This document shows positions 1 through 53,371 of a stretch of 53,371 nucleotides of DNA, piece by piece. The translations under genes were made by a program, and so were the position numbers. The notes under the pieces were generated by a model. That model searched no databases. It saw only the letters and a list, made by a program, of their open reading frames with translations, and was not told the origin of the DNA. The DNA is from an uncultured Caulobacteraceae bacterium (GTDB lineage Bacteria > Pseudomonadota > Alphaproteobacteria > Caulobacterales > Aquidulcibacteraceae): assembly GCA_964642205.1 (NCBI GenBank), contig CAZXNY010000001.1, forward strand, positions 1-53,371, in the 5' to 3' direction. The number at the start of each line of letters is the position of its first letter. Position 1 is the first letter of the stretch.

Positions 1-2
1 CA

Positions 3-1502
3 GGCGCGCTTTCGTTCAAGCACGCGAAGGCTGGGCTGGTGCGCGAGCTTGCGACGGCGCGGACCGATCCTGTGCTGTTTGCGCTGTCGTACGATTTCGT
101 GGGCGACCTTGCAGAAACGGTCGCGCTGATGTGGGCGGTGGACGAGGCGCCGCGTGCGAACGCGCCGCTGACGCTCTCGGATATCGTGGCCGAGCTTCAG
201 TTGGCGCCGAAGGATGCGCTGCCGGCGCTGGTGAGTGGCTGGCTCGACCGGTTGGATGAGAACGGGCGCTGGGCGCTCTTGAAGCTCATCACAGGCGCGT
301 TGCGCATTGGCGTATCTGCGCGGCTTGCGCGCACAGCGCTCGCGCGGCTCGGCGATGTGACGGCCGATGACATCGAGGACGCATGGCACGCGGCGAAGCC
401 GCCGTACGAAGTTCTGTTCGCGTGGATTGAGGGGCGCGGGCCACGGCCAGGTGGCGATGGCGCGGTGCGGTTTCACCCGCCGATGCTGGCGCATGCGCTC
501 GATGAAGCGGCGGACTTTGCGCTGCCGGCCTCGGAATTTGCGGCCGAATGGAAGTGGGACGGCATCCGCGTTCAGGCGGCGGCGGGGCGCAACGCGGATG
601 GTTCGATAACCGCGCGTTTGTTTTCGCGTGCGGGCGAAGATGTGTCGGCGAGCTTTCCCGACATCACGAGCGCACTGCAGTTCGATGGCGTGATCGACGG
701 CGAATTGCTGATCCGGCGCAACGGGCGCGTGCAGAGCTTCAACGAGCTGCAGCAGCGCCTCAACCGCAAAAGCGTGACGCCGAAGCTGATCGCGGAATTT
801 CCCGCATTCATCCGCGCCTACGATCTCATCTCCGAAGGCGGCCAGGATTTACGCGAGCTGCCGTTTCTGGAGAGGCGCGCACGCCTTGAGGCGTTCATCG
901 CCGCGCACCCACAAGCGCCGCTCGATCTCTCGCCCATGATTGCGTTCGACACGTGGGAGGAGTTGGCGCGGGCGCGGCGCGATCCCGCGTCGCACGGCGC
1001 GGGCGAAGACGCAGGCGCGGTCGAAGGCGTGATGGTGAAGCGGCGCCAGAGCCCCTATCTCGTCGGGCGCCCGAAAGGCCACTGGTTCAAGTGGAAGCGC
1101 GATCCTATGAACGTCGACGCCGTGCTGATGTACGCGCAGCGCGGCCACGGCAAACGTTCTTCGTTCTACTCGGACTATACGTTCGGCGTTTGGCGCGATG
1201 GCGAGAGCGGCCCGGAACTGACGCCCGTCGGTAAAGCGTATTTCGGCTTCACCGATGAAGAACTCGCCCAGCTCGACCGGTTCGTTCGCAACAACACGGT
1301 CGCGCGGTTCGGGCCGGTGCGCGAGGTCACGCATACCGCAGAGGAAGGCTTGGTGCTCGAGGTCGCGTTCGAGGGACTGCAGCGCTCGGGGCGGCACAAA
1401 TCGGGCCTTGCGATGCGGTTTCCGCGCATCGCGCGCATCCGTTGGGACAAGCGCCCGAACGAGGCCGACCGCATCGAAACGCTTGAGCGAATGCTAGCTT
1501 GA
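3..1502 (+). CDS. ATP-dependent DNA ligase (LigC / damage-response type), N-terminus cut by window edge
   Basis: The frame is open from base 3 up to the listed GTG at 39, so the gene continues upstream of the window. Ligase motifs occur in canonical order: EWKWDGIR (KxDG adenylation lysine), DGELL, EGVMVKR, WFKWK. Confidence 0.85.
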   Translation, partial: GALSFKHAKAGLVRELATARTDPVLFALSYDFVGDLAETVALMWAVDEAPRANAPLTLSDIVAELQLAPKDALPALVSGWLDRLDENGRWALLKLITGALRIGVSARLARTALARLGDVTADDIEDAWHAAKPPYEVLFAWIEGRGPRPGGDGAVRFHPPMLAHALDEAADFALPASEFAAEWKWDGIRVQAAAGRNADGSITARLFSRAGEDVSASFPDITSALQFDGVIDGELLIRRNGRVQSFNELQQRLNRKSVTPKLIAEFPAFIRAYDLISEGGQDLRELPFLERRARLEAFIAAHPQAPLDLSPMIAFDTWEELARARRDPASHGAGEDAGAVEGVMVKRRQSPYLVGRPKGHWFKWKRDPMNVDAVLMYAQRGHGKRSSFYSDYTFGVWRDGESGPELTPVGKAYFGFTDEELAQLDRFVRNNTVARFGPVREVTHTAEEGLVLEVAFEGLQRSGRHKSGLAMRFPRIARIRWDKRPNEADRIETLERMLA

Positions 1503-1524
1503 CGCGCGCGTGAAGCGGTTCGAT

Positions 1525-1547
1525 CCTCCCGCGCAAAGACCGGGAGG
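1525..1547 (+). promoter_or_regulatory. 7-bp hairpin CCTCCCG-N9-CGGGAGG whose 3' arm is the Shine-Dalgarno of the next gene
   Basis: CCTCCCG (1525..1531) is the exact reverse complement of CGGGAGG (1541..1547). GGGAGG lies 5 nt upstream of the ATG at 1553. The hairpin also sits 23 nt after the ligase stop, with no U-tract. Confidence 0.35.
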
Positions 1548-1552
1548 CCAGA

Positions 1553-2365
1553 ATGAATGACCGCGTGAAGATCGACCTCAAGGATGGCGTCGCGGATGTG
1601 CGCCTCGTGCGCGCCGACAAAATGAACGCGCTCGATGACGCGATGTTCGGCGCGCTCGTCGAAGCGGGCGAACATCTGAAAACGGCGAGCGGCGTGCGCG
1701 CCGTCGTGCTTTCGGGCGAAGGGCGCGCGTTTTGCGCTGGGCTCGACATGGGCAATTTCGGCGCGATGGCCTCGGGTGACCGGCGCTCGCGCGACGCAGT
1801 CGCAGCGCCGCCCGCACGCACCGATCGCGGCGCCAATCGCGCGCAGCAGGCCGTGCTCGTGTGGCGTGAAGTGCCCGTGCCGGTGATCGCGGCGGTGCAC
1901 GGCGTTGCGTTCGGCGGCGGCTTCCAACTCGCGCTCGGCGCCGACATGCGTTACGTCGCGCCCGATACGCGCATGGCGATCATGGAGATCAAGTGGGGCC
2001 TCGTGCCGGATATGGCGGGCTTCGTTTTGATGAAGCACCTCGTGCGCGAAGATCTGCTGCGTGAGCTGACGTACACCGGCCGCATCTTCAACGGCGAGGA
2101 AGCGTTCCGCCTTGGGTTCGCGACGCGCGTCTGCACCGATCCGCTCTCGGAAGCGCTGGCTACGGCGGCGGAGATCGCCTCGAAGAACCCGCATGCGCAG
2201 CGCGCCAACAAGCGCCTGTTCGATCTCGCGGCGACGACGGGCGATGAAGGCGCGATCCTGCGCCTGGAGTCGAAAGAGCAAGGCGCGCTGATCGGTTCGC
2301 CCAATCAGATCGAAGCCGTCATGTCCAACATGCAGAAGCGCGATCCGAAATACGCTGAGGTCTAG
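1553..2365 (+). CDS. enoyl-CoA hydratase/isomerase (crotonase) family protein
   Basis: 270 aa with a typical crotonase N-terminus ([46 protein letters not shown]). GGGAGG SD lies 5 nt upstream. Confidence 0.85.
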
Positions 2366-3765
2366 CGGGCAGCTAGGCGCGCGACGAGATCGGCGGCGAA
2401 CGTCGACAACGTATCGTCGCGCGCGCCCATCACGATGATGCGGTCGCCGGCGCGCGCTTCTGCGAGCAGCGCATCGCCGCAAGCCGCGCGCTCTGCAATC
2501 GCGCGCGCGTCCCTGCCCCCCGCGCGCACGCCGGCAGCGATGTCTTCGCTCGTGACGCTGCGATCGACCGTGCCGCCGAAATACGCGGGATCGGGGAGGA
2601 TGAGCAGGTCTTGCGGCGCAAGGTTCTCGGCAAAGCACGCGATGAATTCGTTGCGCATAAGCCGGAGCGGGCCAAAGCCGTGCGGTTGGAACATGATGAG
2701 GAGGCGGCCCGGGAAGGTGTGCAGCGTCGCGAGTGTCGCGGCGATCTTGTCCGGGTTGTGCGCGAAATCGTCAATGACAGTGACACCGGCGGCCGTGCCG
2801 ATCACGTCGAGGCGGCGCTTCACGCCGGCGAATGTCGCGAGCGCGGCGGCCCCTTCTGCGAGCGGCACGCCGGCTGCTTCCGCGGCGAGCAACGCCGCGA
2901 GCGCATTCGACACATTGTGTGCGCCCGGCATGCGCACCGACACGCGCACTGGCGGCCCGCCGCGCGGCACGGCATCGAACGACACGCCATCAGGCGCAGG
3001 CGTGATGTTGCGCGCGAGAAGATCGGCGCTCGCGTCGCTCAAACTATAGGTGCGCGCTTTGCCAGGTGGGAGCAGCGCGCCGAGCGCGGCGGCTTCGCCG
3101 TTGTCGAGATTGATCACGGCCGTCTCGGCTTTGCCGACGAAATCGCCGAACAGTCTGCGCAGCTCGTCCATGCTCTTATGGTCGAGCGCGACGTTGTTGA
3201 GCACGGCGATCTTCGGCGCGTAGCGCGCAATCGAGCCATCGCTTTCATCGACCTCGCTCACGAAGGCGGGCCCTGCGCCAACGAGCGCGCTCGCGAACGG
3301 CGCATCGGGCGTCGCGAAGTTCTTCATCACGGCGCCGTTCATCACGGTGGGGTCGCGGCCAGCGGCGCTGAGCATCCAACCGATCATGCCCGTCGTCGTC
3401 GACTTGCCGCTCGTGCCGCCGATCGCGATCGGCAGCTGCGAAGCGTTGAAGAGCTCGGACAGGAGCTCCGCCCGCCCCTTCAGCGCAGCGCCGACGCGGC
3501 GCGCGGAGACGACATCTGGCACGGTTTCTTCGACGGCGGCGGAGGTGACCACGATCTGATCGGCGCGCGTGACGCCTGAGCCGTCCTGCGGAAACAGCTC
3601 AACGCCCCGGTCCTGCAAATAAGCAAATTTCTGCGCGAGCCGCCCTTGGTCGAGCGAGCGATCCGAGCCCGCGACCTCAGCGCCCCGCGCCCGCACGATC
3701 AGGGCGAGCGGCAGCATGCCGCTGCCGCCAACGCCGCAGAAAAAATAGGATTTGTTGGGACTCAT
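2362..3765 (-). CDS. Mur-ligase family protein, Mpl-like (UDP-MurNAc:tripeptide ligase) or MurC-like
   Basis: I trimmed the listed 697-aa ORF to the internal ATG at 3765 ([17 protein letters not shown], a Rossmann-like N-terminus typical of MurC/Mpl), giving 467 aa. [10 protein letters not shown]-loop is present. The upstream part of the long ORF overlaps the ldcA-like gene and is a GC-shadow. Confidence 0.8.
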
Positions 3766-3834
3766 CGGCGAAGGGTATGAACCGGGCGCGTCACTGACAA
3801 GTGAACGGGCCAGCGCCCCGAAGGTGAAAAGAGC

Positions 3835-4671
3835 ATGAAGATCGCCATCGTTGCGCCGGGCGTGCGCATCGAACCGGAGATGGCCGAAACGGTCCGGGCG
3901 ATCGCAGCGAAAGCATATGGCGCAGGCGCGCCGGAGCTTTACTTCCACCCGCAATGTTACCTCTCGTCCGGCCATTTCGCGGGCGACGATGCGGCGCGGC
4001 TGAAAGCGTTCGTCGATGTCGCCAACGATCCTGCGTTCGACGCAGTCTGGTTCGCACGCGGCGGCTACGGCGCTTGCCGGATCGCGGAGAGCGCCATCGC
4101 CCAGCTGAGCCCGATTGCACGGCGCAAGACGTATCTCGGGTACAGCGACGCAGGCGCACTGCTCGGCGGGCTGTATCGTGCCGGATTCCCGCACGTCGCG
4201 CACGGACCGATGCCAGTCGAGGTGATCCGCGAGGGCGGCGACGCGTGCGTGCTCCGCGCGCTGCGCTTCCTCGTGGAGCGCGCGCCAGACACGATCGAGC
4301 AGAGCGTTTCGAATGAAGCGCCGAGCGCTGCATTCAACATCATGATCCTGCAGCATATCCTGGGCACGCCGCTGGAGCCCGATCTCAGCGGCCACGTGCT
4401 GATGCTCGAAGAGGTCGGCGAATATCTCTATCGGATCGACCGGGCGCTCTTTCACATCACCTCAAGCGCGAATGTGCGGCGCGTGACGGGCATCCGCCTT
4501 GGGCGCTGCAGCGCCGTGCCGAAGAACGATCCGGACTTTGCCGCGACCGAGGAGGATGTGATCCAATACTGGTGCGAGCGCGCGGCAATCCCCTATTTGG
4601 GGCGCGCGGACATTGGGCACGATATCGAGAACAAGATCGCGCCATTTGGCCACTGGCCGCCCCGATCTTAA
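3835..4671 (+). CDS. LD-carboxypeptidase (peptidase S66, LdcA-like)
   Basis: 278 aa with the GYSDAGALL nucleophile-serine motif and a C-terminal GHD..N region typical of S66. AAGGTGA SD is upstream. Divergent from the Mpl-like gene. Confidence 0.8.
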
Positions 4672-4766
4672 GCGGCGCGCTTGTGCGGCGCTTGGCGCCA
4701 AATTAAGCCAGTTCGCAGGGGAAGACGCGATGCGGCGGCGAACGGCTCTGACCATGAGGACGATCC

Positions 4767-7253
4767 GTGCCTGATCCGCGCGGCGAAGCAGAATTGTTCG
4801 ACGCGGCCTCCGCGCTCGTGGGCGGCTATCGGCCGCTATCTGGCGCATATGACGAGATGGTCAGCGTTGACGGTGTGCTGCGCGCGCATTGGCGGCCGTA
4901 CATCGATGGGCTCGCCGCGCTCGGACCGGAGGAACTTGCGCAGCGCGCGGACGCTGTCGCGCGGCGCGTGCGCGAAGCGGGCGTGTTTCACCGCGTCTAC
5001 GGCGCAGAGCGCGATCTTGAACGGCCTTGGCCGCTTTCCTTTGCGCCCGTCGTTATCGATGCGCAGGAATGGCGCGCGATTGAGGCAAGCGTCCAGCAAC
5101 GCGCGCGGTTGATCGAGGCGACGCTCGCGGATGCGTATGGCGCACAGCGCATGATCGGCGAAGGCGTGTTGCCGCCAGCGGTGATCGCAGGCAGCCCGGA
5201 CTTTCTGCGGCCGATGGTGGGCGCCAAGCCCCGTGGCGGGCGCTTCCTGCATTTTTACGCCGCCGATCTCGGGCGCGGGCCAGATGGACGCTGGTGGGTG
5301 CTGCAGGATCGCACGCAAGCGCCCTCCGGCGCGGGCTTTGCGCTGGGCAACCGCGTGGCGCTCTCGCGCGTGCTGCCGGAAACGATGCGCGATCTCGATG
5401 TGCAGCGGCTTGCCGGATTCTTTCAGGCGTTCCGCCAATCGCTCGCCGCGCTCTCGCAGCGCGACATGGGCCGCGTGTGCTTGATGACGCCGGGGCCGTT
5501 CAACGACACCTATTTCGAGCACGCCTATCTCGCGCGCTATCTCGGCTTTCTGTTGGTCGAGGGCGACGACCTCGCGATCCGGAACGACAACGTGTTCGTG
5601 CGCACGGTCGCGGGGCTACGGCAGATCGATGTGCTGGTGCGGCGCGTCGATGCGGACTTCATCGACCCGCTTGAGCTCAATCCTGCGTCCCGGCTCGGCG
5701 CTGCGGGCCTCGCGCGGGCGGCGCGCGCCGGCGCAGTGGCGTTTGCGAACGCGCTCGGGAGCGGAGTCGCTGAAAGCCGCGCGATGATGAGCTTCTGGCC
5801 CCGCCTCGCCGAGCGGCTGCTCGATGAAACGCTGCTGATGCCGAACATCGCGACGTGGTGGTGCGGGCAGGAAGACGCCCGCCGGCATGTGGCGGGGCGT
5901 TTGAGCGAACTTGCCGTGGGCGCTGCGTTTGCGGGCGACTCAGATGGCCCGGTCAATGGCGCGAAGCTTTCCACGAGCGCGCGCGCCGACTTGCTCGCGC
6001 GCATGGCGCGCCGCGGTGGCGACTACGTCGGCCAGGAGATGGTGCGGCTCTCGACGACGCCGGTCTGGCGAGACGGGCGCTTTGCACCGCGGCCGTTCCA
6101 GCTGCGGGTGTTCGCAGCGGCGACCGAGGACGGTGGCTGGACGGTTATGCCTGGCGCGTTCGCGCGCGTCTCGCACGACCTCGATCCACGCGCGATCAGT
6201 TTGCAGCGCGGCGGGGTTTCAGCTGACGCATGGGTGCTCGCAGGCGGGCCCGCGGAAGTGACAACGCTGCTGCCGCAGGCCGGCGCGATCGAGATCATGC
6301 GCCCGCGCGGCGCGCTGACCAGCCGCACGGCGGACAATCTCTTCTGGCTCGGGCGCTATGTGGAGCGCACGGAAGCGACATTGCGTGTGGTGCGCGCGTT
6401 GATTGGCCGCGCGGCGGAGCGCGATCCAGCTGTTCGCGCGGTGTGCGAGCAGTTGATGGCGCTGCTGGTGGCCTGGGGCGGGTTGCCCGCGCCGGAGGAA
6501 GGCGCTGCGCAAGTGTTGCCGCACATTGGCGCGGCAAACGCGCTTGTCGGCGCCGAGCGCACGGGCGCGGCGCTGGCGCTCGCACAAACGGCTTTGCGCA
6601 CGGCGTCCTCCATTCGCGAACGGCTTTCACCCGATGCGTGGCGCACGATCCAAGAACTGCCCGGACTGATCGCGGCGGATGGCGACGTTACCGAGCGCAC
6701 CGACCGCGCGCTGCGCGCCTGCGCGGCGTTTGCCGGCTTTGCACAGGAAAACATGGTGCGCGGCGCGGGCTGGTCGTTCCTCGAAGTTGGGCGGCGGATC
6801 GAGCGCGGGTTGGCGATGACGCGGCTTGTCGGCCAACTCGGCCTTACGCCCGCGTCTTCGGCCGCACTCGATGCGTTGCTCGAATTGGGCGACAGCCAGA
6901 TCACCTATGCGCAGCGTTATTTCGTGACGCCCTCACCCGCCGCGGCGGCGGATTTGCTGTTGTTTGACGAAGGCAACCCACGCGCATGCGCGTTTCAAGC
7001 GGTCCGGCTGCACGAATTGGCCGATCAATTGCCCGAAGGCGCTTCAGGCGACGCGCCAGCCGCGTTTCGCAAGACCGTTGTGCTCATTGAAGCCGCGCTC
7101 GCGAGCGCGAGCCCCGATAGCGCGGATGCTGCGTTTGCGGCGCGGCTCGATGCGGCGTTCCTGCAAGCGGGCGCTGCGTTCTCAGATCTCTATCTCGCCA
7201 ATCGCGACCGGCTGGCGCCGCCGGGCCCCTCAGAAGGGCGCATCGACGGATGA
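4767..7253 (+). CDS. fusion protein: circularly permuted type-2 ATP-grasp domain + alpha-E domain
   Basis: 828 aa. GTG start with GAGGA SD (4756..4760) 6 nt upstream. The N-terminal ~500 aa resemble cpATP-grasp proteins (YDEM...HWRPY, FLHFYAADLGRGPDGRWWVLQDRTQAPSGAGFALGNR). The segment from LTSRTADNLFWLGRYVERTEATLRV (about nt 6310) resembles alpha-E proteins, which are usually encoded separately. Confidence 0.8.
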   Translation: MPDPRGEAELFDAASALVGGYRPLSGAYDEMVSVDGVLRAHWRPYIDGLAALGPEELAQRADAVARRVREAGVFHRVYGAERDLERPWPLSFAPVVIDAQEWRAIEASVQQRARLIEATLADAYGAQRMIGEGVLPPAVIAGSPDFLRPMVGAKPRGGRFLHFYAADLGRGPDGRWWVLQDRTQAPSGAGFALGNRVALSRVLPETMRDLDVQRLAGFFQAFRQSLAALSQRDMGRVCLMTPGPFNDTYFEHAYLARYLGFLLVEGDDLAIRNDNVFVRTVAGLRQIDVLVRRVDADFIDPLELNPASRLGAAGLARAARAGAVAFANALGSGVAESRAMMSFWPRLAERLLDETLLMPNIATWWCGQEDARRHVAGRLSELAVGAAFAGDSDGPVNGAKLSTSARADLLARMARRGGDYVGQEMVRLSTTPVWRDGRFAPRPFQLRVFAAATEDGGWTVMPGAFARVSHDLDPRAISLQRGGVSADAWVLAGGPAEVTTLLPQAGAIEIMRPRGALTSRTADNLFWLGRYVERTEATLRVVRALIGRAAERDPAVRAVCEQLMALLVAWGGLPAPEEGAAQVLPHIGAANALVGAERTGAALALAQTALRTASSIRERLSPDAWRTIQELPGLIAADGDVTERTDRALRACAAFAGFAQENMVRGAGWSFLEVGRRIERGLAMTRLVGQLGLTPASSAALDALLELGDSQITYAQRYFVTPSPAAAADLLLFDEGNPRACAFQAVRLHELADQLPEGASGDAPAAFRKTVVLIEAALASASPDSADAAFAARLDAAFLQAGAAFSDLYLANRDRLAPPGPSEGRIDG

Positions 7254-8134
7254 GGTATCGCATCCGGACCGTCGCTGCGGCGCACTATGATGATGCGGCG
7301 CCGTTTGGCCGCCACTTGCTGCGTGTGAAGCCGCGCGGCGACATGGGGCAGATTCTGCACGAAGCCGCGCTTGAGATTGCGCCCTCGCCCGGCGAACACG
7401 AAGACGGCGTCGATTTCTTCGGCAACAGCGCGACGTGGCTGACGATCGAACGCCCGCACGAAAGCTTTGTCGTACGAACCAGCGCGCAAGTGACCGTGCC
7501 GTTCGCGCCGGAAACGCCGGCGGATGCAACGCCGCGCTGCGATGTGCTGCGCGCGGAAGCGCTGACGCACGCCTCGCTCGATCCGCTCGCGCCCGCGCAT
7601 TTTCTGTTCGCGAGCCGAGTCGTACGCCCGAGCGACGAGATCACTGCGTTTGCGTCGCCGAGCTTTGCGGACGATGCGCCGATCCTTTCCGCCGCGCTCC
7701 ACTTCATGTGGCGCATTCACAATGAGTTTGCATACGACTCCGACGCGACGGACGTCGATACGCGGCCGGAAGCAGCGTTCGCGGCGCGGCGCGGCGTCTG
7801 CCAGGACTTCGCGCATGTGATGATCGCGGGCATGCGCGGACTTGGGCTGCCTGCCGCATATGTCAGCGGCTTCCTGCGCACGCTGCCACCGCCCGGCCAG
7901 CCGCGGCTCGAGGGCGCGGACGCGACGCATGCGTGGGTCGCGGTCTGGTGCGGCGCGGAGATCGGCTGGGTGGGGCTCGACCCGACCAACGACATGCGCG
8001 CCGGGGCCGATCATGTGATCATCGCGATCGGGCGGGATTATGCGGATGTGGCGCCCGAGAGCGGAATCGTCCTGACTTATGGCCCCCAACGGCTCGATGT
8101 GGCCGTGGACGTGGCGCCTTCGGCCGAGGGCTAG
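7250..8134 (+). CDS. transglutaminase-like cysteine protease family protein (with bacterial transglutaminase N-terminal domain)
   Basis: 294 aa. Candidate Cys-His-Asp triad contexts are RRGVCQDFAHV, DATHAWVAVW and GLDPTND. The ATG overlaps the stop of the upstream gene (ATGA at 7250..7253). Confidence 0.85.
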   Translation: MRYRIRTVAAAHYDDAAPFGRHLLRVKPRGDMGQILHEAALEIAPSPGEHEDGVDFFGNSATWLTIERPHESFVVRTSAQVTVPFAPETPADATPRCDVLRAEALTHASLDPLAPAHFLFASRVVRPSDEITAFASPSFADDAPILSAALHFMWRIHNEFAYDSDATDVDTRPEAAFAARRGVCQDFAHVMIAGMRGLGLPAAYVSGFLRTLPPPGQPRLEGADATHAWVAVWCGAEIGWVGLDPTNDMRAGADHVIIAIGRDYADVAPESGIVLTYGPQRLDVAVDVAPSAEG

Positions 8135-8180
8135 GCCGCCCTGCCAAATAATTGTTGTGGTCCAAACGATTTGTCTTTTG

Positions 8181-8201
8181 TATAGTTTGCGACGTCGCAC
8201 T
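8181..8201 (+). promoter_or_regulatory. AT-rich operator/-10-like motif TATAGTTTG followed by the 12-nt palindrome TGCGACGTCGCA
   Basis: GTATAGTTTG (8180..8189) is identical to the 10-mer on the minus strand at 18329..18338. ATAGTTTG is also present at 25358..25365. The motif lies about 33 nt upstream of the CoA-transferase ATG. Confidence 0.4.
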
Positions 8202-8233
8202 TTCCCGGCGATCGATCAGCGAACGGGCGCACG

Positions 8234-9424
8234 ATGAAGCCGTTGGAAGGCGTGAAGGTTTTGGACTTGAGCCACGCGCTCTCGGGGCCGACCTGCACGC
8301 AGATGCTCGCCCTCCTCGGCGCGGATGTGATCAAGATTGAGCGGCCGGGCGTCGGTGACGATTTCCGCCATTACACCGAGCACGCCGGCCTGCCGGGCAT
8401 GAGCGTGCCGTTCGCGGCGACGAACACCGGCAAGAAATCGCTCACGCTCGATTTCAAGCATCCGCGCGCGCGCGACGTGATCCACCGGCTCGCGAAACAG
8501 TCGGATTTGCTCGTCGAAAATTTCCGGCCTGGCGTGCCGAAGAAGTTCGGCCTCGACTACGAGACCATGAAAACCGTGAACCCGGGTCTCGTGTACTGCT
8601 CGATCAGCGGATTCGGGCAGACGGGCGCGTTTCGCGATTGGACGGCGTACGACCACATCGTGCAGGCGATGAGCGGCATCATGTGGATGAGCGGCGAACC
8701 GGATGCGGGGCCGCTGAAAGTCGGCTTCCCGATGATCGATACGTTCACCGGCTACATGGCGGTGATTGGGCTGCTCGCCGCACTGCGCAAACGCGACCTC
8801 ACCGGCGAAGGCGATTTTGTGGATGTCGCGATGCTCGACAGCGCGTTCAAGCTGATGGGCGGTTCGCTCTCGACGTATTTCTATTCCGGCGAAATGCCGA
8901 AGCGTGCAGGAAATCGCGGCTATCGCCTCGTGGCGACGGCGGACATTTATCAAACCTCAGATGGGTACATCGCGCTAGGCGCCAACCACCAACATCAGAT
9001 CGACGCGCTCTGCCGTGTGCTGGGCGACGAGACTTTGCTCGACGATCCGCGCTTCAAGACGCATAAGGATCGCGTTGAGAACTACGAAGCGTTGAGCAAG
9101 ACGCTCGCGGATATGTTCATCAAGTTTCCAGGCGCAGAGCTGGAATCGAAGCTTTCCAGCGCGCAGGTGCCGGTTTCGATCGTGCGGGATATGGCGCAGA
9201 TCACGGCGCATACACATTTCGATGAGCGCAAAGTGTTTCTCGATGCACAGATGCCGGGCGCGAGCGAGCCGCTGAAGGTTGTCGGCCCCGGCTTTCAGAT
9301 GGCGAACGCCGAGATCGAGGCCGGCGCCGTGCCGACGCTTGGCCAGCACACGGACGATGTGCTGAAGGGACTAGGCTTCACCGCAAGCGAGATCGCATCG
9401 CTGCGCGCGGAGGGCGCGGTCTAA
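8234..9424 (+). CDS. family III CoA-transferase (CaiB/BaiF/formyl-CoA transferase-like)
   Basis: 396 aa. N-terminus MKPLEGVKVLDLSHALSGPTCTQMLALLGADVIKIERP is the hallmark family III start. An Asp-containing YCSISGFGQTG region is also present. Confidence 0.85.
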   Translation: MKPLEGVKVLDLSHALSGPTCTQMLALLGADVIKIERPGVGDDFRHYTEHAGLPGMSVPFAATNTGKKSLTLDFKHPRARDVIHRLAKQSDLLVENFRPGVPKKFGLDYETMKTVNPGLVYCSISGFGQTGAFRDWTAYDHIVQAMSGIMWMSGEPDAGPLKVGFPMIDTFTGYMAVIGLLAALRKRDLTGEGDFVDVAMLDSAFKLMGGSLSTYFYSGEMPKRAGNRGYRLVATADIYQTSDGYIALGANHQHQIDALCRVLGDETLLDDPRFKTHKDRVENYEALSKTLADMFIKFPGAELESKLSSAQVPVSIVRDMAQITAHTHFDERKVFLDAQMPGASEPLKVVGPGFQMANAEIEAGAVPTLGQHTDDVLKGLGFTASEIASLRAEGAV

Positions 9425-11367
9425 AAATCCGTCGCGAGCGTGGCGATGAAACCGCGTGGATTGTTCACGTAAAGCGCGCCGGACGATAGCACCTGCCACG
9501 CAAATGCATCGGCGACATTGGTGACTTGGAGCCGCAGCGTGTTGTTGTGGCCGCCTGCTTCAAAGCGATAGCGCATGCCTAGATCGAGCGTGGTGAACTC
9601 TTCCGTCATGAGCTGCTCGTTGCCGAGCTCCGCGAACGTGCGTGACGTTGCCGCGCGTGGGCCAGAATAGTTGAGCGCGGCGTCGACCGAGAGCCCCTCG
9701 ATCCAGGGCGTGCGATAATCGAAATTAAGACGCACGGTTGTTTCTGTCTGCCCCACCGGGCGATCGCCGATGAGGCCGTTCGTGACCGCTTCGCCTTCGA
9801 CAACAGGCTCCATCAGCACGACGCCCGCAACGACGTTGAGCCGATCCGTCACCGCGCCGCTCAGGGAAATCTCCGCGCCGCGGTGCCGCTCATCGCCAAG
9901 TTGGCGGAAGATGTTCGCCCCATCGCGATTGAAGTACGGCTTCACGATATCGAAATAGCCGACCACGAGCCGCAGGCGCGGCGTGATCGCGTAGCGGAGG
10001 CCGAAATCGATTTGCTCGGTGCGGATCGCGGGCGGCGTTTCCTGGGCGTTGGCGGCGATCTCTGGCGCGACCGGGCTTTCTTCAAGGCCTTGCGTGAAAC
10101 TGCCGTAGAGCGCGAGCCGCTGCGAGAGCGTGAGCGCGAGCGTGGCGTTCGGGAGCAGCGGATCGTCCGTGGTTACGCTCGGCGCGAGACCGGGCGTCGT
10201 CACCGTCTTTTCGTAATCGACTTGCTGCACGCCGACGCTTGCTTCGCCGACGCCGCGCCAGGTGAGTTGGTACGCGAGACCGCCGGTGAATTGCGTGACT
10301 TCGTCGAAGGAAGAAACGCCATACGTCCACGCCGGCTGCGGCAGCGCGGTGCGCACGCCGATCTGCGCGGGGCCGAAATTGCGGATCGAGGCGCCTCCAA
10401 AGTTGCGGCGCCCTTCGCGTCCGCGCACCGACGCGTGGATGGTGTGCCGCAGATCCTCCCCACTCCACACGCCCGTGACGCGCGCTTCGCCGGAAAGGGC
10501 GCGCTGTTCGTTGATCGGCTCATCAGTAAAGCGGTGCACCGCGGCGACGCCCGCGCGGTCAACGTTGAGGTAGAGATCGCCGATTTGGCCATCGCTGCCG
10601 TTGTTGTGACGGAAGATGCCAGCGTTCAGCGTGACGTGCTCGGTGATCGGCGTGGTTGCGCGCACGCCGTAGGATTCGATGTAGCCATCGACGCCCGTCC
10701 AGTCCTGCGCAAAGCCGCTGGCTTCGATTTCCGGCGGAAGATACGCGCCCGCCGTGAAGAGATAGGGCGTGGCCTTATCATCAAGGCGCCGGCCGTAGCC
10801 GTAGAACGGCGTGATCTCGACGCCGGGCGCGGGCCGCCAGCGCGAGACGATCCCAAGACCCCACGGATAGACCGACTCTTCAGGAATGAATTCTTCGACG
10901 CGATAGAAGAACCCGGCGGAGATGCCGAGCTTTTGCGGAATGATGCGCGCTTCAAGATCGAGCTCGACGGAATAGGCGTCGTGCGGGCCCGCTTGGAGCA
11001 CGGTGGAGACGGCGTTGCGATCACGCACCGCGCGCAGCGTGTAGTCGCTGATGCCGGTGGGCGCGGGGAACGGATAGCTTTGCGCGGAAAGCCCCACGCG
11101 CACCTGTGTGCCCGCGACAAGGCGCGAAGGCACGTTCGAGCGCATGTCAAAATACATGCCTTCAAGGCGCACATTGCCGGCGGCGATCGGGCTAAAGCCG
11201 CGCGCATCGCGATCATTGTAGAGCCCAACGCGTTCGTTGCCGACGCTGGCGCCAAACGCATCATCTGCGCTGCGCACGGCGTTCTCATTGGCGCGCTGCG
11301 CAAAGGCCGAAGGCGCCCACGCCATCGCCGCGGCTGCCGCCGTGAGCATGAAGGCCCGCGCGCCCAT
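9421..11367 (-). CDS. TonB-dependent receptor-like outer-membrane beta-barrel protein
   Basis: Start moved to the ATG at 11367 (MGARAFMLTAAAAAMAWAPSAFAQ signal peptide), with GGGGAGA SD upstream. The sequence is alternating beta-strand-like and ends in a terminal Phe (ATLATDF). Confidence 0.75.
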   Translation of the reverse strand: MGARAFMLTAAAAAMAWAPSAFAQRANENAVRSADDAFGASVGNERVGLYNDRDARGFSPIAAGNVRLEGMYFDMRSNVPSRLVAGTQVRVGLSAQSYPFPAPTGISDYTLRAVRDRNAVSTVLQAGPHDAYSVELDLEARIIPQKLGISAGFFYRVEEFIPEESVYPWGLGIVSRWRPAPGVEITPFYGYGRRLDDKATPYLFTAGAYLPPEIEASGFAQDWTGVDGYIESYGVRATTPITEHVTLNAGIFRHNNGSDGQIGDLYLNVDRAGVAAVHRFTDEPINEQRALSGEARVTGVWSGEDLRHTIHASVRGREGRRNFGGASIRNFGPAQIGVRTALPQPAWTYGVSSFDEVTQFTGGLAYQLTWRGVGEASVGVQQVDYEKTVTTPGLAPSVTTDDPLLPNATLALTLSQRLALYGSFTQGLEESPVAPEIAANAQETPPAIRTEQIDFGLRYAITPRLRLVVGYFDIVKPYFNRDGANIFRQLGDERHRGAEISLSGAVTDRLNVVAGVVLMEPVVEGEAVTNGLIGDRPVGQTETTVRLNFDYRTPWIEGLSVDAALNYSGPRAATSRTFAELGNEQLMTEEFTTLDLGMRYRFEAGGHNNTLRLQVTNVADAFAWQVLSSGALYVNNPRGFIATLATDF

Positions 11368-11480
11368 CCCGTCTCCCCACTTATCGTTAAGGGAAGGCTG
11401 CCCGCAAATCCGTGTATATGCAAGTCTCGTTGGGCGCACGCGATATCGTGCGCGCTCGAGTGTGACTTGCCCGCCGCGCC

Positions 11481-12917
11481 TTAGGGCGACTTCGGGTGCG
11501 GCGGTGGCTCGTGGAGAATATCGGAACCGGTCATGCTCTCGAGGATCGGCGCTTGCTCAAGCATCGCGTCGCGCTGCTCGAGATCGCGGCGGATTTCTTC
11601 GTGACGCTTGTCGTCGAGCCCGTAGCCGATGAAGCACGCGCCGCCGAGCATTACGAACACGATCGGTCCAAGCAGATAGACCCAGAAGAGACCGGTGACG
11701 GCCTCCGGCGTGTTCGCTGCGCCCTCTTGCGCGTTGTATCCGACCCAAGCGAGCACGGCGAATGTCAGGAAGATCGAGACAGCGCCTGCGATCTTCTGCG
11801 TGCTGGTGATCAGCGCATAAAGCAAACCGACGCGCTGCTTGTTCTGCTCAAGCCTGATGAGATCGCCGACGTCCGCCGTCATCGCGCGCGTGAGGAGCGA
11901 GAACCCGACGGCCGCGCCGCCAAGCGTGAACATCAGGATCGCGGTTGGCCAGAACTCGCCGCGCGGCAAGAGCGGCAGGACGATCAGCCCGAGCGAATAG
12001 AGCGTGCTCGCGCCCATCAGCGTGCGGTGTTTGGAGAACATCTCCGCGAGGCGCCCGAGCACGATCGCACCGATGATGCCGGCGAAGATGTAGATCAGCA
12101 GCAGGATGTTCGCTTCGTTCTGCGAGAACTGCAGGAAATCCACGAAGAAGAAGAGAAAAAGCGCCGACATCCAGCCTGGGCCCATCGCGAGGCAGAAATC
12201 GGCCACGATCAGTCGCAGCATCGACGGCTCGACGATCAGATCCCAATATTCCTTGAGCTTGAAGTTCTCCTCCGGCGGACGCGGTTCGATCTTCTCGGGC
12301 GTGCGCAAGATCGCGAGCACGATCGTGATCGGCGTCGCGACGATCATGAACCAACCCATCGCGGGCACATGGTTCGTCGATCCTTCGCCCGGATTGAGGC
12401 TCGCCAAGAAGATCGGCGCCAGCAGCACGGCGGTGGCGCCGACGACGCCGAGCGCTTGCAGGATACCGAAGAGCCGCGAGCGCTCGTTGTACTTTGGCGC
12501 AAGCACCGAGGCCCAGGACGAGTGCGACAGCGCGATGATCGAGAGGCCTGCATAAAGGACCAGCAGCCAGAAGATCATGTAGAGCTGATCGACGCCCTCC
12601 TGCGCCATGAACAGCATGTAGATGCCGATCATGAAGAGCGGCCCGCCGGCGATGAGCCACACGCGGTAGCGCCCAAACGCGGTGCGCGTCTTGTCCATCA
12701 CTAGGCCGAGAAACGGATCGAACACGATGTCGATCATCCGCACGATGGCGAACGCGGCGCCGACCGTGGCGAGCGAAAGCCCAAGATGGCTTGCGTAATG
12801 GCGGGGAAGGTAGACCGACATCGCCAGCGCGAGCGCGCCGACAAGAAGGTTTGGCAGGGAGAACAGGACCGCGCCCCCGAGCGGGAACGAGTATTTGGGT
12901 TGCGGCTGAGACGTCAT
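11481..12917 (-). CDS. MFS transporter, glycoside-pentoside-hexuronide (MelB-like) type
   Basis: 478 aa and about 12 hydrophobic segments. GPH-like DPFLGLVMDKTRTAFGRYRVW motif is present. AGGGAG SD is upstream. Confidence 0.8.
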   Translation of the reverse strand: MTSQPQPKYSFPLGGAVLFSLPNLLVGALALAMSVYLPRHYASHLGLSLATVGAAFAIVRMIDIVFDPFLGLVMDKTRTAFGRYRVWLIAGGPLFMIGIYMLFMAQEGVDQLYMIFWLLVLYAGLSIIALSHSSWASVLAPKYNERSRLFGILQALGVVGATAVLLAPIFLASLNPGEGSTNHVPAMGWFMIVATPITIVLAILRTPEKIEPRPPEENFKLKEYWDLIVEPSMLRLIVADFCLAMGPGWMSALFLFFFVDFLQFSQNEANILLLIYIFAGIIGAIVLGRLAEMFSKHRTLMGASTLYSLGLIVLPLLPRGEFWPTAILMFTLGGAAVGFSLLTRAMTADVGDLIRLEQNKQRVGLLYALITSTQKIAGAVSIFLTFAVLAWVGYNAQEGAANTPEAVTGLFWVYLLGPIVFVMLGGACFIGYGLDDKRHEEIRRDLEQRDAMLEQAPILESMTGSDILHEPPPHPKSP

Positions 12918-13057
12918 GGGGCTCCCTAAAGTGGCTTATCGGCCCGCCGGCCCGCGTTCTCCGCCGCGTGGTTCCGTTCTCGGGCGCCGCCGCGCGCCTG
13001 TCTATCGGGTTGGCCATCGCCAGCCGCTCACGAACCCGCTAGCCGCGCCTGACGGCC

Positions 13058-13077
13058 TCTAGAATGACCTTTCTAGA
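13058..13077. promoter_or_regulatory. 20-bp palindrome TCTAGAA-TGACCT-TTCTAGA, candidate operator upstream of the phasin gene
   Basis: Perfect 7-nt inverted repeat with a 6-nt spacer, AT-rich in a GC-rich intergenic region, 46 nt upstream of the phasin ATG. A TetR gene is adjacent. Confidence 0.45.
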
Positions 13078-13123
13078 CGTCTCGGCGTAGGGGTGGCGCA
13101 ACGGAAAACCGCTGGAGACACCC

Positions 13124-13597
13124 ATGCCCGCCGCGAAGAAAACCACCACCCGCACGGCCAAGACCGCCGCCGCTGCCGTTGACGCGAACGACACCGCCCG
13201 CCGCATCTGGCTGGCTGGCGTCGGCGCCTATGGCCGCCTCTTCCAGGAAGCCCAAGGCCAAGTCGAAAAGGTCGCCGGCACGGCGAACGAGGCGTTCGAC
13301 CAACTGGTCGCCCGCGGCGAAGCCGTCGAGCACATCGTGCGCGCCAAGATCTCGGAAAACGAAGCCGCTCAGAAGGTGGCCGGCGTCGTTGAGCAGATCA
13401 GCGATTTCCGCGCCGAACGCCGCGCCGCGCTCGAAGCGCGCGTCGAAACCGTCCGCAAAGCGGTTGGCGAAACCATCGCGCCGTTCAATCCGCTCGCGCT
13501 GATGAAGACCGTGCAGACGCTGCAAACGCGCGTCGATGCGCTGGAAGCTGAGGTCGCGCGCTTGAAGCGCCCCGCGCGTAAGACGGCGAAGGCCTAA
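13124..13597 (+). CDS. PHA granule-associated protein (phasin, PhaF/PhaI-type)
   Basis: 157 aa. RRIWLAGVGAYGRLFQEAQ...FDQLVARGE matches my recollection of the Pseudomonas-type phasin N-domain. It has a coiled-coil-like middle and short Lys/Ala-rich ends. GGAGA SD is upstream. Confidence 0.75.
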   Translation: MPAAKKTTTRTAKTAAAAVDANDTARRIWLAGVGAYGRLFQEAQGQVEKVAGTANEAFDQLVARGEAVEHIVRAKISENEAAQKVAGVVEQISDFRAERRAALEARVETVRKAVGETIAPFNPLALMKTVQTLQTRVDALEAEVARLKRPARKTAKA

Positions 13598-14187
13598 GCT
13601 CGCGCCAGCGCCGCTACCGGAGCCATCACTTCGGCGGCGGCGCGCGCGATGCGCGCTTTTGCCGGCGCATCGTCGCCTTCCAGATCGAGCTGCGTGAGTT
13701 TGAAGCCGAGTCCGAGCGTGACCGCGCGGGCGAGGCCATCGAGCACGGCGGGATCGGTGGGAAGTACGCCGCGCGCTGCCAAGCAAGCGAGCATGTGCGC
13801 CGCACCCGCGTCGAACGCCGCGAACACGCGCGCGTAGCGATCGGAAAGCCCCGGAAAAAGCTGCGCAAGCGCGCCCGCTTCGCGAAACAGGAACCGGACG
13901 TCATGGCCCTCTTCCATCAGGATATGGACATGCACCGCCATCGTTTCGATGCTGGCGCCGTCACTCTCCATTTCGCCACACGCGGCTTCGAGCACGAGCG
14001 AAAGCTCGCTCTCGTAGACGTCGAACAAGGCGGCCACGATCTCGGCCTTGCCTTTGAAATGGTAGTAGAGGTGACCAGGGCTTATGCCGAGCGCTGACGC
14101 GATATCGACCGCGCTCGCGGACGCTGCGCCCTCTTCGTTAAAGAGGTCGAGCGCGCCGGCCAGAATGCGATCCTTAATGCTAGCCAC
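13594..14187 (-). CDS. TetR-family transcriptional regulator (PhaD-like position in the PHA cluster)
   Basis: Trimmed to the GTG at 14187 (VASIKDRILAGALDLFNEEGAASASAVDIASALGISPGHLYYHFKGK, a TetR helix-turn-helix). GGGGAG SD lies 5 nt upstream. 197 aa. Confidence 0.8.
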   Translation of the reverse strand: MASIKDRILAGALDLFNEEGAASASAVDIASALGISPGHLYYHFKGKAEIVAALFDVYESELSLVLEAACGEMESDGASIETMAVHVHILMEEGHDVRFLFREAGALAQLFPGLSDRYARVFAAFDAGAAHMLACLAARGVLPTDPAVLDGLARAVTLGLGFKLTQLDLEGDDAPAKARIARAAAEVMAPVAALARA

Positions 14188-14335
14188 GGGGCTCCCCTCG
14201 GGCGCGCTCTCGCTCGGGCCGAAGCGCATTGACTTAGACGCATACAGCGCCGCACCTTTCCTCATCTTGAACCGAACAGGCGAAACTGGGCGGCCGGCGC
14301 GACGGCCAAAGACCCGGGTCGCAGGGAGACGTCCG

Positions 14336-16060
14336 ATGGCCAAAGACAAGCTCGATTTGGGCGGAGACGCGCCTGACAATGTGGTGGCGCTGAACCCGAT
14401 CGTGGGGCTCGCGCGCGAAGACCTCGTCGGCGCCGTGGCCGTGATGCTGCGCGAAACAGCGGGAAAACCCGTGACCGGCGCCAAGCACCTCAAGTCGTTC
14501 GGCGAAGATGTGCTGAAGATCGTTCAGGACAAATCGGAACTTGCGCCCAACCCGCGCGACAAGCGCTTCCTCGATTCCACGTGGCGCACGAACCGCTTCT
14601 ACAAAGCGAGCATGCAATATTACCTCGCCGTCCAGAAAGGCGTGGACGGCTGGATGAAGGATCTGCACCTCGACGAGCTTGAGCGCGCGCGTGCGAACTT
14701 CGTTGTGTCGATGCTGATGGATTCAATTTCGCCGACGAACACGCTGATCGGCAACCCGTCGGCCATCAAGAAAGCGTTCGAGACCGGCGGCGGCTCGCTT
14801 ATTCGCGGCCTCAAGAACGCCTATACGGACATCACCGAGAACGACGGCCTGGTGAGCCAGGTCGATAAGCGCCCGTTCAAGATCGGCGAGAACGTCGCCG
14901 TCTCGAAGGGCTCAGTCGTCCATCGCACGGAGATGATGGAGCTGATCCAGTATCAGCCGACCACGCCGGACGTGCACAAGATTCCGCTGCTGATCATCCC
15001 GCCGCAGATCAACAAGTTCTACGTGAACGATCTGACGCCGGAAAAGAGCATCGTGAAATTCCTGCTCGAAGCGGGCATTCAGGTGTTCGTCGTCAGCTGG
15101 CGCAATCCGGAGGCGGAGCATCGCGACTGGGGCCTCGGCGCATATGTCGATCAACTGATCGAAGCGACGGATGTGATCGCGCAGATCACCAAGACCAAGA
15201 AGATCAACGTTTCGGGCGCGTGCTCGGGCGGGATCACCACCGCGACGCTTTTGTCGAAGCTTGCGGCGGCGGGCGACAAGCGCGTCAACTCCGTCGTGCT
15301 GATGGTGTGCGTGCTCGATCCGCGCGCGAACGATAGCGAAGTCGGCTCGCTCGTGTCGAAAAACGGCATCGAGATGGCGCGGCGGCGCTCCGCGAAGAAG
15401 GGCGTGCTGGAAGGCGCATCGCTCGCGCGCACGTTCGCGTGGCTGCGGCCGAACGATCTGGTCTGGAACTACGTCGTCAACAACTACCTACATGGCGAGG
15501 ATCCGCCGCCGTTCGACGTGCTGTTCTGGAACAACGATTCCACAAACCTCCCCGCCGCGCTGCATTCGGATTATCTGCGCGTGTACGAAGAGCAGCCGTT
15601 TACGCGGCCAGGCGAAGTCGAGCTTGCTGGCCACAAGGTCGATCTCACCAAGGTCACGCAAGATACGTTCATCGTTGGCGGCGTGACCGATCACATCACG
15701 CCGTGGAAAGCGTGCTATCGCGCCACGCAATTGCTGGGCTCGGAGAACATCGAGTTCATCCTCTCGCACAGCGGACACATTCAGGCGTTGCTCAATCCGC
15801 CCGGTAATCCGAAGGCGAAATATTATCGCAACACCAACAAGCCGCCGGCCGATGTCGATCAATGGATGATGGCGGGCGCGAGCGAGAACGCTGGCTCGTG
15901 GTGGCCGCTTTGGAAGGAATGGCTCGTCGCGCGCTCGGGCGAACAGAAGCCCGCGCCGAAGAAAGTCGGCTCCGTCAAATATCCGCCGGGCGATGCAGCG
16001 CCGGGCCAGTACGCGCTGACGCCAAGCAAGGCGACTCGCCGCAAAAAGAAGACCGCATGA
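14336..16060 (+). CDS. phaC: class II-like poly(3-hydroxyalkanoate) synthase
   Basis: Trimmed to the ATG at 14336 (AGGGAGA SD), giving 574 aa. Long blocks match my recollection of Pseudomonas PhaC1: LNPIVGL, ELIQYQPTT, PLLIIPPQINKFYV, VSWRNP, lipase box GACSGG, FAWLRPNDLVWNYVVNNYL, FWNNDSTNLPAA, DHITPWKACY, SGHIQALLNPPGNPK. Confidence 0.9.
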   Translation: MAKDKLDLGGDAPDNVVALNPIVGLAREDLVGAVAVMLRETAGKPVTGAKHLKSFGEDVLKIVQDKSELAPNPRDKRFLDSTWRTNRFYKASMQYYLAVQKGVDGWMKDLHLDELERARANFVVSMLMDSISPTNTLIGNPSAIKKAFETGGGSLIRGLKNAYTDITENDGLVSQVDKRPFKIGENVAVSKGSVVHRTEMMELIQYQPTTPDVHKIPLLIIPPQINKFYVNDLTPEKSIVKFLLEAGIQVFVVSWRNPEAEHRDWGLGAYVDQLIEATDVIAQITKTKKINVSGACSGGITTATLLSKLAAAGDKRVNSVVLMVCVLDPRANDSEVGSLVSKNGIEMARRRSAKKGVLEGASLARTFAWLRPNDLVWNYVVNNYLHGEDPPPFDVLFWNNDSTNLPAALHSDYLRVYEEQPFTRPGEVELAGHKVDLTKVTQDTFIVGGVTDHITPWKACYRATQLLGSENIEFILSHSGHIQALLNPPGNPKAKYYRNTNKPPADVDQWMMAGASENAGSWWPLWKEWLVARSGEQKPAPKKVGSVKYPPGDAAPGQYALTPSKATRRKKKTA

Positions 16061-16902
16061 CCGATCCTCAACCGCATTTCGAATACGTCTCCGCGGAAGG
16101 GCGCACCGTGCGCGCGGCGCTCTGGCGCGCCCCGAAGCCGCCAGCGGGCGCGAAATATCCGCCGATCCTGTTTTTCAACGGAATCGGCGCGAATATCGAG
16201 CTGATGAGCCCGCTCGCGACGTGGTTTCCCGATCGCGATATTCTGACGTTCGACATGCCGGGCGTTGGCGGTTCGCCGCCGCCGGTTCTGCCCTATCGCC
16301 CATGGATGATCGCGCGCCTCGCCGCCAAGATTCTCGATCATTTCGGCTATCGCGAATGCGATGTGATGGGCGTGTCGTGGGGCGGCGGGCTGGCGCAGCA
16401 GTTCGCGTTGCAGCACGGCAAACGCGTCCGCAAACTCATCCTCGCGGCGACATCGACGGGCGCGCTGATGGTGCCGGGCGATGTGCGCACGCTCTCGAAG
16501 ATGGCCTCGCCGCGCCGCTATTTCGATCCGCGTTACATGAAGCAGCACTTCGAAACGCTGTACGGCGATGAAGCTGCGGGCGGCGCCGATGGACACGTCA
16601 GCCGCATCTCGCCGCCGACGCGCATAGGCTATCTCTATCAGCTCACCGCGATGATCGGCTGGACGAGCGCGCACTTCCTGCCGTTCATCAAACAGCCGAC
16701 GCTCGTGCTGATGGGCGACAAAGATTCTATCGTGCCGTTGATAAATGGTCGTATCCTCGCGCGTCTTTTGCCGCGCGCACGGCTTGAAATCGTCGAGGGC
16801 GCCGGGCACTTGTTCCTGGTGACGAAAGCCGAAGACTCTGCACGGCGCATCCGCGCCTTCCTCGAAGAGCCGACTGCCGCTGCGTCAGCACGCAGCGTCT
16901 AA
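16057..16902 (+). CDS. phaZ: intracellular PHA depolymerase (alpha/beta hydrolase)
   Basis: Trimmed to the ATG at 16057, which overlaps the phaC stop (ATGA). 281 aa. FFNGIGANIEL, DMPGVGGS, GVSWGG lipase box, KLILAAT, MASPRRY and PTLVLMGDKDSIVPLIN match remembered Pseudomonas PhaZ. Confidence 0.88.
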   Translation: MTDPQPHFEYVSAEGRTVRAALWRAPKPPAGAKYPPILFFNGIGANIELMSPLATWFPDRDILTFDMPGVGGSPPPVLPYRPWMIARLAAKILDHFGYRECDVMGVSWGGGLAQQFALQHGKRVRKLILAATSTGALMVPGDVRTLSKMASPRRYFDPRYMKQHFETLYGDEAAGGADGHVSRISPPTRIGYLYQLTAMIGWTSAHFLPFIKQPTLVLMGDKDSIVPLINGRILARLLPRARLEIVEGAGHLFLVTKAEDSARRIRAFLEEPTAAASARSV

Positions 16903-18254
16903 TGTCGAACGCGCCGGCGCACGCGCATCCGCTGCTGACGTCGCCGCCGCTGCCAACGCTGCTGCGCCTCGCCGCGCCGAACGCGCTCGCGATGGGCGCT
17001 TCCACTGTCGTTTCGATCGCTGAGACCGCGTATATCGGCGCGCTTGGCGCAGCGCCGCTCGCCGCCGCAGCGCTCGTTTTCCCGATGATCATGCTGATGA
17101 ACATGATGTCGGGCGGCGCGATGGGCGGCGGCGTCTCCTCAGCGATCAGCCGCGCGCTCGGCGCCGGCGCGCATGCGCGTGCGGAAGATTTGGCGCGGCA
17201 CGCCGCGGTTCTCGGCTTTGGCCTAGGGTTCACGTTTCTCGTACTGATGCTGGCCTTCGGCCGCCCGCTCTACGCGCTGCTCGGCGGCGAAGGCGAAGCG
17301 CTGAACGCCGCGATCGGCTATTCCGGCATCGTGTTTTTCGCCGCGGTGAACATCTGGCTCGCCGCGATGTTCTCATCGATCCTGCGCGCGCAGGGCGACA
17401 TGCTCTCACCGTCGATGACGCTGCTCGCGGCGGCGGTGGTGCAGATTGCGCTGGGCGGCGCGCTGTGTTTTGGGTTGGGGCCGTTCCCCCGTCTCGGCAT
17501 TGTCGGTGTTGGCCTCGGGCACGTCATCTCGACGGGCATGAGCGCGCTGGTGATGTTTGCGCTGCTGCGGCGCGAGCGCGCGGCGGTAAAGCTGCGCCTC
17601 GCCGGCCCGCTGCGCGCCGATCTCTTCGCCGACATCTTGCGCGTCGGTTTGCCGGCCTGCCTTTCACCGATTCAATCGGTGCTGACGGTGCTGGTCGTCA
17701 CGGCGGTCGCGGCGCGCTTCGGCACGGAGACGCTCGCTGGTTACGGCATCGGCGCGCGGCTTGAGTTTCTGCTGATCCCGATCGCATTCGCGTTCGGCGT
17801 TGCATCATTGCCGATGGTCGGGCTTGCGGTCGGCGCGGGCGACATTGCGCGCGCGCGTCGCGTGGCGTGGACGGCGGGCGCGCTTGCGGGCGCGATCGTC
17901 GGCGTGCTCGGAATCATCGTCGCGATCTTCCCGGACTTGTGGGCGCGCATCTTCACCGACAACCAAGCCATTCGCGATGCGACCGCTGGGTATCTCCGCA
18001 TCGTCGGCCCCTGCTTCTCCGTCTTCGGCGTCGGGCTCGCGCTCTACTTTTCGTCGCAAGGCGCCGGGCGCGTGCTCGGGCCGATCCTCGCGGGCACGGC
18101 GCGGCTCGTCGTCGTGGCGGTGGGCGGCTGGTATCTCATCTCCACCGATGCGCCGGCCTGGGGCCTCTTCGTCGTGGTCGCGCTAGGGATGCTCGCTTAC
18201 GGCGGCGGCACGGCGCTTTCGGTGCTCCTGACGCCCTGGCGCAAAGCCGGCTGA
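16902..18254 (+). CDS. MATE-family efflux transporter
   Basis: 450 aa and about 12 TM segments. N-terminus LLRLAAPNALAMGASTVVSIAETAYIG is typical of MATE/NorM-like proteins. The ATG overlaps the phaZ stop (TAATG). Confidence 0.8.
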   Translation: MSNAPAHAHPLLTSPPLPTLLRLAAPNALAMGASTVVSIAETAYIGALGAAPLAAAALVFPMIMLMNMMSGGAMGGGVSSAISRALGAGAHARAEDLARHAAVLGFGLGFTFLVLMLAFGRPLYALLGGEGEALNAAIGYSGIVFFAAVNIWLAAMFSSILRAQGDMLSPSMTLLAAAVVQIALGGALCFGLGPFPRLGIVGVGLGHVISTGMSALVMFALLRRERAAVKLRLAGPLRADLFADILRVGLPACLSPIQSVLTVLVVTAVAARFGTETLAGYGIGARLEFLLIPIAFAFGVASLPMVGLAVGAGDIARARRVAWTAGALAGAIVGVLGIIVAIFPDLWARIFTDNQAIRDATAGYLRIVGPCFSVFGVGLALYFSSQGAGRVLGPILAGTARLVVVAVGGWYLISTDAPAWGLFVVVALGMLAYGGGTALSVLLTPWRKAG

Positions 18255-18316
18255 CCCTTGATTTTTGAGCACTTTCTGACGCGGCGGCGCGCCTTGACGC
18301 CCACGGCAACGGGCTT

Positions 18317-18338
18317 TTAGTATGTGTAACAAACTATA
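18317..18338. promoter_or_regulatory. AT-rich operator-like motif overlapping a sigma70-like promoter (TTGACG 18294..18299, 18-nt spacer, TAGTAT 18318..18323)
   Basis: The minus-strand reading ATAGTTTGTTACACATACTA matches 25358..25377 (ATAGTTTGTTGTACGTACTA) at 17 of 20 positions. It has partial dyad symmetry, TAGT-N13-ACTA. It lies about 55 nt upstream of the FadB-like ATG. Confidence 0.5.
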
Positions 18339-18391
18339 CGTGGCATGACCTGTCTCTGAGGCTGGCGCGCCCGACACATGGGGGCCGGCCA

Positions 18392-20488
18392 ATGACCGTG
18401 CAGTACGACGTTCAAGATTCCATCGCGATCCTCACCATCGACCGGCCGCCGGTGAACGCGATCGACGTGAATGTGCGCAAGGGCTTGTGCGACGGCGTGC
18501 GCAAGGCGAGCGCGGACGGCGCGGTGAGGGCGATCTTCATCTGCGCGGCAGGGCGCACGTTCCTCTCGGGCGCAGAGCTCTCCGAGTTCGACACGCCAAT
18601 CGCAGACCCTGGTTATTATGAAACGCTTGCGCTGATCGAAGCGTGCGACAAACCGGTGGTCGTCGCGCTGCACGGGACAGCGCTCGGCGGCGGGCTCGAA
18701 ACCGCGCTCGCCTGTCACTATCGCTGCGCCGTGCCTGATGCGCGCATGGGCTTTCCGGAAATCACGCTCGGCATCGTGCCTGGCGCCGGCGGCACGCAAC
18801 GCCTTCCGCGATTGGTGGGCGCCGTGAAGACGCTCGACTTTATGCTCTCGGGCGCGCCGTTCGGCGCGGAAGAAGCGCTCGCGCTCGGCGTGATCGACAA
18901 GATCGTGCCCTCGCCGCGCGAAGGCGGACTCGCCTACGCCAGGGAACTGGTGGCGCAAGACGCAAAGCCCCGGCGCACCGGCGATCGCAGCGTCGACGCA
19001 GCTGGGTTCGATGAGGCCGGGATCGCGGCGCTGCTCAAGAAGCACGAGCGCGGTCTCAAGGGACGCTCAACGCAGCATGCGATCCTCGCCGCGATCCGCG
19101 CCTCCGTCGAAAACAGCTTCGCCGATGGCCTGAAGCGCGAAGACGAACTCTCCCGCGCCTCCCTGCTCACGCGTGAATCGCAAGCGCTGCGGCACATCTT
19201 CTTTGCCGAGCGCGACGTCGCGAAAATTCCTGGACTTCCGCCGACGAAAGCGCTGCCGATCGAGCGCGCTGCCGTTGTCGGCGCGGGCACGATGGGCGGC
19301 GGCATCGCGATGTCGTTCGCCAATTCTGGTGTGCCGGTGACGCTGATCGAGGTGAGCCAAGAGGCGCTCGACCGCGGCATGAAAACGATCCGCGCAAACT
19401 ACGATGAGACGGTGAAGCGCGGACGGCTGACGGAGTCCGAGCGGGACGCGCGGCTCGCGCTGATCGGCGGCGCGCTCGATGCCAGCGGCGCGAAGGACGC
19501 GGATGTGGCCGTCGAAGCCGTGTTCGAGAACATGGCGCTGAAGAAGTCGATCCTCGCGAACCTCGACAAGGCAATGAAGCCGGGTGCGATCATCGCCTCC
19601 AACACGTCAACATTGTCGCTCGCCGAGCTCGCGAGCGCGACCAAACGGCCGGACAAAGTCGTGGGCCTCCACTTCTTCTCCCCGGCGCACATCATGCGGC
19701 TGCTGGAAATCGTGCGCTACGAAGCAACGACGCCGGAAACGCTGGTCACCGCGCTCGATGTCGCGCGCAAGCTGCGCAAGACGGGCGTCGTTTCCGGCGA
19801 CGCGTTCGGCTTCATCGGCAACAAGATGATGCAGGACGGCTATTTCCGCGAAGCTGAGCAGATGCTGCTCGAAGGCGCCCCGCCTGAGCAGATCGACCGC
19901 GTGATGGAAGCGTTCGGTTTCGCGATGGGCCCCAACCGCGTGAACGACATGGCGGGTGTCGATGTCGGCACGCTGGTGCGCCAAGAGCTGGCGACCCGAG
20001 AGACGCGGCCCGATCCGTACTTCGTCGTCTCCGATGCGCTGACGCCGCTTGGGCGCCTCGGGCAAAAAACCGGCAAAGGCGTTTATCGTTATGAGCCGGG
20101 AGACCGCACCGCGCATCCCGATCCGGAGGTCACAGCGCTGATCGAGCGCCTGGCGGCCGAGCGGCAGATCAAGCGCGGGCCGATCTCGGATGCGGAGATC
20201 GAGGAGCGCTGCATTCTGCCGCTCATCAACACGGGCGCTGACCTGCTCGCGAACGGCATCGCCTATCGCGCGGCGGACATCGATGTGGTGTGGACGAGCG
20301 GCTACGGCTTCCCGCGCCATCTGGGCGGGCCGATGTTTTACGGTGACACCCTTGGGCTGAAGAACGTGCTCGCGCGCGTGGAAGCCTATCACGCCAAGCA
20401 CGGCTATTACTGGACGCCATCGCCACTGCTGATCGAACTCGCGAAGGCGGGCAAGACATTCACGGATTACGACAAGGGCCGCGCGTAG
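18392..20488 (+). CDS. bifunctional enoyl-CoA hydratase / 3-hydroxyacyl-CoA dehydrogenase (FadB/FadJ-like)
   Basis: 698 aa. N-terminal crotonase fold (IAILTIDRPPVNAID, VVALHGTALGGGLETAL) is followed by an NAD-binding GXGXXG (AAVVGAGTMGGGIA) and a 3HCDH C-terminal region. Confidence 0.88.
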   Translation: MTVQYDVQDSIAILTIDRPPVNAIDVNVRKGLCDGVRKASADGAVRAIFICAAGRTFLSGAELSEFDTPIADPGYYETLALIEACDKPVVVALHGTALGGGLETALACHYRCAVPDARMGFPEITLGIVPGAGGTQRLPRLVGAVKTLDFMLSGAPFGAEEALALGVIDKIVPSPREGGLAYARELVAQDAKPRRTGDRSVDAAGFDEAGIAALLKKHERGLKGRSTQHAILAAIRASVENSFADGLKREDELSRASLLTRESQALRHIFFAERDVAKIPGLPPTKALPIERAAVVGAGTMGGGIAMSFANSGVPVTLIEVSQEALDRGMKTIRANYDETVKRGRLTESERDARLALIGGALDASGAKDADVAVEAVFENMALKKSILANLDKAMKPGAIIASNTSTLSLAELASATKRPDKVVGLHFFSPAHIMRLLEIVRYEATTPETLVTALDVARKLRKTGVVSGDAFGFIGNKMMQDGYFREAEQMLLEGAPPEQIDRVMEAFGFAMGPNRVNDMAGVDVGTLVRQELATRETRPDPYFVVSDALTPLGRLGQKTGKGVYRYEPGDRTAHPDPEVTALIERLAAERQIKRGPISDAEIEERCILPLINTGADLLANGIAYRAADIDVVWTSGYGFPRHLGGPMFYGDTLGLKNVLARVEAYHAKHGYYWTPSPLLIELAKAGKTFTDYDKGRA

Positions 20489-20491
20489 CCG

Positions 20492-21517
20492 CTAGGCGCT
20501 GCCGCGCCGCATGAGCTCGAAGCCAACGTCGAACACGTTGCGCTCGGGCTCGCGCCCGGCGGCACGGTCGATCAATATCTTCGCCGCGATGCGCCCGATT
20601 TCCGCGCCGTCGATGCGCACCGTGCTGAGCGCTGGTTCGGTGGCGTCTGCGAATTCCAAATCGCCGAACCCGAACACCGCGACGTCTTCTGGCGTTTTCA
20701 GACCGCGCCTTTGCGCTTCGATCAGCACGCCGTGCGCTTGCCAATCGGAACTGCAGAACACGCAATCGGGTGGAGCGCCCTTGGCGCATGCGTCCGCGAA
20801 GGCTGAACGGCCTTGTGCGAGACTTGTCGGCACGGGAAACGGCGCCGCGCTTGTCGTCGCCACGCCCAGTCGCTCCATCGCCGCGCGAAAGCCGCGTTCG
20901 CGCGCGAGAGCACGCGGTGTATTTGTCGAGAGCACCAAGGGCCGGCGGCGGCGCGCGGCGTGCAGCGTCTCGGCAACCGCTTTGCCGACCGCCTCGTGCG
21001 AAAAGCCCACCGCCACGTCGATCGGCTCAGCGGGCAAATCCCATGTTTCGATCACGGTCGCGCCGGTGCCAACGATGCGCCGCTTCAGTTCGCCTTCGCG
21101 CAAGTTTCCCGTGACGATGATCGCCTCGGGCCTGCGGGCGAGGATCGTGTCGACAACACTCGCCATGCGCTCATCGCCGCCGCCAGAGAGCGAGAGCATG
21201 ACCTGGTAGTTCGCTTCCGCGAGCGCGACCGTCATGGACTCGACGGTTTCGTTGAAGATCGAACGCGCGATATTCGGAACGATGGCGGCGACGAGGCGGC
21301 TGCGATTCGACGCGAGGCCGCCCGCCATCAGGTTCGGCACATAGCCCGTTTGCTTGATCGCGTCCTGCACGCGCTCAAGCGTTTCGGCAGCGACGATCTG
21401 CGGTGTGTTGAGCACGCGTGAAACCGTCGCGGGTGAAACGCGCGCGAGGCGCGCGACCTCATGCAGCGTCGGGCGCGCTTGGGCTGCGTTTTGTCCTGAT
21501 CGAAGCGTCGGCCTCAT
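20492..21517 (-). CDS. LacI-family transcriptional regulator
   Basis: PTLHEVARLARVSPATVSRVLN helix-turn-helix followed by a periplasmic-binding-protein-like sugar-binding fold. The start is uncertain (ATG at 21517 or TTG at 21559). Confidence 0.8.
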   Translation of the reverse strand: MRPTLRSGQNAAQARPTLHEVARLARVSPATVSRVLNTPQIVAAETLERVQDAIKQTGYVPNLMAGGLASNRSRLVAAIVPNIARSIFNETVESMTVALAEANYQVMLSLSGGGDERMASVVDTILARRPEAIIVTGNLREGELKRRIVGTGATVIETWDLPAEPIDVAVGFSHEAVGKAVAETLHAARRRRPLVLSTNTPRALARERGFRAAMERLGVATTSAAPFPVPTSLAQGRSAFADACAKGAPPDCVFCSSDWQAHGVLIEAQRRGLKTPEDVAVFGFGDLEFADATEPALSTVRIDGAEIGRIAAKILIDRAAGREPERNVFDVGFELMRRGSA

Positions 21518-21572
21518 TGCGTGCGATTGAACAGCGGCCTGGGCCGCCAAGGCAAGCAAGATCGTGCGATAC

Positions 21573-21602
21573 GGGCCGCGCCGTTACAACACGGCGCGGC
21601 CC
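21573..21602 (-). terminator. GC-rich hairpin (11-bp perfect stem, 8-nt loop) just after the receptor pseudogene stop
   Basis: GGGCCGCGCCG-ttacaaca-CGGCGCGGCCC lies 12 nt downstream of the stop at 21614. There is no clear U-tract, so this is terminator-like rather than canonical. Confidence 0.5.
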
Positions 21603-21613
21603 AATCGCCTCGC

Positions 21614-23769
21614 CTATTCGCCGAACGAGTAGACGACCCGCGCCCCATATTGCCGCGGCGCCCCGTAGAGCAAGCCGCCGTCCGAGCTGGACGAGTTCTG
21701 CACCTGCGATGCGATGTAGCGCTCATCGAGCAGATTCGAGACAAAGCCCTCGATGCGCCAAGCCGCATTCGGCTCATACGTGAGGCGCGCATCCCAAACC
21801 GTGCGGCCATCGACTCGTGTCGCCGCACTCGGGAACGGCGTCGCGACCTGATCAGTCATCGCCGACACTTGCAGGCGCGGCGTCAGCACGCTTTCGCCGA
21901 AGCGGAAGTCGTACTGAATGCCGGCGCTGCCGGTCCATTGCGGCGAGAACGGCAGATCGCGGCCAACCGGCACGATCTCGTTCTGGCCAGACACTGTGTT
22001 TTGCAGCGTCGAGACTTCCGAGAACGTGGCGTCGAGGTAAGCGACGCCTGCGTTCAGCATCAGATCTCCGAAGACGGCCTGCATTTCCAACTCGGCGCCA
22101 GACGATTCGCCCGCGGCCGCGTTGCGTGTGCGCGGGGCGCCGTTCACCAGCGCGGCGAACTGGATGTCTTCGTATTCTGAAGTAAACACATCGCCGTTGA
22201 GCCGGAAACGCCCGTCAAGCAACGTCGCTTTGAAGCCGATTTCCGTGACGAGGTTTGTTTCCGGGGCGAAGACGCCGTCCGTAACGACGAGGTTCACACC
22301 GCCCGCCTTGTAGCCACGCGCGACCGACGCATAGACCAGCAGGTCATCCGTCGGCGTGAAGTTGAGCGCGACGCGGCCTGTGGTGGCTTCCGAGTTGGCG
22401 ATCCCGAAGCCCGCGCCCGGCGGCGGCGCGACGTAGCGCGTATATTCTTGCGAGTCTTCTGAGTACCGCGCGCCGACGCTGAGTTCGAGTTGCGGCGTGA
22501 ACGCGTAGGAGAACTGCCCGAACACCGATTCCGAGAAATTGTCGGCGTCGGTCATCGTCGTGTTGTTCGCGGGGAACACCGGCACGTCGCAAACCGGGCG
22601 GGCCGGCAGCGCGCAATTGAAGCGGCGCAGGAAGACCGGAATGTTTTCTTGCATCGCGAAGGCGCCGACCACCCATTGGAACGGGCCATCGCCTGTCGAG
22701 ACGATGTTGAGCTCGTTCACGAGCGTGTTGATGCGCGTCAGCGCGTATCCAAGCCGTGCGCCTTGCGGTGGACTTGCGGGATTGGCCGGCACGGAGCTCG
22801 TGCGATCGCCATCGGCCTGATCTTCGTTGTAGCTGTACTGATAGCTTGTCAGCCAACGGATCTGCGCTTCTTCCCACGCATCCCAGCGCGCCTCGAACGT
22901 CGTGCGATAGCCCGCGTTTGCAGATTGAACGAACGGCCGTCCTCGCGGATGCGGAAGGGTTCGGGATCGGGATCGTTGCGGTTCTTGATCGCGTTGTAGT
23001 CGCTGTCGCTCCGGAAATATTCATGGCTCAGGTTGAACGAAAGCTCGTCCAGCGGCTGAAACAGCGCGTGAACCCGGAAGCCGTGGAAGAGAACATTGCC
23101 CGGGTCCGACGATGAGGAGCCGACATTGTCGGTGAAACTGTCGCGCGTGTCGTAAATGCCGGCGACGCGAACGGCCAAATTGTTCGTCAGCGGAATATTG
23201 AGGGCGCCGACGGTGCGGCTCAGCGAATAATCTCCGACCGTCTGATCGATGTATCCGCCCCACGTGCCAATCTCCGGCGCACGTGAGCGCACATAAAGCG
23301 CGCCGCCGGTTGAGTTCTGCCCCGACAGCGTGCCTTGCGGGCCGCGCAGGATTTCAACCTGGCCGATGTCGTAGAACGAGCCGCCGATGGTCTGTTCGTG
23401 CGGGACGAGCGCGCCGTTGAAGTAATACGCAACGCCGGGCGAGGACGTTGGCGCCGACTGCGCGATGCCGACGCCGCGAATGTTGATGAACGTTGAGCGG
23501 TTGAACGTGTTGATCGCGATGCTCGGGGAGACCTGCTGCAGATCGGCGACGTTATCGACGCCCTGGCGCGCGAGCGCGTCGGCGTTGAGGACGGTCGCGG
23601 AGATCGGCACGTCCTGCAGGCTTTGCTCGCGGCGCTCCGCCGTGATCACGACGTCTTCGACGACGTTGCCGCTTTGCGCGTGGGCGGGAGCTGCGATCCC
23701 CGCCGCGAGCGCCAATGTGGCCGAGCCAAACAGGAATGCAGCCCGTGCGGGCTTCACCGAAGCAGTCAT
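21614..23769 (-). pseudogene. TonB-dependent receptor interrupted by a single frameshift (or a sequencing error)
   Basis: ORF 22849..23769 carries the signal peptide and plug (VVITAERREQSLQDVPISATVL). ORF 21614..22792 carries the barrel. By hand translation the C-terminal frame is open back to a stop at 23021..23023 and reads ...NAGYRTTFEARWDAWEEAQIRWLTSYQYSYNEDQADGDRTSSVPANPA. The N-terminal frame reads ...PFRIREDGRSFNLQ and then becomes Arg-rich nonsense. The frames switch at minus-strand CTGCAAACGCGG (plus 22912..22923), consistent with loss of one A from CAAAAC. Confidence 0.75.
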
Positions 23770-23947
23770 ATTTCCCTCCCCGCGCGACTTCGCCTGGCAG
23801 CCAGCGCACCGGCCGCCAGCACGAGACGCTTGCGCAGCGTGAGGCTAGCCGCGCGGCGGCGCTATGCAAGCGATTTCAGACGTGTCGCATACGATTATTT
23901 GGGCAAACGAATACCCCTGTGCCAGCGGCGCCACACCGGGGGCGCCG

Positions 23948-23965
23948 CCTGAAACGCGTTTCAGG
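23948..23965. promoter_or_regulatory. 18-nt perfect palindrome CCTGAAACGCGTTTCAGG
   Basis: It overlaps the stop codon of the PrpD-like gene (23961..23963) and lies about 180 nt upstream of the receptor-LacI unit. It is either a LacI-type operator or an RNA hairpin. A second stem, GCGGCGCC-N8-GGCGCCGC, follows on the minus strand. Confidence 0.35.
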
Positions 23966-25337
23966 CGGGCGCCGAAAGCAGCGCGCGCGCCGCGTCGGCT
24001 TCGCGCTCAAGCGCGAAGATTGCATCGATCACCTGCGTTCGGCGCGCGGGCGGCCATGGATGGGCGGCGCGATCGGCGCATTGGTTGAACTTGGCTATCA
24101 GCGCGTCACGGCCCATCGGGTTGTTCGGATGTCCGAAGGCGTGCGCGATTTCGCGCGTGAGCACGCGGCCATCGCGCAAAGATGCCGTGAGAACACCGCC
24201 AGCCGTTTTGTCCGGCCCCCAATCGCTGCGTGGCGCAAAGTTGGTCAGCGCCGCCAGTGCGAGCACCTCAGGCGAACCACGGGCTTCCGGAGAGAAGCTG
24301 TCGAGCGTCACCGCGCCGTGTACGAACGCGGCGCCGACTGTGAAGGGTAACGAGAACTTCGCGTCGATCGCCGTTGCCGGCGCACGCTTTTGCGCTTGCG
24401 GCTCGATCAGCATCGTCAGCATCGGGATGCCGCTGAGATCGAGGCGTTCGATATCTGCGGCCCCGACGCCTTCGGCGCGCAATGCGAGCGCCGCCTCGAT
24501 AAAGGCGTGCGTGCCGCGGCAGCTCGGCCAGAACTTGAAGCTCACGTCTTCGCCCAGGAAGCGCGCGCCGAGGTCGCCGGTTAGAACGCCTGCGTCGTAG
24601 TCGCCGGCTGCGTAAAGCGCGAAGAAGCCCGCCTTGCCCTCGAAGGGTGCATCGAAGCCACGCACGCCGCGCCGTGCGAGATCTACCGAAAGCACCGCTG
24701 CTTGCGCGCCGAACGCATCGCGCACAGCGCGGATGTGCGAGTGCGCGCTGTACTTTATCTCGCCGCTGCAGACGGATTGGCAAAGCGTGAGCGACAGCGC
24801 ATCGACAATCTGTTCTGCGTTGAGGCCCAGCACCTTCGCCGCGGCGGCGGTCGCGCCAAACGCGCTGAACATTGGCGGCGGATACCAGCCGAAGCTCTCC
24901 ATCGGCGTTTTGAGGCAAAGGCCGATGCGGCAAGTGAGATCGCAGCCGACGGCGATCGCCGCTAGCAGCGTCCGGCCATCGACGCCGCCACGCATTTCTG
25001 CCGCCGCAAGCGCAGCGGGAATGACCGCGGCATTTGGGTGCAACGGCGCGCCGTCATAAGCGTCTTCGAAATCGAGCGCGTGCGCCATGGCGCCATTCGC
25101 GAGCGCGGCCAGCGCGGCCGGCGCCCTCTGATCGTAACCGATGATCGAGACATCGCCGCCGCCCGACGCGCGTGCGAGATCGACAAACGCCCCACATCCC
25201 TCGCCCATGCCGCTCGCGCCAAGCGTGACGCCAAGCGCATCAAGCAGCGACTTCTTCGTCGCCTCAAGCGCGCCGGACGAGATCTGTTCGTAGCGCGCGC
25301 TGGCAATGTGCTCGGCGATTTGGCGCGACAGATTCAT
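23961..25337 (-). CDS. MmgE/PrpD-family protein (2-methylcitrate dehydratase-like fold, specificity unknown)
   Basis: Trimmed to the ATG at 25337 (AAGGAG SD upstream), giving 458 aa. MNLSRQIAEHIASARYEQISSGALEATKKSLLDALGV is a typical PrpD-family N-terminus. Confidence 0.8.
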   Translation of the reverse strand: MNLSRQIAEHIASARYEQISSGALEATKKSLLDALGVTLGASGMGEGCGAFVDLARASGGGDVSIIGYDQRAPAALAALANGAMAHALDFEDAYDGAPLHPNAAVIPAALAAAEMRGGVDGRTLLAAIAVGCDLTCRIGLCLKTPMESFGWYPPPMFSAFGATAAAAKVLGLNAEQIVDALSLTLCQSVCSGEIKYSAHSHIRAVRDAFGAQAAVLSVDLARRGVRGFDAPFEGKAGFFALYAAGDYDAGVLTGDLGARFLGEDVSFKFWPSCRGTHAFIEAALALRAEGVGAADIERLDLSGIPMLTMLIEPQAQKRAPATAIDAKFSLPFTVGAAFVHGAVTLDSFSPEARGSPEVLALAALTNFAPRSDWGPDKTAGGVLTASLRDGRVLTREIAHAFGHPNNPMGRDALIAKFNQCADRAAHPWPPARRTQVIDAIFALEREADAARALLSAPA

Positions 25338-25356
25338 GGATGCTCCTTGCGCGCAC

Positions 25357-25379
25357 AATAGTTTGTTGTACGTACTATT
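25357..25379. promoter_or_regulatory. AT-rich dyad AATAGT-N11-ACTATT filling a 45-bp divergent intergenic region
   Basis: AATAGTTTGTTGTACGTACTATT has a 6-nt perfect inverted repeat. It matches the motif at 18317..18338 (17/20) and shares ATAGTTTG with 8182..8189. The inner GTACGTAC is itself palindromic. Confidence 0.5.
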
Positions 25380-25382
25380 TCA

Positions 25383-26498
25383 ATGTCCGTGACACTCCTC
25401 GCCGTTGGCGATGTCGGCATTTGCCGCGCAAAGCCCGAAACGATGCTCGACGGCGTGCGCGATGCGCTGCGCCGAGGCGGCGTTGTGTTTGGCCAATTGG
25501 AGACCACCGTTTCCGAGCGCGGCGCGCGCGCGCCGCACGCCAAACTCGCGATGCGCTCGCCGCCTGCAATGCTGCGCGCGTGCGCGAAAGCCGGCTTCGA
25601 TGCGATGTCGTTCGCAGGCAACCATTGTATGGATTGGGGGCGCGAGGCGTTCGATGACACGTTCGCGCATGCGCACGCGGCGAACATAGCGCTGTGCGGC
25701 GCGGGCGAGACACTCGCCGAGGCGCGTGCGCCGGTGGTGGTTGCGAAGAACAGCGTGCGCATCGCGTTCGTCGCGGTGAGTTCGATCTTGCCGGATGGGT
25801 ATTGGGCTGAGGCGCAGCGGCCCGGCTGCGCGCCGATGCGCGCGTTCACGCATTACGAGATGATCGAGCACGATCAGCCGGGCACGCCGCCACGCATTCA
25901 CACGACACCGCATCCAGGCGATCTAAGGCGCTTGCGCGAAGACATCGGCGCAGCGCGCGCGATGGCGGACGTCGTTGTGCTCTCGATCCATTGGGGCATT
26001 CATCTCGTGCCGGCCGAAATCGCGGCCTATCAGCACGAGGTCGGGCGCGCCGCTATTGATGCGGGCGCCGATCTCGTGCTCGGGCACCATCCGCATATTC
26101 TGAAGGGCGTTTCGTTTCATCGCGGCAAGCCGATCTTCTTCAGCATGGGCAATTTCGCGATCGAGCAGCCGCAGGCTTGGGATCCGGCGATCCTGCAGCA
26201 TCACTCGTTCAAGCAGTTGATGGCGCTCAATCCGGATTTCGATTTGGAGAGCGCGTATCTCCTGCCGCCGGACACACGGCACACGATGATCGCACGTGCG
26301 GAGTTGAGCGCGGGCGGTGTCGCGGGCGTGTCGTTCCTGCCCTGTTGGATCAATGACCGGTCCGAGCCGCAACTCTTATCAGCCAGCGATCCGAAGTTCG
26401 ATGCAGTTGTCGCCTATATGCGCGCGATTACGGAAAGCCAGGGGCTCAACGCGCGCTATGTGGTTGAGGGCGGCGCAGTGCAGGTCCTGCCGCTTTAG
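25383..26498 (+). CDS. CapA/PgsA-like (PGA_cap, metallophosphatase-fold) family protein
   Basis: 371 aa. LLAVGDVG...FGQLETTV...SFAGNHCMDWG...VLSIHWG...DLVLGHHPH matches the CapA-family metal-ligand pattern. No SD is present in the 45 nt upstream. Confidence 0.75.
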   Translation: MSVTLLAVGDVGICRAKPETMLDGVRDALRRGGVVFGQLETTVSERGARAPHAKLAMRSPPAMLRACAKAGFDAMSFAGNHCMDWGREAFDDTFAHAHAANIALCGAGETLAEARAPVVVAKNSVRIAFVAVSSILPDGYWAEAQRPGCAPMRAFTHYEMIEHDQPGTPPRIHTTPHPGDLRRLREDIGAARAMADVVVLSIHWGIHLVPAEIAAYQHEVGRAAIDAGADLVLGHHPHILKGVSFHRGKPIFFSMGNFAIEQPQAWDPAILQHHSFKQLMALNPDFDLESAYLLPPDTRHTMIARAELSAGGVAGVSFLPCWINDRSEPQLLSASDPKFDAVVAYMRAITESQGLNARYVVEGGAVQVLPL

Positions 26499-29400
26499 TG
26501 GAAGTTACGCCCGCCCGGCATCGCAATCTCGATCCGCTGCGCCACCTCTTCCCGCACGCGCGAGCCCTGCGCGCCGCGCTTTCCTTCATCGATCTTGCTC
26601 GGCGGTTCAAGCGCATCGCCCCCGGTCGCGAGCAAACGCAGCAGCCGCGTCTCGTCACGCACGCGCTCGGCCACGACATGCACGACGCCGCTCTGGTTTT
26701 GCACACGCCCTTCGACCACAGCGAAGCGCGAACCGAGCACCTCGGCGCGAAACTTCTCGAACACGTTGGGCCAGACGATCGTGTTGGCGATATAAGTCTC
26801 GTCTTCCAGCGTCATGAAGATGACGCCCTTCGCCGTTCCCGGCCGCTGGCGCACCAGCACAAGACCACCGACGCGCACAAACGCGCCATCCGGCGCCGAC
26901 GCGAGATCCTCCGCGCGCATGATGCGGCGCGCATCGAGTTCGGGACGGAGCAACTTTGCCGGATGCGCTTTGAGCGAGAGCGACAGGCTCGCATAGTCCT
27001 CGACGATGTGTTCACCGATCGGCATGCGCGGGAGATTGTAATCCGGCTCGCGCGTCGGATCGAATTGCGGAGCGAACAACGGGAGATTTTCCTGTCCGCC
27101 GACGCGGCCAAGCCCTCGCGCGGCCCAAAGCGCAGCGCGCCGGTCGAGCCCAAGCGAGCGGAACGCATCGGCGTTCGCCAGCGTCTCGATCGCGGCGGGC
27201 GAAATGCCGCCGCGCAGCCAAAGATCGCGCACTGAATCGTAGCCCGCGCTGCGATTGGCGACGAGCTGGCGCATCTCCTCTTCGCTCAGCCCCTTGGCTT
27301 GCCGAAACCCGAGCCGGAGCGCGGCGGTGGTGCGTATATCCCCGCGCATATCGGCGTGGCGCTTATGCAGGTGCGTGGCGGCGGTGCGGCCATCGTCTTC
27401 GAGCGTGCAATCCCAGTCGGAGCGATTCACATCGACTTCACGCACCTCGACGCCATGATCTTGCGCGTCGCGGACGATCTGCGCGGGCGCGTAAAAGCCC
27501 ATTGGTTGCGCGTTGATAAGCGCGGCGGCGAATACGTCCGGGTAATGGCATTTGAGCCAGGACGAGACGTAAACCAGGATCGCGAAGCTCGCCGCGTGGC
27601 TTTCGGGGAAGCCATATTCGCCGAAGCCTTCGATCTGGCTAAAGCTGCGCTCGGCGAACTCCCGCTCGTAGCCTTTTGCGATCATGCCGTTGATGAACTT
27701 GTCTTTCAGCAAGCCGATGGTGCCGACGCGCTTGAACGTCGCCATCGCGCGGCGGAGCTTATCGGCTTCAGGCGCCGTGAAGCCGGCGGCCACGATGGCG
27801 ATCTGCATCGCCTGTTCCTGGAAGAGCGGCACGCCGAGCGTACGGTGGAGCACGCGTTCAAGCTCTTTGCTGGGATATGTGACCTTCTCGATGCCCTGCT
27901 TGCGCTTCAGATAGGGATGCACCATGCCGCCCTGAATTGGCCCCGGACGGACGATCGCGACTTCGATCACGAGATCGTAGAATTTCTCCGGCCGCAGGCG
28001 TGGCAGCATCGACATCTGCGCGCGGCTCTCGACTTGGAAGACACCGAGCGAATCCGCGCGCTTCAACATTTCGTAGACGCGGTCTTCCGTTGGCGGCAGC
28101 GCAGCGATCGAGAGCGGTTTTTCGTCTGGATAATGCGTCGCGACGAGGTCGAACGCTTTGCGGATGCAGGTGAGCATCCCCAGCCCCAGGAGATCGACCT
28201 TGAGGATCCCGAGCGCCTCCAGATCGTCCTTATTCCATTCCACCACAGTGCGATCGTCCATCGCGGCGTTCTGGATCGGCACGACATCGTCCAGCCGCTC
28301 GCGCGTGATGACGAAGCCCCCGACATGTTGTGAGAGGTGCCGTGGGAAGCCCTGCAGCTCACTCGCGAGCGCGAGGCACGCCATGAGCTTACGATCGGCT
28401 ATGTCGAGGCCGATCTCCGTCAGGTCTTCTTCCGTGACGTCCTTCGTCCACCAATGGAAAAGTTTGGCGAGCGAGCCTATGCGGTCTTCGGAATAGCCGA
28501 ACGCTTTGGCGACTTCGCGGATGGCGCTCCGGCCGCGATAGCAGATCAGCGTCGCCGCAAGCCCGGCGCGGTGGCGACCATAGGTGTGGTAGACATACTG
28601 GATCGCTTCTTCGCGCCGTTCATGCTCGAAATCGACATCGATATCCGGCGGCTCGTTGCGCTCGACAGAGAGGAAACGCTCGAACAGCAAATCGTTTTCC
28701 GCTGGATCGACGGCAGTCACCCCGAGGCAGTAACAGATCGTTGAGTTCGCCGCCGAGCCGCGGCCCTGGCAGAGGATCGGCGGCACGTCCTGCCCGTCGA
28801 TGGTCTTGCCGGACCGCGCGAAGCGCACGATGTCGTGCACCGTGAGAAAATACGGCGCATATTTGAGTTCGGCGACGATGCCGAGCTCATGCACGATCGC
28901 GGCGCGGACTTTGTCGGGCACGCCATCCGGGTAGCGTTCCGCGGCGCCTTTCCAGGTGAAGGCCTCGAGCGCTTCTTGTGGGGAGGCGAAACCGGCTTTG
29001 GTTTCTTCCGGATATTCGTAGCGCAGCTCATCCATTGAGAAGTTGAGCCCGTCCAGGAACCGCATCGTTTCGTCGACGGCGCCGGGCATGTCTTTGAAGA
29101 GGCGCGCGATCTCTCGCGGCTCCTTGAGGTGGCGCTCGGCATTTGCTTCGAGCAGCCGCCCGGCCGCGTCGAGCGTGGTTTTCTCGCGGATGCAGGTGAC
29201 GACATCGAGGAGCGGCTTGCGGTCAGCGGTATGAATGAGCGGCGCCGTCGTCGCGATCAGGCGCGCGCCGGATTGCGAAGCGATCTCCGCCAGCGCGCGG
29301 CGGCGGCGCGCATCGGCGCCATCATAAACGGTGGGCGCGGCGAGCCAGACGGCGCCCGCGTGCGCTGCGATCTCGCGCAGCAGCGGCGTGAGCCCGGCCG

Positions 29401-29788
29401 TTTCCGACCCGGGCACAACGATTGTCTGCATCCCCTCTGCGTGCGCGAGAAAATCTTCGCGCGTGAGGAAGCACTGCCCTTTCGGGGCGCGGCGGTTGCC
29501 GAGCGTGAGCAGCCGGCACATACGCGCATAGGCGGCGCGGTCCTTCGGGTAGATCAGAATGTCCGGCGTTTCGTCGGTGAACACGAGGCGCGTGCCGATC
29601 GCGAGCCGGAGCTTCTGCTCCTTCGCCATGACATGCGCGCGCACCACACCTGCGAGCGTGCAGCGATCGGCGACGCCGACGCCAGCGAGACCTAAGCGCT
29701 TGGCTTCCGCGACCATCTCATCGGGATGCGATGCGCCGCGCAGGAACGAAAAGTTCGTGGTGAGCGCGAGTTCTGCAAACGCCGTCAT
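26495..29788 (-). CDS. dnaE2: error-prone DNA polymerase III alpha-subunit paralogue DnaE2 (ImuC)
   Basis: Trimmed to the ATG at 29788 (MTAFAELALTTNFSFLRGASHPDEMV, the canonical PHP-domain start), giving 1097 aa. It lies immediately downstream of imuA-imuB. Confidence 0.92.
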   Translation of the reverse strand: MTAFAELALTTNFSFLRGASHPDEMVAEAKRLGLAGVGVADRCTLAGVVRAHVMAKEQKLRLAIGTRLVFTDETPDILIYPKDRAAYARMCRLLTLGNRRAPKGQCFLTREDFLAHAEGMQTIVVPGSETAGLTPLLREIAAHAGAVWLAAPTVYDGADARRRRALAEIASQSGARLIATTAPLIHTADRKPLLDVVTCIREKTTLDAAGRLLEANAERHLKEPREIARLFKDMPGAVDETMRFLDGLNFSMDELRYEYPEETKAGFASPQEALEAFTWKGAAERYPDGVPDKVRAAIVHELGIVAELKYAPYFLTVHDIVRFARSGKTIDGQDVPPILCQGRGSAANSTICYCLGVTAVDPAENDLLFERFLSVERNEPPDIDVDFEHERREEAIQYVYHTYGRHRAGLAATLICYRGRSAIREVAKAFGYSEDRIGSLAKLFHWWTKDVTEEDLTEIGLDIADRKLMACLALASELQGFPRHLSQHVGGFVITRERLDDVVPIQNAAMDDRTVVEWNKDDLEALGILKVDLLGLGMLTCIRKAFDLVATHYPDEKPLSIAALPPTEDRVYEMLKRADSLGVFQVESRAQMSMLPRLRPEKFYDLVIEVAIVRPGPIQGGMVHPYLKRKQGIEKVTYPSKELERVLHRTLGVPLFQEQAMQIAIVAAGFTAPEADKLRRAMATFKRVGTIGLLKDKFINGMIAKGYEREFAERSFSQIEGFGEYGFPESHAASFAILVYVSSWLKCHYPDVFAAALINAQPMGFYAPAQIVRDAQDHGVEVREVDVNRSDWDCTLEDDGRTAATHLHKRHADMRGDIRTTAALRLGFRQAKGLSEEEMRQLVANRSAGYDSVRDLWLRGGISPAAIETLANADAFRSLGLDRRAALWAARGLGRVGGQENLPLFAPQFDPTREPDYNLPRMPIGEHIVEDYASLSLSLKAHPAKLLRPELDARRIMRAEDLASAPDGAFVRVGGLVLVRQRPGTAKGVIFMTLEDETYIANTIVWPNVFEKFRAEVLGSRFAVVEGRVQNQSGVVHVVAERVRDETRLLRLLATGGDALEPPSKIDEGKRGAQGSRVREEVAQRIEIAMPGGRNFH

Positions 29789-29793
29789 CGCCG

Positions 29794-31326
29794 CTATCCG
29801 AAAAAGCCGTGGACGAACCACGCAGGCGTTGGCGTTTCGCGCGCATAGAGCCCTTCGCGAAAAATCCAGAACCGGGCGCCGGCGGCGTCTTCGACGTGGA
29901 AATAGTCTCGCGTGAGCCCGTCGCGCTCCCACCAATCGGGCGCGATGCGCTCTGGCCCCTCCGCGCGGACGACCTCGTGCTGCACGCGCCGCCAGCGGAA
30001 GCGGCGCGGCGGGCCATCGGGTGTTGCGGCGAGCGTTTCAATCGGCTCGGGGCGCGCGAGCAATTTGAGTGGACGTGCGCGCGCGGGCGGCGCATGCGCG
30101 GCGGGCGCTTCGGTGAGCGCTGGCGTGCTGGCCGCGCCGCGCTCGGGCCAATGATGATCGGCGCACGCGACGCGGCGCACGTTCAGCGCGCCGAGGCGCG
30201 CGCTCAGCGCATCGATGAGGCGCGCATCGCCGGTATCGCCCTCGTCTTCGCCAAGGCGGCCGGTTTCCATAACGTCGAGCCGGATCGCTTCGACGCCGAA
30301 CTCGAACGTGCGGTCATCCTCGGCGGCGTTGAGCTGCTCGCGGAAAGCGCGCAGCAGCGCCTTCACTTGTGTTTCCGGGCGGCTGAAACCCGCTTCGAGG
30401 CGCCGGCGCGCGCCGGAAACGGCAAACAGATTGAGCGCCAAGCGCCGCGCGCCCACACCGCGCAGATCGAGCCCGGCGACGATCTCTTCGGCCGCATCTG
30501 CGGCGGCAATCATCAAGGCGTCCGCATGCACCAAAGGTTCGAGAAAACGGCGCAGTGCAAAGAGCGCCGGTGGCGGGCGGCGATAGACGAGCGCGGGCGG
30601 CGCGCGGCCGAGCGCTTCATCGAGGAGACGCTGCGCATCCTCGCCTGCGCGCGCAGCGAACGGCGCACGCGGCCGCGCGATCAGCGCGCCGATATGCGTG
30701 AGGCCAAGCCTATTCAGAAGCGCCTCGGCTGGAGGTGAAAGCCGCAGCGCGGCGATCGGGAGCGGCGCGAGATGCTCGACCGTTTCGCCCGGAGGCGCAT
30801 AGGGCGCGCGTGCAAACCGCGCGAGCGCCCACGCCGCGCCCGGCGTATCGGCAAGCGCGACGCGGGCGGAAAACCCGCCCGCTTCGATGCGCCGGGTTAT
30901 CTCTTCCCGGAGCGCCGCCTCGCCGCCAAAGAGATGCGCCGTCGCGCCGATTTCAAGCAGAACGCCATCGGGGGGCGAGAGCACGACGCCCGGCGTCCAG
31001 CGTTCGCAAAACGCCGCGAGCCGATTTAGCAACGCGCTATCGGCCATCGCATCCGCTTCGACAGCAACAAGTGCGGGGCGGATCGCGCGCGCATCCGCGA
31101 GCGTCATGCCGGTGGCGAGACCGTTGGCGCGTGCGCGTGCATCGACCGCGTCGAGCACGAAGGCGGCGCCTGCGCGCGCATAGGTGGCAAGCCCATCATC
31201 CGACGGCGCGGCGGCGCCCGTCTTGATCAGCCGATCCGTTGACAGTCGCCGGAGCCAAATCGCCGCCCAACGCTTCGTTGCTGCTGGCGGCGCTTCGCGA
31301 TTCTGCGATGCGGAAACCGTCATCAC
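29794..31326 (-). CDS. imuB: ImuB, Y-family polymerase-like protein of the imuA-imuB-dnaE2 cassette
   Basis: 510 aa. KRWAAIWLRRLSTDRL is the typical ImuB N-terminus. Starts are GTG at 31326 or ATG at 31323. The stop lies 5 nt before the dnaE2 start. Confidence 0.85.
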   Translation of the reverse strand: MMTVSASQNREAPPAATKRWAAIWLRRLSTDRLIKTGAAAPSDDGLATYARAGAAFVLDAVDARARANGLATGMTLADARAIRPALVAVEADAMADSALLNRLAAFCERWTPGVVLSPPDGVLLEIGATAHLFGGEAALREEITRRIEAGGFSARVALADTPGAAWALARFARAPYAPPGETVEHLAPLPIAALRLSPPAEALLNRLGLTHIGALIARPRAPFAARAGEDAQRLLDEALGRAPPALVYRRPPPALFALRRFLEPLVHADALMIAAADAAEEIVAGLDLRGVGARRLALNLFAVSGARRRLEAGFSRPETQVKALLRAFREQLNAAEDDRTFEFGVEAIRLDVMETGRLGEDEGDTGDARLIDALSARLGALNVRRVACADHHWPERGAASTPALTEAPAAHAPPARARPLKLLARPEPIETLAATPDGPPRRFRWRRVQHEVVRAEGPERIAPDWWERDGLTRDYFHVEDAAGARFWIFREGLYARETPTPAWFVHGFFG

Positions 31327-31990
31327 TCCACTCCAAATCGAGCGTGCGCGGGCGCACGCCAGCGCGGTGGCGCATCAATTCCGCCGTAAGCGACGGCGCG
31401 CCGATTTCGTCGCGATGCGGCGTGCGGGACGGCGCGGGCGCGATGCGCCAGCGCGTCCACGCCGAACTCGTCGGCGCCGCGCGCATGAACTCCGGGCGCC
31501 CGCAATCGCCGCGCAGGATGAGCGCGGAAGCGCCATGCGCTTCGGCTGCAAGGCTGAGCCGGCGCGTGGCCGTGAGATCGATGGGCTTGCCGCGCGCGCC
31601 CAACTCCAAGAGCACGCGCACGCCGGGGCGCTTGAGGGCCTCTTCGGCCGCCCAGAGCGCCTCCACACGCTTCTGCGCGCGGACCAGCAGAATGCTGGCC
31701 GGATCCGCGAGCGCCGAGAAACCGGGCGCGTAAAGCTCACCATGTTCAGCGCTGGCGGCCGCTTCGCGCACCCACACCGTCCACCGCGCAGGGCTCGAAG
31801 CGCCGAGCAAGAAAAAGAGCGCCGTCCCCTCACCGCCCCAGGCCGGAAAAGCTTCATGCACCCGGCCTGCAGCGAGCCGGGGCAACGAGGCGCCCGTGGC
31901 CAAATCCCAAGAAAAATCCTCCGCTTGCGAGCGCAGGGCCCGCTCAGCGGAGGCTGCCCCAAAGGGCAAGACAGGCAGGGAGGCCGACAT
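31196..31990 (-). CDS. imuA: ImuA (RecA/SulA-fold SOS protein)
   Basis: 264 aa, first gene of the cassette, directly preceded by a LexA box. VHEAFP...GTALFFLL and LLELGARGKPIDLTATRRLSLAAEAHGASALILR resemble the ImuA family. The 3' 131 nt overlap imuB. Confidence 0.75.
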   Translation of the reverse strand: MSASLPVLPFGAASAERALRSQAEDFSWDLATGASLPRLAAGRVHEAFPAWGGEGTALFFLLGASSPARWTVWVREAAASAEHGELYAPGFSALADPASILLVRAQKRVEALWAAEEALKRPGVRVLLELGARGKPIDLTATRRLSLAAEAHGASALILRGDCGRPEFMRAAPTSSAWTRWRIAPAPSRTPHRDEIGAPSLTAELMRHRAGVRPRTLDLEWSDDGFRIAESRSAASSNEALGGDLAPATVNGSADQDGRRRAVG

Positions 31991-31991
31991 T

Positions 31992-32006
31992 GTTCTACTT
32001 TTGTTC
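31992..32006 (-). promoter_or_regulatory. alphaproteobacterial-type LexA (SOS) box, GTTC-N7-GTTC (GAAC-N7-GAAC on the gene strand)
   Basis: Plus strand is GTTCTACTTTTGTTC, and the box ends 1 nt from the imuA ATG. On the gene strand the layout is TTGACT (32025..32020), a 17-nt spacer, AAAAGT (32002..31997), then 6 nt and the ATG. Confidence 0.8.
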
Positions 32007-32021
32007 TAGTCGGCTGTAAAG

Positions 32022-32534
32022 TCAATCCGTTTCCGAATTGTTCCTCTGCTCGTTTTCCGCTTCGCGCACCTTCGGCTTGGCGAGCCGCTTCACGAACCAG
32101 TCTTCTACCGGCTGGCCGAGAACCAGGATCGCGAGGGTCAGCGCAACAGCCCACGCAACCAGCGTCCATTCGCCGAGGCCGCAGGCGATGCCGACAGCCG
32201 CTGTCACCCACACGGTCGCCGCGGTCGTCAGGTTCTTCACATCGTTGTTGTCCGCGCGCCGCACGATCACACCGGCGCCAAGAAAGCCGACGCCCGTGAG
32301 CACGCCCTGCAGCACCCCTTGAACGACGCGGCTGCGTGCATCGGGATGCGGGCCGATCAGCGGATCGCCGATCGCGGCGAGCGCGACGATGGCGGCGCCG
32401 ACGGAGACAAGACCGAGCGTGCGCGCGCCCATCGCTTTGCCGGCGATGTCGCGGTTGAGGCCGATCACCATGCCGGCGAGCGCCGCGGCCGCGAGCCGCA
32501 AGCCGGGCTCAGCGAACGCAGCGAAGGCTTCCAT
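32022..32534 (-). CDS. MgtC/SapB-family integral membrane protein (membrane domain only)
   Basis: Trimmed to the ATG at 32534, which overlaps the stop of the upstream GH130-like gene (ATGA). 170 aa. GMVIGLNRDIAGKAMGARTLGLVSVGAA matches the MgtC-family motif, with 4-5 TM segments. Confidence 0.8.
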   Translation of the reverse strand: MEAFAAFAEPGLRLAAAALAGMVIGLNRDIAGKAMGARTLGLVSVGAAIVALAAIGDPLIGPHPDARSRVVQGVLQGVLTGVGFLGAGVIVRRADNNDVKNLTTAATVWVTAAVGIACGLGEWTLVAWAVALTLAILVLGQPVEDWFVKRLAKPKVREAENEQRNNSETD

Positions 32535-33811
32535 CACACCATGCTCTCCACCAAGCCCTTCAGCGGGATGGTGCAGAAAGCCACGGAAGAATCCGCGACG
32601 CCATAGGGCATGAAGAGAAAGCCGTTCGTCGCGAGCGCGCCGCATGTGTAGACGACATTCGGCACGTAACCTTCGCGGCTTTCATCGGACGGACGCAACA
32701 ACGGCAGACGTGTGCGTCCAAGCACTTTGCGCGGATTTTCCTTATCGAGCAGCGCAGCGCCAATCGAATATTGACGCATGGCGCCGACCCCATGCGTCAG
32801 CAACAGCCAACCTTCATCGATCTCGATCGGCGCGCCGCAATTGCCTATTTGAATGCGCTCCCACGCGAAACGCGGCGTCATCACGCGCTCGCCCTCGTCC
32901 CAATTCAGGAGATCGTCGGACTCCAAGAAGTAGAGGTTCTCATTGTCTTGCCGGCCGATCACGGCGTAACGTCCGCCGATGCGGCGCGGGAAGAGCGCCA
33001 TGCCTTTGCTCGCGGCGGCGCGGCCGCGCATGGCGCGCAAACGGAACGTGCGGAAATCTTCCGTACTCAAAAGCTCGGACGCGATGTCGGCGCCGCTATA
33101 GGCGGTGTAGGTGCCGTAATAGATTGGCCTCTCACCCGGCTCAGCGAAGCGCACGAGGCGGAGATCTTCAAGCCCGTTGCGCTGCTGACGCGTGAACGGG
33201 AAAATCACACTGCCGGAGAGCGTCGCGTTCTCATCGCGCGAGACGCGGAAATCCTTCTCGTCGATCGCCTTCTTGCCGATGCCGTTGACGGCCATCGCGA
33301 ACGGCGGCTCGACCAGCAAGCTCATCGTGCCGTTGGCGTAGAGAATGCCTTCGCGAAACGCGATTGAGGAAATGTGCCCCTCACCGACCGTGCGCAGCGA
33401 CAGCACGAAGCGCACATCGCCCGGCTGGAGGCCCGTCTGATCGGGATGCGGCACGATGCTGGGGTTCATGATCGCCGCGGCGGCGTAGGAATATTCATGA
33501 CAGAACGAAGCGCCGATCAGCTCTTGCTTGGCCGCGCTGATATGCGCGGGGTTGAGGCCAAGCTCGATCGCGACGTGGCGAAAGCGTTCAAGGTAGATGC
33601 CCTGCGTCTGCCAATGGCGACCGTCGAAGTCATGATCGACAAGCGCATTCTCTTCATCGCACTCCCCATCGCTGAGCGCGAGGACGGCATCGACAATGCG
33701 GCGCGTGCGGTTTGGCTTGGTGGGATCGCTCGCTGCAATATGCAGCGGCCGGATCACCACGCGCGCGGGATCGGCCGTCAGCCTGATGGGCAGCGTGGTG
33801 ATTTCGACCAA
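32534..33811 (-). CDS. GH130-like (beta-mannoside phosphorylase/hydrolase fold) protein with an extra N-terminal domain of about 190 aa
   Basis: 425 aa. The C-terminal ~230 aa show GH130-style blocks (EDLRLVRF, YYGTYTAYSG, KGMALFPRRIGGRYAVIGR, WERIQIGNCGAPIEIDEGWLLLTHGV, YSIGAALLDKENPRKVLGR, VPNVVYTCG, FMPYGVADS). Apparent TTG start at 33811 with GGAG upstream. No signal peptide. Confidence 0.75.
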   Translation of the reverse strand: MVEITTLPIRLTADPARVVIRPLHIAASDPTKPNRTRRIVDAVLALSDGECDEENALVDHDFDGRHWQTQGIYLERFRHVAIELGLNPAHISAAKQELIGASFCHEYSYAAAAIMNPSIVPHPDQTGLQPGDVRFVLSLRTVGEGHISSIAFREGILYANGTMSLLVEPPFAMAVNGIGKKAIDEKDFRVSRDENATLSGSVIFPFTRQQRNGLEDLRLVRFAEPGERPIYYGTYTAYSGADIASELLSTEDFRTFRLRAMRGRAAASKGMALFPRRIGGRYAVIGRQDNENLYFLESDDLLNWDEGERVMTPRFAWERIQIGNCGAPIEIDEGWLLLTHGVGAMRQYSIGAALLDKENPRKVLGRTRLPLLRPSDESREGYVPNVVYTCGALATNGFLFMPYGVADSSVAFCTIPLKGLVESMV

Positions 33812-33824
33812 GAGCCGCTCCGCG

Positions 33825-36149
33825 TCAGCGCGTCAGTGTATCGTTCGCCGGTTCGCGCTTGGCCGCACGCACCAGCTTATGCATGGACAGAAGCGCCTGC
33901 TGAAACGCAAGCACGGATTCAGCGCCGCGGTTCAAGTTCGGCCCGCCCCGGCCGAGCCCATCGTAGCAATCGCCGGTCTTCGGATCGGCGAGCGGCCGTG
34001 CGAGATCGTTTTCGCCCAAGAACCAATCGAACGCGCGATGCGCTTCGCCAATCCAGCGCGCATCGCCATCGAGCGCGTACGCTGCCGCGCACGCTTCGAC
34101 CGCCGCGAGCGCTTCGAGCGGCTGCTGGTCGAAAGGCGAAGGCTCCGCGTAGGGCTTGCCGAAACTCTCCGAACCCACGGCGCGGAAGACCCCGCCAGCG
34201 CCGGTGTGCTTGGCGCAGAGCCAAGCGAGCGCCGCACGGCCCGCTTCGGCGTACCGGTCTTCCTTGAGGACAAGCGCGGCGCGGAGCAAGGCTTCCGGCA
34301 GGCGCGCATTGTCGTAACCCAACGTCGGCTCGAACCACGTCCAACCCGCGCGTTGCTCCAACGCAAACTGGGTGGCGAGATACGCAGCGCTCGCGGCGAG
34401 CGTCTCGCGCGCAAATCCATGATCCGGGCGCTTCTCCAGAAACGCCGCGCAAGCGAGCGCGACGAACGCGCGCGTGCGCAGTGGCGTGAGCTTGGCGGCA
34501 TGTGGCAGCGCGCGCTCAAACAACGCTGCCGCCCACTGCGCGTAGTCCTCACCAAGCGCGCCTTGCGCCGCGACGGCAAGCGAGAGCAGCGCGCGGCCGA
34601 AACTGTCGCACGAACCGCGCTCTTCCAGCCAGCGCCGATCGAAGCTCATGAAGTTGCGAAAACAGCCATGATCCTCGTTCCACGCATGTTGAATGAACGC
34701 GGCGTAAGCGCCGGCGCGCTCACTTGCGCGATCCGCCTCTGCGCCGGCCGCACACGCTTCAGCCATCAGCATCAGCGCGCGAGCGTTATCGTCGGTGCAA
34801 TAGCCGTGGCGGCGGTCTGGCACGCAGAAGACGCCATGCTGTAAAATGCCAGTGGAATCGCTCATGCGAAACACAGCGTCCAAGCGCGGGCGCGGCAACA
34901 CGCGCGGCGCTGGCGCCGGCATGCGGCGATCTTCGGCGCGCGCGAGCGAAAAATACTGAAGATACGAATCCGCCGAGCGCGACCATGTCGTTGCGCGGCC
35001 AGCGGCGTAGGCGTTTGCACGGATTTCGTCACGGCGGCGATCGTCCGTCAACAACGCGACGATTTCCCTCGCGAGCGCTTCGCTATCTCCGAATGGAGTC
35101 AGCACGCCGCGATCATCTGCGAGCAGTTCAGCCGCATGCCAGTAAGGCGTGGAGACCACAGGCTTGCCGAGCGCGACCGCGTAAGCCAGCGTCCCGGACG
35201 TCGCCTGCGCCTCATTGAGATAGGGCGTGACGTAGACATCGCACGCCGAGAGATAGCCGAGCAGCATGTCGGTATCGACGTAGGCGTTGAGGAAAAGCAC
35301 GTTGTCGGCGACGCCCAACTCCTCCGCGAGCTTGGCCAGCCCCTCCCGGTACGCCTCGCCGTTTTCGGCAACGATGTTTGGGTGCGTGGCGCCCAGGATC
35401 ACGTAAAGCGCGTTCGGGCGCGCGGCGACAACGCGCGGCAAAGCGCGGATCATTACGTCGATCCCCTTGCCGGGCGACAGGAGGCCGAACGTCAACAGCA
35501 CGTCGCGCTGCGAGAGGCCGAGGGCGGCTTTGTGCGCTGTGCTTTCGGTGAACGGCCGGTCGGGCGCGCCGTGCGGCGCGACGGCGATCTTGCGTGAGGG
35601 CACGTCGTACACGTCCATCAGGATGCGCCGCCCGCGTTCGGACATCACAACCAGACGATGCGAGCGCGCGATCAGCCGCTGCATCACGCGGCGCTGGTCC
35701 GGGTTCGGAGCCGAGAGCACAGTATGGAGCGTGGTGACGACGGGCTTAGGGAGCTTTTCGAGGAAGATCAGCAGATGTGCGCCGGCCGGCCCGCCGAAGA
35801 TGCCGAACTCATGCTGGATCGAGACAACGTCAGCGCTTGAAGCGTTGATGCGCGCGGCGGCCTCGGCGTAGGCGGCCGGATCGTCCGCTGGGATCGCCAT
35901 TGCAACGTCGGGCGGATAGGCGTGGCCGCGGCCATCATCCATCGCGTAGATCGCCGCCTTCATGCGCGGCTCGGCCGTCTTCAGAGCAATGTAAAGATCG
36001 CTGGTGAAGGTCGCGATGCCACAGCGGCGCGGGGGGAAGTTCCCGAGGATCGCCAACGACATGACTTGCGGAACGACCTGCGGCGCGGCCAAGCGGAGGG
36101 GCGCGGGCGTGCGAGCCGGAGCCGCTTTGGCGTTTGCCAGGTCGAGCAT
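33825..36149 (-). CDS. GT4 (GT-B) glycosyltransferase fused to a C-terminal all-alpha, (alpha/alpha)6-barrel-like domain of about 350 aa
   Basis: LAILGNFPPRRCGIATFTSDL plus a later EAQATSGTLAYAVALGKPVVSTP region is typical of group-1 glycosyltransferases. The C-terminal half is helical-repeat-like (GYCTDDNARALMLM ... LGYDNARLPEALL ... NRGAESVLAFQQALL). Start chosen at the ATG at 36149 (GAAGGA SD). GTG 36194 and ATG 36062 are alternatives. Confidence 0.75.
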   Translation of the reverse strand: MLDLANAKAAPARTPAPLRLAAPQVVPQVMSLAILGNFPPRRCGIATFTSDLYIALKTAEPRMKAAIYAMDDGRGHAYPPDVAMAIPADDPAAYAEAAARINASSADVVSIQHEFGIFGGPAGAHLLIFLEKLPKPVVTTLHTVLSAPNPDQRRVMQRLIARSHRLVVMSERGRRILMDVYDVPSRKIAVAPHGAPDRPFTESTAHKAALGLSQRDVLLTFGLLSPGKGIDVMIRALPRVVAARPNALYVILGATHPNIVAENGEAYREGLAKLAEELGVADNVLFLNAYVDTDMLLGYLSACDVYVTPYLNEAQATSGTLAYAVALGKPVVSTPYWHAAELLADDRGVLTPFGDSEALAREIVALLTDDRRRDEIRANAYAAGRATTWSRSADSYLQYFSLARAEDRRMPAPAPRVLPRPRLDAVFRMSDSTGILQHGVFCVPDRRHGYCTDDNARALMLMAEACAAGAEADRASERAGAYAAFIQHAWNEDHGCFRNFMSFDRRWLEERGSCDSFGRALLSLAVAAQGALGEDYAQWAAALFERALPHAAKLTPLRTRAFVALACAAFLEKRPDHGFARETLAASAAYLATQFALEQRAGWTWFEPTLGYDNARLPEALLRAALVLKEDRYAEAGRAALAWLCAKHTGAGGVFRAVGSESFGKPYAEPSPFDQQPLEALAAVEACAAAYALDGDARWIGEAHRAFDWFLGENDLARPLADPKTGDCYDGLGRGGPNLNRGAESVLAFQQALLSMHKLVRAAKREPANDTLTR

Positions 36150-36235
36150 GGGCGATCCTTCGTGCTGCGGGGCTATCCACCTTTCCCAACGCACGACGGC
36201 GCTCTTCGGCGCCGCACAAAAATACCGGGAACACG

Positions 36236-36261
36236 AAAAAGGGCGCGCCGCGGCGCGCCCT
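36236..36261 (-). terminator. Rho-independent terminator of the upstream receptor gene
   Basis: 22-nt perfect palindrome AGGGCGCGCCGCGGCGCGCCCT (36240..36261), followed on the minus strand by TTTTT (36236..36240). It lies 24 nt after the stop at 36285. Confidence 0.75.
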
Positions 36262-36284
36262 CCTCCGTTTGCAACCTTACGTGC

Positions 36285-38525
36285 TTAGCGCCGGTAGGCG
36301 ACCCGCACGCCGAACGTGCGCGGCAGACCAGGCGCCGCGATGGGCGTCACGTCAGCAGCGGCGAAGAAGTTCCGCGTCTCGTGATATTCCTCGTCGAGGA
36401 GGTTGCGGCCCCACAGGCCGAACTCCCACGGGCCGTCCGTCGGTCGGACCGAGACGTTGGCGTTGACGAGCCAATAGTCCGGCACGCCGTACCCCTCGCC
36501 GAACGTCGGCTTCAGGAGCGGCGGATCAGTCTCGCCGCGATAGGCGTAATCGACCGAGCCGGACCATTCCCAATTGGCGCCGACCGCCCGTTGGTAAGCG
36601 AGCGAGCCATTGTAAGTGAGCTCCGGCGGGCCCAGACGCTCGCCGTTGGCGTTGCGGCCGACGGGCGTGCCCGAGGCGTTGCTCGCGGCGATGTCGAGGA
36701 TGAGGAAGTCCTCATCGAATTCGCCGTTCTGATAGCCGATCGCCTGCGTGATCGTCAGCGCATCGATCGGGCGCCACACGAGTTCGAGTTCGGCGCCATA
36801 GATGCGGCTCGAAGGCGCGTTGGTGATGCGGCCAACGGCGGCGTTGTTGGCCGCGATGAAGAGCGCGTTCTGCACCTGCTGGTCGGTGTAGTCGTAGTAG
36901 AAGAGCGCGCCGTTAAGCCGCAGCGTGCGATCGATCAGCTCGCTCTTGAACCCGACTTCGTACGCGACGAGCACTTCAGGATCGAACGCGTCGACCGCAT
37001 CAGGGCTGAATGAATTGTACGCGGTGAAGCCGCCCGATTTCACGCCGCGGCTGATCGAGGCGTAGTACAGCAGATCGTCCGTCGGCGTCCATTCCAGCGC
37101 GACGCGGCCGGAGACCTCCTGCATCTCCGTGGTGTTGTTTTGCAGCGGAATGACCGCACCGCCGGCAAAGTTCGTCGTGAAATCGACGAGGCGGCGCTCT
37201 TCATCCTCGTAGCGGATGCCGGCGACGAGGTTGAGCGTCGGCGCGACCTGGTACTCGATCTGTGCGAACACCGCAGCGGTATCGACCTCCTGCGAATACG
37301 GCGTCGAGAGCGACGCGATCGGGCCGAAGCTGTCGCCGAAATCCGACTCGTAATTGTCGGTCAGTTCCTCGTCGCCGAAATAGACGCCGACGATCCAATC
37401 GAACGCGTTATCGCCGTTCGAAGCGAGGCGGATTTCATTCTGGAAGACGCTGGCTTCGCTCGTGAACAGCGTGCCGGCCACCGCGAGCGGCAGCGCGTCC
37501 CAATCGTTGAGCTCGCGGCGATCAAGGTGCTCGTGGCTGAGGATGTAGGTGAGCGTCGCGCCGCCGAAATCGTAGCGCGTCGTCAGGCTCGCGCCGGCGC
37601 CTTCATTGTCGCGGAAAGGCGCGGTGTTTTGCGCCAGGCCCGTCTGCGCCGCGAACGCGGGCGAAAACCCCCAGCTTGTCTGATCATGCTCATGCGCGAG
37701 CGTGGCCGGGATCACCGGCAGGCCCGGGCCGCCGGGCGCAGGCGTCGCCGGCAGGTTCTTGAAGAGGATGAGCCCCAAGCCGTCTGATTGATCGCGGAAA
37801 CCGTGCAGGTTCAGGAGGAACTCGAGATTGTCCGTCGCGGGCAGCAGGAACTGGCCGCGCAGCGCGATGCGATCAGCGTCGCCAAGCTCGGCGCCGGTTT
37901 CGCGGTTGGTTTGCCAGGCGCCGCCTTGCGCGAACGCGCCGGAGATGCGCGCCGCAGCGCCGCCGCCGAGCGCCCAGTTCACATAGCCTTCGCCGCGCAC
38001 CGCATCGTAATTGCCGTACTCGGCGTTGAAGCCGGCCGCGAATTCATCGCGTGGCCGTGCGCTGATCACGTTGATCGCGCCGCCCGTCGTGTTGCGCCCA
38101 TAGAGCGTGCCTTGCGGGCCGCGTAGAACTTCGACGCGCTCGACATCGAACAGAACGCCCTGCGTCATGATCGGCAGCGTGTAAGCGACTTCATCGACAT
38201 AGACGCCGACCGTCGGCGCATTGTTCGAGGCGTAGTCCCGAAACCCGACGCCGCGCAGCGAATAAGACGGCTGGCCGCCGCCGAACTGGCTTTCGACTTC
38301 AAGGCTCGGCGCAAGGTTCTCAAGCCCGTTGACGGTCGTCACGCCCTGCTCGAGCAATTGCTGGCCGGAGAGCACGGACACAGCGAGACCAACGTCCTGC
38401 ACGTTCTGCTCGCGCCGCTGCGCGGTGACGATGATCTCCGTCCCGTCCGCATCCTGCGCGTAGGCAAAGCCGCCGCTGGTGCACGCAATCGCCGCAACCG
38501 CGACGGACAACAAAAGCCGCTTCAT
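36285..38525 (-). CDS. TonB-dependent receptor
   Basis: 746 aa. Signal peptide MKRLLLSVAVAAIACTSGGFAYAQ, plug motifs (IIVTAQRREQNVQDVGLAVSVLSG, VEVLRGPQGTLYGRNTTGGAINV) and a long beta-barrel. GAGGGG SD is upstream. Confidence 0.9.
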   Translation of the reverse strand: MKRLLLSVAVAAIACTSGGFAYAQDADGTEIIVTAQRREQNVQDVGLAVSVLSGQQLLEQGVTTVNGLENLAPSLEVESQFGGGQPSYSLRGVGFRDYASNNAPTVGVYVDEVAYTLPIMTQGVLFDVERVEVLRGPQGTLYGRNTTGGAINVISARPRDEFAAGFNAEYGNYDAVRGEGYVNWALGGGAAARISGAFAQGGAWQTNRETGAELGDADRIALRGQFLLPATDNLEFLLNLHGFRDQSDGLGLILFKNLPATPAPGGPGLPVIPATLAHEHDQTSWGFSPAFAAQTGLAQNTAPFRDNEGAGASLTTRYDFGGATLTYILSHEHLDRRELNDWDALPLAVAGTLFTSEASVFQNEIRLASNGDNAFDWIVGVYFGDEELTDNYESDFGDSFGPIASLSTPYSQEVDTAAVFAQIEYQVAPTLNLVAGIRYEDEERRLVDFTTNFAGGAVIPLQNNTTEMQEVSGRVALEWTPTDDLLYYASISRGVKSGGFTAYNSFSPDAVDAFDPEVLVAYEVGFKSELIDRTLRLNGALFYYDYTDQQVQNALFIAANNAAVGRITNAPSSRIYGAELELVWRPIDALTITQAIGYQNGEFDEDFLILDIAASNASGTPVGRNANGERLGPPELTYNGSLAYQRAVGANWEWSGSVDYAYRGETDPPLLKPTFGEGYGVPDYWLVNANVSVRPTDGPWEFGLWGRNLLDEEYHETRNFFAAADVTPIAAPGLPRTFGVRVAYRR

Positions 38526-38571
38526 CCTAAGCCCCTCGCATTCTGCGCTGGCCGCATATTGGCCGGGTTCG

Positions 38572-39894
38572 CTACGCCACGTCTCTTAAGACGTTCTCAA
38601 TGGTGGAAAAGGTTTCATCGAGTTCATCGGCCGTCCCGTTCAGGAACGGTGCAAATTGCAACACGTCGCCGCCGTTGCGAACCATTAGCCCTGCTTCGAA
38701 CGCGCGCACATGCGTTTCAAAACCACGCGCGCCAGGCGAACCGGCGCGCGGCGCCAGTTCAATCGCGCCCATGAGCCCGAAATTGCGGATGTCGATCACG
38801 TTCGGCGCGTTCCGTAGCTGGTGGATCCGTTCCTCAAAGGCAGGCTCTAACGCGCGTGCGCCGTCGAACGAATTCTCCTCTGAGTAGATTTCGAGCGTCG
38901 CGATCGCCGCGGCCACGGCGGCCGGATGGCCCGAATAAGTGTAGCCGTGGAAAAACTCGATCGCGTGTGGCGGGCCCTGCATGAAGGCATCGTAGATTTC
39001 TTGGCGCGCGATCACCGCGCCCATCGGGATGACGCCGTTGGTGAGGCCCTTCGCCGTGCAGATGAGATCGGGCGTCACACCGAAACGCTGCGCAGCAAAT
39101 GGCGCGCCCACGCGCCCGAAGCCCGTGATTACCTCGTCGAAGATCAGCAGAACGTCGTGCGCATCGCAGAGCGCGCGCAGCCGTTCAAGGTAGCCTTTCG
39201 GCGGCGGGATGACGCCCGTCGATCCCGCGACGGGCTCGACGATCACGGCCGCGATGCTATCTGCGCCATGCACACGCACGTGATGCTCAAGTGCGTCCGC
39301 GAGTTCCGCGCCATGCTCTGGCAGACCGCGCGAGAACGCGTTGCGCTTGAGATCGAGCGTGGCGGGCAGGTGTGACACGTTCGGCAGCAACCCGCCGGCA
39401 TAGACGCCGCGGTTTGCCAAGATGCCGCCAACGGAAATGCCGCCGAAGTTCACGCCGTGATAACCGCGCTCACGCCCGATCAGCCGCTTCTTCTGCGGCT
39501 TGCCGCGCGCGTGCTGATAGGCGAGCGCGATCTTGAGCGCGGTCTCGACCGCCTCCGAACCTGAGTTGGTGAAAAACGCGCGCGTCATGCTGTTCGGCGC
39601 GAGCGCCGTCAGGCGCGTCGCAAGATCGAAGGCGCCGGGGTGGCCGATCTGAAACGCCGGCGCATAATCCAGTGTCTCAAGCTGGCGGCGCACCGCTTCG
39701 ATGATTTCTGGCCGGCCGTGCCCGACGCCCGTGGTCCAAAGGCCGGAGAAAGCATCCAGCACGCGCGCGCCATCTGGCGTCCGGTACTCGTGGCCGGAGG
39801 CGGACGCGACCAGGCGCGGCGCATCCTTGAAAGCGCGGTTGGCGGTGAAGGGCATCCAATAGGCGTCAAAGCCCAGCGTGTTGCGGCGATCCAT
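38572..39894 (-). CDS. class III (omega) aminotransferase, beta-alanine:pyruvate transaminase-like
   Basis: 440 aa. YWMPFTANRAFKDAPRLVASASGHEY...FSGLWTTGVGHGRPEI and FDEVITGFGRVG match remembered omega-transaminases. Confidence 0.85.
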   Translation of the reverse strand: MDRRNTLGFDAYWMPFTANRAFKDAPRLVASASGHEYRTPDGARVLDAFSGLWTTGVGHGRPEIIEAVRRQLETLDYAPAFQIGHPGAFDLATRLTALAPNSMTRAFFTNSGSEAVETALKIALAYQHARGKPQKKRLIGRERGYHGVNFGGISVGGILANRGVYAGGLLPNVSHLPATLDLKRNAFSRGLPEHGAELADALEHHVRVHGADSIAAVIVEPVAGSTGVIPPPKGYLERLRALCDAHDVLLIFDEVITGFGRVGAPFAAQRFGVTPDLICTAKGLTNGVIPMGAVIARQEIYDAFMQGPPHAIEFFHGYTYSGHPAAVAAAIATLEIYSEENSFDGARALEPAFEERIHQLRNAPNVIDIRNFGLMGAIELAPRAGSPGARGFETHVRAFEAGLMVRNGGDVLQFAPFLNGTADELDETFSTIENVLRDVA

Positions 39895-40038
39895 GTGGCC
39901 AGTTCCTCTGCCCGCACTCTCGCGCCGCTGTGGCTGTCGCGCAAGGAAGGTTCAGGCCGCGCGTGCGTCAGCGGGGCTAAAAGGCTGTTACGTCAGCACG
40001 CGGTCGCGCCGCGCGCGGCTGGATGGTAGCGTCGCGCG

Positions 40039-41367
40039 ATGAGCACCGACTTTCTCGGCAACACGATCAGCGCGGGCGATCCGGCGGCGATCGACGATTT
40101 CGTCGATGGCTTCCTAAGCTACGAAGCGCGCGCGGCGAACATTTTGCGCGCCGCCGAAGTCTCTCCCGAGAGCCCGCTCATCAATGCTTACGCCGCGGCC
40201 CTGTGGATGTTCCTCGAAGCGCCGGGCGCCGCCACAAAGGCCGCGCCCTACCTCGCGCGCGCGGAACGCGCGGTAGGGGCAACGGAGCGGGAGCGCATGA
40301 CAACTGCGCTCGTGCGCGCCTGGAGTGAAGACGACATCCCGCGTGCGCTCGCCATCGGCGCAGAACTCAACGCCACACATCCGCGCGATCTGACGGCGCT
40401 CAAGCTCCGGCACTACCTTCAGTTCAACCATGGCGACTTTCCCGGCATGCTCAACGCCGCAAGCGGCGTATTCGACGCAAACCGCGACGTCGCTCAAATG
40501 CACGGCATGATCGCCTTCGCCTATGAGCAATGCCATCTGCTCGACGAGGCCGAGGCGGCGTCGCGCGAGGCGCTGCGGTTGAAGGCGAGAGAGCCTTGGG
40601 CGCAGCACGCTCTGGCGCATGTGATGCTCACCCAAGGGCGCATCGGCGAAGGGGCGGCGTTTCTCAAAGACGCGGCGCCGACGTGGACTGGCCTCAACTC
40701 GTTCATGTTGACCCATCAGTTCTGGCACCTGGCTCTGTTCTATCTGAGCCAAGGCAAGTTCGATGAAGCGCTCCGCCTTTACGATCAAAACGTTTGGGGC
40801 GTCGATAAAGGCTACACCCAAGATCAAGTCGGCGCTGTGTCGTTGCTTGCGCGGTTGGAGATCGCGGGCGTCGATGTTGGGCCGCGTTGGGCGGAGCTCG
40901 CCGAGCACCTGGCGCCGCGCGCCGGCGACGTCGTGCTGCCTTTCCTCACGCTGCAATACATCTATGGCCTCGCCCGCGCTGAGCGGCCCGAAGCGGACGC
41001 ATTGCTCGCCGCTATTCGCGCGAAGGCCGGAGCGGACAAGGTTTGGCGCGAGGTTGCGTTGCCCGCCGCCGAGGGGCTCGTCGCGCACGCACGTGGCGAC
41101 TACGACACCGCGGTCGAGCAACTTGGCGCAGCGCTGCCCCGACTTGCCATCACCGGCGGCAGTCACGCGCAGCGCGATCTGTTCGAGCAAATTTGGCTCG
41201 ATGCGCTGATCCACGCCGGACGCTACGTGGCGGCGCAGCAGGCGCTGGAGCTGCGGCGCAAGATGGATCCGGACGGCGCCGTCGTGAACGCGGCGCTCGC
41301 GCGCGTGTACCGCAAGCTCGGTCTTCCGGCGCAAGCAGCGCAGGCTTCGGCCCGCATTCCGGTCTAG
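40039..41367 (+). CDS. TPR-repeat protein, TTC38-like family
   Basis: 442 aa, all-helical, with no signal peptide. The pattern ...AYEQCHLLDEAEAASREALRLKAREPWAQHALAHVMLTQGR...THQFWHLALFYLSQGKFDEALRLYD resembles the bacterial TTC38 family as I recall it. Confidence 0.6.
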   Translation: MSTDFLGNTISAGDPAAIDDFVDGFLSYEARAANILRAAEVSPESPLINAYAAALWMFLEAPGAATKAAPYLARAERAVGATERERMTTALVRAWSEDDIPRALAIGAELNATHPRDLTALKLRHYLQFNHGDFPGMLNAASGVFDANRDVAQMHGMIAFAYEQCHLLDEAEAASREALRLKAREPWAQHALAHVMLTQGRIGEGAAFLKDAAPTWTGLNSFMLTHQFWHLALFYLSQGKFDEALRLYDQNVWGVDKGYTQDQVGAVSLLARLEIAGVDVGPRWAELAEHLAPRAGDVVLPFLTLQYIYGLARAERPEADALLAAIRAKAGADKVWREVALPAAEGLVAHARGDYDTAVEQLGAALPRLAITGGSHAQRDLFEQIWLDALIHAGRYVAAQQALELRRKMDPDGAVVNAALARVYRKLGLPAQAAQASARIPV

Positions 41368-42110
41368 ATCGTCCGCCCGCCATCGACTTCGAGCGCGACA
41401 CCCGTAATCATGCTCGCTTCGTCCGAGCACAAGAAGCACGCGGCGCTCGCAATGTCTTGCGGCGTGGAGAAGCGGCCGAGCGGGATCGACGCCAGGAATT
41501 TCGCGCGTACTTCCGGCGTATCGCCGCCCATGAACGTCGCAAGGAGCGGCGTCTCGCCGGCGACAGGATTGAGCGCATTCACACGCACGCCGAACGGCGC
41601 AAGCTCCACCGCCATCGCACGCGTGGCCGTGATCATCCAGCCCTTGCTGGCGTTGTACCACGTCAAGTTCGGCCGCGGACTGACGCCACCGGTCGACGCG
41701 ACGTTGAGGATCGCGCCCGCGCGCGCGGCCTTCATCGCCGGCGCGAACGCACGCGCGGTGAGGTAGACGGACTTGGCGTTGACGGCGATCAGGCGATCGA
41801 ACGTCGCTTCATCGACTTCGTCGAGCGGCGTTGGACGATGGCCGATGCCAGCGTTGTTGACGACGATATCTACGCCGCCAAATGCGCGCTCCGCTGCGCC
41901 TTTCAACGCCGCGACGCTTTCGGCGCGCGACACGTCGCACGCGCACGCTTCCGCGCCCGTTTGCGCGGCCAGCGCGCGCGCGGCGTCCTCGTTCACATCC
42001 GCGATCAAAACGCGCGCGCCTTCTTCGGCGAAGCGGCGCACGATCCCCTCGCCAAAACCCGATGCGCCGCCCGTTACGATCGCGCGTTTGCCCGCCAGCC
42101 GGTCACCCAT
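41364..42110 (-). CDS. short-chain dehydrogenase/reductase (SDR)
   Basis: Trimmed to the ATG at 42110 (MGDRLAGKRAIVTGGASGFGEGI, TGxxxGxG), giving 248 aa. NNAG and YNASK catalytic motifs are present. It overlaps the upstream ALDH stop by 8 nt. Confidence 0.88.
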   Translation of the reverse strand: MGDRLAGKRAIVTGGASGFGEGIVRRFAEEGARVLIADVNEDAARALAAQTGAEACACDVSRAESVAALKGAAERAFGGVDIVVNNAGIGHRPTPLDEVDEATFDRLIAVNAKSVYLTARAFAPAMKAARAGAILNVASTGGVSPRPNLTWYNASKGWMITATRAMAVELAPFGVRVNALNPVAGETPLLATFMGGDTPEVRAKFLASIPLGRFSTPQDIASAACFLCSDEASMITGVALEVDGGRTI

Positions 42111-43551
42111 GATGCGCCGCCACTGTTTTGAGCGCCGAGAAACCGTAGAGCGCCTCCATGCCCTTCTCCCGCCCGTGCCCTGACTTGCCGACGCCGCCGA
42201 ATGGCAACTCAACGCCGCCGCCCGCCCCGTAATTGTTGAGGAACACTTGTCCCGCGCGCAGCGCTTTCGCGAGCCGCATCTGGCGTGAGCCATCGCGCGT
42301 CCACACGCCTGCGACAAGGCCGTAGCCCGCGCCGTTCGCGATCGCGATCGCTTCGGCCTCATCGTCAAACGGAATGACGACCTGTACCGGGCCGAAGATT
42401 TCCTCGCGCGCGCTTTCATGATCGCGCGGCGCATTGGCGATCAGGGCGGGCGCGATGTAGTGCCCGCCCTTCGGCGCATCTTGCGCGATCGTGCCCTCCG
42501 CAACGATGGAGAGACCATCTTTGCGCGCGCGTGAGAGAAAGCCCTCAACGGCCGTCTTCTGCTTCGCCGAAATGAGCGGCCCGACGTCGCGGTCCGTGAG
42601 CGCGGGTCCGACGACAAGCGTGCGATAACGCGCGCTCATGCGTGCGATCACCTCGTCCAGAATTTTGCGCTCAACCAGAATGCGTGAGCCGGCGGAACAC
42701 GTCTGCCCCGCATTCTGAATGCCCGCGTTCACGAGCACCGGCGTCGCCGCGTCAAGATCCGCATCGGCGAAGACGAGCTGGGGCGACTTGCCGCCAAGTT
42801 CGAGCGTAACCGGCACAACGTGGCCCGCCGCGGCGGCCTGCACGAGGCGGCCGACTTCGAGCGAACCCGTGAACGAGAGATGATCGATGCCGGAATGCGC
42901 GGCAAGCGCTGCGCCCGCTTCCTCACCTAGCCCCGTGACAATGTTGAGCACGCCTGCTGGCAAACCCGCCTCTTGCGCGATGCGCGCGAAGGCGAGCGCT
43001 GTGAGCGACGCTTCCTCCGCCGGCTTCAACACGCACGCATTGCCCATCGCGAGCGCGGCGCCGACGGAGCGGCCGACGATCTGCATCGGGTAGTTCCATG
43101 GCACGATGTGCCCCGTCACGCCATGCGGTTCGCGGAGCGTGTAGACGGTGTAGCCGGCCTGATACGGGATCGTTTCGCCATGCACTTTATCGGCGGCGGC
43201 GCCGTAGAATTCCATGTAGCGCGCAAGCGCGGTCACGTCCGCGCGAGCTTGTTTGAGCGGCTTGCCCACATCGCGTGCTTCGAGCTCGGCGAGCATATCG
43301 GCGCGCTCAAGCACGACCTGCCCAATGCGTGTAAGCATGCGGCCGCGCTCCAGCGCCGTCGCCTTGCCCCACACGCCCGCGCGCGCCGCGTGCGCCGCTT
43401 CGACGGCGGCGTCGATCTCATTGGCGCCGCCGCGCGCCAGTTCGCCGAACGTCTCGCCCCGCGAGGGGTCTTCAATCGGCAGGCGCCCCTTCGGCGCGCG
43501 CCAAGCGCCGCCGATGAGAAGCTCAGCCGATGCAAATGGAATGTCGCTCAT
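42103..43551 (-). CDS. NAD(P)-dependent aldehyde dehydrogenase
   Basis: 482 aa. ELGGKSP and GQTCSAGSR (catalytic Cys) motifs, plus the EEIFGPV motif. The ATG overlaps the ABC ATPase stop (ATGA). Confidence 0.9.
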   Translation of the reverse strand: MSDIPFASAELLIGGAWRAPKGRLPIEDPSRGETFGELARGGANEIDAAVEAAHAARAGVWGKATALERGRMLTRIGQVVLERADMLAELEARDVGKPLKQARADVTALARYMEFYGAAADKVHGETIPYQAGYTVYTLREPHGVTGHIVPWNYPMQIVGRSVGAALAMGNACVLKPAEEASLTALAFARIAQEAGLPAGVLNIVTGLGEEAGAALAAHSGIDHLSFTGSLEVGRLVQAAAAGHVVPVTLELGGKSPQLVFADADLDAATPVLVNAGIQNAGQTCSAGSRILVERKILDEVIARMSARYRTLVVGPALTDRDVGPLISAKQKTAVEGFLSRARKDGLSIVAEGTIAQDAPKGGHYIAPALIANAPRDHESAREEIFGPVQVVIPFDDEAEAIAIANGAGYGLVAGVWTRDGSRQMRLAKALRAGQVFLNNYGAGGGVELPFGGVGKSGHGREKGMEALYGFSALKTVAAHHG

Positions 43552-45119
43552 TGCGTATCGCCAAGGTCAAGGCGCGGGCTCGCGGCCGCCAATGCGGCAG
43601 TATAAGGATGCGCCGGCGCATCGAAAATCGTCCGCGCCGGGCCCTCTTCCACGATCTTTCCAGCCTGCAGCACGATCACGCGGTCGGCAATTGACCGCAC
43701 AACGGCCAGATCATGCGTGATGAAGAGGTAAGAGAGCCCAAGCCGCGTACGCAGATCGGCCAACAGATCGAGGATTTGCGCACGGATCGACACATCAAGC
43801 GCGGAAACGGCCTCATCGAGCACGAGCAGCGCTGGCTCGGTCACGAGCGCGCGCGCGATGGCGATGCGTTGGCGCTGGCCACCGGAGAATTGGTGTGGGT
43901 AACGCGCCGCGTCGCCTGGCGAGAGCCCCACATCCTCGAGCGCCTTCGCGACGCGGCCGCGTCGCGCATCTTCGCTTAGCGCGGGCTCCGCGAGATGCAG
44001 CGGTTCGCCGACAAGCCATCCGACTCGGCGGCGCGGATTGAAGCTGCCGTACGGGTCTTGGAACACGATCTGCGCGCGGCGGCGCATCGCGCGCAGATCG
44101 CCGCCGCGTGCAGCGCCCCAGTCCTTGTCATCGAATCGCACTGCGCCTGATGTGAGCCGCTGCAAGCCAAGCGCCACACGCGCGAGCGTCGACTTGCCGC
44201 TGCCGCTTTCGCCGACGACGCCGACGCTTTCTCCCCCGTGCACGCGCATCGAGACGCCATCGAGCGCACGCACCTCACCGCCGCCCGCGCGTTTGTGCGC
44301 GACGACGGCGTGCTCCACGCCGAGTAAGACTTTTCCCGGTTCCGGCGCGCTCGTCGCCGGCGCGCGTGGCGCGGCCGCAGCGAGCAACGCCTTCGCATAG
44401 GGGTGCGTCAACTGGCGCAACGCGCCTGCCCCGGCCGCTTCATCCACGATGTCGCCGCCGCGCATGATCGCGACTCGATCGGCATAGTGCGCAACGATGG
44501 AGAGGTCGTGCGTCACAAGCACCACGGCGGCGCCCGCATTCGCCAAGTCCCGCAACAGCGACAGGACGCCCGCTTGCGTAATGACATCGAGCGCCGTCGT
44601 CGGTTCATCGGCGAGCAAAAGCGCGGGCGCCAGCACGGTTGCGATCGCGATGGCGACACGCTGGCGTTGGCCGCCGGAGAGTTCATGCGGATAGCGTTCG
44701 TGCCCGATCTCGCGGAGGCCTACCCGATCGAGCGCGGCGCGGGCTTTGCCCAGCGCCTCGGCGCGCGAAAGCGGTTTGTGGAGCAGCACCGTTTCCGCGA
44801 TCTGCGCGCCGATTGTACGCACGGGGTTGAGCGCGCTCATCGGCTCCTGGAACACCATGCCCATGGCCGCGCCGCGCAACATGTTGAGCCGCGCCTCTCC
44901 CGCGCCAACGAGTTCCTCACCCGCTAGCTTCACCGAACCGGATAGCCGCGCGCCGTGCGGGAGAAGCTGCATCGCTGACAGCAGCGTAAGCGACTTGCCT
45001 GAGCCGCTTTCGCCCACGAGCGCAGTGATCTCACCCGGCGCCGCCTTGAACGACACGCCGTTGAGGATCGGCGCGCCGCCGATCGCAAGGCTGAGGTTTG
45101 CAATTTCCAGCGCGCTCAT
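43548..45119 (-). CDS. ABC transporter ATP-binding protein, duplicated (DppD/DppF-type fusion)
   Basis: Trimmed to the ATG at 45119, giving 523 aa. Two Walker A motifs (GESGSGKS twice) and two signatures (LSGGQRQR, FSGGQRQR). Confidence 0.9.
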   Translation of the reverse strand: MSALEIANLSLAIGGAPILNGVSFKAAPGEITALVGESGSGKSLTLLSAMQLLPHGARLSGSVKLAGEELVGAGEARLNMLRGAAMGMVFQEPMSALNPVRTIGAQIAETVLLHKPLSRAEALGKARAALDRVGLREIGHERYPHELSGGQRQRVAIAIATVLAPALLLADEPTTALDVITQAGVLSLLRDLANAGAAVVLVTHDLSIVAHYADRVAIMRGGDIVDEAAGAGALRQLTHPYAKALLAAAAPRAPATSAPEPGKVLLGVEHAVVAHKRAGGGEVRALDGVSMRVHGGESVGVVGESGSGKSTLARVALGLQRLTSGAVRFDDKDWGAARGGDLRAMRRRAQIVFQDPYGSFNPRRRVGWLVGEPLHLAEPALSEDARRGRVAKALEDVGLSPGDAARYPHQFSGGQRQRIAIARALVTEPALLVLDEAVSALDVSIRAQILDLLADLRTRLGLSYLFITHDLAVVRSIADRVIVLQAGKIVEEGPARTIFDAPAHPYTAALAAASPRLDLGDTQ

Positions 45120-45925
45120 CGCGCGGCCCGCTGCTTGGGGTCGAGCGCATCCCGAAGCCCATCGCCCATCAGATTTAGGCCAAGCACAGTTGCGAAAATC
45201 GCAAGGCCTGGCGCGAGCGCGAGCCACGGCGCGAGAAACACAAACGTCTGCGACTCAGCGAGCATGCGGCCCCAGCTCGCATCCGGCGGCTGCACGCCGA
45301 GGCCGACATAGGAGAGACCCGCTTCGGCGATCACGCCGAGTGAAAATTGGATCGTCGCCTGCACGATCAATTGGTCGGCGAGATTCGGCAGAACGTGCTC
45401 GACGGAGATGCGTAGGCCGCCCTTTCCGGCCGCGCGCGCTGCGAGAACATACTCACGCCGCCACAGCGCTAACGCGCCGCCGCGCGCCACGCGCGCGAAT
45501 ACCGGCACGTTGAACACGCCGATCGCGATCATGGCGTTGACGCCGCTCGGGCCCAGCACGGCCGTCAGCAAGATCGCGAGCAGCAGCGCGGGGAACGCGA
45601 ACACCATGTCGTTCGCACGCATGATGATCTCGTCGATCAGCCCGCCGCGCGCAGCGGCCAGCAACCCAAGCGGCGCGCCGATGCCAATGCCGATGCCCAA
45701 AGCGACCAGGGCGACGGCTATGGAGTTGCGCGCGCCCGCGAGCAGAAGCGAGACCACGTCTCGCCCAAGATGGTCCGTGCCGAGCCAATGCGCCGGCGAT
45801 GGCGCGGCGAACGTGCGCGCGACATCGATCACCGTGATGTCGTATGGTGTCCATACCAGCGACACGACGGCTGCAAGAATGGCGGCGCCCGAAAGCGCGG
45901 CGCCGATGACAAGCGCGCGGTTCAT
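45116..45925 (-). CDS. ABC transporter permease (DppC/OppC-like)
   Basis: Trimmed to the ATG at 45925 (MNRALVIGAALSG...), giving 269 aa. The HWLGTDHLGRDV motif is typical of DppC. ATGA overlaps occur at both ends. Confidence 0.88.
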   Translation of the reverse strand: MNRALVIGAALSGAAILAAVVSLVWTPYDITVIDVARTFAAPSPAHWLGTDHLGRDVVSLLLAGARNSIAVALVALGIGIGIGAPLGLLAAARGGLIDEIIMRANDMVFAFPALLLAILLTAVLGPSGVNAMIAIGVFNVPVFARVARGGALALWRREYVLAARAAGKGGLRISVEHVLPNLADQLIVQATIQFSLGVIAEAGLSYVGLGVQPPDASWGRMLAESQTFVFLAPWLALAPGLAIFATVLGLNLMGDGLRDALDPKQRAAR

Positions 45926-46869
45926 GCCGGCCGCCGCAAGCGCGGATCGACCGCCGCGTAAAGCAGGTCCACGGCAAAAGCGATCGCGACAGCCGCGAAC
46001 ACGAGCAGCATCACAACGCTGCGCACCACGATCAGATCGCGTTGCACGATGGCCTGGAACACGAGGCGCCCAAGGCCCGGCAGGTAGAACACGTTCTCGA
46101 TGATGACAGCGCCGGCGAGCAGAAAGGAAAATTGCAGCCCGAGGATCGTCAGCACCGGGATCATCGCGTTCGGCAGCGCGTGGCGTGTGAGCGCGGCCCA
46201 TTGCGAGAGGCCCTTGGCGCGCGCTGTGCGCATATAGTCTTCGTTGAGCGTGTCGAGCAGCGCGGAACGCATCACACGCGTCAGCACGGCCGCTTGCGGC
46301 AGAGCCAGGGCAAGCGCAGGCAGCGCAAGCGAACGAAATACCGCGACAGGCCCGGCGTCCCATCCCGGAAAGCCGCCCGCAGAGAACCAACCGAGCGTGG
46401 TTGAGAACAGGAGCACGAGCAGCAGCGCGATCCAGAAATTCGGCGTCGCCACGCCCGCCTGCGACAGCGCCATCACAGCAGTTTCGACCAGCCCGCCGCG
46501 CTTGCTCACTGCTGCCAGCGCCGCGCCAAGCGCGAGGCTGGAGGAGAGCACCAGCGCGATCATGGCCAGAGGAATGGAGAGCGCCGCGCGTTCTGCCACC
46601 AGATCGGACACCGGTACGCGATAAGTGTAGCTGACGCCGAGATCGCCGCGCAGCAGCCCGCCCGCCCAACCGAGGTAACGCTCCACGAGCGAGCCATCGA
46701 GGCCGAGTTCGGCGCGCAGTGCGGCGACGGCGGCGGGATCGGCGTTGAGGCCCATCATGTAGGCAGCGGGATCGCCGGGCGCGATATCGATGATCGCGAA
46801 CACAATGAGGCTCGCAACAATCAACGTCAGCGCGAGCGCAAAGGCGCGGCCGGCGAGGTAGCGGATCAT
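45922..46869 (-). CDS. ABC transporter permease (DppB/OppB-like)
   Basis: Trimmed to the ATG at 46869 (MIRYLAGRAFALALTLIVASLIVFAIIDIAPGDP), giving 315 aa. EDYMRTARAKGL is the EAA-loop motif. Confidence 0.88.
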   Translation of the reverse strand: MIRYLAGRAFALALTLIVASLIVFAIIDIAPGDPAAYMMGLNADPAAVAALRAELGLDGSLVERYLGWAGGLLRGDLGVSYTYRVPVSDLVAERAALSIPLAMIALVLSSSLALGAALAAVSKRGGLVETAVMALSQAGVATPNFWIALLLVLLFSTTLGWFSAGGFPGWDAGPVAVFRSLALPALALALPQAAVLTRVMRSALLDTLNEDYMRTARAKGLSQWAALTRHALPNAMIPVLTILGLQFSFLLAGAVIIENVFYLPGLGRLVFQAIVQRDLIVVRSVVMLLVFAAVAIAFAVDLLYAAVDPRLRRPA

Positions 46870-48353
46870 GCGCGATCGCTCCAATACGCCGCCGTGAGAT
46901 CGTTCGCCTGCACGGGCGAATTCACCCACACGCCCTGAAGCTCTTTGCGCCATACGCCGATTTTCGGAAGCTGAAACAGATAGACGTTCACCGCGTCGTC
47001 CACGATGCGGCGTTGCGCGCCTTGCAGCAACGCGCTCCGCGCTTCCATATCGCTGGTTTCGCCAAGGCGCGCCATGATCGCTTTGAAGGCCGGCGCCGCA
47101 TAGTCGAAGTAATAGTCGTCCCGCCCGTAGATGCCGATATCCATCGGCTCGGTGTGCGAGATGATCGTCAGGTCGAAGTCCTTGTTGGCGAACACGCCCT
47201 CGAGCCATTGCGCCCATTCGACGTTGCGTATCTCCGCGTCGATGCCGATGGCGCGCAATTGCGCCGCGATGATCTCCCCGCCCCGGCGCGCATAGCCGGG
47301 CGGCGGCAGCGCGAGCGTGGTGCGGAAGCCGTTTGGGAACCCTGCTTCCGCCAGCAATGCGCGCGCGCGCGCGGGGTCGTACGGATATTGCCCAGTGAGA
47401 TCGAGATAGGCCGGATGCGTCGGTGAGAAATGCGTGCCAATCGGCGTGCCGTAGCCGAACATCGCGCCTTGGATCACCGCGCGCCGATCGACGGCGTGGG
47501 AGATCGCGCGGCGCACACGCAGATCGTTGAACGGCGCGCGGCCATTGTTCATGGCGAGGATCGTTTCGCCCTCCGTCACACCGATGGCGATGCGGAAGCG
47601 GCCGTCGCGCTCGATTTGCGGCAGCAGCTCGGGTGCGGGGAAATCCGGAAAACCATCGACATCGTCGGCCATCAGCGCCGCGTAGCCAGCGGATGCGTCC
47701 GGGATCGTGCGGATGGTGACGCCGTCGAGCCGCGCGGGCGCGCCCCAATACTCCGTGTTGCGCGTGAGCGTTATCAGCGCGCCCCGCGACCAGCGCTCAA
47801 ACCGGAACGGCCCAGTACCAACCGGGTGCGTCATGTTGTTGGCCGCGCTCGCGCGCGAGACGATCACGGCGTCTCCGCCCCCAAGCGAATTGAGGATCGC
47901 GCCGTCCGGGCGCTTGAGGCGCACGCGGGCGCGCAGCGGATCGAGCGCGGCGACCTCGGCTATCGGCTCGAACAATTCTTTCTGCGCGTTTGTGGACTCC
48001 GGCGCGCGGGCGCGGTCGAGCGCGAACGCGACATCGTCCGCGGTGAAGGGCGCGCCATCGTGGTAGCGGACGTTTGGGTGCAGGTGGAAAAGATACTCCC
48101 GTCCGCCACTCGCGATTTCCCACCGCGCAGCAAGCGCGGAGCGCACAGCGCCGTCCGGCCCGATGCGCGTCAGCCCTTCGAAAACATTGGCGTAGACGAC
48201 TTCATCGATCGCGGCGGCCGCACCCGCTGTCGGATCAAGATGCGGCGGCTCGAGCGCGACGCCGAGGCGCGCGATGTTCTGTGGCGGGCGTGGCGCGCCG
48301 CAGGCTGCAAGCGCAGCGCTTGCCGCCAGCACGCTCCGGCGACTCAATCTCAC
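46866..48353 (-). CDS. ABC substrate-binding protein, family 5 (peptide/nickel/opine type), probable lipoprotein
   Basis: 495 aa. MRLSRRSVLAASAALAACG is a signal/lipobox-like N-terminus. The fold pattern is family-5 SBP. The GTG start overlaps the M20 stop (GTGA). Confidence 0.85.
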   Translation of the reverse strand: MRLSRRSVLAASAALAACGAPRPPQNIARLGVALEPPHLDPTAGAAAAIDEVVYANVFEGLTRIGPDGAVRSALAARWEIASGGREYLFHLHPNVRYHDGAPFTADDVAFALDRARAPESTNAQKELFEPIAEVAALDPLRARVRLKRPDGAILNSLGGGDAVIVSRASAANNMTHPVGTGPFRFERWSRGALITLTRNTEYWGAPARLDGVTIRTIPDASAGYAALMADDVDGFPDFPAPELLPQIERDGRFRIAIGVTEGETILAMNNGRAPFNDLRVRRAISHAVDRRAVIQGAMFGYGTPIGTHFSPTHPAYLDLTGQYPYDPARARALLAEAGFPNGFRTTLALPPPGYARRGGEIIAAQLRAIGIDAEIRNVEWAQWLEGVFANKDFDLTIISHTEPMDIGIYGRDDYYFDYAAPAFKAIMARLGETSDMEARSALLQGAQRRIVDDAVNVYLFQLPKIGVWRKELQGVWVNSPVQANDLTAAYWSDRA

Positions 48354-49627
48354 AGCGCGCCCAGAAGCTTGCCAGCCGCGAGCGCCATCACTTTGGACGA
48401 CGCAACGAGATCGTCGATCGCGACATACTCATCCGGCTGATGCGCGAGATCGAGAATGCCGGGCCCGTAGGCGATGCAGTCCCGCAACTTGCCGATGCGA
48501 TCGACATGTTTCTGGTCATACGTACCCGGCGAGCAGATGAATTGCGCGGGTTTCTTCAACACGCGTTCAATCGCGGCCGCGGTTTCGCGTGCGACCGGCG
48601 CGTCCTTATCGATCATCACGGGCGCGACTTCGAAGAGGTCACGTAGCGCGTAGCGAAAGCCAGGGCGATCACGCGAGAGCCGCTCAAGCAGATCGCGCAC
48701 CTCGCCCTTCACATCTTGAAGCGTCTCCTCAACGAGGAAGCGCCGGTCGATCACGGCGCGGACGGAATCGGCGACCACGGGCGACGGCAACCCCTCCTTC
48801 GGTTCGGACTGGCCGCCGTGGATCGAGTTGATGTTCATGGTCGATTGGCGCGCGCCATCGGGCGCGACCGGCATGGCCGTGTGTTTGGCCGCGAGCGCGG
48901 GATAAAGCTCCGTCTCGAACCGCTCCAGCACCGCGCCCATATGCCGGATGGCGCTATCGCCCAGAAACGGCATCGAGCCGTGCGCGATGCGGCCCTTGGT
49001 TTCGATCTCGGCCCACCACACGCCGCGATGACCGATGCACACGCGATCGACGTTCAGCGGTTCGGGAATGATGACGTGATCGACGCGCGGTTTGGAGAAG
49101 TAGCCGCGCTCAGCGAGCCACGCGACGCCGCCATAGCCGCCGCTCTCTTCATCGGCCGTGCCGGAGATTTCGAGCACGCCCGGCAGTTCCGCGCCGGAAT
49201 CGATCAGCGCTTCCACGGCCACGATCGACGCCGCGATGCCGCCCTTCATGTCGCATGTGCCGCGCCCGTACACGCGCCCGTCACGTACGTCGCCGCCGAA
49301 CGGATCTAGGCTCCAGCCTTCGCCGGCTTCCACGACGTCGATGTGCCCGTTGAAATGCACGCACGGGCCAGATCGTGCGCCTTCGCGGCGTGCGATCACG
49401 TTCCAACGCGGATAGGCGTCGCTATCGCCCGGCGCGCCCTCGGCGCGCTGATAGTCGATGGTGAAGCCGCGCTTGGCGAGGCGCGCGCCCACGAGTTCCG
49501 CACAGTCTCGATAAAACGCGCCCGGCGGGTTCACGCTCGGGATGCGCACCAGCGCTTGCGTGAGCGCCACGATCTCCTCGGCGCGGTCATCGAGCGACTT
49601 CAAGAGGGCGTCGGCGTTCAGGGACAT
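48350..49627 (-). CDS. M20-family metallopeptidase/deacylase (ArgE/DapE/CPG2-like)
   Basis: Trimmed to the ATG at 49627 (MSLNADALLKSLDDRAEEIVALTQALVRIPSVNPPG), giving 425 aa. HFNGHIDVV, GRGTCDMKGG and ADEESGG metal-ligand motifs are present. Confidence 0.88.
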   Translation of the reverse strand: MSLNADALLKSLDDRAEEIVALTQALVRIPSVNPPGAFYRDCAELVGARLAKRGFTIDYQRAEGAPGDSDAYPRWNVIARREGARSGPCVHFNGHIDVVEAGEGWSLDPFGGDVRDGRVYGRGTCDMKGGIAASIVAVEALIDSGAELPGVLEISGTADEESGGYGGVAWLAERGYFSKPRVDHVIIPEPLNVDRVCIGHRGVWWAEIETKGRIAHGSMPFLGDSAIRHMGAVLERFETELYPALAAKHTAMPVAPDGARQSTMNINSIHGGQSEPKEGLPSPVVADSVRAVIDRRFLVEETLQDVKGEVRDLLERLSRDRPGFRYALRDLFEVAPVMIDKDAPVARETAAAIERVLKKPAQFICSPGTYDQKHVDRIGKLRDCIAYGPGILDLAHQPDEYVAIDDLVASSKVMALAAGKLLGAL

Positions 49628-49718
49628 CGCCACCGGTGTTCCGGGCCGTGCGGTGCTTGTCAATTGCATCTGCCAGAGGCGCGGCGCGCATCTCACGTGC
49701 GACTTGGGGGACACAATC

Positions 49719-50981
49719 ATGAAACGCGCTTTGGCGACCGTGGCCGCGTGCTTGGCTTTTGCGCTCACGGCTAAGGCCGAACCGATCCCGGACCCGCCGC
49801 CCGCGCCGGAGGGCGCCGCGCCCGCCTCGCTCCTGCCCGCGCTCATCGCCGCGTCGCGCCGCACGGCGCGCATCGAGAATGGCCGGCTTGTTGGGGAAGG
49901 CGCGGACTTGTTGCGCCGGCTGGGCGCGGAAGCGCACTTCGTGATGATCGGCGAGGAACACGGCAACGAGGGTATCGCGCGCTTCGCGGCGGCGTATTGG
50001 CGCGATCTGAACGACACCGGCTATCGCTACGCCGCAATCGAGACCGACCCCTACGTTGCCCAAGCGCTTGAGCGCGAGTTGCGCGCCGGGGGCGTGCCTG
50101 CGTGGCGCGCGTTCGCGGCCGCGCATGGCGGCGCGCCGAGCGCACCCTTCTTCACATGGACAGCAGAAGCAGAGCTTGCCGCCGCGATCGTCAGCTCGAG
50201 CGATGCACGCCCGGCGCTGTGGGGCCTCGACCAGCTGTTCGTGGGCGCGGCGCCCTGGCTGCTGGCCGATATCGCAGAGCAAGCGCGTGGGCGCGAGGCG
50301 CGGGCGCTTGCAGCGCAACTCGCGAGCGATGCATCCCAGCGCTTCGCCTGGCTCGGCGGCGCCGACGAGGCCACGCTACGGCGCCTGCGCGCGCTGATGA
50401 CAGGCCGCGACGCACGCTTTGCGCCGCTCGTCGACGACCTTATCGCGTCGAACGCGATCTACCGGCCCTATGTCGGAGGGGGCGGCGAATATTGGGTTGC
50501 GAACACGGCGCGCGAGAACCTGATGCGTGCGAACTTCGTGCGCGCCTACAACGCGGCGCTTCGCGATGGCGCGGGGCCGCGTGTGATGATGAAGTTCGGC
50601 GGCTACCACGCTTTCCGCGGAGCTTCCCCGCTTGCGGTGCAAGGACTCGGCGGCTTCGTAAGCGAGTTCGCAGCCGCGCGCGGGCAATCCGCACTCACGA
50701 TCCTGGCGCTGTGCGGACCGGGTGGTGAGACGTCAGGCCAAGCAAATCCGCCGAACCCGTGCGGTCCAGGCTACGCCGCCACTTGGCCGTTCCTCGCCGA
50801 GGCGACCGACCCGGACCGGATCACCGTGTTCAACGTGCGCATGATCCGGCTGCGACCGCGCCGCTGGGCGCATCTGCCGGCCGACGCGCAACGCGTGCTC
50901 GCCTCGTTCGACGTCATCGTCGTCGTGCCGAACACGCCCGCAATGCGCTACTTCGACGGCATGACCTGGCCGGCGCAGTAG
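49719..50981 (+). CDS. secreted hypothetical protein, possibly of the ChaN/erythromycin-esterase/Tiki-like superfamily
   Basis: Trimmed to the ATG at 49719 (MKRALATVAACLAFALTAKA signal peptide, GGGGGA SD), giving 420 aa. Only weak family clues: FVMIGEEHGNEG followed by AAIETDP. Confidence 0.5.
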   Translation: MKRALATVAACLAFALTAKAEPIPDPPPAPEGAAPASLLPALIAASRRTARIENGRLVGEGADLLRRLGAEAHFVMIGEEHGNEGIARFAAAYWRDLNDTGYRYAAIETDPYVAQALERELRAGGVPAWRAFAAAHGGAPSAPFFTWTAEAELAAAIVSSSDARPALWGLDQLFVGAAPWLLADIAEQARGREARALAAQLASDASQRFAWLGGADEATLRRLRALMTGRDARFAPLVDDLIASNAIYRPYVGGGGEYWVANTARENLMRANFVRAYNAALRDGAGPRVMMKFGGYHAFRGASPLAVQGLGGFVSEFAAARGQSALTILALCGPGGETSGQANPPNPCGPGYAATWPFLAEATDPDRITVFNVRMIRLRPRRWAHLPADAQRVLASFDVIVVVPNTPAMRYFDGMTWPAQ

Positions 50982-50985
50982 CGCG

Positions 50986-52449
50986 TCACGCCCCGCGCGC
51001 CGCCTCCAGCTTGCGCAAGTTCTCTTCGTGATCCTCGCGCGAAAGCTTATAGGTTGCGATAACCGCCATCATGATCATCCAAAGCGTCAAAATGGTCGGC
51101 ACGTAATAGGCGCCAAGTCGCAGAACTGCCTCGTCGGGCACCTGCGAGGGATCGGCGCCGGTCGGGAACTGCGCCATCGTCAGCACCGCGGCGGCAGCCA
51201 TCACGCCAATCCCATTGACCGCCTTTCGGATGAACGTAGACGCCGCAAAGAAGATGCCTTCCGAGCGCCGCCCCGTCTTGAGCTCTGCCTGTTCCACCAA
51301 ATCCGCCATCATGGACGATGACAATATCTGGAAGCAGATAATCAGACCGACATCGATCATCGTGGTGGTGAACACGATCCAGAACAGCAGCGGATCGCCG
51401 TTCTCGGGCAAGAGTCCCAACAAGCGCAGCGTGATCGGCACCGGCGAACCGATGAAGGCGATCAGCCCAATGATGATAGCGCCCCGCTTCTTACCCATCG
51501 TCTTGGAAATATAGGGCGCCAGCAGCGCGCCGATGATCGCCGATCCGAACACGCCGAACGTGATGTAGCCGTTTTGGACGGAACTGAATTCCCAGTAGTA
51601 CGTCAGGAAATAGAACGAGAGCGAGGCTGAGACGCCGCTCGCGATCGCCCCGAAAATGGCGGAGACGAACAAGGCGGCGAACGAGCGATTCCCCAGTGTC
51701 TCGAAGATTTCCTTGAATATCTTGAGCAGCGTCAGGTCACGCTTGGGCGGCGGCGGCTTCAAGTGCGCGATGCGCGCATGCGTGCCCCCCGCGGACACCA
51801 AGATCGCAATGAAGATCATCACCGAGCCGATGATGCCGTAGAGCGCGTAAGCGTCCCGGTTGAACTGCCCGTTCGGGATCGCCACCGTTGCAAAGGCTGG
51901 AAACAGCAGCAGGAACATCATCACGGTCATCGCGTTGCCGCCGGTCCAACCGAAATAGAAACGGTAAGACAGAAGCGAGCTGCGCTCGTCGTAGTTCTGG
52001 CTGAGTTCTGGCGCGAGCGCTGAGCTTGGTGTTTCGTAGAACGTGATGAAGGTGCGGATCAGCACCGCCAAAATCAGCAAGTACCAGAACAGCTGAATCT
52101 CGGACCAACCCTGCGGTGGATTCCAGAGCATGAAATACGACGCCGCGACGGGGATGGCGGACGCATACATGAATGGGTGCCGCCGCCCCCATTTGTGCCG
52201 GAAATTGTCCGACCAATAACCGACGATAGGATCGCTGATTGCATCGAGCACCAGCGCCGTCGTGATCGCGATGCCCACGAGCCGTGCATCGACGCCGATC
52301 ACCTGGCTGTAAAAGATCAGCAGGAAATAAGCGAAGCCGTTGTCTTTGACTCCGTACGCGACGGAGCCAAAGCCGTAGGCGAGCTTCGTCCACAAAGTGG
52401 GCTTACTCGGTGCGGTGGATGGGGCGGGCGCGGCGACGGCGTCGGTCAT
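50986..52449 (-). CDS. MFS transporter, glycoside-pentoside-hexuronide type
   Basis: 487 aa and about 12 TM segments. DAISDPIVGYWSDNFRHKWGRRHPF is the GPH signature. GGAG SD is upstream. Confidence 0.85.
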   Translation of the reverse strand: MTDAVAAPAPSTAPSKPTLWTKLAYGFGSVAYGVKDNGFAYFLLIFYSQVIGVDARLVGIAITTALVLDAISDPIVGYWSDNFRHKWGRRHPFMYASAIPVAASYFMLWNPPQGWSEIQLFWYLLILAVLIRTFITFYETPSSALAPELSQNYDERSSLLSYRFYFGWTGGNAMTVMMFLLLFPAFATVAIPNGQFNRDAYALYGIIGSVMIFIAILVSAGGTHARIAHLKPPPPKRDLTLLKIFKEIFETLGNRSFAALFVSAIFGAIASGVSASLSFYFLTYYWEFSSVQNGYITFGVFGSAIIGALLAPYISKTMGKKRGAIIIGLIAFIGSPVPITLRLLGLLPENGDPLLFWIVFTTTMIDVGLIICFQILSSSMMADLVEQAELKTGRRSEGIFFAASTFIRKAVNGIGVMAAAAVLTMAQFPTGADPSQVPDEAVLRLGAYYVPTILTLWMIMMAVIATYKLSREDHEENLRKLEAARGA

Positions 52450-52463
52450 AACCCGGCTCCGCG

Positions 52464-53371
52464 TCAGTTGAACACGATCACCGAACGGGCGATCTCGCCC
52501 CGCTTCATCTCCGCAAACGCATCGTTGACCTGCTCAAGCTTGATGCGGCGCGACACCATCTCGTCGAGCTTCAGCTTGCCGGCCATGTACATATCGACGA
52601 GCCGGGGCATGTCGACCGGGAAGCGGTTCGAACCCATCGCCGAGCCCTGGATGCGCTTTTCACCGAGGAACGCAAAGCCCGGCAACTCGACCGATTGGCC
52701 GATCGGGATCATGCCGATAATGTTGGCCGTGCCGCCGCGCTTCAGCATCATGAACGCCTGCTCGGACGTTTTCTTGAGGCCGACGGCTTCGAACGTGTGG
52801 TGCACGCCGCCCTTGGTCATTTCCATGACCTCCTTCACAGCGTCGGTATCGGCGGCGCAGATGAAGTCCGTCGCGCCGAAATGCTTGGCGAGATTGTCCT
52901 TCGACTTTGACATGTCGATCGCGATGATGCGGCCAGCGCCTGCGATCGCAGCGCCGTTGATGGCGGCGAGGCCAACGCCCCCGCAGCCGATGACGGCGAC
53001 GGTTTCACCCGGGCGCACCTTGGACGTGTGAAACACCGCGCCAACGCCGGTCATCACGCCGCAACCGATCAGCGCCGCACGATCGAGCGGCATGTCTTTG
53101 CGTACCGAGACGCAGGCATGCTCGGTAATGAGCATTTGCTCGGCGAACGAGGATAGGTTCAGGAATTGCGGCAGCGGCGCGCCGTTCTGCGTGAGACGCG
53201 GTTCTTCACCCGCCCCGCGCTTAGTGTCCGGCGACTGGCAGAGGCTGAGGTGCCCGGTGAGGCAATGTTCGCAATGGCCGCAGAAGGCCGAGAGACACGT
53301 GATCACGTGATCGCCCACCTTCACCGTGCGCACTTCCGAGCCGATCGCTTCGACAACGCCGGCGCTCTCGT
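52464..53371 (-). CDS. zinc-dependent alcohol dehydrogenase (class III/MDR family), N-terminus beyond window
   Basis: The reverse complement of the last bases reads ..ESAGVVEAIGSEVRTVKVGDHV, so the ORF continues past 53371. CGHCEHCLTG is the structural-zinc motif and VIGCGGVGLAAINGA is the Rossmann motif. Confidence 0.88.
   Translation of the reverse strand, partial: ESAGVVEAIGSEVRTVKVGDHVITCLSAFCGHCEHCLTGHLSLCQSPDTKRGAGEEPRLTQNGAPLPQFLNLSSFAEQMLITEHACVSVRKDMPLDRAALIGCGVMTGVGAVFHTSKVRPGETVAVIGCGGVGLAAINGAAIAGAGRIIAIDMSKSKDNLAKHFGATDFICAADTDAVKEVMEMTKGGVHHTFEAVGLKKTSEQAFMMLKRGGTANIIGMIPIGQSVELPGFAFLGEKRIQGSAMGSNRFPVDMPRLVDMYMAGKLKLDEMVSRRIKLEQVNDAFAEMKRGEIARSVIVFN

Follow-up and report, generated by a model that had tools for sequence, protein, structure and literature searches.

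An intact ATP-grasp/Alpha-E fusion gene and its transglutaminase-like partner in an uncultured Caulobacteraceae bacterium, members of a widespread bacterial module

Introduction

We analysed a 53,371-nt stretch of DNA from an uncultured Caulobacteraceae bacterium, referred to here as the window, in which two overlapping genes encode a predicted ligase fused to an Alpha-E domain and a small transglutaminase-like protein. Upstream of them lie genes for an LdcA-like carboxypeptidase and a Mur-type ligase, which the initial annotation took as a hint that small peptides are the substrate. The locus raises the question of what such a gene pair does, and whether its neighbours are a guide to the answer.

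The module to which the pair belongs was defined by Valas & Bourne in 2008 (PMC3235984). In agreement with the initial annotation, the literature that we searched reports no substrate or phenotype for the ligase and Alpha-E components. The Anbu papers also cite Iyer et al. (2009) for its definition. Rv2569c of M. tuberculosis is presumably the homologous small transglutaminase-like protein. The Anbu operon of Yersinia bercovieri encodes a stand-alone homologue that liberates phosphate from ATP, and pull-downs in this species gave no stable complex of the operon's proteins (PMC6376114). In a 2026 preprint, the M. tuberculosis homologues Rv2411c and Rv2567 were expressed, and GABA-trehalose, the sole small-molecule product tested, was not made. 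Rv2569c has been reported to be a serine-type protease that is not blocked by cysteine-protease inhibitors; this is the sole functional claim on a partner protein in the literature searched, and the paper does not address the ligase (PMC11081392).

The fusion gene and its transglutaminase-like partner

The fusion gene occupies positions 4767..7253 of the forward strand, on which all features described below also lie, and encodes an 828-aa protein that combines an ATP-grasp with an Alpha-E domain, as supported by the ORF listing, Pfam, AlphaFold2 and dN/dS. Its GTG start is consistent with the lengths of its homologues (816-847 aa) and is preceded by a Shine-Dalgarno-like GAGGA, read from the sequence at 4756..4760, 6 nt 5' of the GTG. 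These features had been described before, and the domain assignments made with them were borne out by profile searches of the 828-aa protein. The circularly permuted ATP-grasp families (Pfam PF14403/PF04174) match its N-terminal part, CP_ATPgrasp_2 over the full profile (positions 1-374 of 374, E 3e-142, 474.5 bits against a curated cut-off of 32) and CP_ATPgrasp_1 with E 2e-93. The CP_ATPgrasp_2 match places this domain at residues 94-469 (5046..6173), and its identity is supported by PDB 3n6x and by Foldseek. Alpha-E (PF04168), which had been suspected from about nt 6310, was found at residues 517-804 (6315..7178) with E 2.6e-57 and 195 bits against a cut-off of 20.8. It includes two Glu-Arg motifs, E533-R534 (nt 6363-6368) and E679-R680 (nt 6801-6806), that are invariant in 56 homologues. 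In the same sequence comparison, many charged residues of the ATP-grasp domain are invariant in 56 homologues too, examples being R170, D181, R182, E251, R257, D268, R279, R292, R293, D295, D300, N328 and E336.

The AlphaFold2 model of the fusion protein has a pLDDT of 83.7 and a pTM of 0.81. PDB 3n6x, which is matched by sequence over fusion residues 27-491 (E 2.5e-74), is also the top Foldseek match of the modelled ligase half (TM 0.84), followed by the eukaryotic-type glutathione synthetases of human, plant and yeast (E 1e-11 to 1e-8) and by Cp1B, YgiC and trypanothione synthetase. The ligase half is therefore predicted to adopt a glutathione-synthetase-like permuted ATP-grasp fold. Its fold neighbours are small-molecule amide ligases, namely glutathione and homoglutathione synthetases, the epoxysuccinate-amino acid ligase Cp1B, YgiC and trypanothione synthetase-amidase (Foldseek; PMC12568646). 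The Alpha-E region of the model consists of helices only (residues 519-816) and had no significant fold match in the PDB, where Foldseek returned nothing better than E 0.5.

The second gene (7250..8134) encodes a 294-aa transglutaminase-like putative cysteine peptidase/transamidase, identified from the ORF listing, Pfam and AlphaFold2. It carries Bact_transglu_N (PF08379) at residues 3-81 (nt 7256-7492) and Transglut_core (PF01841) at residues 146-245 (nt 7685-7984). The catalytic codons that the initial annotation had proposed from their contexts, C184 in GVCQDFAH (7799-7801), H227 in DATHAWV (7928-7930) and D244 in GLDPTND (7979-7981), are all invariant in 36 homologues, and in alignments with PDB 3isr and 6g49 they fall on the Cys/His/Asp motifs of these proteins. 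The AlphaFold2 model (pLDDT 93) matches 3isr along its full length (Foldseek E 1.5e-20), and other fold matches include TgpA, TG2, TG3, PNGase and LapG. Read by eye, the N-termini of both proteins lack a signal-peptide-like look.

The TGA of the fusion gene and the ATG of the transglutaminase-like gene share a 4-nt ATGA overlap at 7250..7253, read from the sequence. Identical overlaps occur in the close relative L001, in L082/L083, L085 and L086, and in several two-gene loci. The overlapping genes are probably translationally coupled, as had been suggested. Relative to L001, which is 92-93% identical, the fusion gene has a dN/dS of 0.058 and its transglutaminase-like partner one of 0.046, so both are under strong purifying selection. 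Going by these values and by profile E-values that lie far beyond chance, both genes are real and intact.

Distribution of the module

With both genes intact, the locus is an ordinary example of the ATP-grasp/Alpha-E/transglutaminase-like module (COG2308/COG2307/COG1305), which is widespread in bacteria. The initial annotation was right that ATP-grasp and Alpha-E form a single protein here; it was mistaken in treating the fusion as a special feature. Among the best 120 protein clusters, all 120 are fused ATP-grasp/Alpha-E proteins of about 790-870 aa, and the fused form was found in 80 of 80 sampled species-representative genomes. It is the standard architecture in Alphaproteobacteria, and databases already carry a name for it.

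In 79 of the 80 species genomes, as in the window, the next gene after the fusion gene on the same strand is the small transglutaminase-like gene. Directly upstream of the fusion gene, 69 of 80 loci have a transglutaminase-DUF2126 gene of about 1100 codons. This gene is not in the window: when a DUF2126 protein was searched against the whole window by tblastn, only the small transglutaminase-like gene was matched. Two-gene forms without the DUF2126 partner were also found in Hyphomonadaceae, Caulobacterales, Phenylobacterium, Methylocapsa/Methylocella and Sinorhizobium medicae loci, and hence turn up in several separate lineages. No recurrent third partner of the two-gene loci was found, their flanks being unrelated housekeeping genes.

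The description of the module as an orphan stands, in that the large ORFs of the window include no DUF2126 gene, no match to the Anbu/proteasome family and no second transglutaminase. More generally, the Anbu peptidase is a frequent but non-obligatory associate of the module, and in this organism one may be encoded outside the window. Split clusters have been described as part of a nitrogen-limitation (NtrC/sigma-54) regulon: those of Burkholderia cenocepacia and Pseudomonas putida are responsive to nitrogen limitation or to the nitrogen source. Upstream of the S66 (LdcA-like) and fusion genes of the window, we found no sigma-54 site resembling TGGCAC-N5-TTGCW with up to two mismatches allowed. 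A role in anti-phage defence was considered and set aside, as PADLOC gave no hits.

The Mur-ligase/LdcA neighbourhood

The S66 gene ends 95 nt upstream of the fusion gene on the same strand. Its product contains the N- and C-terminal domains of Peptidase_S66 (Pfam) and is close to PDB 3g23, an LD-carboxypeptidase A (E 9e-81). By sequence homology it is an LdcA-type carboxypeptidase, with a score of 64 bits against an NCBIfam cut-off of 378 for the E. coli-type equivalog. The neighbouring Mur ligase falls below both relevant curated cut-offs and scores nearer to murC (260 bits, cut-off 335) than to mpl (141 bits, cut-off 389). The divergent pair of Mur ligase and LdcA homologue is kept in 54 of 54 loci and is a conserved module of its own; this conserved divergent pairing would fit the Mur ligase being a recycling ligase.

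When neighbours of the pair were searched by tblastn, no gene for S66, the Mur ligase, the M20 peptidase or the CoA-transferase lay near the module in any of 80 genome loci, and the S66/Mur-ligase neighbourhood is likewise absent from the three relatives at 55-57% identity that we examined. The reverse scan from the S66 protein found no fusion gene downstream of the LdcA homologue in any of 40 informative loci. The co-occurrence of the fused form with a mpl/ldcA neighbourhood, which had been offered as a clue to the substrate, is thus confined to near relatives of at least 92% identity. In one of these, L001 (92%), the S66, M20 peptidase, fusion and transglutaminase-like genes are tightly packed on one strand, and the M20 protein has a signal-peptide-like N-terminal start. 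In the window lineage a deletion has removed the M20 gene from between S66 and the fusion gene.

Proposed mechanism and alternative explanations

We consider the gene pair to be best explained as a synthetase and thiol-amidase couple that acts on a small molecule or short peptide, and regard this as moderately probable. The predicted fold relatives of the two proteins point to an ATP-dependent small-molecule/peptide amide ligase and a thiol amidase/transamidase. The ATP-grasp half would convert a carboxylate to its acyl-phosphate at the expense of ATP and then join it to an amine, giving an amide or isopeptide bond. The fused Alpha-E half, with its two invariant Glu-Arg motifs, may be an obligatory accessory domain that binds the substrate or regulates the enzyme. 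The transglutaminase-like enzyme, probably co-translated with it, would attack the amide with its Cys184-His227-Asp244 triad via a thioester intermediate, leading to hydrolysis or transfer. Together, the two proteins may form a couple analogous to glutathionylspermidine/trypanothione synthetase-amidase, most likely with a cytoplasmic small molecule or short peptide as substrate. In favour of this model, besides the fold relatives, are the strict gene pairing, the invariant triad and Glu-Arg motifs, the low dN/dS, the phosphate release by the Yersinia homologue and the N-termini without a signal-peptide look. Weighing against it are the pull-downs that gave no stable complex, the failure of Rv2411c and Rv2567 to make GABA-trehalose and the serine-type activity reported for Rv2569c.

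A link between the module and the proteasome-like Anbu peptidase exists in other taxa (PMC3235984), and one original prediction, as summarised in the Anbu papers (PMC5666114; PMC6376114), was protein tagging: the ATP-grasp/Alpha-E protein would place an amino acid or peptide tag on protein carboxylates or lysines, in a pupylation-like manner, for the transglutaminase-like enzyme to take off or pass on. Transglutaminase-fold enzymes do often act on proteins, and the fold matches here include TG2, TG3, PNGase and LapG. However, by Foldseek the ligase half is structurally nearest to small-molecule ligases, and the sole protein/peptide-modifying ATP-grasp among its fold matches, PsnB, is marginal (E 0.09). 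No Anbu gene was found among the large ORFs of the window, the module contains no small tag-like gene, and experiments have found neither a complex nor a substrate (PMC6376114). We think that tagging is unlikely. More doubtful by far is that the transglutaminase-like protein is an independent general or secreted protease, incidentally linked to the ligase. Rv2569c is reported to degrade casein, fibronectin and E-cadherin (PMC11081392), but the invariant Cys-His-Asp triad is at odds with its assignment there as a serine protease. The transglutaminase-like gene also adjoins the fusion gene in all but one of 80 genomes, often overlapping it, and the absence of a signal-peptide look from its product argues against secretion.

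We judge it very improbable that, in this lineage, the module acts on murein-derived peptides alongside the LdcA-like carboxypeptidase and the Mur-type ligase encoded upstream. The proximity of the S66 gene, the close homology of its product to 3g23 and the tight packing in L001 favour it, and a crude, uninformative scan found no terminator-like site between the S66 and fusion genes. Against it stand the absence of this neighbourhood from all 80 other module genomes and from the 55-57% relatives, and the 40 LdcA loci that have no fusion gene downstream while the Mur-ligase/LdcA pair itself is constant. Moreover, the M20 gene was lost in the window lineage while the fusion/transglutaminase-like pair stayed under purifying selection, and the M20 protein of L001 begins in a signal-peptide-like way. 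A related reading is that a small lineage recruited the module into an operon with the LdcA-like carboxypeptidase, formerly together with the M20 peptidase, and that it ligates or remodels short peptides, whether derived from murein or not. There is little chance that this is so; if it were true, the ATP-grasp/Alpha-E/transglutaminase family would gain its first class of substrates, and the two-gene form would show that the fusion and the small transglutaminase-like protein are a self-sufficient core.

The useful outcome of the analysis is therefore a negative one, namely that the peptidoglycan-recycling neighbourhood is no guide to the substrate. The question of what this very widespread module does dates from about 2008-2009, and a substrate would be valuable, although the present locus adds little to the question. 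Since the fusion, the coupling to the small transglutaminase-like gene and the two-gene form are all common, one could start just as well from thousands of other loci, some of them in rhizobia and Caulobacterales that are genetically tractable.

Comparison with known systems

The solved structures closest to the two proteins both carry labels that are only 'putative'. For the ligase half this is PDB 3n6x (Methylobacillus flagellatus Mfla_0391, 'putative glutathionylspermidine synthase'), a stand-alone ATP-grasp without Alpha-E, whereas the two are fused here; for the transglutaminase-like protein it is PDB 3isr, a putative cysteine protease of Cytophaga hutchinsonii. Glutathionylspermidine/trypanothione synthetase-amidase and E. 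coli YgiC are related in their ATP-grasp-type ligase fold (E 5e-6 to 3e-4 by Foldseek), but are remote, with 10-11% identity, and lack an Alpha-E domain. In synthetase-amidase, an ATP-dependent amide synthetase is paired with a thiol amidase, the same logic as that proposed here. The amidase of the glutathionylspermidine/trypanothione enzymes is a CHAP domain fused to the synthetase, not a separate protein of transglutaminase fold, and the likeness would be an analogy of mechanism, not family membership.

Among gene clusters, the Anbu-linked modules of other taxa differ from the window in having an Anbu peptidase, and the nitrogen-responsive split clusters differ in that no sigma-54-like promoter was found upstream here. 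The three-gene alphaproteobacterial cluster, to which the Rv2566-Rv2569c region of M. tuberculosis presumably corresponds in type, has a large Bact_transglu_N + Transglut_core + DUF2126 'putative amidoligase' gene, then the fused ATP-grasp/Alpha-E gene and then the small transglutaminase-like gene. Its last two genes are orthologous to the window pair (43-60% identity), whereas its DUF2126 gene is absent from the window. The locus has all three domain families of the COG2308/COG2307/COG1305 module as a whole, arranged in that module's gene order, and both its catalytic triad and its Glu-Arg motifs are intact; ATP-grasp and Alpha-E are one polypeptide here, which is itself the common alphaproteobacterial form.

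Two conserved genes for a candidate ligase and its partner

The fusion gene (4767..7253, + strand) encodes 828 aa from a GTG start 6 nt downstream of a GAGGA motif (4756-4760, +), and it is followed by a transglutaminase-like gene (7250..8134, +; 294 aa) whose ATG start overlaps the fusion-gene TGA in an ATGA (7250-7253, +), exactly as described in the initial annotation. The domain identities proposed there were also right. The Pfam profile search placed CP_ATPgrasp_2 at residues 94-469 (entire 374-position profile, E 3e-142) and Alpha-E at residues 517-804 (nt 6315-7178, +; E 2.6e-57) of the fusion protein, and Bact_transglu_N and Transglut_core at residues 3-81 and 146-245 of the transglutaminase-like protein. 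The putative triad that had been suggested for the latter (C184, H227 and D244) showed no variation across 36 homologues and, on alignment, coincides with the catalytic motifs of two PDB entries, 3isr and 6g49; in Alpha-E, both Glu-Arg motifs (E533-R534 and E679-R680) were invariant in 56 homologues. Against a 92-93% identical relative, the fusion gene had a dN/dS of 0.058 and the transglutaminase-like gene one of 0.046, values which argue firmly that both genes are functional.

Distribution of the fused pair

The fusion had been regarded as distinctive, but it proved to be the usual arrangement. A protein-collection search with the fusion protein gave 7791 matches at E <= 1e-10, and the best 120 clusters were all about 790-870 aa with the identical three Pfam domains, under the names 'circularly permuted type 2 ATP-grasp protein' (NCBI) or a double ATP-grasp/alpha-E name (JGI). 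A scan of species-representative genomes, skewed to the best matches, turned up at least 599 related stretches; the best 80 were 43-53% identical and fused in 80/80 cases. With neighbour genes detected by tblastn thresholds, the small transglutaminase-like gene lay directly 3' of the fusion gene in 79 of these 80 loci, and the remaining one stops at a contig edge. The locus, whose identity was correctly assigned at the outset, belongs to a known, very common kind, and is no better for testing the open question of function than many other loci.

De novo clustering of flanking ORFs identified a third conserved gene, directly 5' and on the same strand, in 69/80 of the best loci; its product of ~1100 aa carries Bact_transglu_N, Transglut_core and DUF2126 ('putative amidoligase'). 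Across the whole 53-kb window there was no DUF2126 sequence, and Pfam found neither a proteasome/Anbu-like protein nor a second transglutaminase among the window's other large ORFs. DUF2126 was also missing from nine loci whose upstream flank is complete, and from Hyphomonadaceae and Caulobacterales relatives (55-57% identity). The two-gene form, consisting of the fusion and small transglutaminase-like genes only, is not unique to the window. Two-gene loci are flanked by unrelated genes and occupy at least four separate places on a neighbour-joining tree for which no bootstrap support was computed.

Predicted structures

In the AlphaFold2 model of the fusion protein (56 input sequences; pLDDT 83.7, pTM 0.81), the N-terminal half is mixed alpha/beta and the C-terminal half all-helical, with a low-confidence linker at residues 508-514 between them. 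The best Foldseek PDB match of the N-terminal half was 3n6x (E 8.5e-27, TM 0.84). This half also matched glutathione and homoglutathione synthetases of the eukaryotic type (E 1e-11 to 1e-8), as well as trypanothione synthetase-amidase, YgiC from E. coli and the fungal ligase Cp1B. Cp1B is an ATP-grasp enzyme coupling epoxysuccinate to an amino acid, with an architecture likened to glutathione synthetases (PMC12568646). The Alpha-E half gave nothing significant with Foldseek against the PDB (best E above 0.5) despite a high-confidence all-helical prediction for the domain (window 6315-7178), and its fold appears to be structurally uncharacterised. The transglutaminase-like model (pLDDT 93) matched 3isr over its full length (Foldseek E 1.5e-20), with remoter matches to TgpA, TG2/TG3, LapG and PNGase.

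Proposed function and upstream neighbourhood

In the best-supported model, the fusion protein would be an ATP-dependent amide ligase acting via an acyl-phosphate intermediate, with Alpha-E as its obligatory accessory domain, and the paired Cys-His-Asp thiol amidase or transamidase would act on the ligase product. Protein tagging by the module is the main rival; the fold neighbours of the ligase half make a small molecule or a short peptide a likelier substrate than a protein. As judged by eye, neither protein has a signal-peptide-like N-terminus, which suggests that the pair is probably cytoplasmic.

The initial annotation had speculatively pointed to small peptides as the substrate because of mpl/ldcA-like neighbours thought to recycle peptidoglycan peptides. 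These are an S66 gene (3835-4671, +), whose product is closely homologous to PDB 3g23 ('LD-carboxypeptidase A'; E 9e-81), and a divergent Mur ligase gene (2362-3780, -). The Mur ligase scored 260 bits for murC and 141 bits for mpl, under both curated NCBIfam cut-offs and nearer murC, and may represent an alphaproteobacterial type of murein-peptide recycling ligase outside current equivalog models. Among all sequences examined, the full neighbourhood was common only to the 92% relative, L001; the S66 gene is visible at the contig edge of a 97% relative (L086), L087 is an L001-like metagenome contig, and three examined relatives at 55-57% identity have other neighbours around the module. In a reverse scan that took the S66 protein as its query and covered 80 metagenome loci (55-89% identity), a divergent Mur ligase lay <400 nt from the S66 homologue in 54/54 loci with enough upstream sequence, and the fusion gene was downstream of S66 homologues in 0/40 loci having at least 3 kb of downstream sequence. 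These counts show that the Mur-ligase/LdcA pair is a conserved module of its own and that the adjacency of the fusion gene is a recent, local event. The neighbourhood thus lends the murein-peptide proposal no support, and we give it a low probability, as a lineage-specific function.

In L001, the S66 and fusion genes are separated by a 467-aa M20 peptidase gene (5876-7279), whose product has a signal-peptide-like N-terminus as judged by eye. Within the S66-to-fusion stretch of the window (4672-4774), the M20 ribosome-binding site and first codons persist as a 14-codon stub ORF (4730-4774; MRRRTALTMRTIRA*) that overlaps the fusion-gene GTG start, remnants which show that M20 was lost by a ~1.4-kb deletion in the window lineage. 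Another peptidase-plus-ligase neighbour was seen only once, in the Caulobacterales MAG L085, where a divergent Peptidase_Mx and D-Ala-D-Ala-ligase-like ATP-grasp pair (5664-7753, -) adjoins the two-gene module upstream.

Other features of the window

Just 3' of the module region is a polyhydroxyalkanoate cluster (13124-16060) with phasin (13124-13597) and PhaC synthase (14084-16060) genes, between which L001 has an extra TetR-family gene. A TonB-dependent receptor apparently lies in two adjoining ORFs (21614-22792, -, and 22849-23769, -), with the Plug domain on one and the beta-barrel on the other, which suggests a frameshift, pseudogene or sequencing error. Three consecutive same-strand ORFs (26495-31990, -) resemble an imuA/imuB/dnaE2 damage-inducible mutagenesis cassette; their products are a 1146-aa DnaE2-like DNA polymerase III alpha, a 510-aa ImuB-like protein of the IMS family and a 264-aa protein with no Pfam match. 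A peptide-uptake and peptide-degradation cluster (43548-50017, -) encodes an ABC ATPase of the oligopeptide/dipeptide type (43548-45227, -), a solute-binding protein of family 5 (46866-48353, -) and another M20 peptidase (48350-50017, -), distinct from the one deleted beside the fusion gene.

Comparison with known systems

A 2026 preprint expressed Rv2411c and Rv2567, with the sole result that no GABA-trehalose was made. No report of a substrate of the ligase was found in the searchable literature. Rv2569c is presumably the small transglutaminase-like protein of the M. tuberculosis cluster. It reportedly acts as an E-cadherin-cleaving protease on which cysteine-protease inhibitors have no effect (PMC11081392). 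PMC3235984 gave the first description of the gene association, and papers on Anbu describe an operon of ATP-grasp, Alpha-E, transglutaminase and Anbu, calling the functional hypotheses unconfirmed (PMC6376114, PMC5666114). The Y. bercovieri ATP-grasp liberates phosphate from ATP, and complexes among the operon proteins were not detected (PMC6376114). The Anbu operon is dispensable, and Anbu is induced in P. putida under nitrogen limitation (PMC5666114). The B. cenocepacia cluster, which encodes DUF404/DUF407, DUF403, transglutaminase-like and large transglutaminase-like proteins, is dependent on NtrC and sigma-54 (PMC5491218), whereas a scan for sigma-54-like sites (TGGCAC-N5-TTGCW, up to 2 mismatches) found none upstream of the S66 or fusion genes of the window. 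In P. putida, expression of PP_2685 and PP_2688 is higher with nitrate than with ammonium (PMC8050072).

Follow-up and report, generated by a model that had tools for sequence, protein, structure and literature searches.

A GT4-type glycosyltransferase fused to a helical barrel domain and a long GH130 enzyme together form a conserved two-gene cytoplasmic sugar module, previously uncharacterised and present in hundreds of alphaproteobacterial species. We analyzed this module in a 53,371-nucleotide stretch of DNA from an uncultured Caulobacteraceae bacterium (hereafter, the window), where three closely spaced open reading frames are encoded on the minus strand in the order GT4 fusion, GH130, and MgtC/SapB. 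These identities, proposed in the initial annotation, are confirmed by Pfam matches above the gathering cut-offs in all three proteins. The locus contains the following features:

36236..36261, minus strand: intrinsic terminator, GGGCGCGC-CGCG-GCGCGCCC followed by TTTTT; 5′ boundary of the transcription unit.
36187..36213, minus strand: gene 1 promoter region, palindrome GGCGCCGAAGAGCGCC followed by GTGCGTTG.
33825..36149, minus strand: gene 1, GT4-type GT-B glycosyltransferase and (α/α)6-barrel fusion, 774 aa (open reading frame and Pfam).
34923..36062, minus strand: GT4-type glycosyltransferase domain (Pfam), with a conserved core that begins at MSLAILGNFPPRRCG.
33828..34922, minus strand: C-terminal (α/α)6-barrel domain, ~365 aa (AF2 model and Foldseek).
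32534..33811, minus strand: gene 2, long GH130, 425 aa, TTG start; N-terminal extension and five-bladed β-propeller, predicted phosphorylase type.
33482..33811, minus strand: N-terminal extension of gene 2, ~110 aa, mostly helical (AF2 model and alignment).
32022..32534, minus strand: gene 3, short MgtC/SapB membrane protein, 170 aa (MgtC Pfam, 107.7 bits, 6.4e-31).
31992..32006, minus strand: LexA (SOS) box GAAC-N7-GAAC of the imuA-imuB-dnaE2 cassette; 3′ boundary.

Both boundaries of the transcription unit lie where they had been proposed. The strong 5′ terminator, a hairpin (36260..36241, −30.5 kcal/mol, z = −3.55) followed by a T-run, belongs to the end of the upstream TonB-dependent receptor gene. 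At the 3′ side, direct reading places an alphaproteobacterial LexA box before imuA, stopping (32006..31992) 1 nt short of the imuA ATG at 31990; the cassette gives ImuA and IMS-domain profile matches. A terminator scan found none in the 31-nt spacer between mgtC and imuA. The first junction reads as originally described, with the gene 1 stop TGA at 33827..33825, a 13-nt spacer containing GGAG, and a TTG start at 33811 that is credible because homologues span 100% of the 425-aa GH130. The second junction had been misread: it is not an ATGA overlap but TGATG, with a single shared base at 32534. The gene 1 reading frame is open back to a GTG at 36194, and its start is likely the ATG at 36149, preceded by GAAGGA in a context kept in a close relative (L083). 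By eye, the N-terminal sequences of the three proteins have no apparent signal peptide, and neither the GT4 fusion nor the long GH130 has an obvious membrane segment.

The pairing of a synthase with a phosphorylase-type enzyme, suggested in the initial annotation, is a conserved functional unit. The long GH130 gene lies directly 3′ of the GT4 fusion, in the same direction, in 81 of the 82 related loci, which come from Sphingomonadales, Caulobacterales, and Rhizobiales and are phylogenetically clustered and mostly Sphingomonas. The fusion of GT4 and barrel is retained in all 82, the same pairing occurs at four more loci reached via the GH130 protein, and at least 596 matching loci exist in a species-representative genome collection. 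The median gap between the two genes is ~44 nt, with no EcfG-type promoter motif in between. Neighbors of the pair are variable and have no link to sugar metabolism (QueF, a photolyase-related protein, MscS, an OPT transporter, HerA), so the pair is self-contained.

Gene 3 falls outside this unit. The initial annotation had proposed a three-gene operon and named synteny in relatives as its test; mgtC is found in none of the 82 loci, so the coupling to MgtC calls for no general explanation. Only in the window and L083 does the gene accompany the pair (82% DNA identity, 84% amino acid identity for MgtC); L084, a relative with 72% protein identity, lacks it. Judged by gene order, mgtC is a local, lineage-specific add-on. 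The alternative, that the MgtC-like protein works with both enzymes, for instance to tie the turnover of a glycoside to Mg2+/ATP homeostasis, draws on the one-base overlap shared by the window and L083, which points to co-transcription and translational coupling of mgtC with GH130 in this lineage. Any such coupling would be local and recent given the missing gene elsewhere, which argues against a general role, and gene 3 consists of the membrane domain alone, without the C-terminal soluble domain, scoring ~70 bits against NCBIfam equivalog cut-offs of 214 and 255. We regard a three-gene functional unit as very improbable.

EcfG is the general-stress sigma factor, and in many Sphingomonadaceae the promoter of the pair has, as judged from its sequence, the form that EcfG recognizes. 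In the 300 nt that precede gene 1, 37 of 82 loci contain an EcfG-type motif (G[GC]AAC-N15-18-[CG]GTT), compared with 1 of 82 when the opposite strand of these regions is read; the counts represent non-independent events because the loci are phylogenetically clustered and mostly Sphingomonas. Background occurrence is 2.9% per 430-nt window, and 33 of the 39 motifs have a 16-nt spacer. Roughly half the loci are motif-free, among them Caulobacterales MAG loci (L003, L006, L011, L073, and L074). In the window, GTGCGTTG resembles the EcfG −10 element (CGTT); the whole promoter region is kept in L083, and GTGCGTTG is found in L084 too. The gene 1 promoter of the window lacks a canonical EcfG −35 element (GGAAC or GCAAC), scanning the whole window for the EcfG motif gave no match there, and no sigma-70 consensus was found in this region. 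At two loci (L001 and L002), three small genes separate the pair from phyR-nepR-ecfG, ~2–3 kb away, and in Sphingobium, HisKA_2/HWE kinases are encoded downstream of the pair.

GT4 families are matched by Pfam solely in the N-terminal half of the fusion (Glycos_transf_1, 74.7 bits, 8.6e-21; Glyco_transf_4, 44 bits, 3e-11), and the top PDB matches are MshA and PimB′ (~1e-10 to 1e-11). Across the 82 fusion proteins, both glutamates of the EX7E motif have given way to an invariant Q315...Y323, and the arginine of the GRLxxxKG motif is replaced by an invariant leucine (L223), with K228 retained. Residues H113, E114, H142, H193, H256, H338, and E341 are also invariant in these proteins. By this signature, the GT4 domain is atypical, with a divergent donor site; the missing EX7E glutamates and donor-phosphate arginine suggest that it may use a donor other than a standard nucleotide sugar or may not be a conventional transferase. 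Most GT4 enzymes are builders of envelope glycans, and this one might glycosylate a lipid, LPS, EPS, or a protein at the inner membrane face, with the GH130 and barrel editing the glycan under stress. Such a role agrees with the nearest solved GT4s, PimB′/PimA (lipid mannosyltransferases) and MshA, and with the presence of envelope functions among general stress regulons (PMC6599016). However, none of the examined loci links the pair to a gene for a flippase, a polymerase, or a polyprenyl-phosphate transferase, or to any other polysaccharide gene, neither conserved protein has an obvious signal peptide or membrane segment, and a phosphorylase-type GH130 requires cytoplasmic phosphate (PMC7660257), which together make envelope remodeling unlikely.

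The long GH130 (Glyco_hydro_130, 107 bits, 1.2e-30) has as its best solved relatives β-1,2-mannobiose and β-1,2-oligomannan phosphorylases (PDB 7fip, 2.5e-31, 35% identity over 201 aa; PDB 9fj8, 5e-31). All 68 family members compared share residues E215, D216, K269, R287, H340, and Y348. D216 and its partners map to the catalytic aspartate and the β-1,2 determinants, a glutamate beside the aspartate plus a lysine (PMC4599007; PMC7660257), and the remaining basic and tyrosine positions align with those in solved GH130 phosphorylases. The initial annotation had advised comparing phosphate-site with hydrolase residues: the phosphorylase signature is present and the hydrolase one is not (PMC4599007). 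On these residues, the active site is intact and of the phosphorylase type, with the Glu/Lys signature of β-1,2-mannoside enzymes. The protein scores far under the β-1,2-mannobiose phosphorylase equivalog cut-offs (145 versus 550 bits and 133 versus 450 bits).

The unplaced region at the GH130 N-terminus exists, but at ~110–125 aa it is shorter than the 190 aa first estimated. The Pfam match begins at residue 202 yet at profile position 87, and the alignment to 9fj8 begins at residue 151, opposite residue 27 of that structure, which together leave ~110–125 aa outside the GH130 fold. Invariant positions comprise R10, R21, R35, R38, D61, F62, R65, H66, W67, Q68, R76, and the run L98-S108. The AF2 model (pLDDT 77, core 83–97) contains helices at 35–44, 48–84, and 93–102, and Foldseek against the PDB returned no known fold (best E = 2). 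Across the 139 representative clusters that contain the extension, every clear match places it at the N-terminus; the longest of these proteins have ~400–430 aa, with three long proteins bearing weak partial matches set aside. It is, by its sequence distribution, specific to the long-GH130 subfamily and could alter the acceptor site. As first claimed, neither the extension nor the barrel has a Pfam or NCBIfam family, the barrel not even at E ≤ 10 or E ≤ 1.

The all-α, barrel-like architecture originally proposed for the C-terminal half of the fusion is borne out by its AF2 model (pLDDT 93, 12 helices) and by Foldseek. The top match is YPO2471 (PDB 7tem, E 1e-11, TM 0.72–0.77), itself uncharacterised, with a profile match of 3.9e-13 and motifs in common; AGE-type sugar epimerases come next (TM ~0.7). 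The 1541 homologues found belong to an uncharacterised family with conserved motifs HGYCxDDNARAL, RNFMxFDRxW, YDNARLP, FDQQPLEA, and NxNxGAES. The barrel is thus confidently modeled and resembles six-hairpin sugar enzymes. An AGE-fold epimerase with a GH130 is a known pairing in mannan catabolism, and the pair might likewise degrade imported β-mannosides, such as fungal or plant mannan fragments entering via a TonB-dependent receptor, to Man-1-P. Most GH130 phosphorylases characterised so far serve catabolism (PMC7660257, PMC4599007), and a gene for such a receptor immediately precedes the pair in the window and L083 and is divergently oriented in L001. Yet a strong terminator separates receptor and pair, the receptor is not a recurrent neighbor in 80 genome loci, and the pair has no linked gene for a sugar transporter, kinase, phosphomannomutase, or isomerase. 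AGE epimerases are expected to carry a catalytic histidine pair in the mid and C-terminal regions of the fold, where the barrel, as judged by conservation, has no invariant histidine. A promoter of the stress type is not one that substrate induces, and an obligate glycosyltransferase-type fusion partner is ill-suited to pure catabolism. Salvage is, in our view, quite improbable.

A further possibility is that the two enzymes act on a non-mannoside or another linkage, yielding an unrecognized glycoside, with the GT4 domain perhaps a retaining phosphorylase or non-Leloir transferase. The loss of the donor-site residues while many other GT4 positions stay invariant, the conserved GH130 extension that has no counterpart in characterised enzymes, the uncharacterised barrel family, and the known phosphorylases within GT4 (PMC7660257) all fit this idea. 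Against it, the GH130 −1 subsite, phosphate-site residues, and Glu/Lys pair match β-1,2-mannoside phosphorylases exactly, and every characterised GH130 is active on β-mannosides (PMC7660257); different chemistry is unlikely.

Our preferred reading, to which we give a little less than an even chance, is that the two-gene module makes an intracellular mannoside in connection with stress and turns it over in a phosphate-dependent manner. The idea of the initial annotation, that a cytoplasmic glycoside is made and then recovered, is plausible and gains two refinements, a link to the general stress response and the atypical donor-site signature of the GT4 domain. Since GT4 transferases are retaining and the substrates of GH130 enzymes are β-mannosides, the bond that the one forms could not be the bond that the other cleaves. 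The fusion and long GH130 genes would be co-transcribed, and under stress, the cell would build, and later recover, a mannose-containing oligosaccharide or glycoside. An α-linked primer or acceptor may be supplied by the GT4 domain, the GH130 would add β-linked (probably β-1,2) mannose to it or take such mannose off again by reversible phosphorolysis (Man-1-P + acceptor ↔ mannoside + Pi), and the barrel may bind, isomerize, or trim the glycan. In the window's lineage, the short MgtC/SapB gene would be appended downstream via translational coupling.

Among known systems, Sphingomonas melonis Fr1 has three adjacent EcfG-dependent genes, Sphme2DRAFT_1750-1752, annotated as ‘Glycosyltransferase’, ‘Glycosidases’, and ‘Predicted glycosylase’ (PMC6599016). 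They are a candidate counterpart of the module, which we offer as a lead only; against it, an extra ‘Glycosidases’ gene sits between the other two, and the motif strings of these genes are absent from the retrieved loci. At the level of the active site, β-mannosidases carry glutamate where the long GH130, like GH130 phosphorylases, has basic residues (PMC4599007; PMC7660257).

Three minus-strand open reading frames occupy the region of the window under study:

33825..36149, minus strand: GT4 fusion (gene 1), a GT4-type glycosyltransferase domain joined to an (α/α)6-barrel domain; Pfam Glycos_transf_1 at 74.7 bits and Glyco_transf_4 at 44.1 bits, in the N-terminal half only
32534..33811, minus strand: long GH130; Pfam Glyco_hydro_130 at 107 bits over residues 202–422 of 425
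32022..32534, minus strand: short MgtC-like protein; Pfam MgtC at 107.7 bits

The probable start of gene 1 is the ATG at 36149, which has GAAGGA upstream, a context kept in one relative. The fusion ends at a TGA (33827..33825), and the TTG start of the long GH130 gene (33811) follows after a 13-nt spacer that includes GGAG, as the initial annotation had described. The second junction, of the GH130 stop codon with the start of mgtC, was misread there as an ATGA overlap; the sequence is TGATG, with one base in common.

Both boundaries proposed for the cluster, an upstream terminator and the SOS promoter of imuA downstream, were borne out. Upstream, folding revealed a hairpin at 36260..36241 with a T-run (−30.5 kcal/mol, z = −3.55), which is the terminator of a TonB-dependent receptor gene. 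Ahead of the pair formed by the fusion and GH130 genes lie this receptor (746 aa) and, upstream of it, an ORF of 440 aa (38572..39894), together at 36285..39894 on the minus strand. In L083, a close relative of the window locus, the matching positions hold an Aminotran_3 gene and a TonB-dependent receptor; the receptor arrangement was not seen in more distant loci. Downstream, an alphaproteobacterial LexA box (GAAC-N7-GAAC, 32006..31992) ends 1 nt ahead of the imuA ATG, so imuA may be leaderless or have its true start further downstream. It is followed by imuB and then by a 1146-aa ORF that is probably dnaE2, forming an SOS mutagenesis cassette (26495..32017, minus strand: imuA 31196..31990, imuB 29794..31326, probable dnaE2 26495..29935). 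Ahead of imuA, a −35-like hexamer, TTGACT, overlaps the stop codon of mgtC. Between mgtC and imuA no terminator was found, so transcription from mgtC may continue into the SOS cassette.

A profile scan with the barrel domain, covering one genome per species, returned at least 596 confirmed loci, of which the best 80 were kept. Among 82 loci that include these 80, tblastn recovered the GT4 domain, barrel, GH130 extension, and GH130 propeller in this order on one strand in 81. The two genes are separated by ~44 nt (median). MgtC was found in 0/82 loci by the same method. It is missing from L084, a relative at 72% protein identity, and lies next to the pair elsewhere only in L083 (82% DNA identity over 7 kb), whose gene order of receptor, fusion, GH130, and mgtC is that of the window. 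The conserved unit thus consists of two genes, and the three-gene unit initially put forward, MgtC included, did not hold up; mgtC is a recent local addition and not a general feature of the module. A true MgtC partnership, one of the rival explanations, is to be judged against this distribution: the L083 locus speaks for it, and the 82 loci and L084 speak against it. The MgtC-like protein itself matches the Pfam MgtC membrane domain over its full length (107.7 bits, gathering cut-off 31.4), as MgtC/SapB proteins do, and does not reach the NCBIfam equivalog cut-offs. With a length of just 170 aa, it lacks the soluble C-terminal domain that Salmonella-type MgtC has.

Full-length homologs of the long GH130 at ~60% identity occur in Caulobacterales, Terricaulis, Hyphomonadaceae, and unclassified Alphaproteobacteria. 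The genes flanking the pair vary by lineage with no tie to sugar metabolism, and no recurrent sugar-metabolism neighbors were found across loci, a setting in which a second rival, catabolic salvage, has to be weighed. Sphingobium loci have an additional, divergent GH130 gene (398 aa, Pfam 9e-17, at 4472..5668 of L018). In L018, L040, and L066, it is found directly upstream of the fusion in the same orientation; in L007, the additional gene is downstream on the opposite strand. One locus, L080, is on a 540-kb contig labeled Leptospira interrogans strain LS0056 (JBNOAI010000002.1). Its 49–58% identity matches the range of Sphingomonas loci and is typical of Alphaproteobacteria, which suggests that the assembly is contaminated or mislabeled.

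The second protein of the pair falls squarely in GH130, with PF04041 at 107 bits against a cut-off of 26 and PDB GH130 chains matching at up to 2.5e-31. The best solved relatives of its propeller are the β-1,2-mannobiose phosphorylase 7fip (2.5e-31, 35% identity over 201 aa), the β-1,2-oligomannan phosphorylase 9fj8, and Lin0857. Specifically, E215-D216 aligns with the Glu-Asp pair that holds the catalytic acid of the solved phosphorylases, K269 with the Lys determining β-1,2 specificity, and R287, H340, and Y348 with conserved basic and Tyr positions in 7fip, 9fj8, and 5b0p; all six residues are invariant (68/68 family members). GH130 β-mannosidases carry a Glu in place of the phosphorylases' basic phosphate-binding residues (PMC4599007, PMC7660257). 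The long GH130 keeps the catalytic Asp and the basic residues and has no signal peptide by eye, and its predicted subtype is phosphorylase, not β-mannosidase. Envelope remodeling, a further rival reading, is to be set beside this lack of a signal peptide. In β-1,2-mannoside GH130 enzymes, a Glu beside the catalytic Asp is combined with a Lys at the Arg150 position (UhgbMP numbering) (PMC7660257, PMC4599007). The long GH130 bears this E/K signature, and β-1,2 specificity is predicted. Because its scores fall short of the NCBIfam β-1,2-mannobiose phosphorylase equivalogs NF050092 (145 bits vs 550) and NF052550 (133 vs 450), the protein should not bear that name.

The N-terminal region that could initially be placed in no family was estimated at ~190 aa. 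The 9fj8 alignment, in which 9fj8 residue 27 pairs with query residue 151, carries GH130 homology back to ~residue 125 and leaves an extension of ~110 aa. This extension matched no Pfam or NCBIfam family even at lax thresholds. Its AF2 model is mainly helical (pLDDT 77 overall, 83–97 in the core), and Foldseek of this model against the PDB gave no fold match (best E = 2). The extension has many invariant polar residues and was found in 139 representative clusters, N-terminal in the clear matches, in which the longest proteins reach ~400–430 aa.

The N-terminal half of the fusion is, by its Pfam matches, clearly a GT-B/GT4 domain (Glycos_transf_1 74.7 bits vs 26.4, Glyco_transf_4 44.1 vs 28.5), and the closest PDB entries are MshA and PimB′ (~1e-10 to 1e-11). 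The EX7E motif is not conserved across the 82 fusion proteins: position 313 is Pro in 57/82, and Q315 and Y323 are invariant in place of both Glu. In GRLxxxKG, the Arg is replaced by an invariant Leu (L223) and the Lys (K228) is kept. With neither the EX7E Glu nor the GRLxxxKG Arg conserved, the donor site is atypical, and it is here that the rival of a different chemistry has to be considered.

The C-terminal half, initially recognized as an all-α, barrel-like domain, indeed forms an (α/α)6 barrel of twelve helices in the AF2 model (pLDDT 93, pTM 0.92), with Foldseek matches to sugar enzymes of the six-hairpin fold. No Pfam or NCBIfam family was found at lax thresholds, and no Pfam family, including GlcNAc 2-epimerase, appeared at E≤10. 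The domain has 1541 homologs, most of them fused to GT4. YPO2471 (7tem) tops the Foldseek list, followed by AGE-type epimerases/isomerases (TM ~0.7, 11–17% identity), GH9, and GH76. TM scores of 0.63–0.72 to 5zig, 3wkf, 3gt5, 5x32, and 2gz6 place the barrel in the AGE-superfamily fold, and a profile match to 7tem by sequence (E 3.9e-13), with motifs in common, makes it a YPO2471-like protein. A GH63, GH15, or GH100 identity was also considered, and none of these occurs among the 50 Foldseek matches listed. Asp, Glu, Asn, Arg, and Trp make up most of the invariant barrel residues, and the only invariant His, H29 and H39, lie near the N-terminus. The catalytic His pair of AGE enzymes is presumably in the mid and C-terminal helices. 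Given the apparent position of the invariant His relative to this pair, the barrel is probably not a canonical AGE epimerase.

The upstream regions of gene 1 are enriched in a promoter motif of the type recognized by EcfG, the general-stress sigma factor of Alphaproteobacteria. In 37/82 loci, the 300 nt upstream of gene 1 contain the pattern G[GC]AAC-N15-18-[CG]GTT; the opposite strand of these regions has it in 1/82, and the background rate is 2.9% for a 430-nt window. Of the 39 motifs, 33 have a 16-nt spacer, the usual form being GCAACCA...CGTT, and eight further loci have a one-mismatch motif, six of them ~88–89 nt from the core. EcfG promoters listed for S. melonis share this form (PMC6599016). 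In front of the GH130 gene, the motif is at background level (5/81 loci), which argues that the pair is bicistronic. The window and L083 lack the canonical EcfG −35 element; judged against GGAAC/GCAAC-N16-17-CGTT, the candidate EcfG promoter of the window has a CGTT-containing −10-like element only. Upstream of gene 1 (region 36187..36213), GTGCGTTG comes right after the palindrome GGCGCCGAAGAGCGCC (36213..36198, minus strand). Both elements are common to the window and its relative of 82% DNA identity, L083 (~4540..4580). The palindrome takes the place of the GCAAC/GGAAC −35 element of Sphingomonadaceae and may act as an operator, or as an RNA hairpin that overlaps a −10-like element. A sigma-70 consensus scan of the region found no promoter; the same scan missed the obvious terminator that folding confirmed.

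In L001 and L002, the pair is located ~2–3 kb from the core general-stress regulators phyR-nepR-ecfG, with three small genes between. The order in these loci (L001 10460..14021, L002 9322..12866) is the pair, a DUF3618 gene, a Phage_holin_3_6-like gene, and one gene without a family match, then phyR, nepR, and ecfG. In Sphingobium L018, a PAS-HisKA kinase/receiver and a HisKA_2/HWE kinase are encoded downstream of the pair. In S. melonis Fr1, the adjacent genes Sphme2DRAFT_1750-1752, annotated 'Glycosyltransferase', 'Glycosidases', and 'Predicted glycosylase' (COG2152/GH130), are strongly EcfG-dependent (log2 changes −3.8, −3.4, and −2.5; PMC6599016). A measured general stress regulon thus includes genes of GH130 type. 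A second S. melonis 'Predicted glycosylase', 0743, is weakly EcfG-dependent (PMC6599016), and the gene on its 0742 side is not a GT (PMC6599016 supplement). The published promoter strings of the trio had no match in the collected module loci, and we regard Sphme2DRAFT_1750-1752 as a lead to a candidate copy of the module.

Beyond the observed anatomy of the proteins, conservation of the pair, active-site signatures, and promoter-motif enrichment, we infer that the module is a cytoplasmic, often stress-controlled system for making and recovering a mannose-containing glycoside or oligosaccharide. The long GH130 would exchange β-linked, probably β-1,2, mannose with Man-1-P and Pi; an α-linked primer or acceptor would come from the GT4 domain, and the barrel would bind or edit the glycan. 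The altered GT4 donor site and the role of the extension are the weak points of this scheme. The broadest form of this reading is that many Alphaproteobacteria make and recycle a previously unrecognized intracellular mannoside through this module in the general stress response, and that the product is perhaps a mannogen-like β-1,2-mannooligosaccharide on an α-linked primer or a new compatible solute. It is a tentative proposal that we hold to be rather improbable.

[quoted passage not shown] The pair is present in at least ~600 species-level genomes, often behind an EcfG-type promoter. Two of its regions fit no domain family, and the catalytic signature of its glycosyltransferase domain is altered. 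Should the module indeed make a mannoside for stress protection or as a reserve, soil, plant-associated, and aquatic bacteria would prove to have a new carbohydrate pathway in the cytoplasm, two orphan protein domains would gain functions, and new phosphorylase/transferase tools would become available for β-mannoside synthesis. Such a pathway would draw on three unexplored parts: a QX7Y GT4 variant, an (α/α)6 barrel representing a new enzyme family, and a subfamily of GH130 whose N-terminal domain is new.

Each catalytic fold of the module is already known; the combination is not described in the literature searched, in which no paper characterizing the GT4-barrel/GH130 pair was found, also when GH130 was combined with stress. 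Searches for mannosylglucosylglycerate with GH130 returned no papers, and those for PH1107 nothing relevant. This combination comprises a GT4-barrel fusion obligately paired with a long GH130, the two family-less regions, the QX7Y variant, and the link to general stress.

The fusion shares the GT-B two-Rossmann fold, the N-terminal Gly-rich loop, and the GRLxxxKG Lys with GT4 enzymes such as MshA, PimA/PimB′, and the sucrose-phosphate and mannosylfructose-phosphate synthases, but has QX7Y for EX7E, Leu for the GRLxxxKG Arg, and an added barrel; all its NCBIfam equivalog scores are far below the cut-offs. YPO2471 of Yersinia pestis (7tem, from structural genomics) is the nearest solved barrel (Foldseek E 1e-11) and the only PDB relative at the sequence level, with the motifs DDxARA, FxNF, YxN, FDG, and NxNxGAES in common. 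It is a standalone protein annotated 'putative exported protein', whereas the module barrel is fused to GT4. Its aligned C-terminal fragment has no Pfam family, no paper on it was found in the literature searched, and, having no assigned function, it allows no functional transfer to the barrel.

Cellobiose 2-epimerase, a member of the AGE superfamily, works with the GH130_1 mannosylglucose phosphorylase in mannan catabolism. The same two folds are paired in the module, an AGE-like (α/α)6 barrel (TM ~0.7) and a GH130 phosphorylase, but the module barrel is fused to a glycosyltransferase and is 11–17% identical to AGE enzymes, and the module GH130 has the β-1,2 rather than the β-1,4 signature. 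The GH130 phosphorylases of Thermoanaerobacter (Teth514_1788/1789, 7fip, 9fj8) and Listeria (Lin0857, 5b0p) have the five-bladed propeller, the catalytic Asp with adjacent Glu, the β-1,2 Lys, and the basic/Tyr phosphate-site residues in common with the long GH130, and none has a signal peptide. The long GH130 differs in its conserved ~110-aa helical extension without a known fold and in its constant pairing with a GT4-barrel fusion instead of catabolic genes.

A conceptual parallel is Leishmania mannogen, a cytoplasmic β-1,2-mannan reserve that acts as a stress or metabolic buffer and is handled by propeller enzymes whose active site resembles that of GH130 (PMC10913872). These enzymes are GT108 mannosyltransferase/phosphorylases related to GH130, in a system acquired from bacteria (PMC10913872). 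The concept of a reserve that is built and recovered is alike, with any polymer made by the module being hypothetical, and the analogy is functional only; GT108 is another CAZy family, and the mannogen system has no GT4-barrel partner. If the mannoside reading in its broadest form is correct, the module would be the bacterial counterpart of this buffer.
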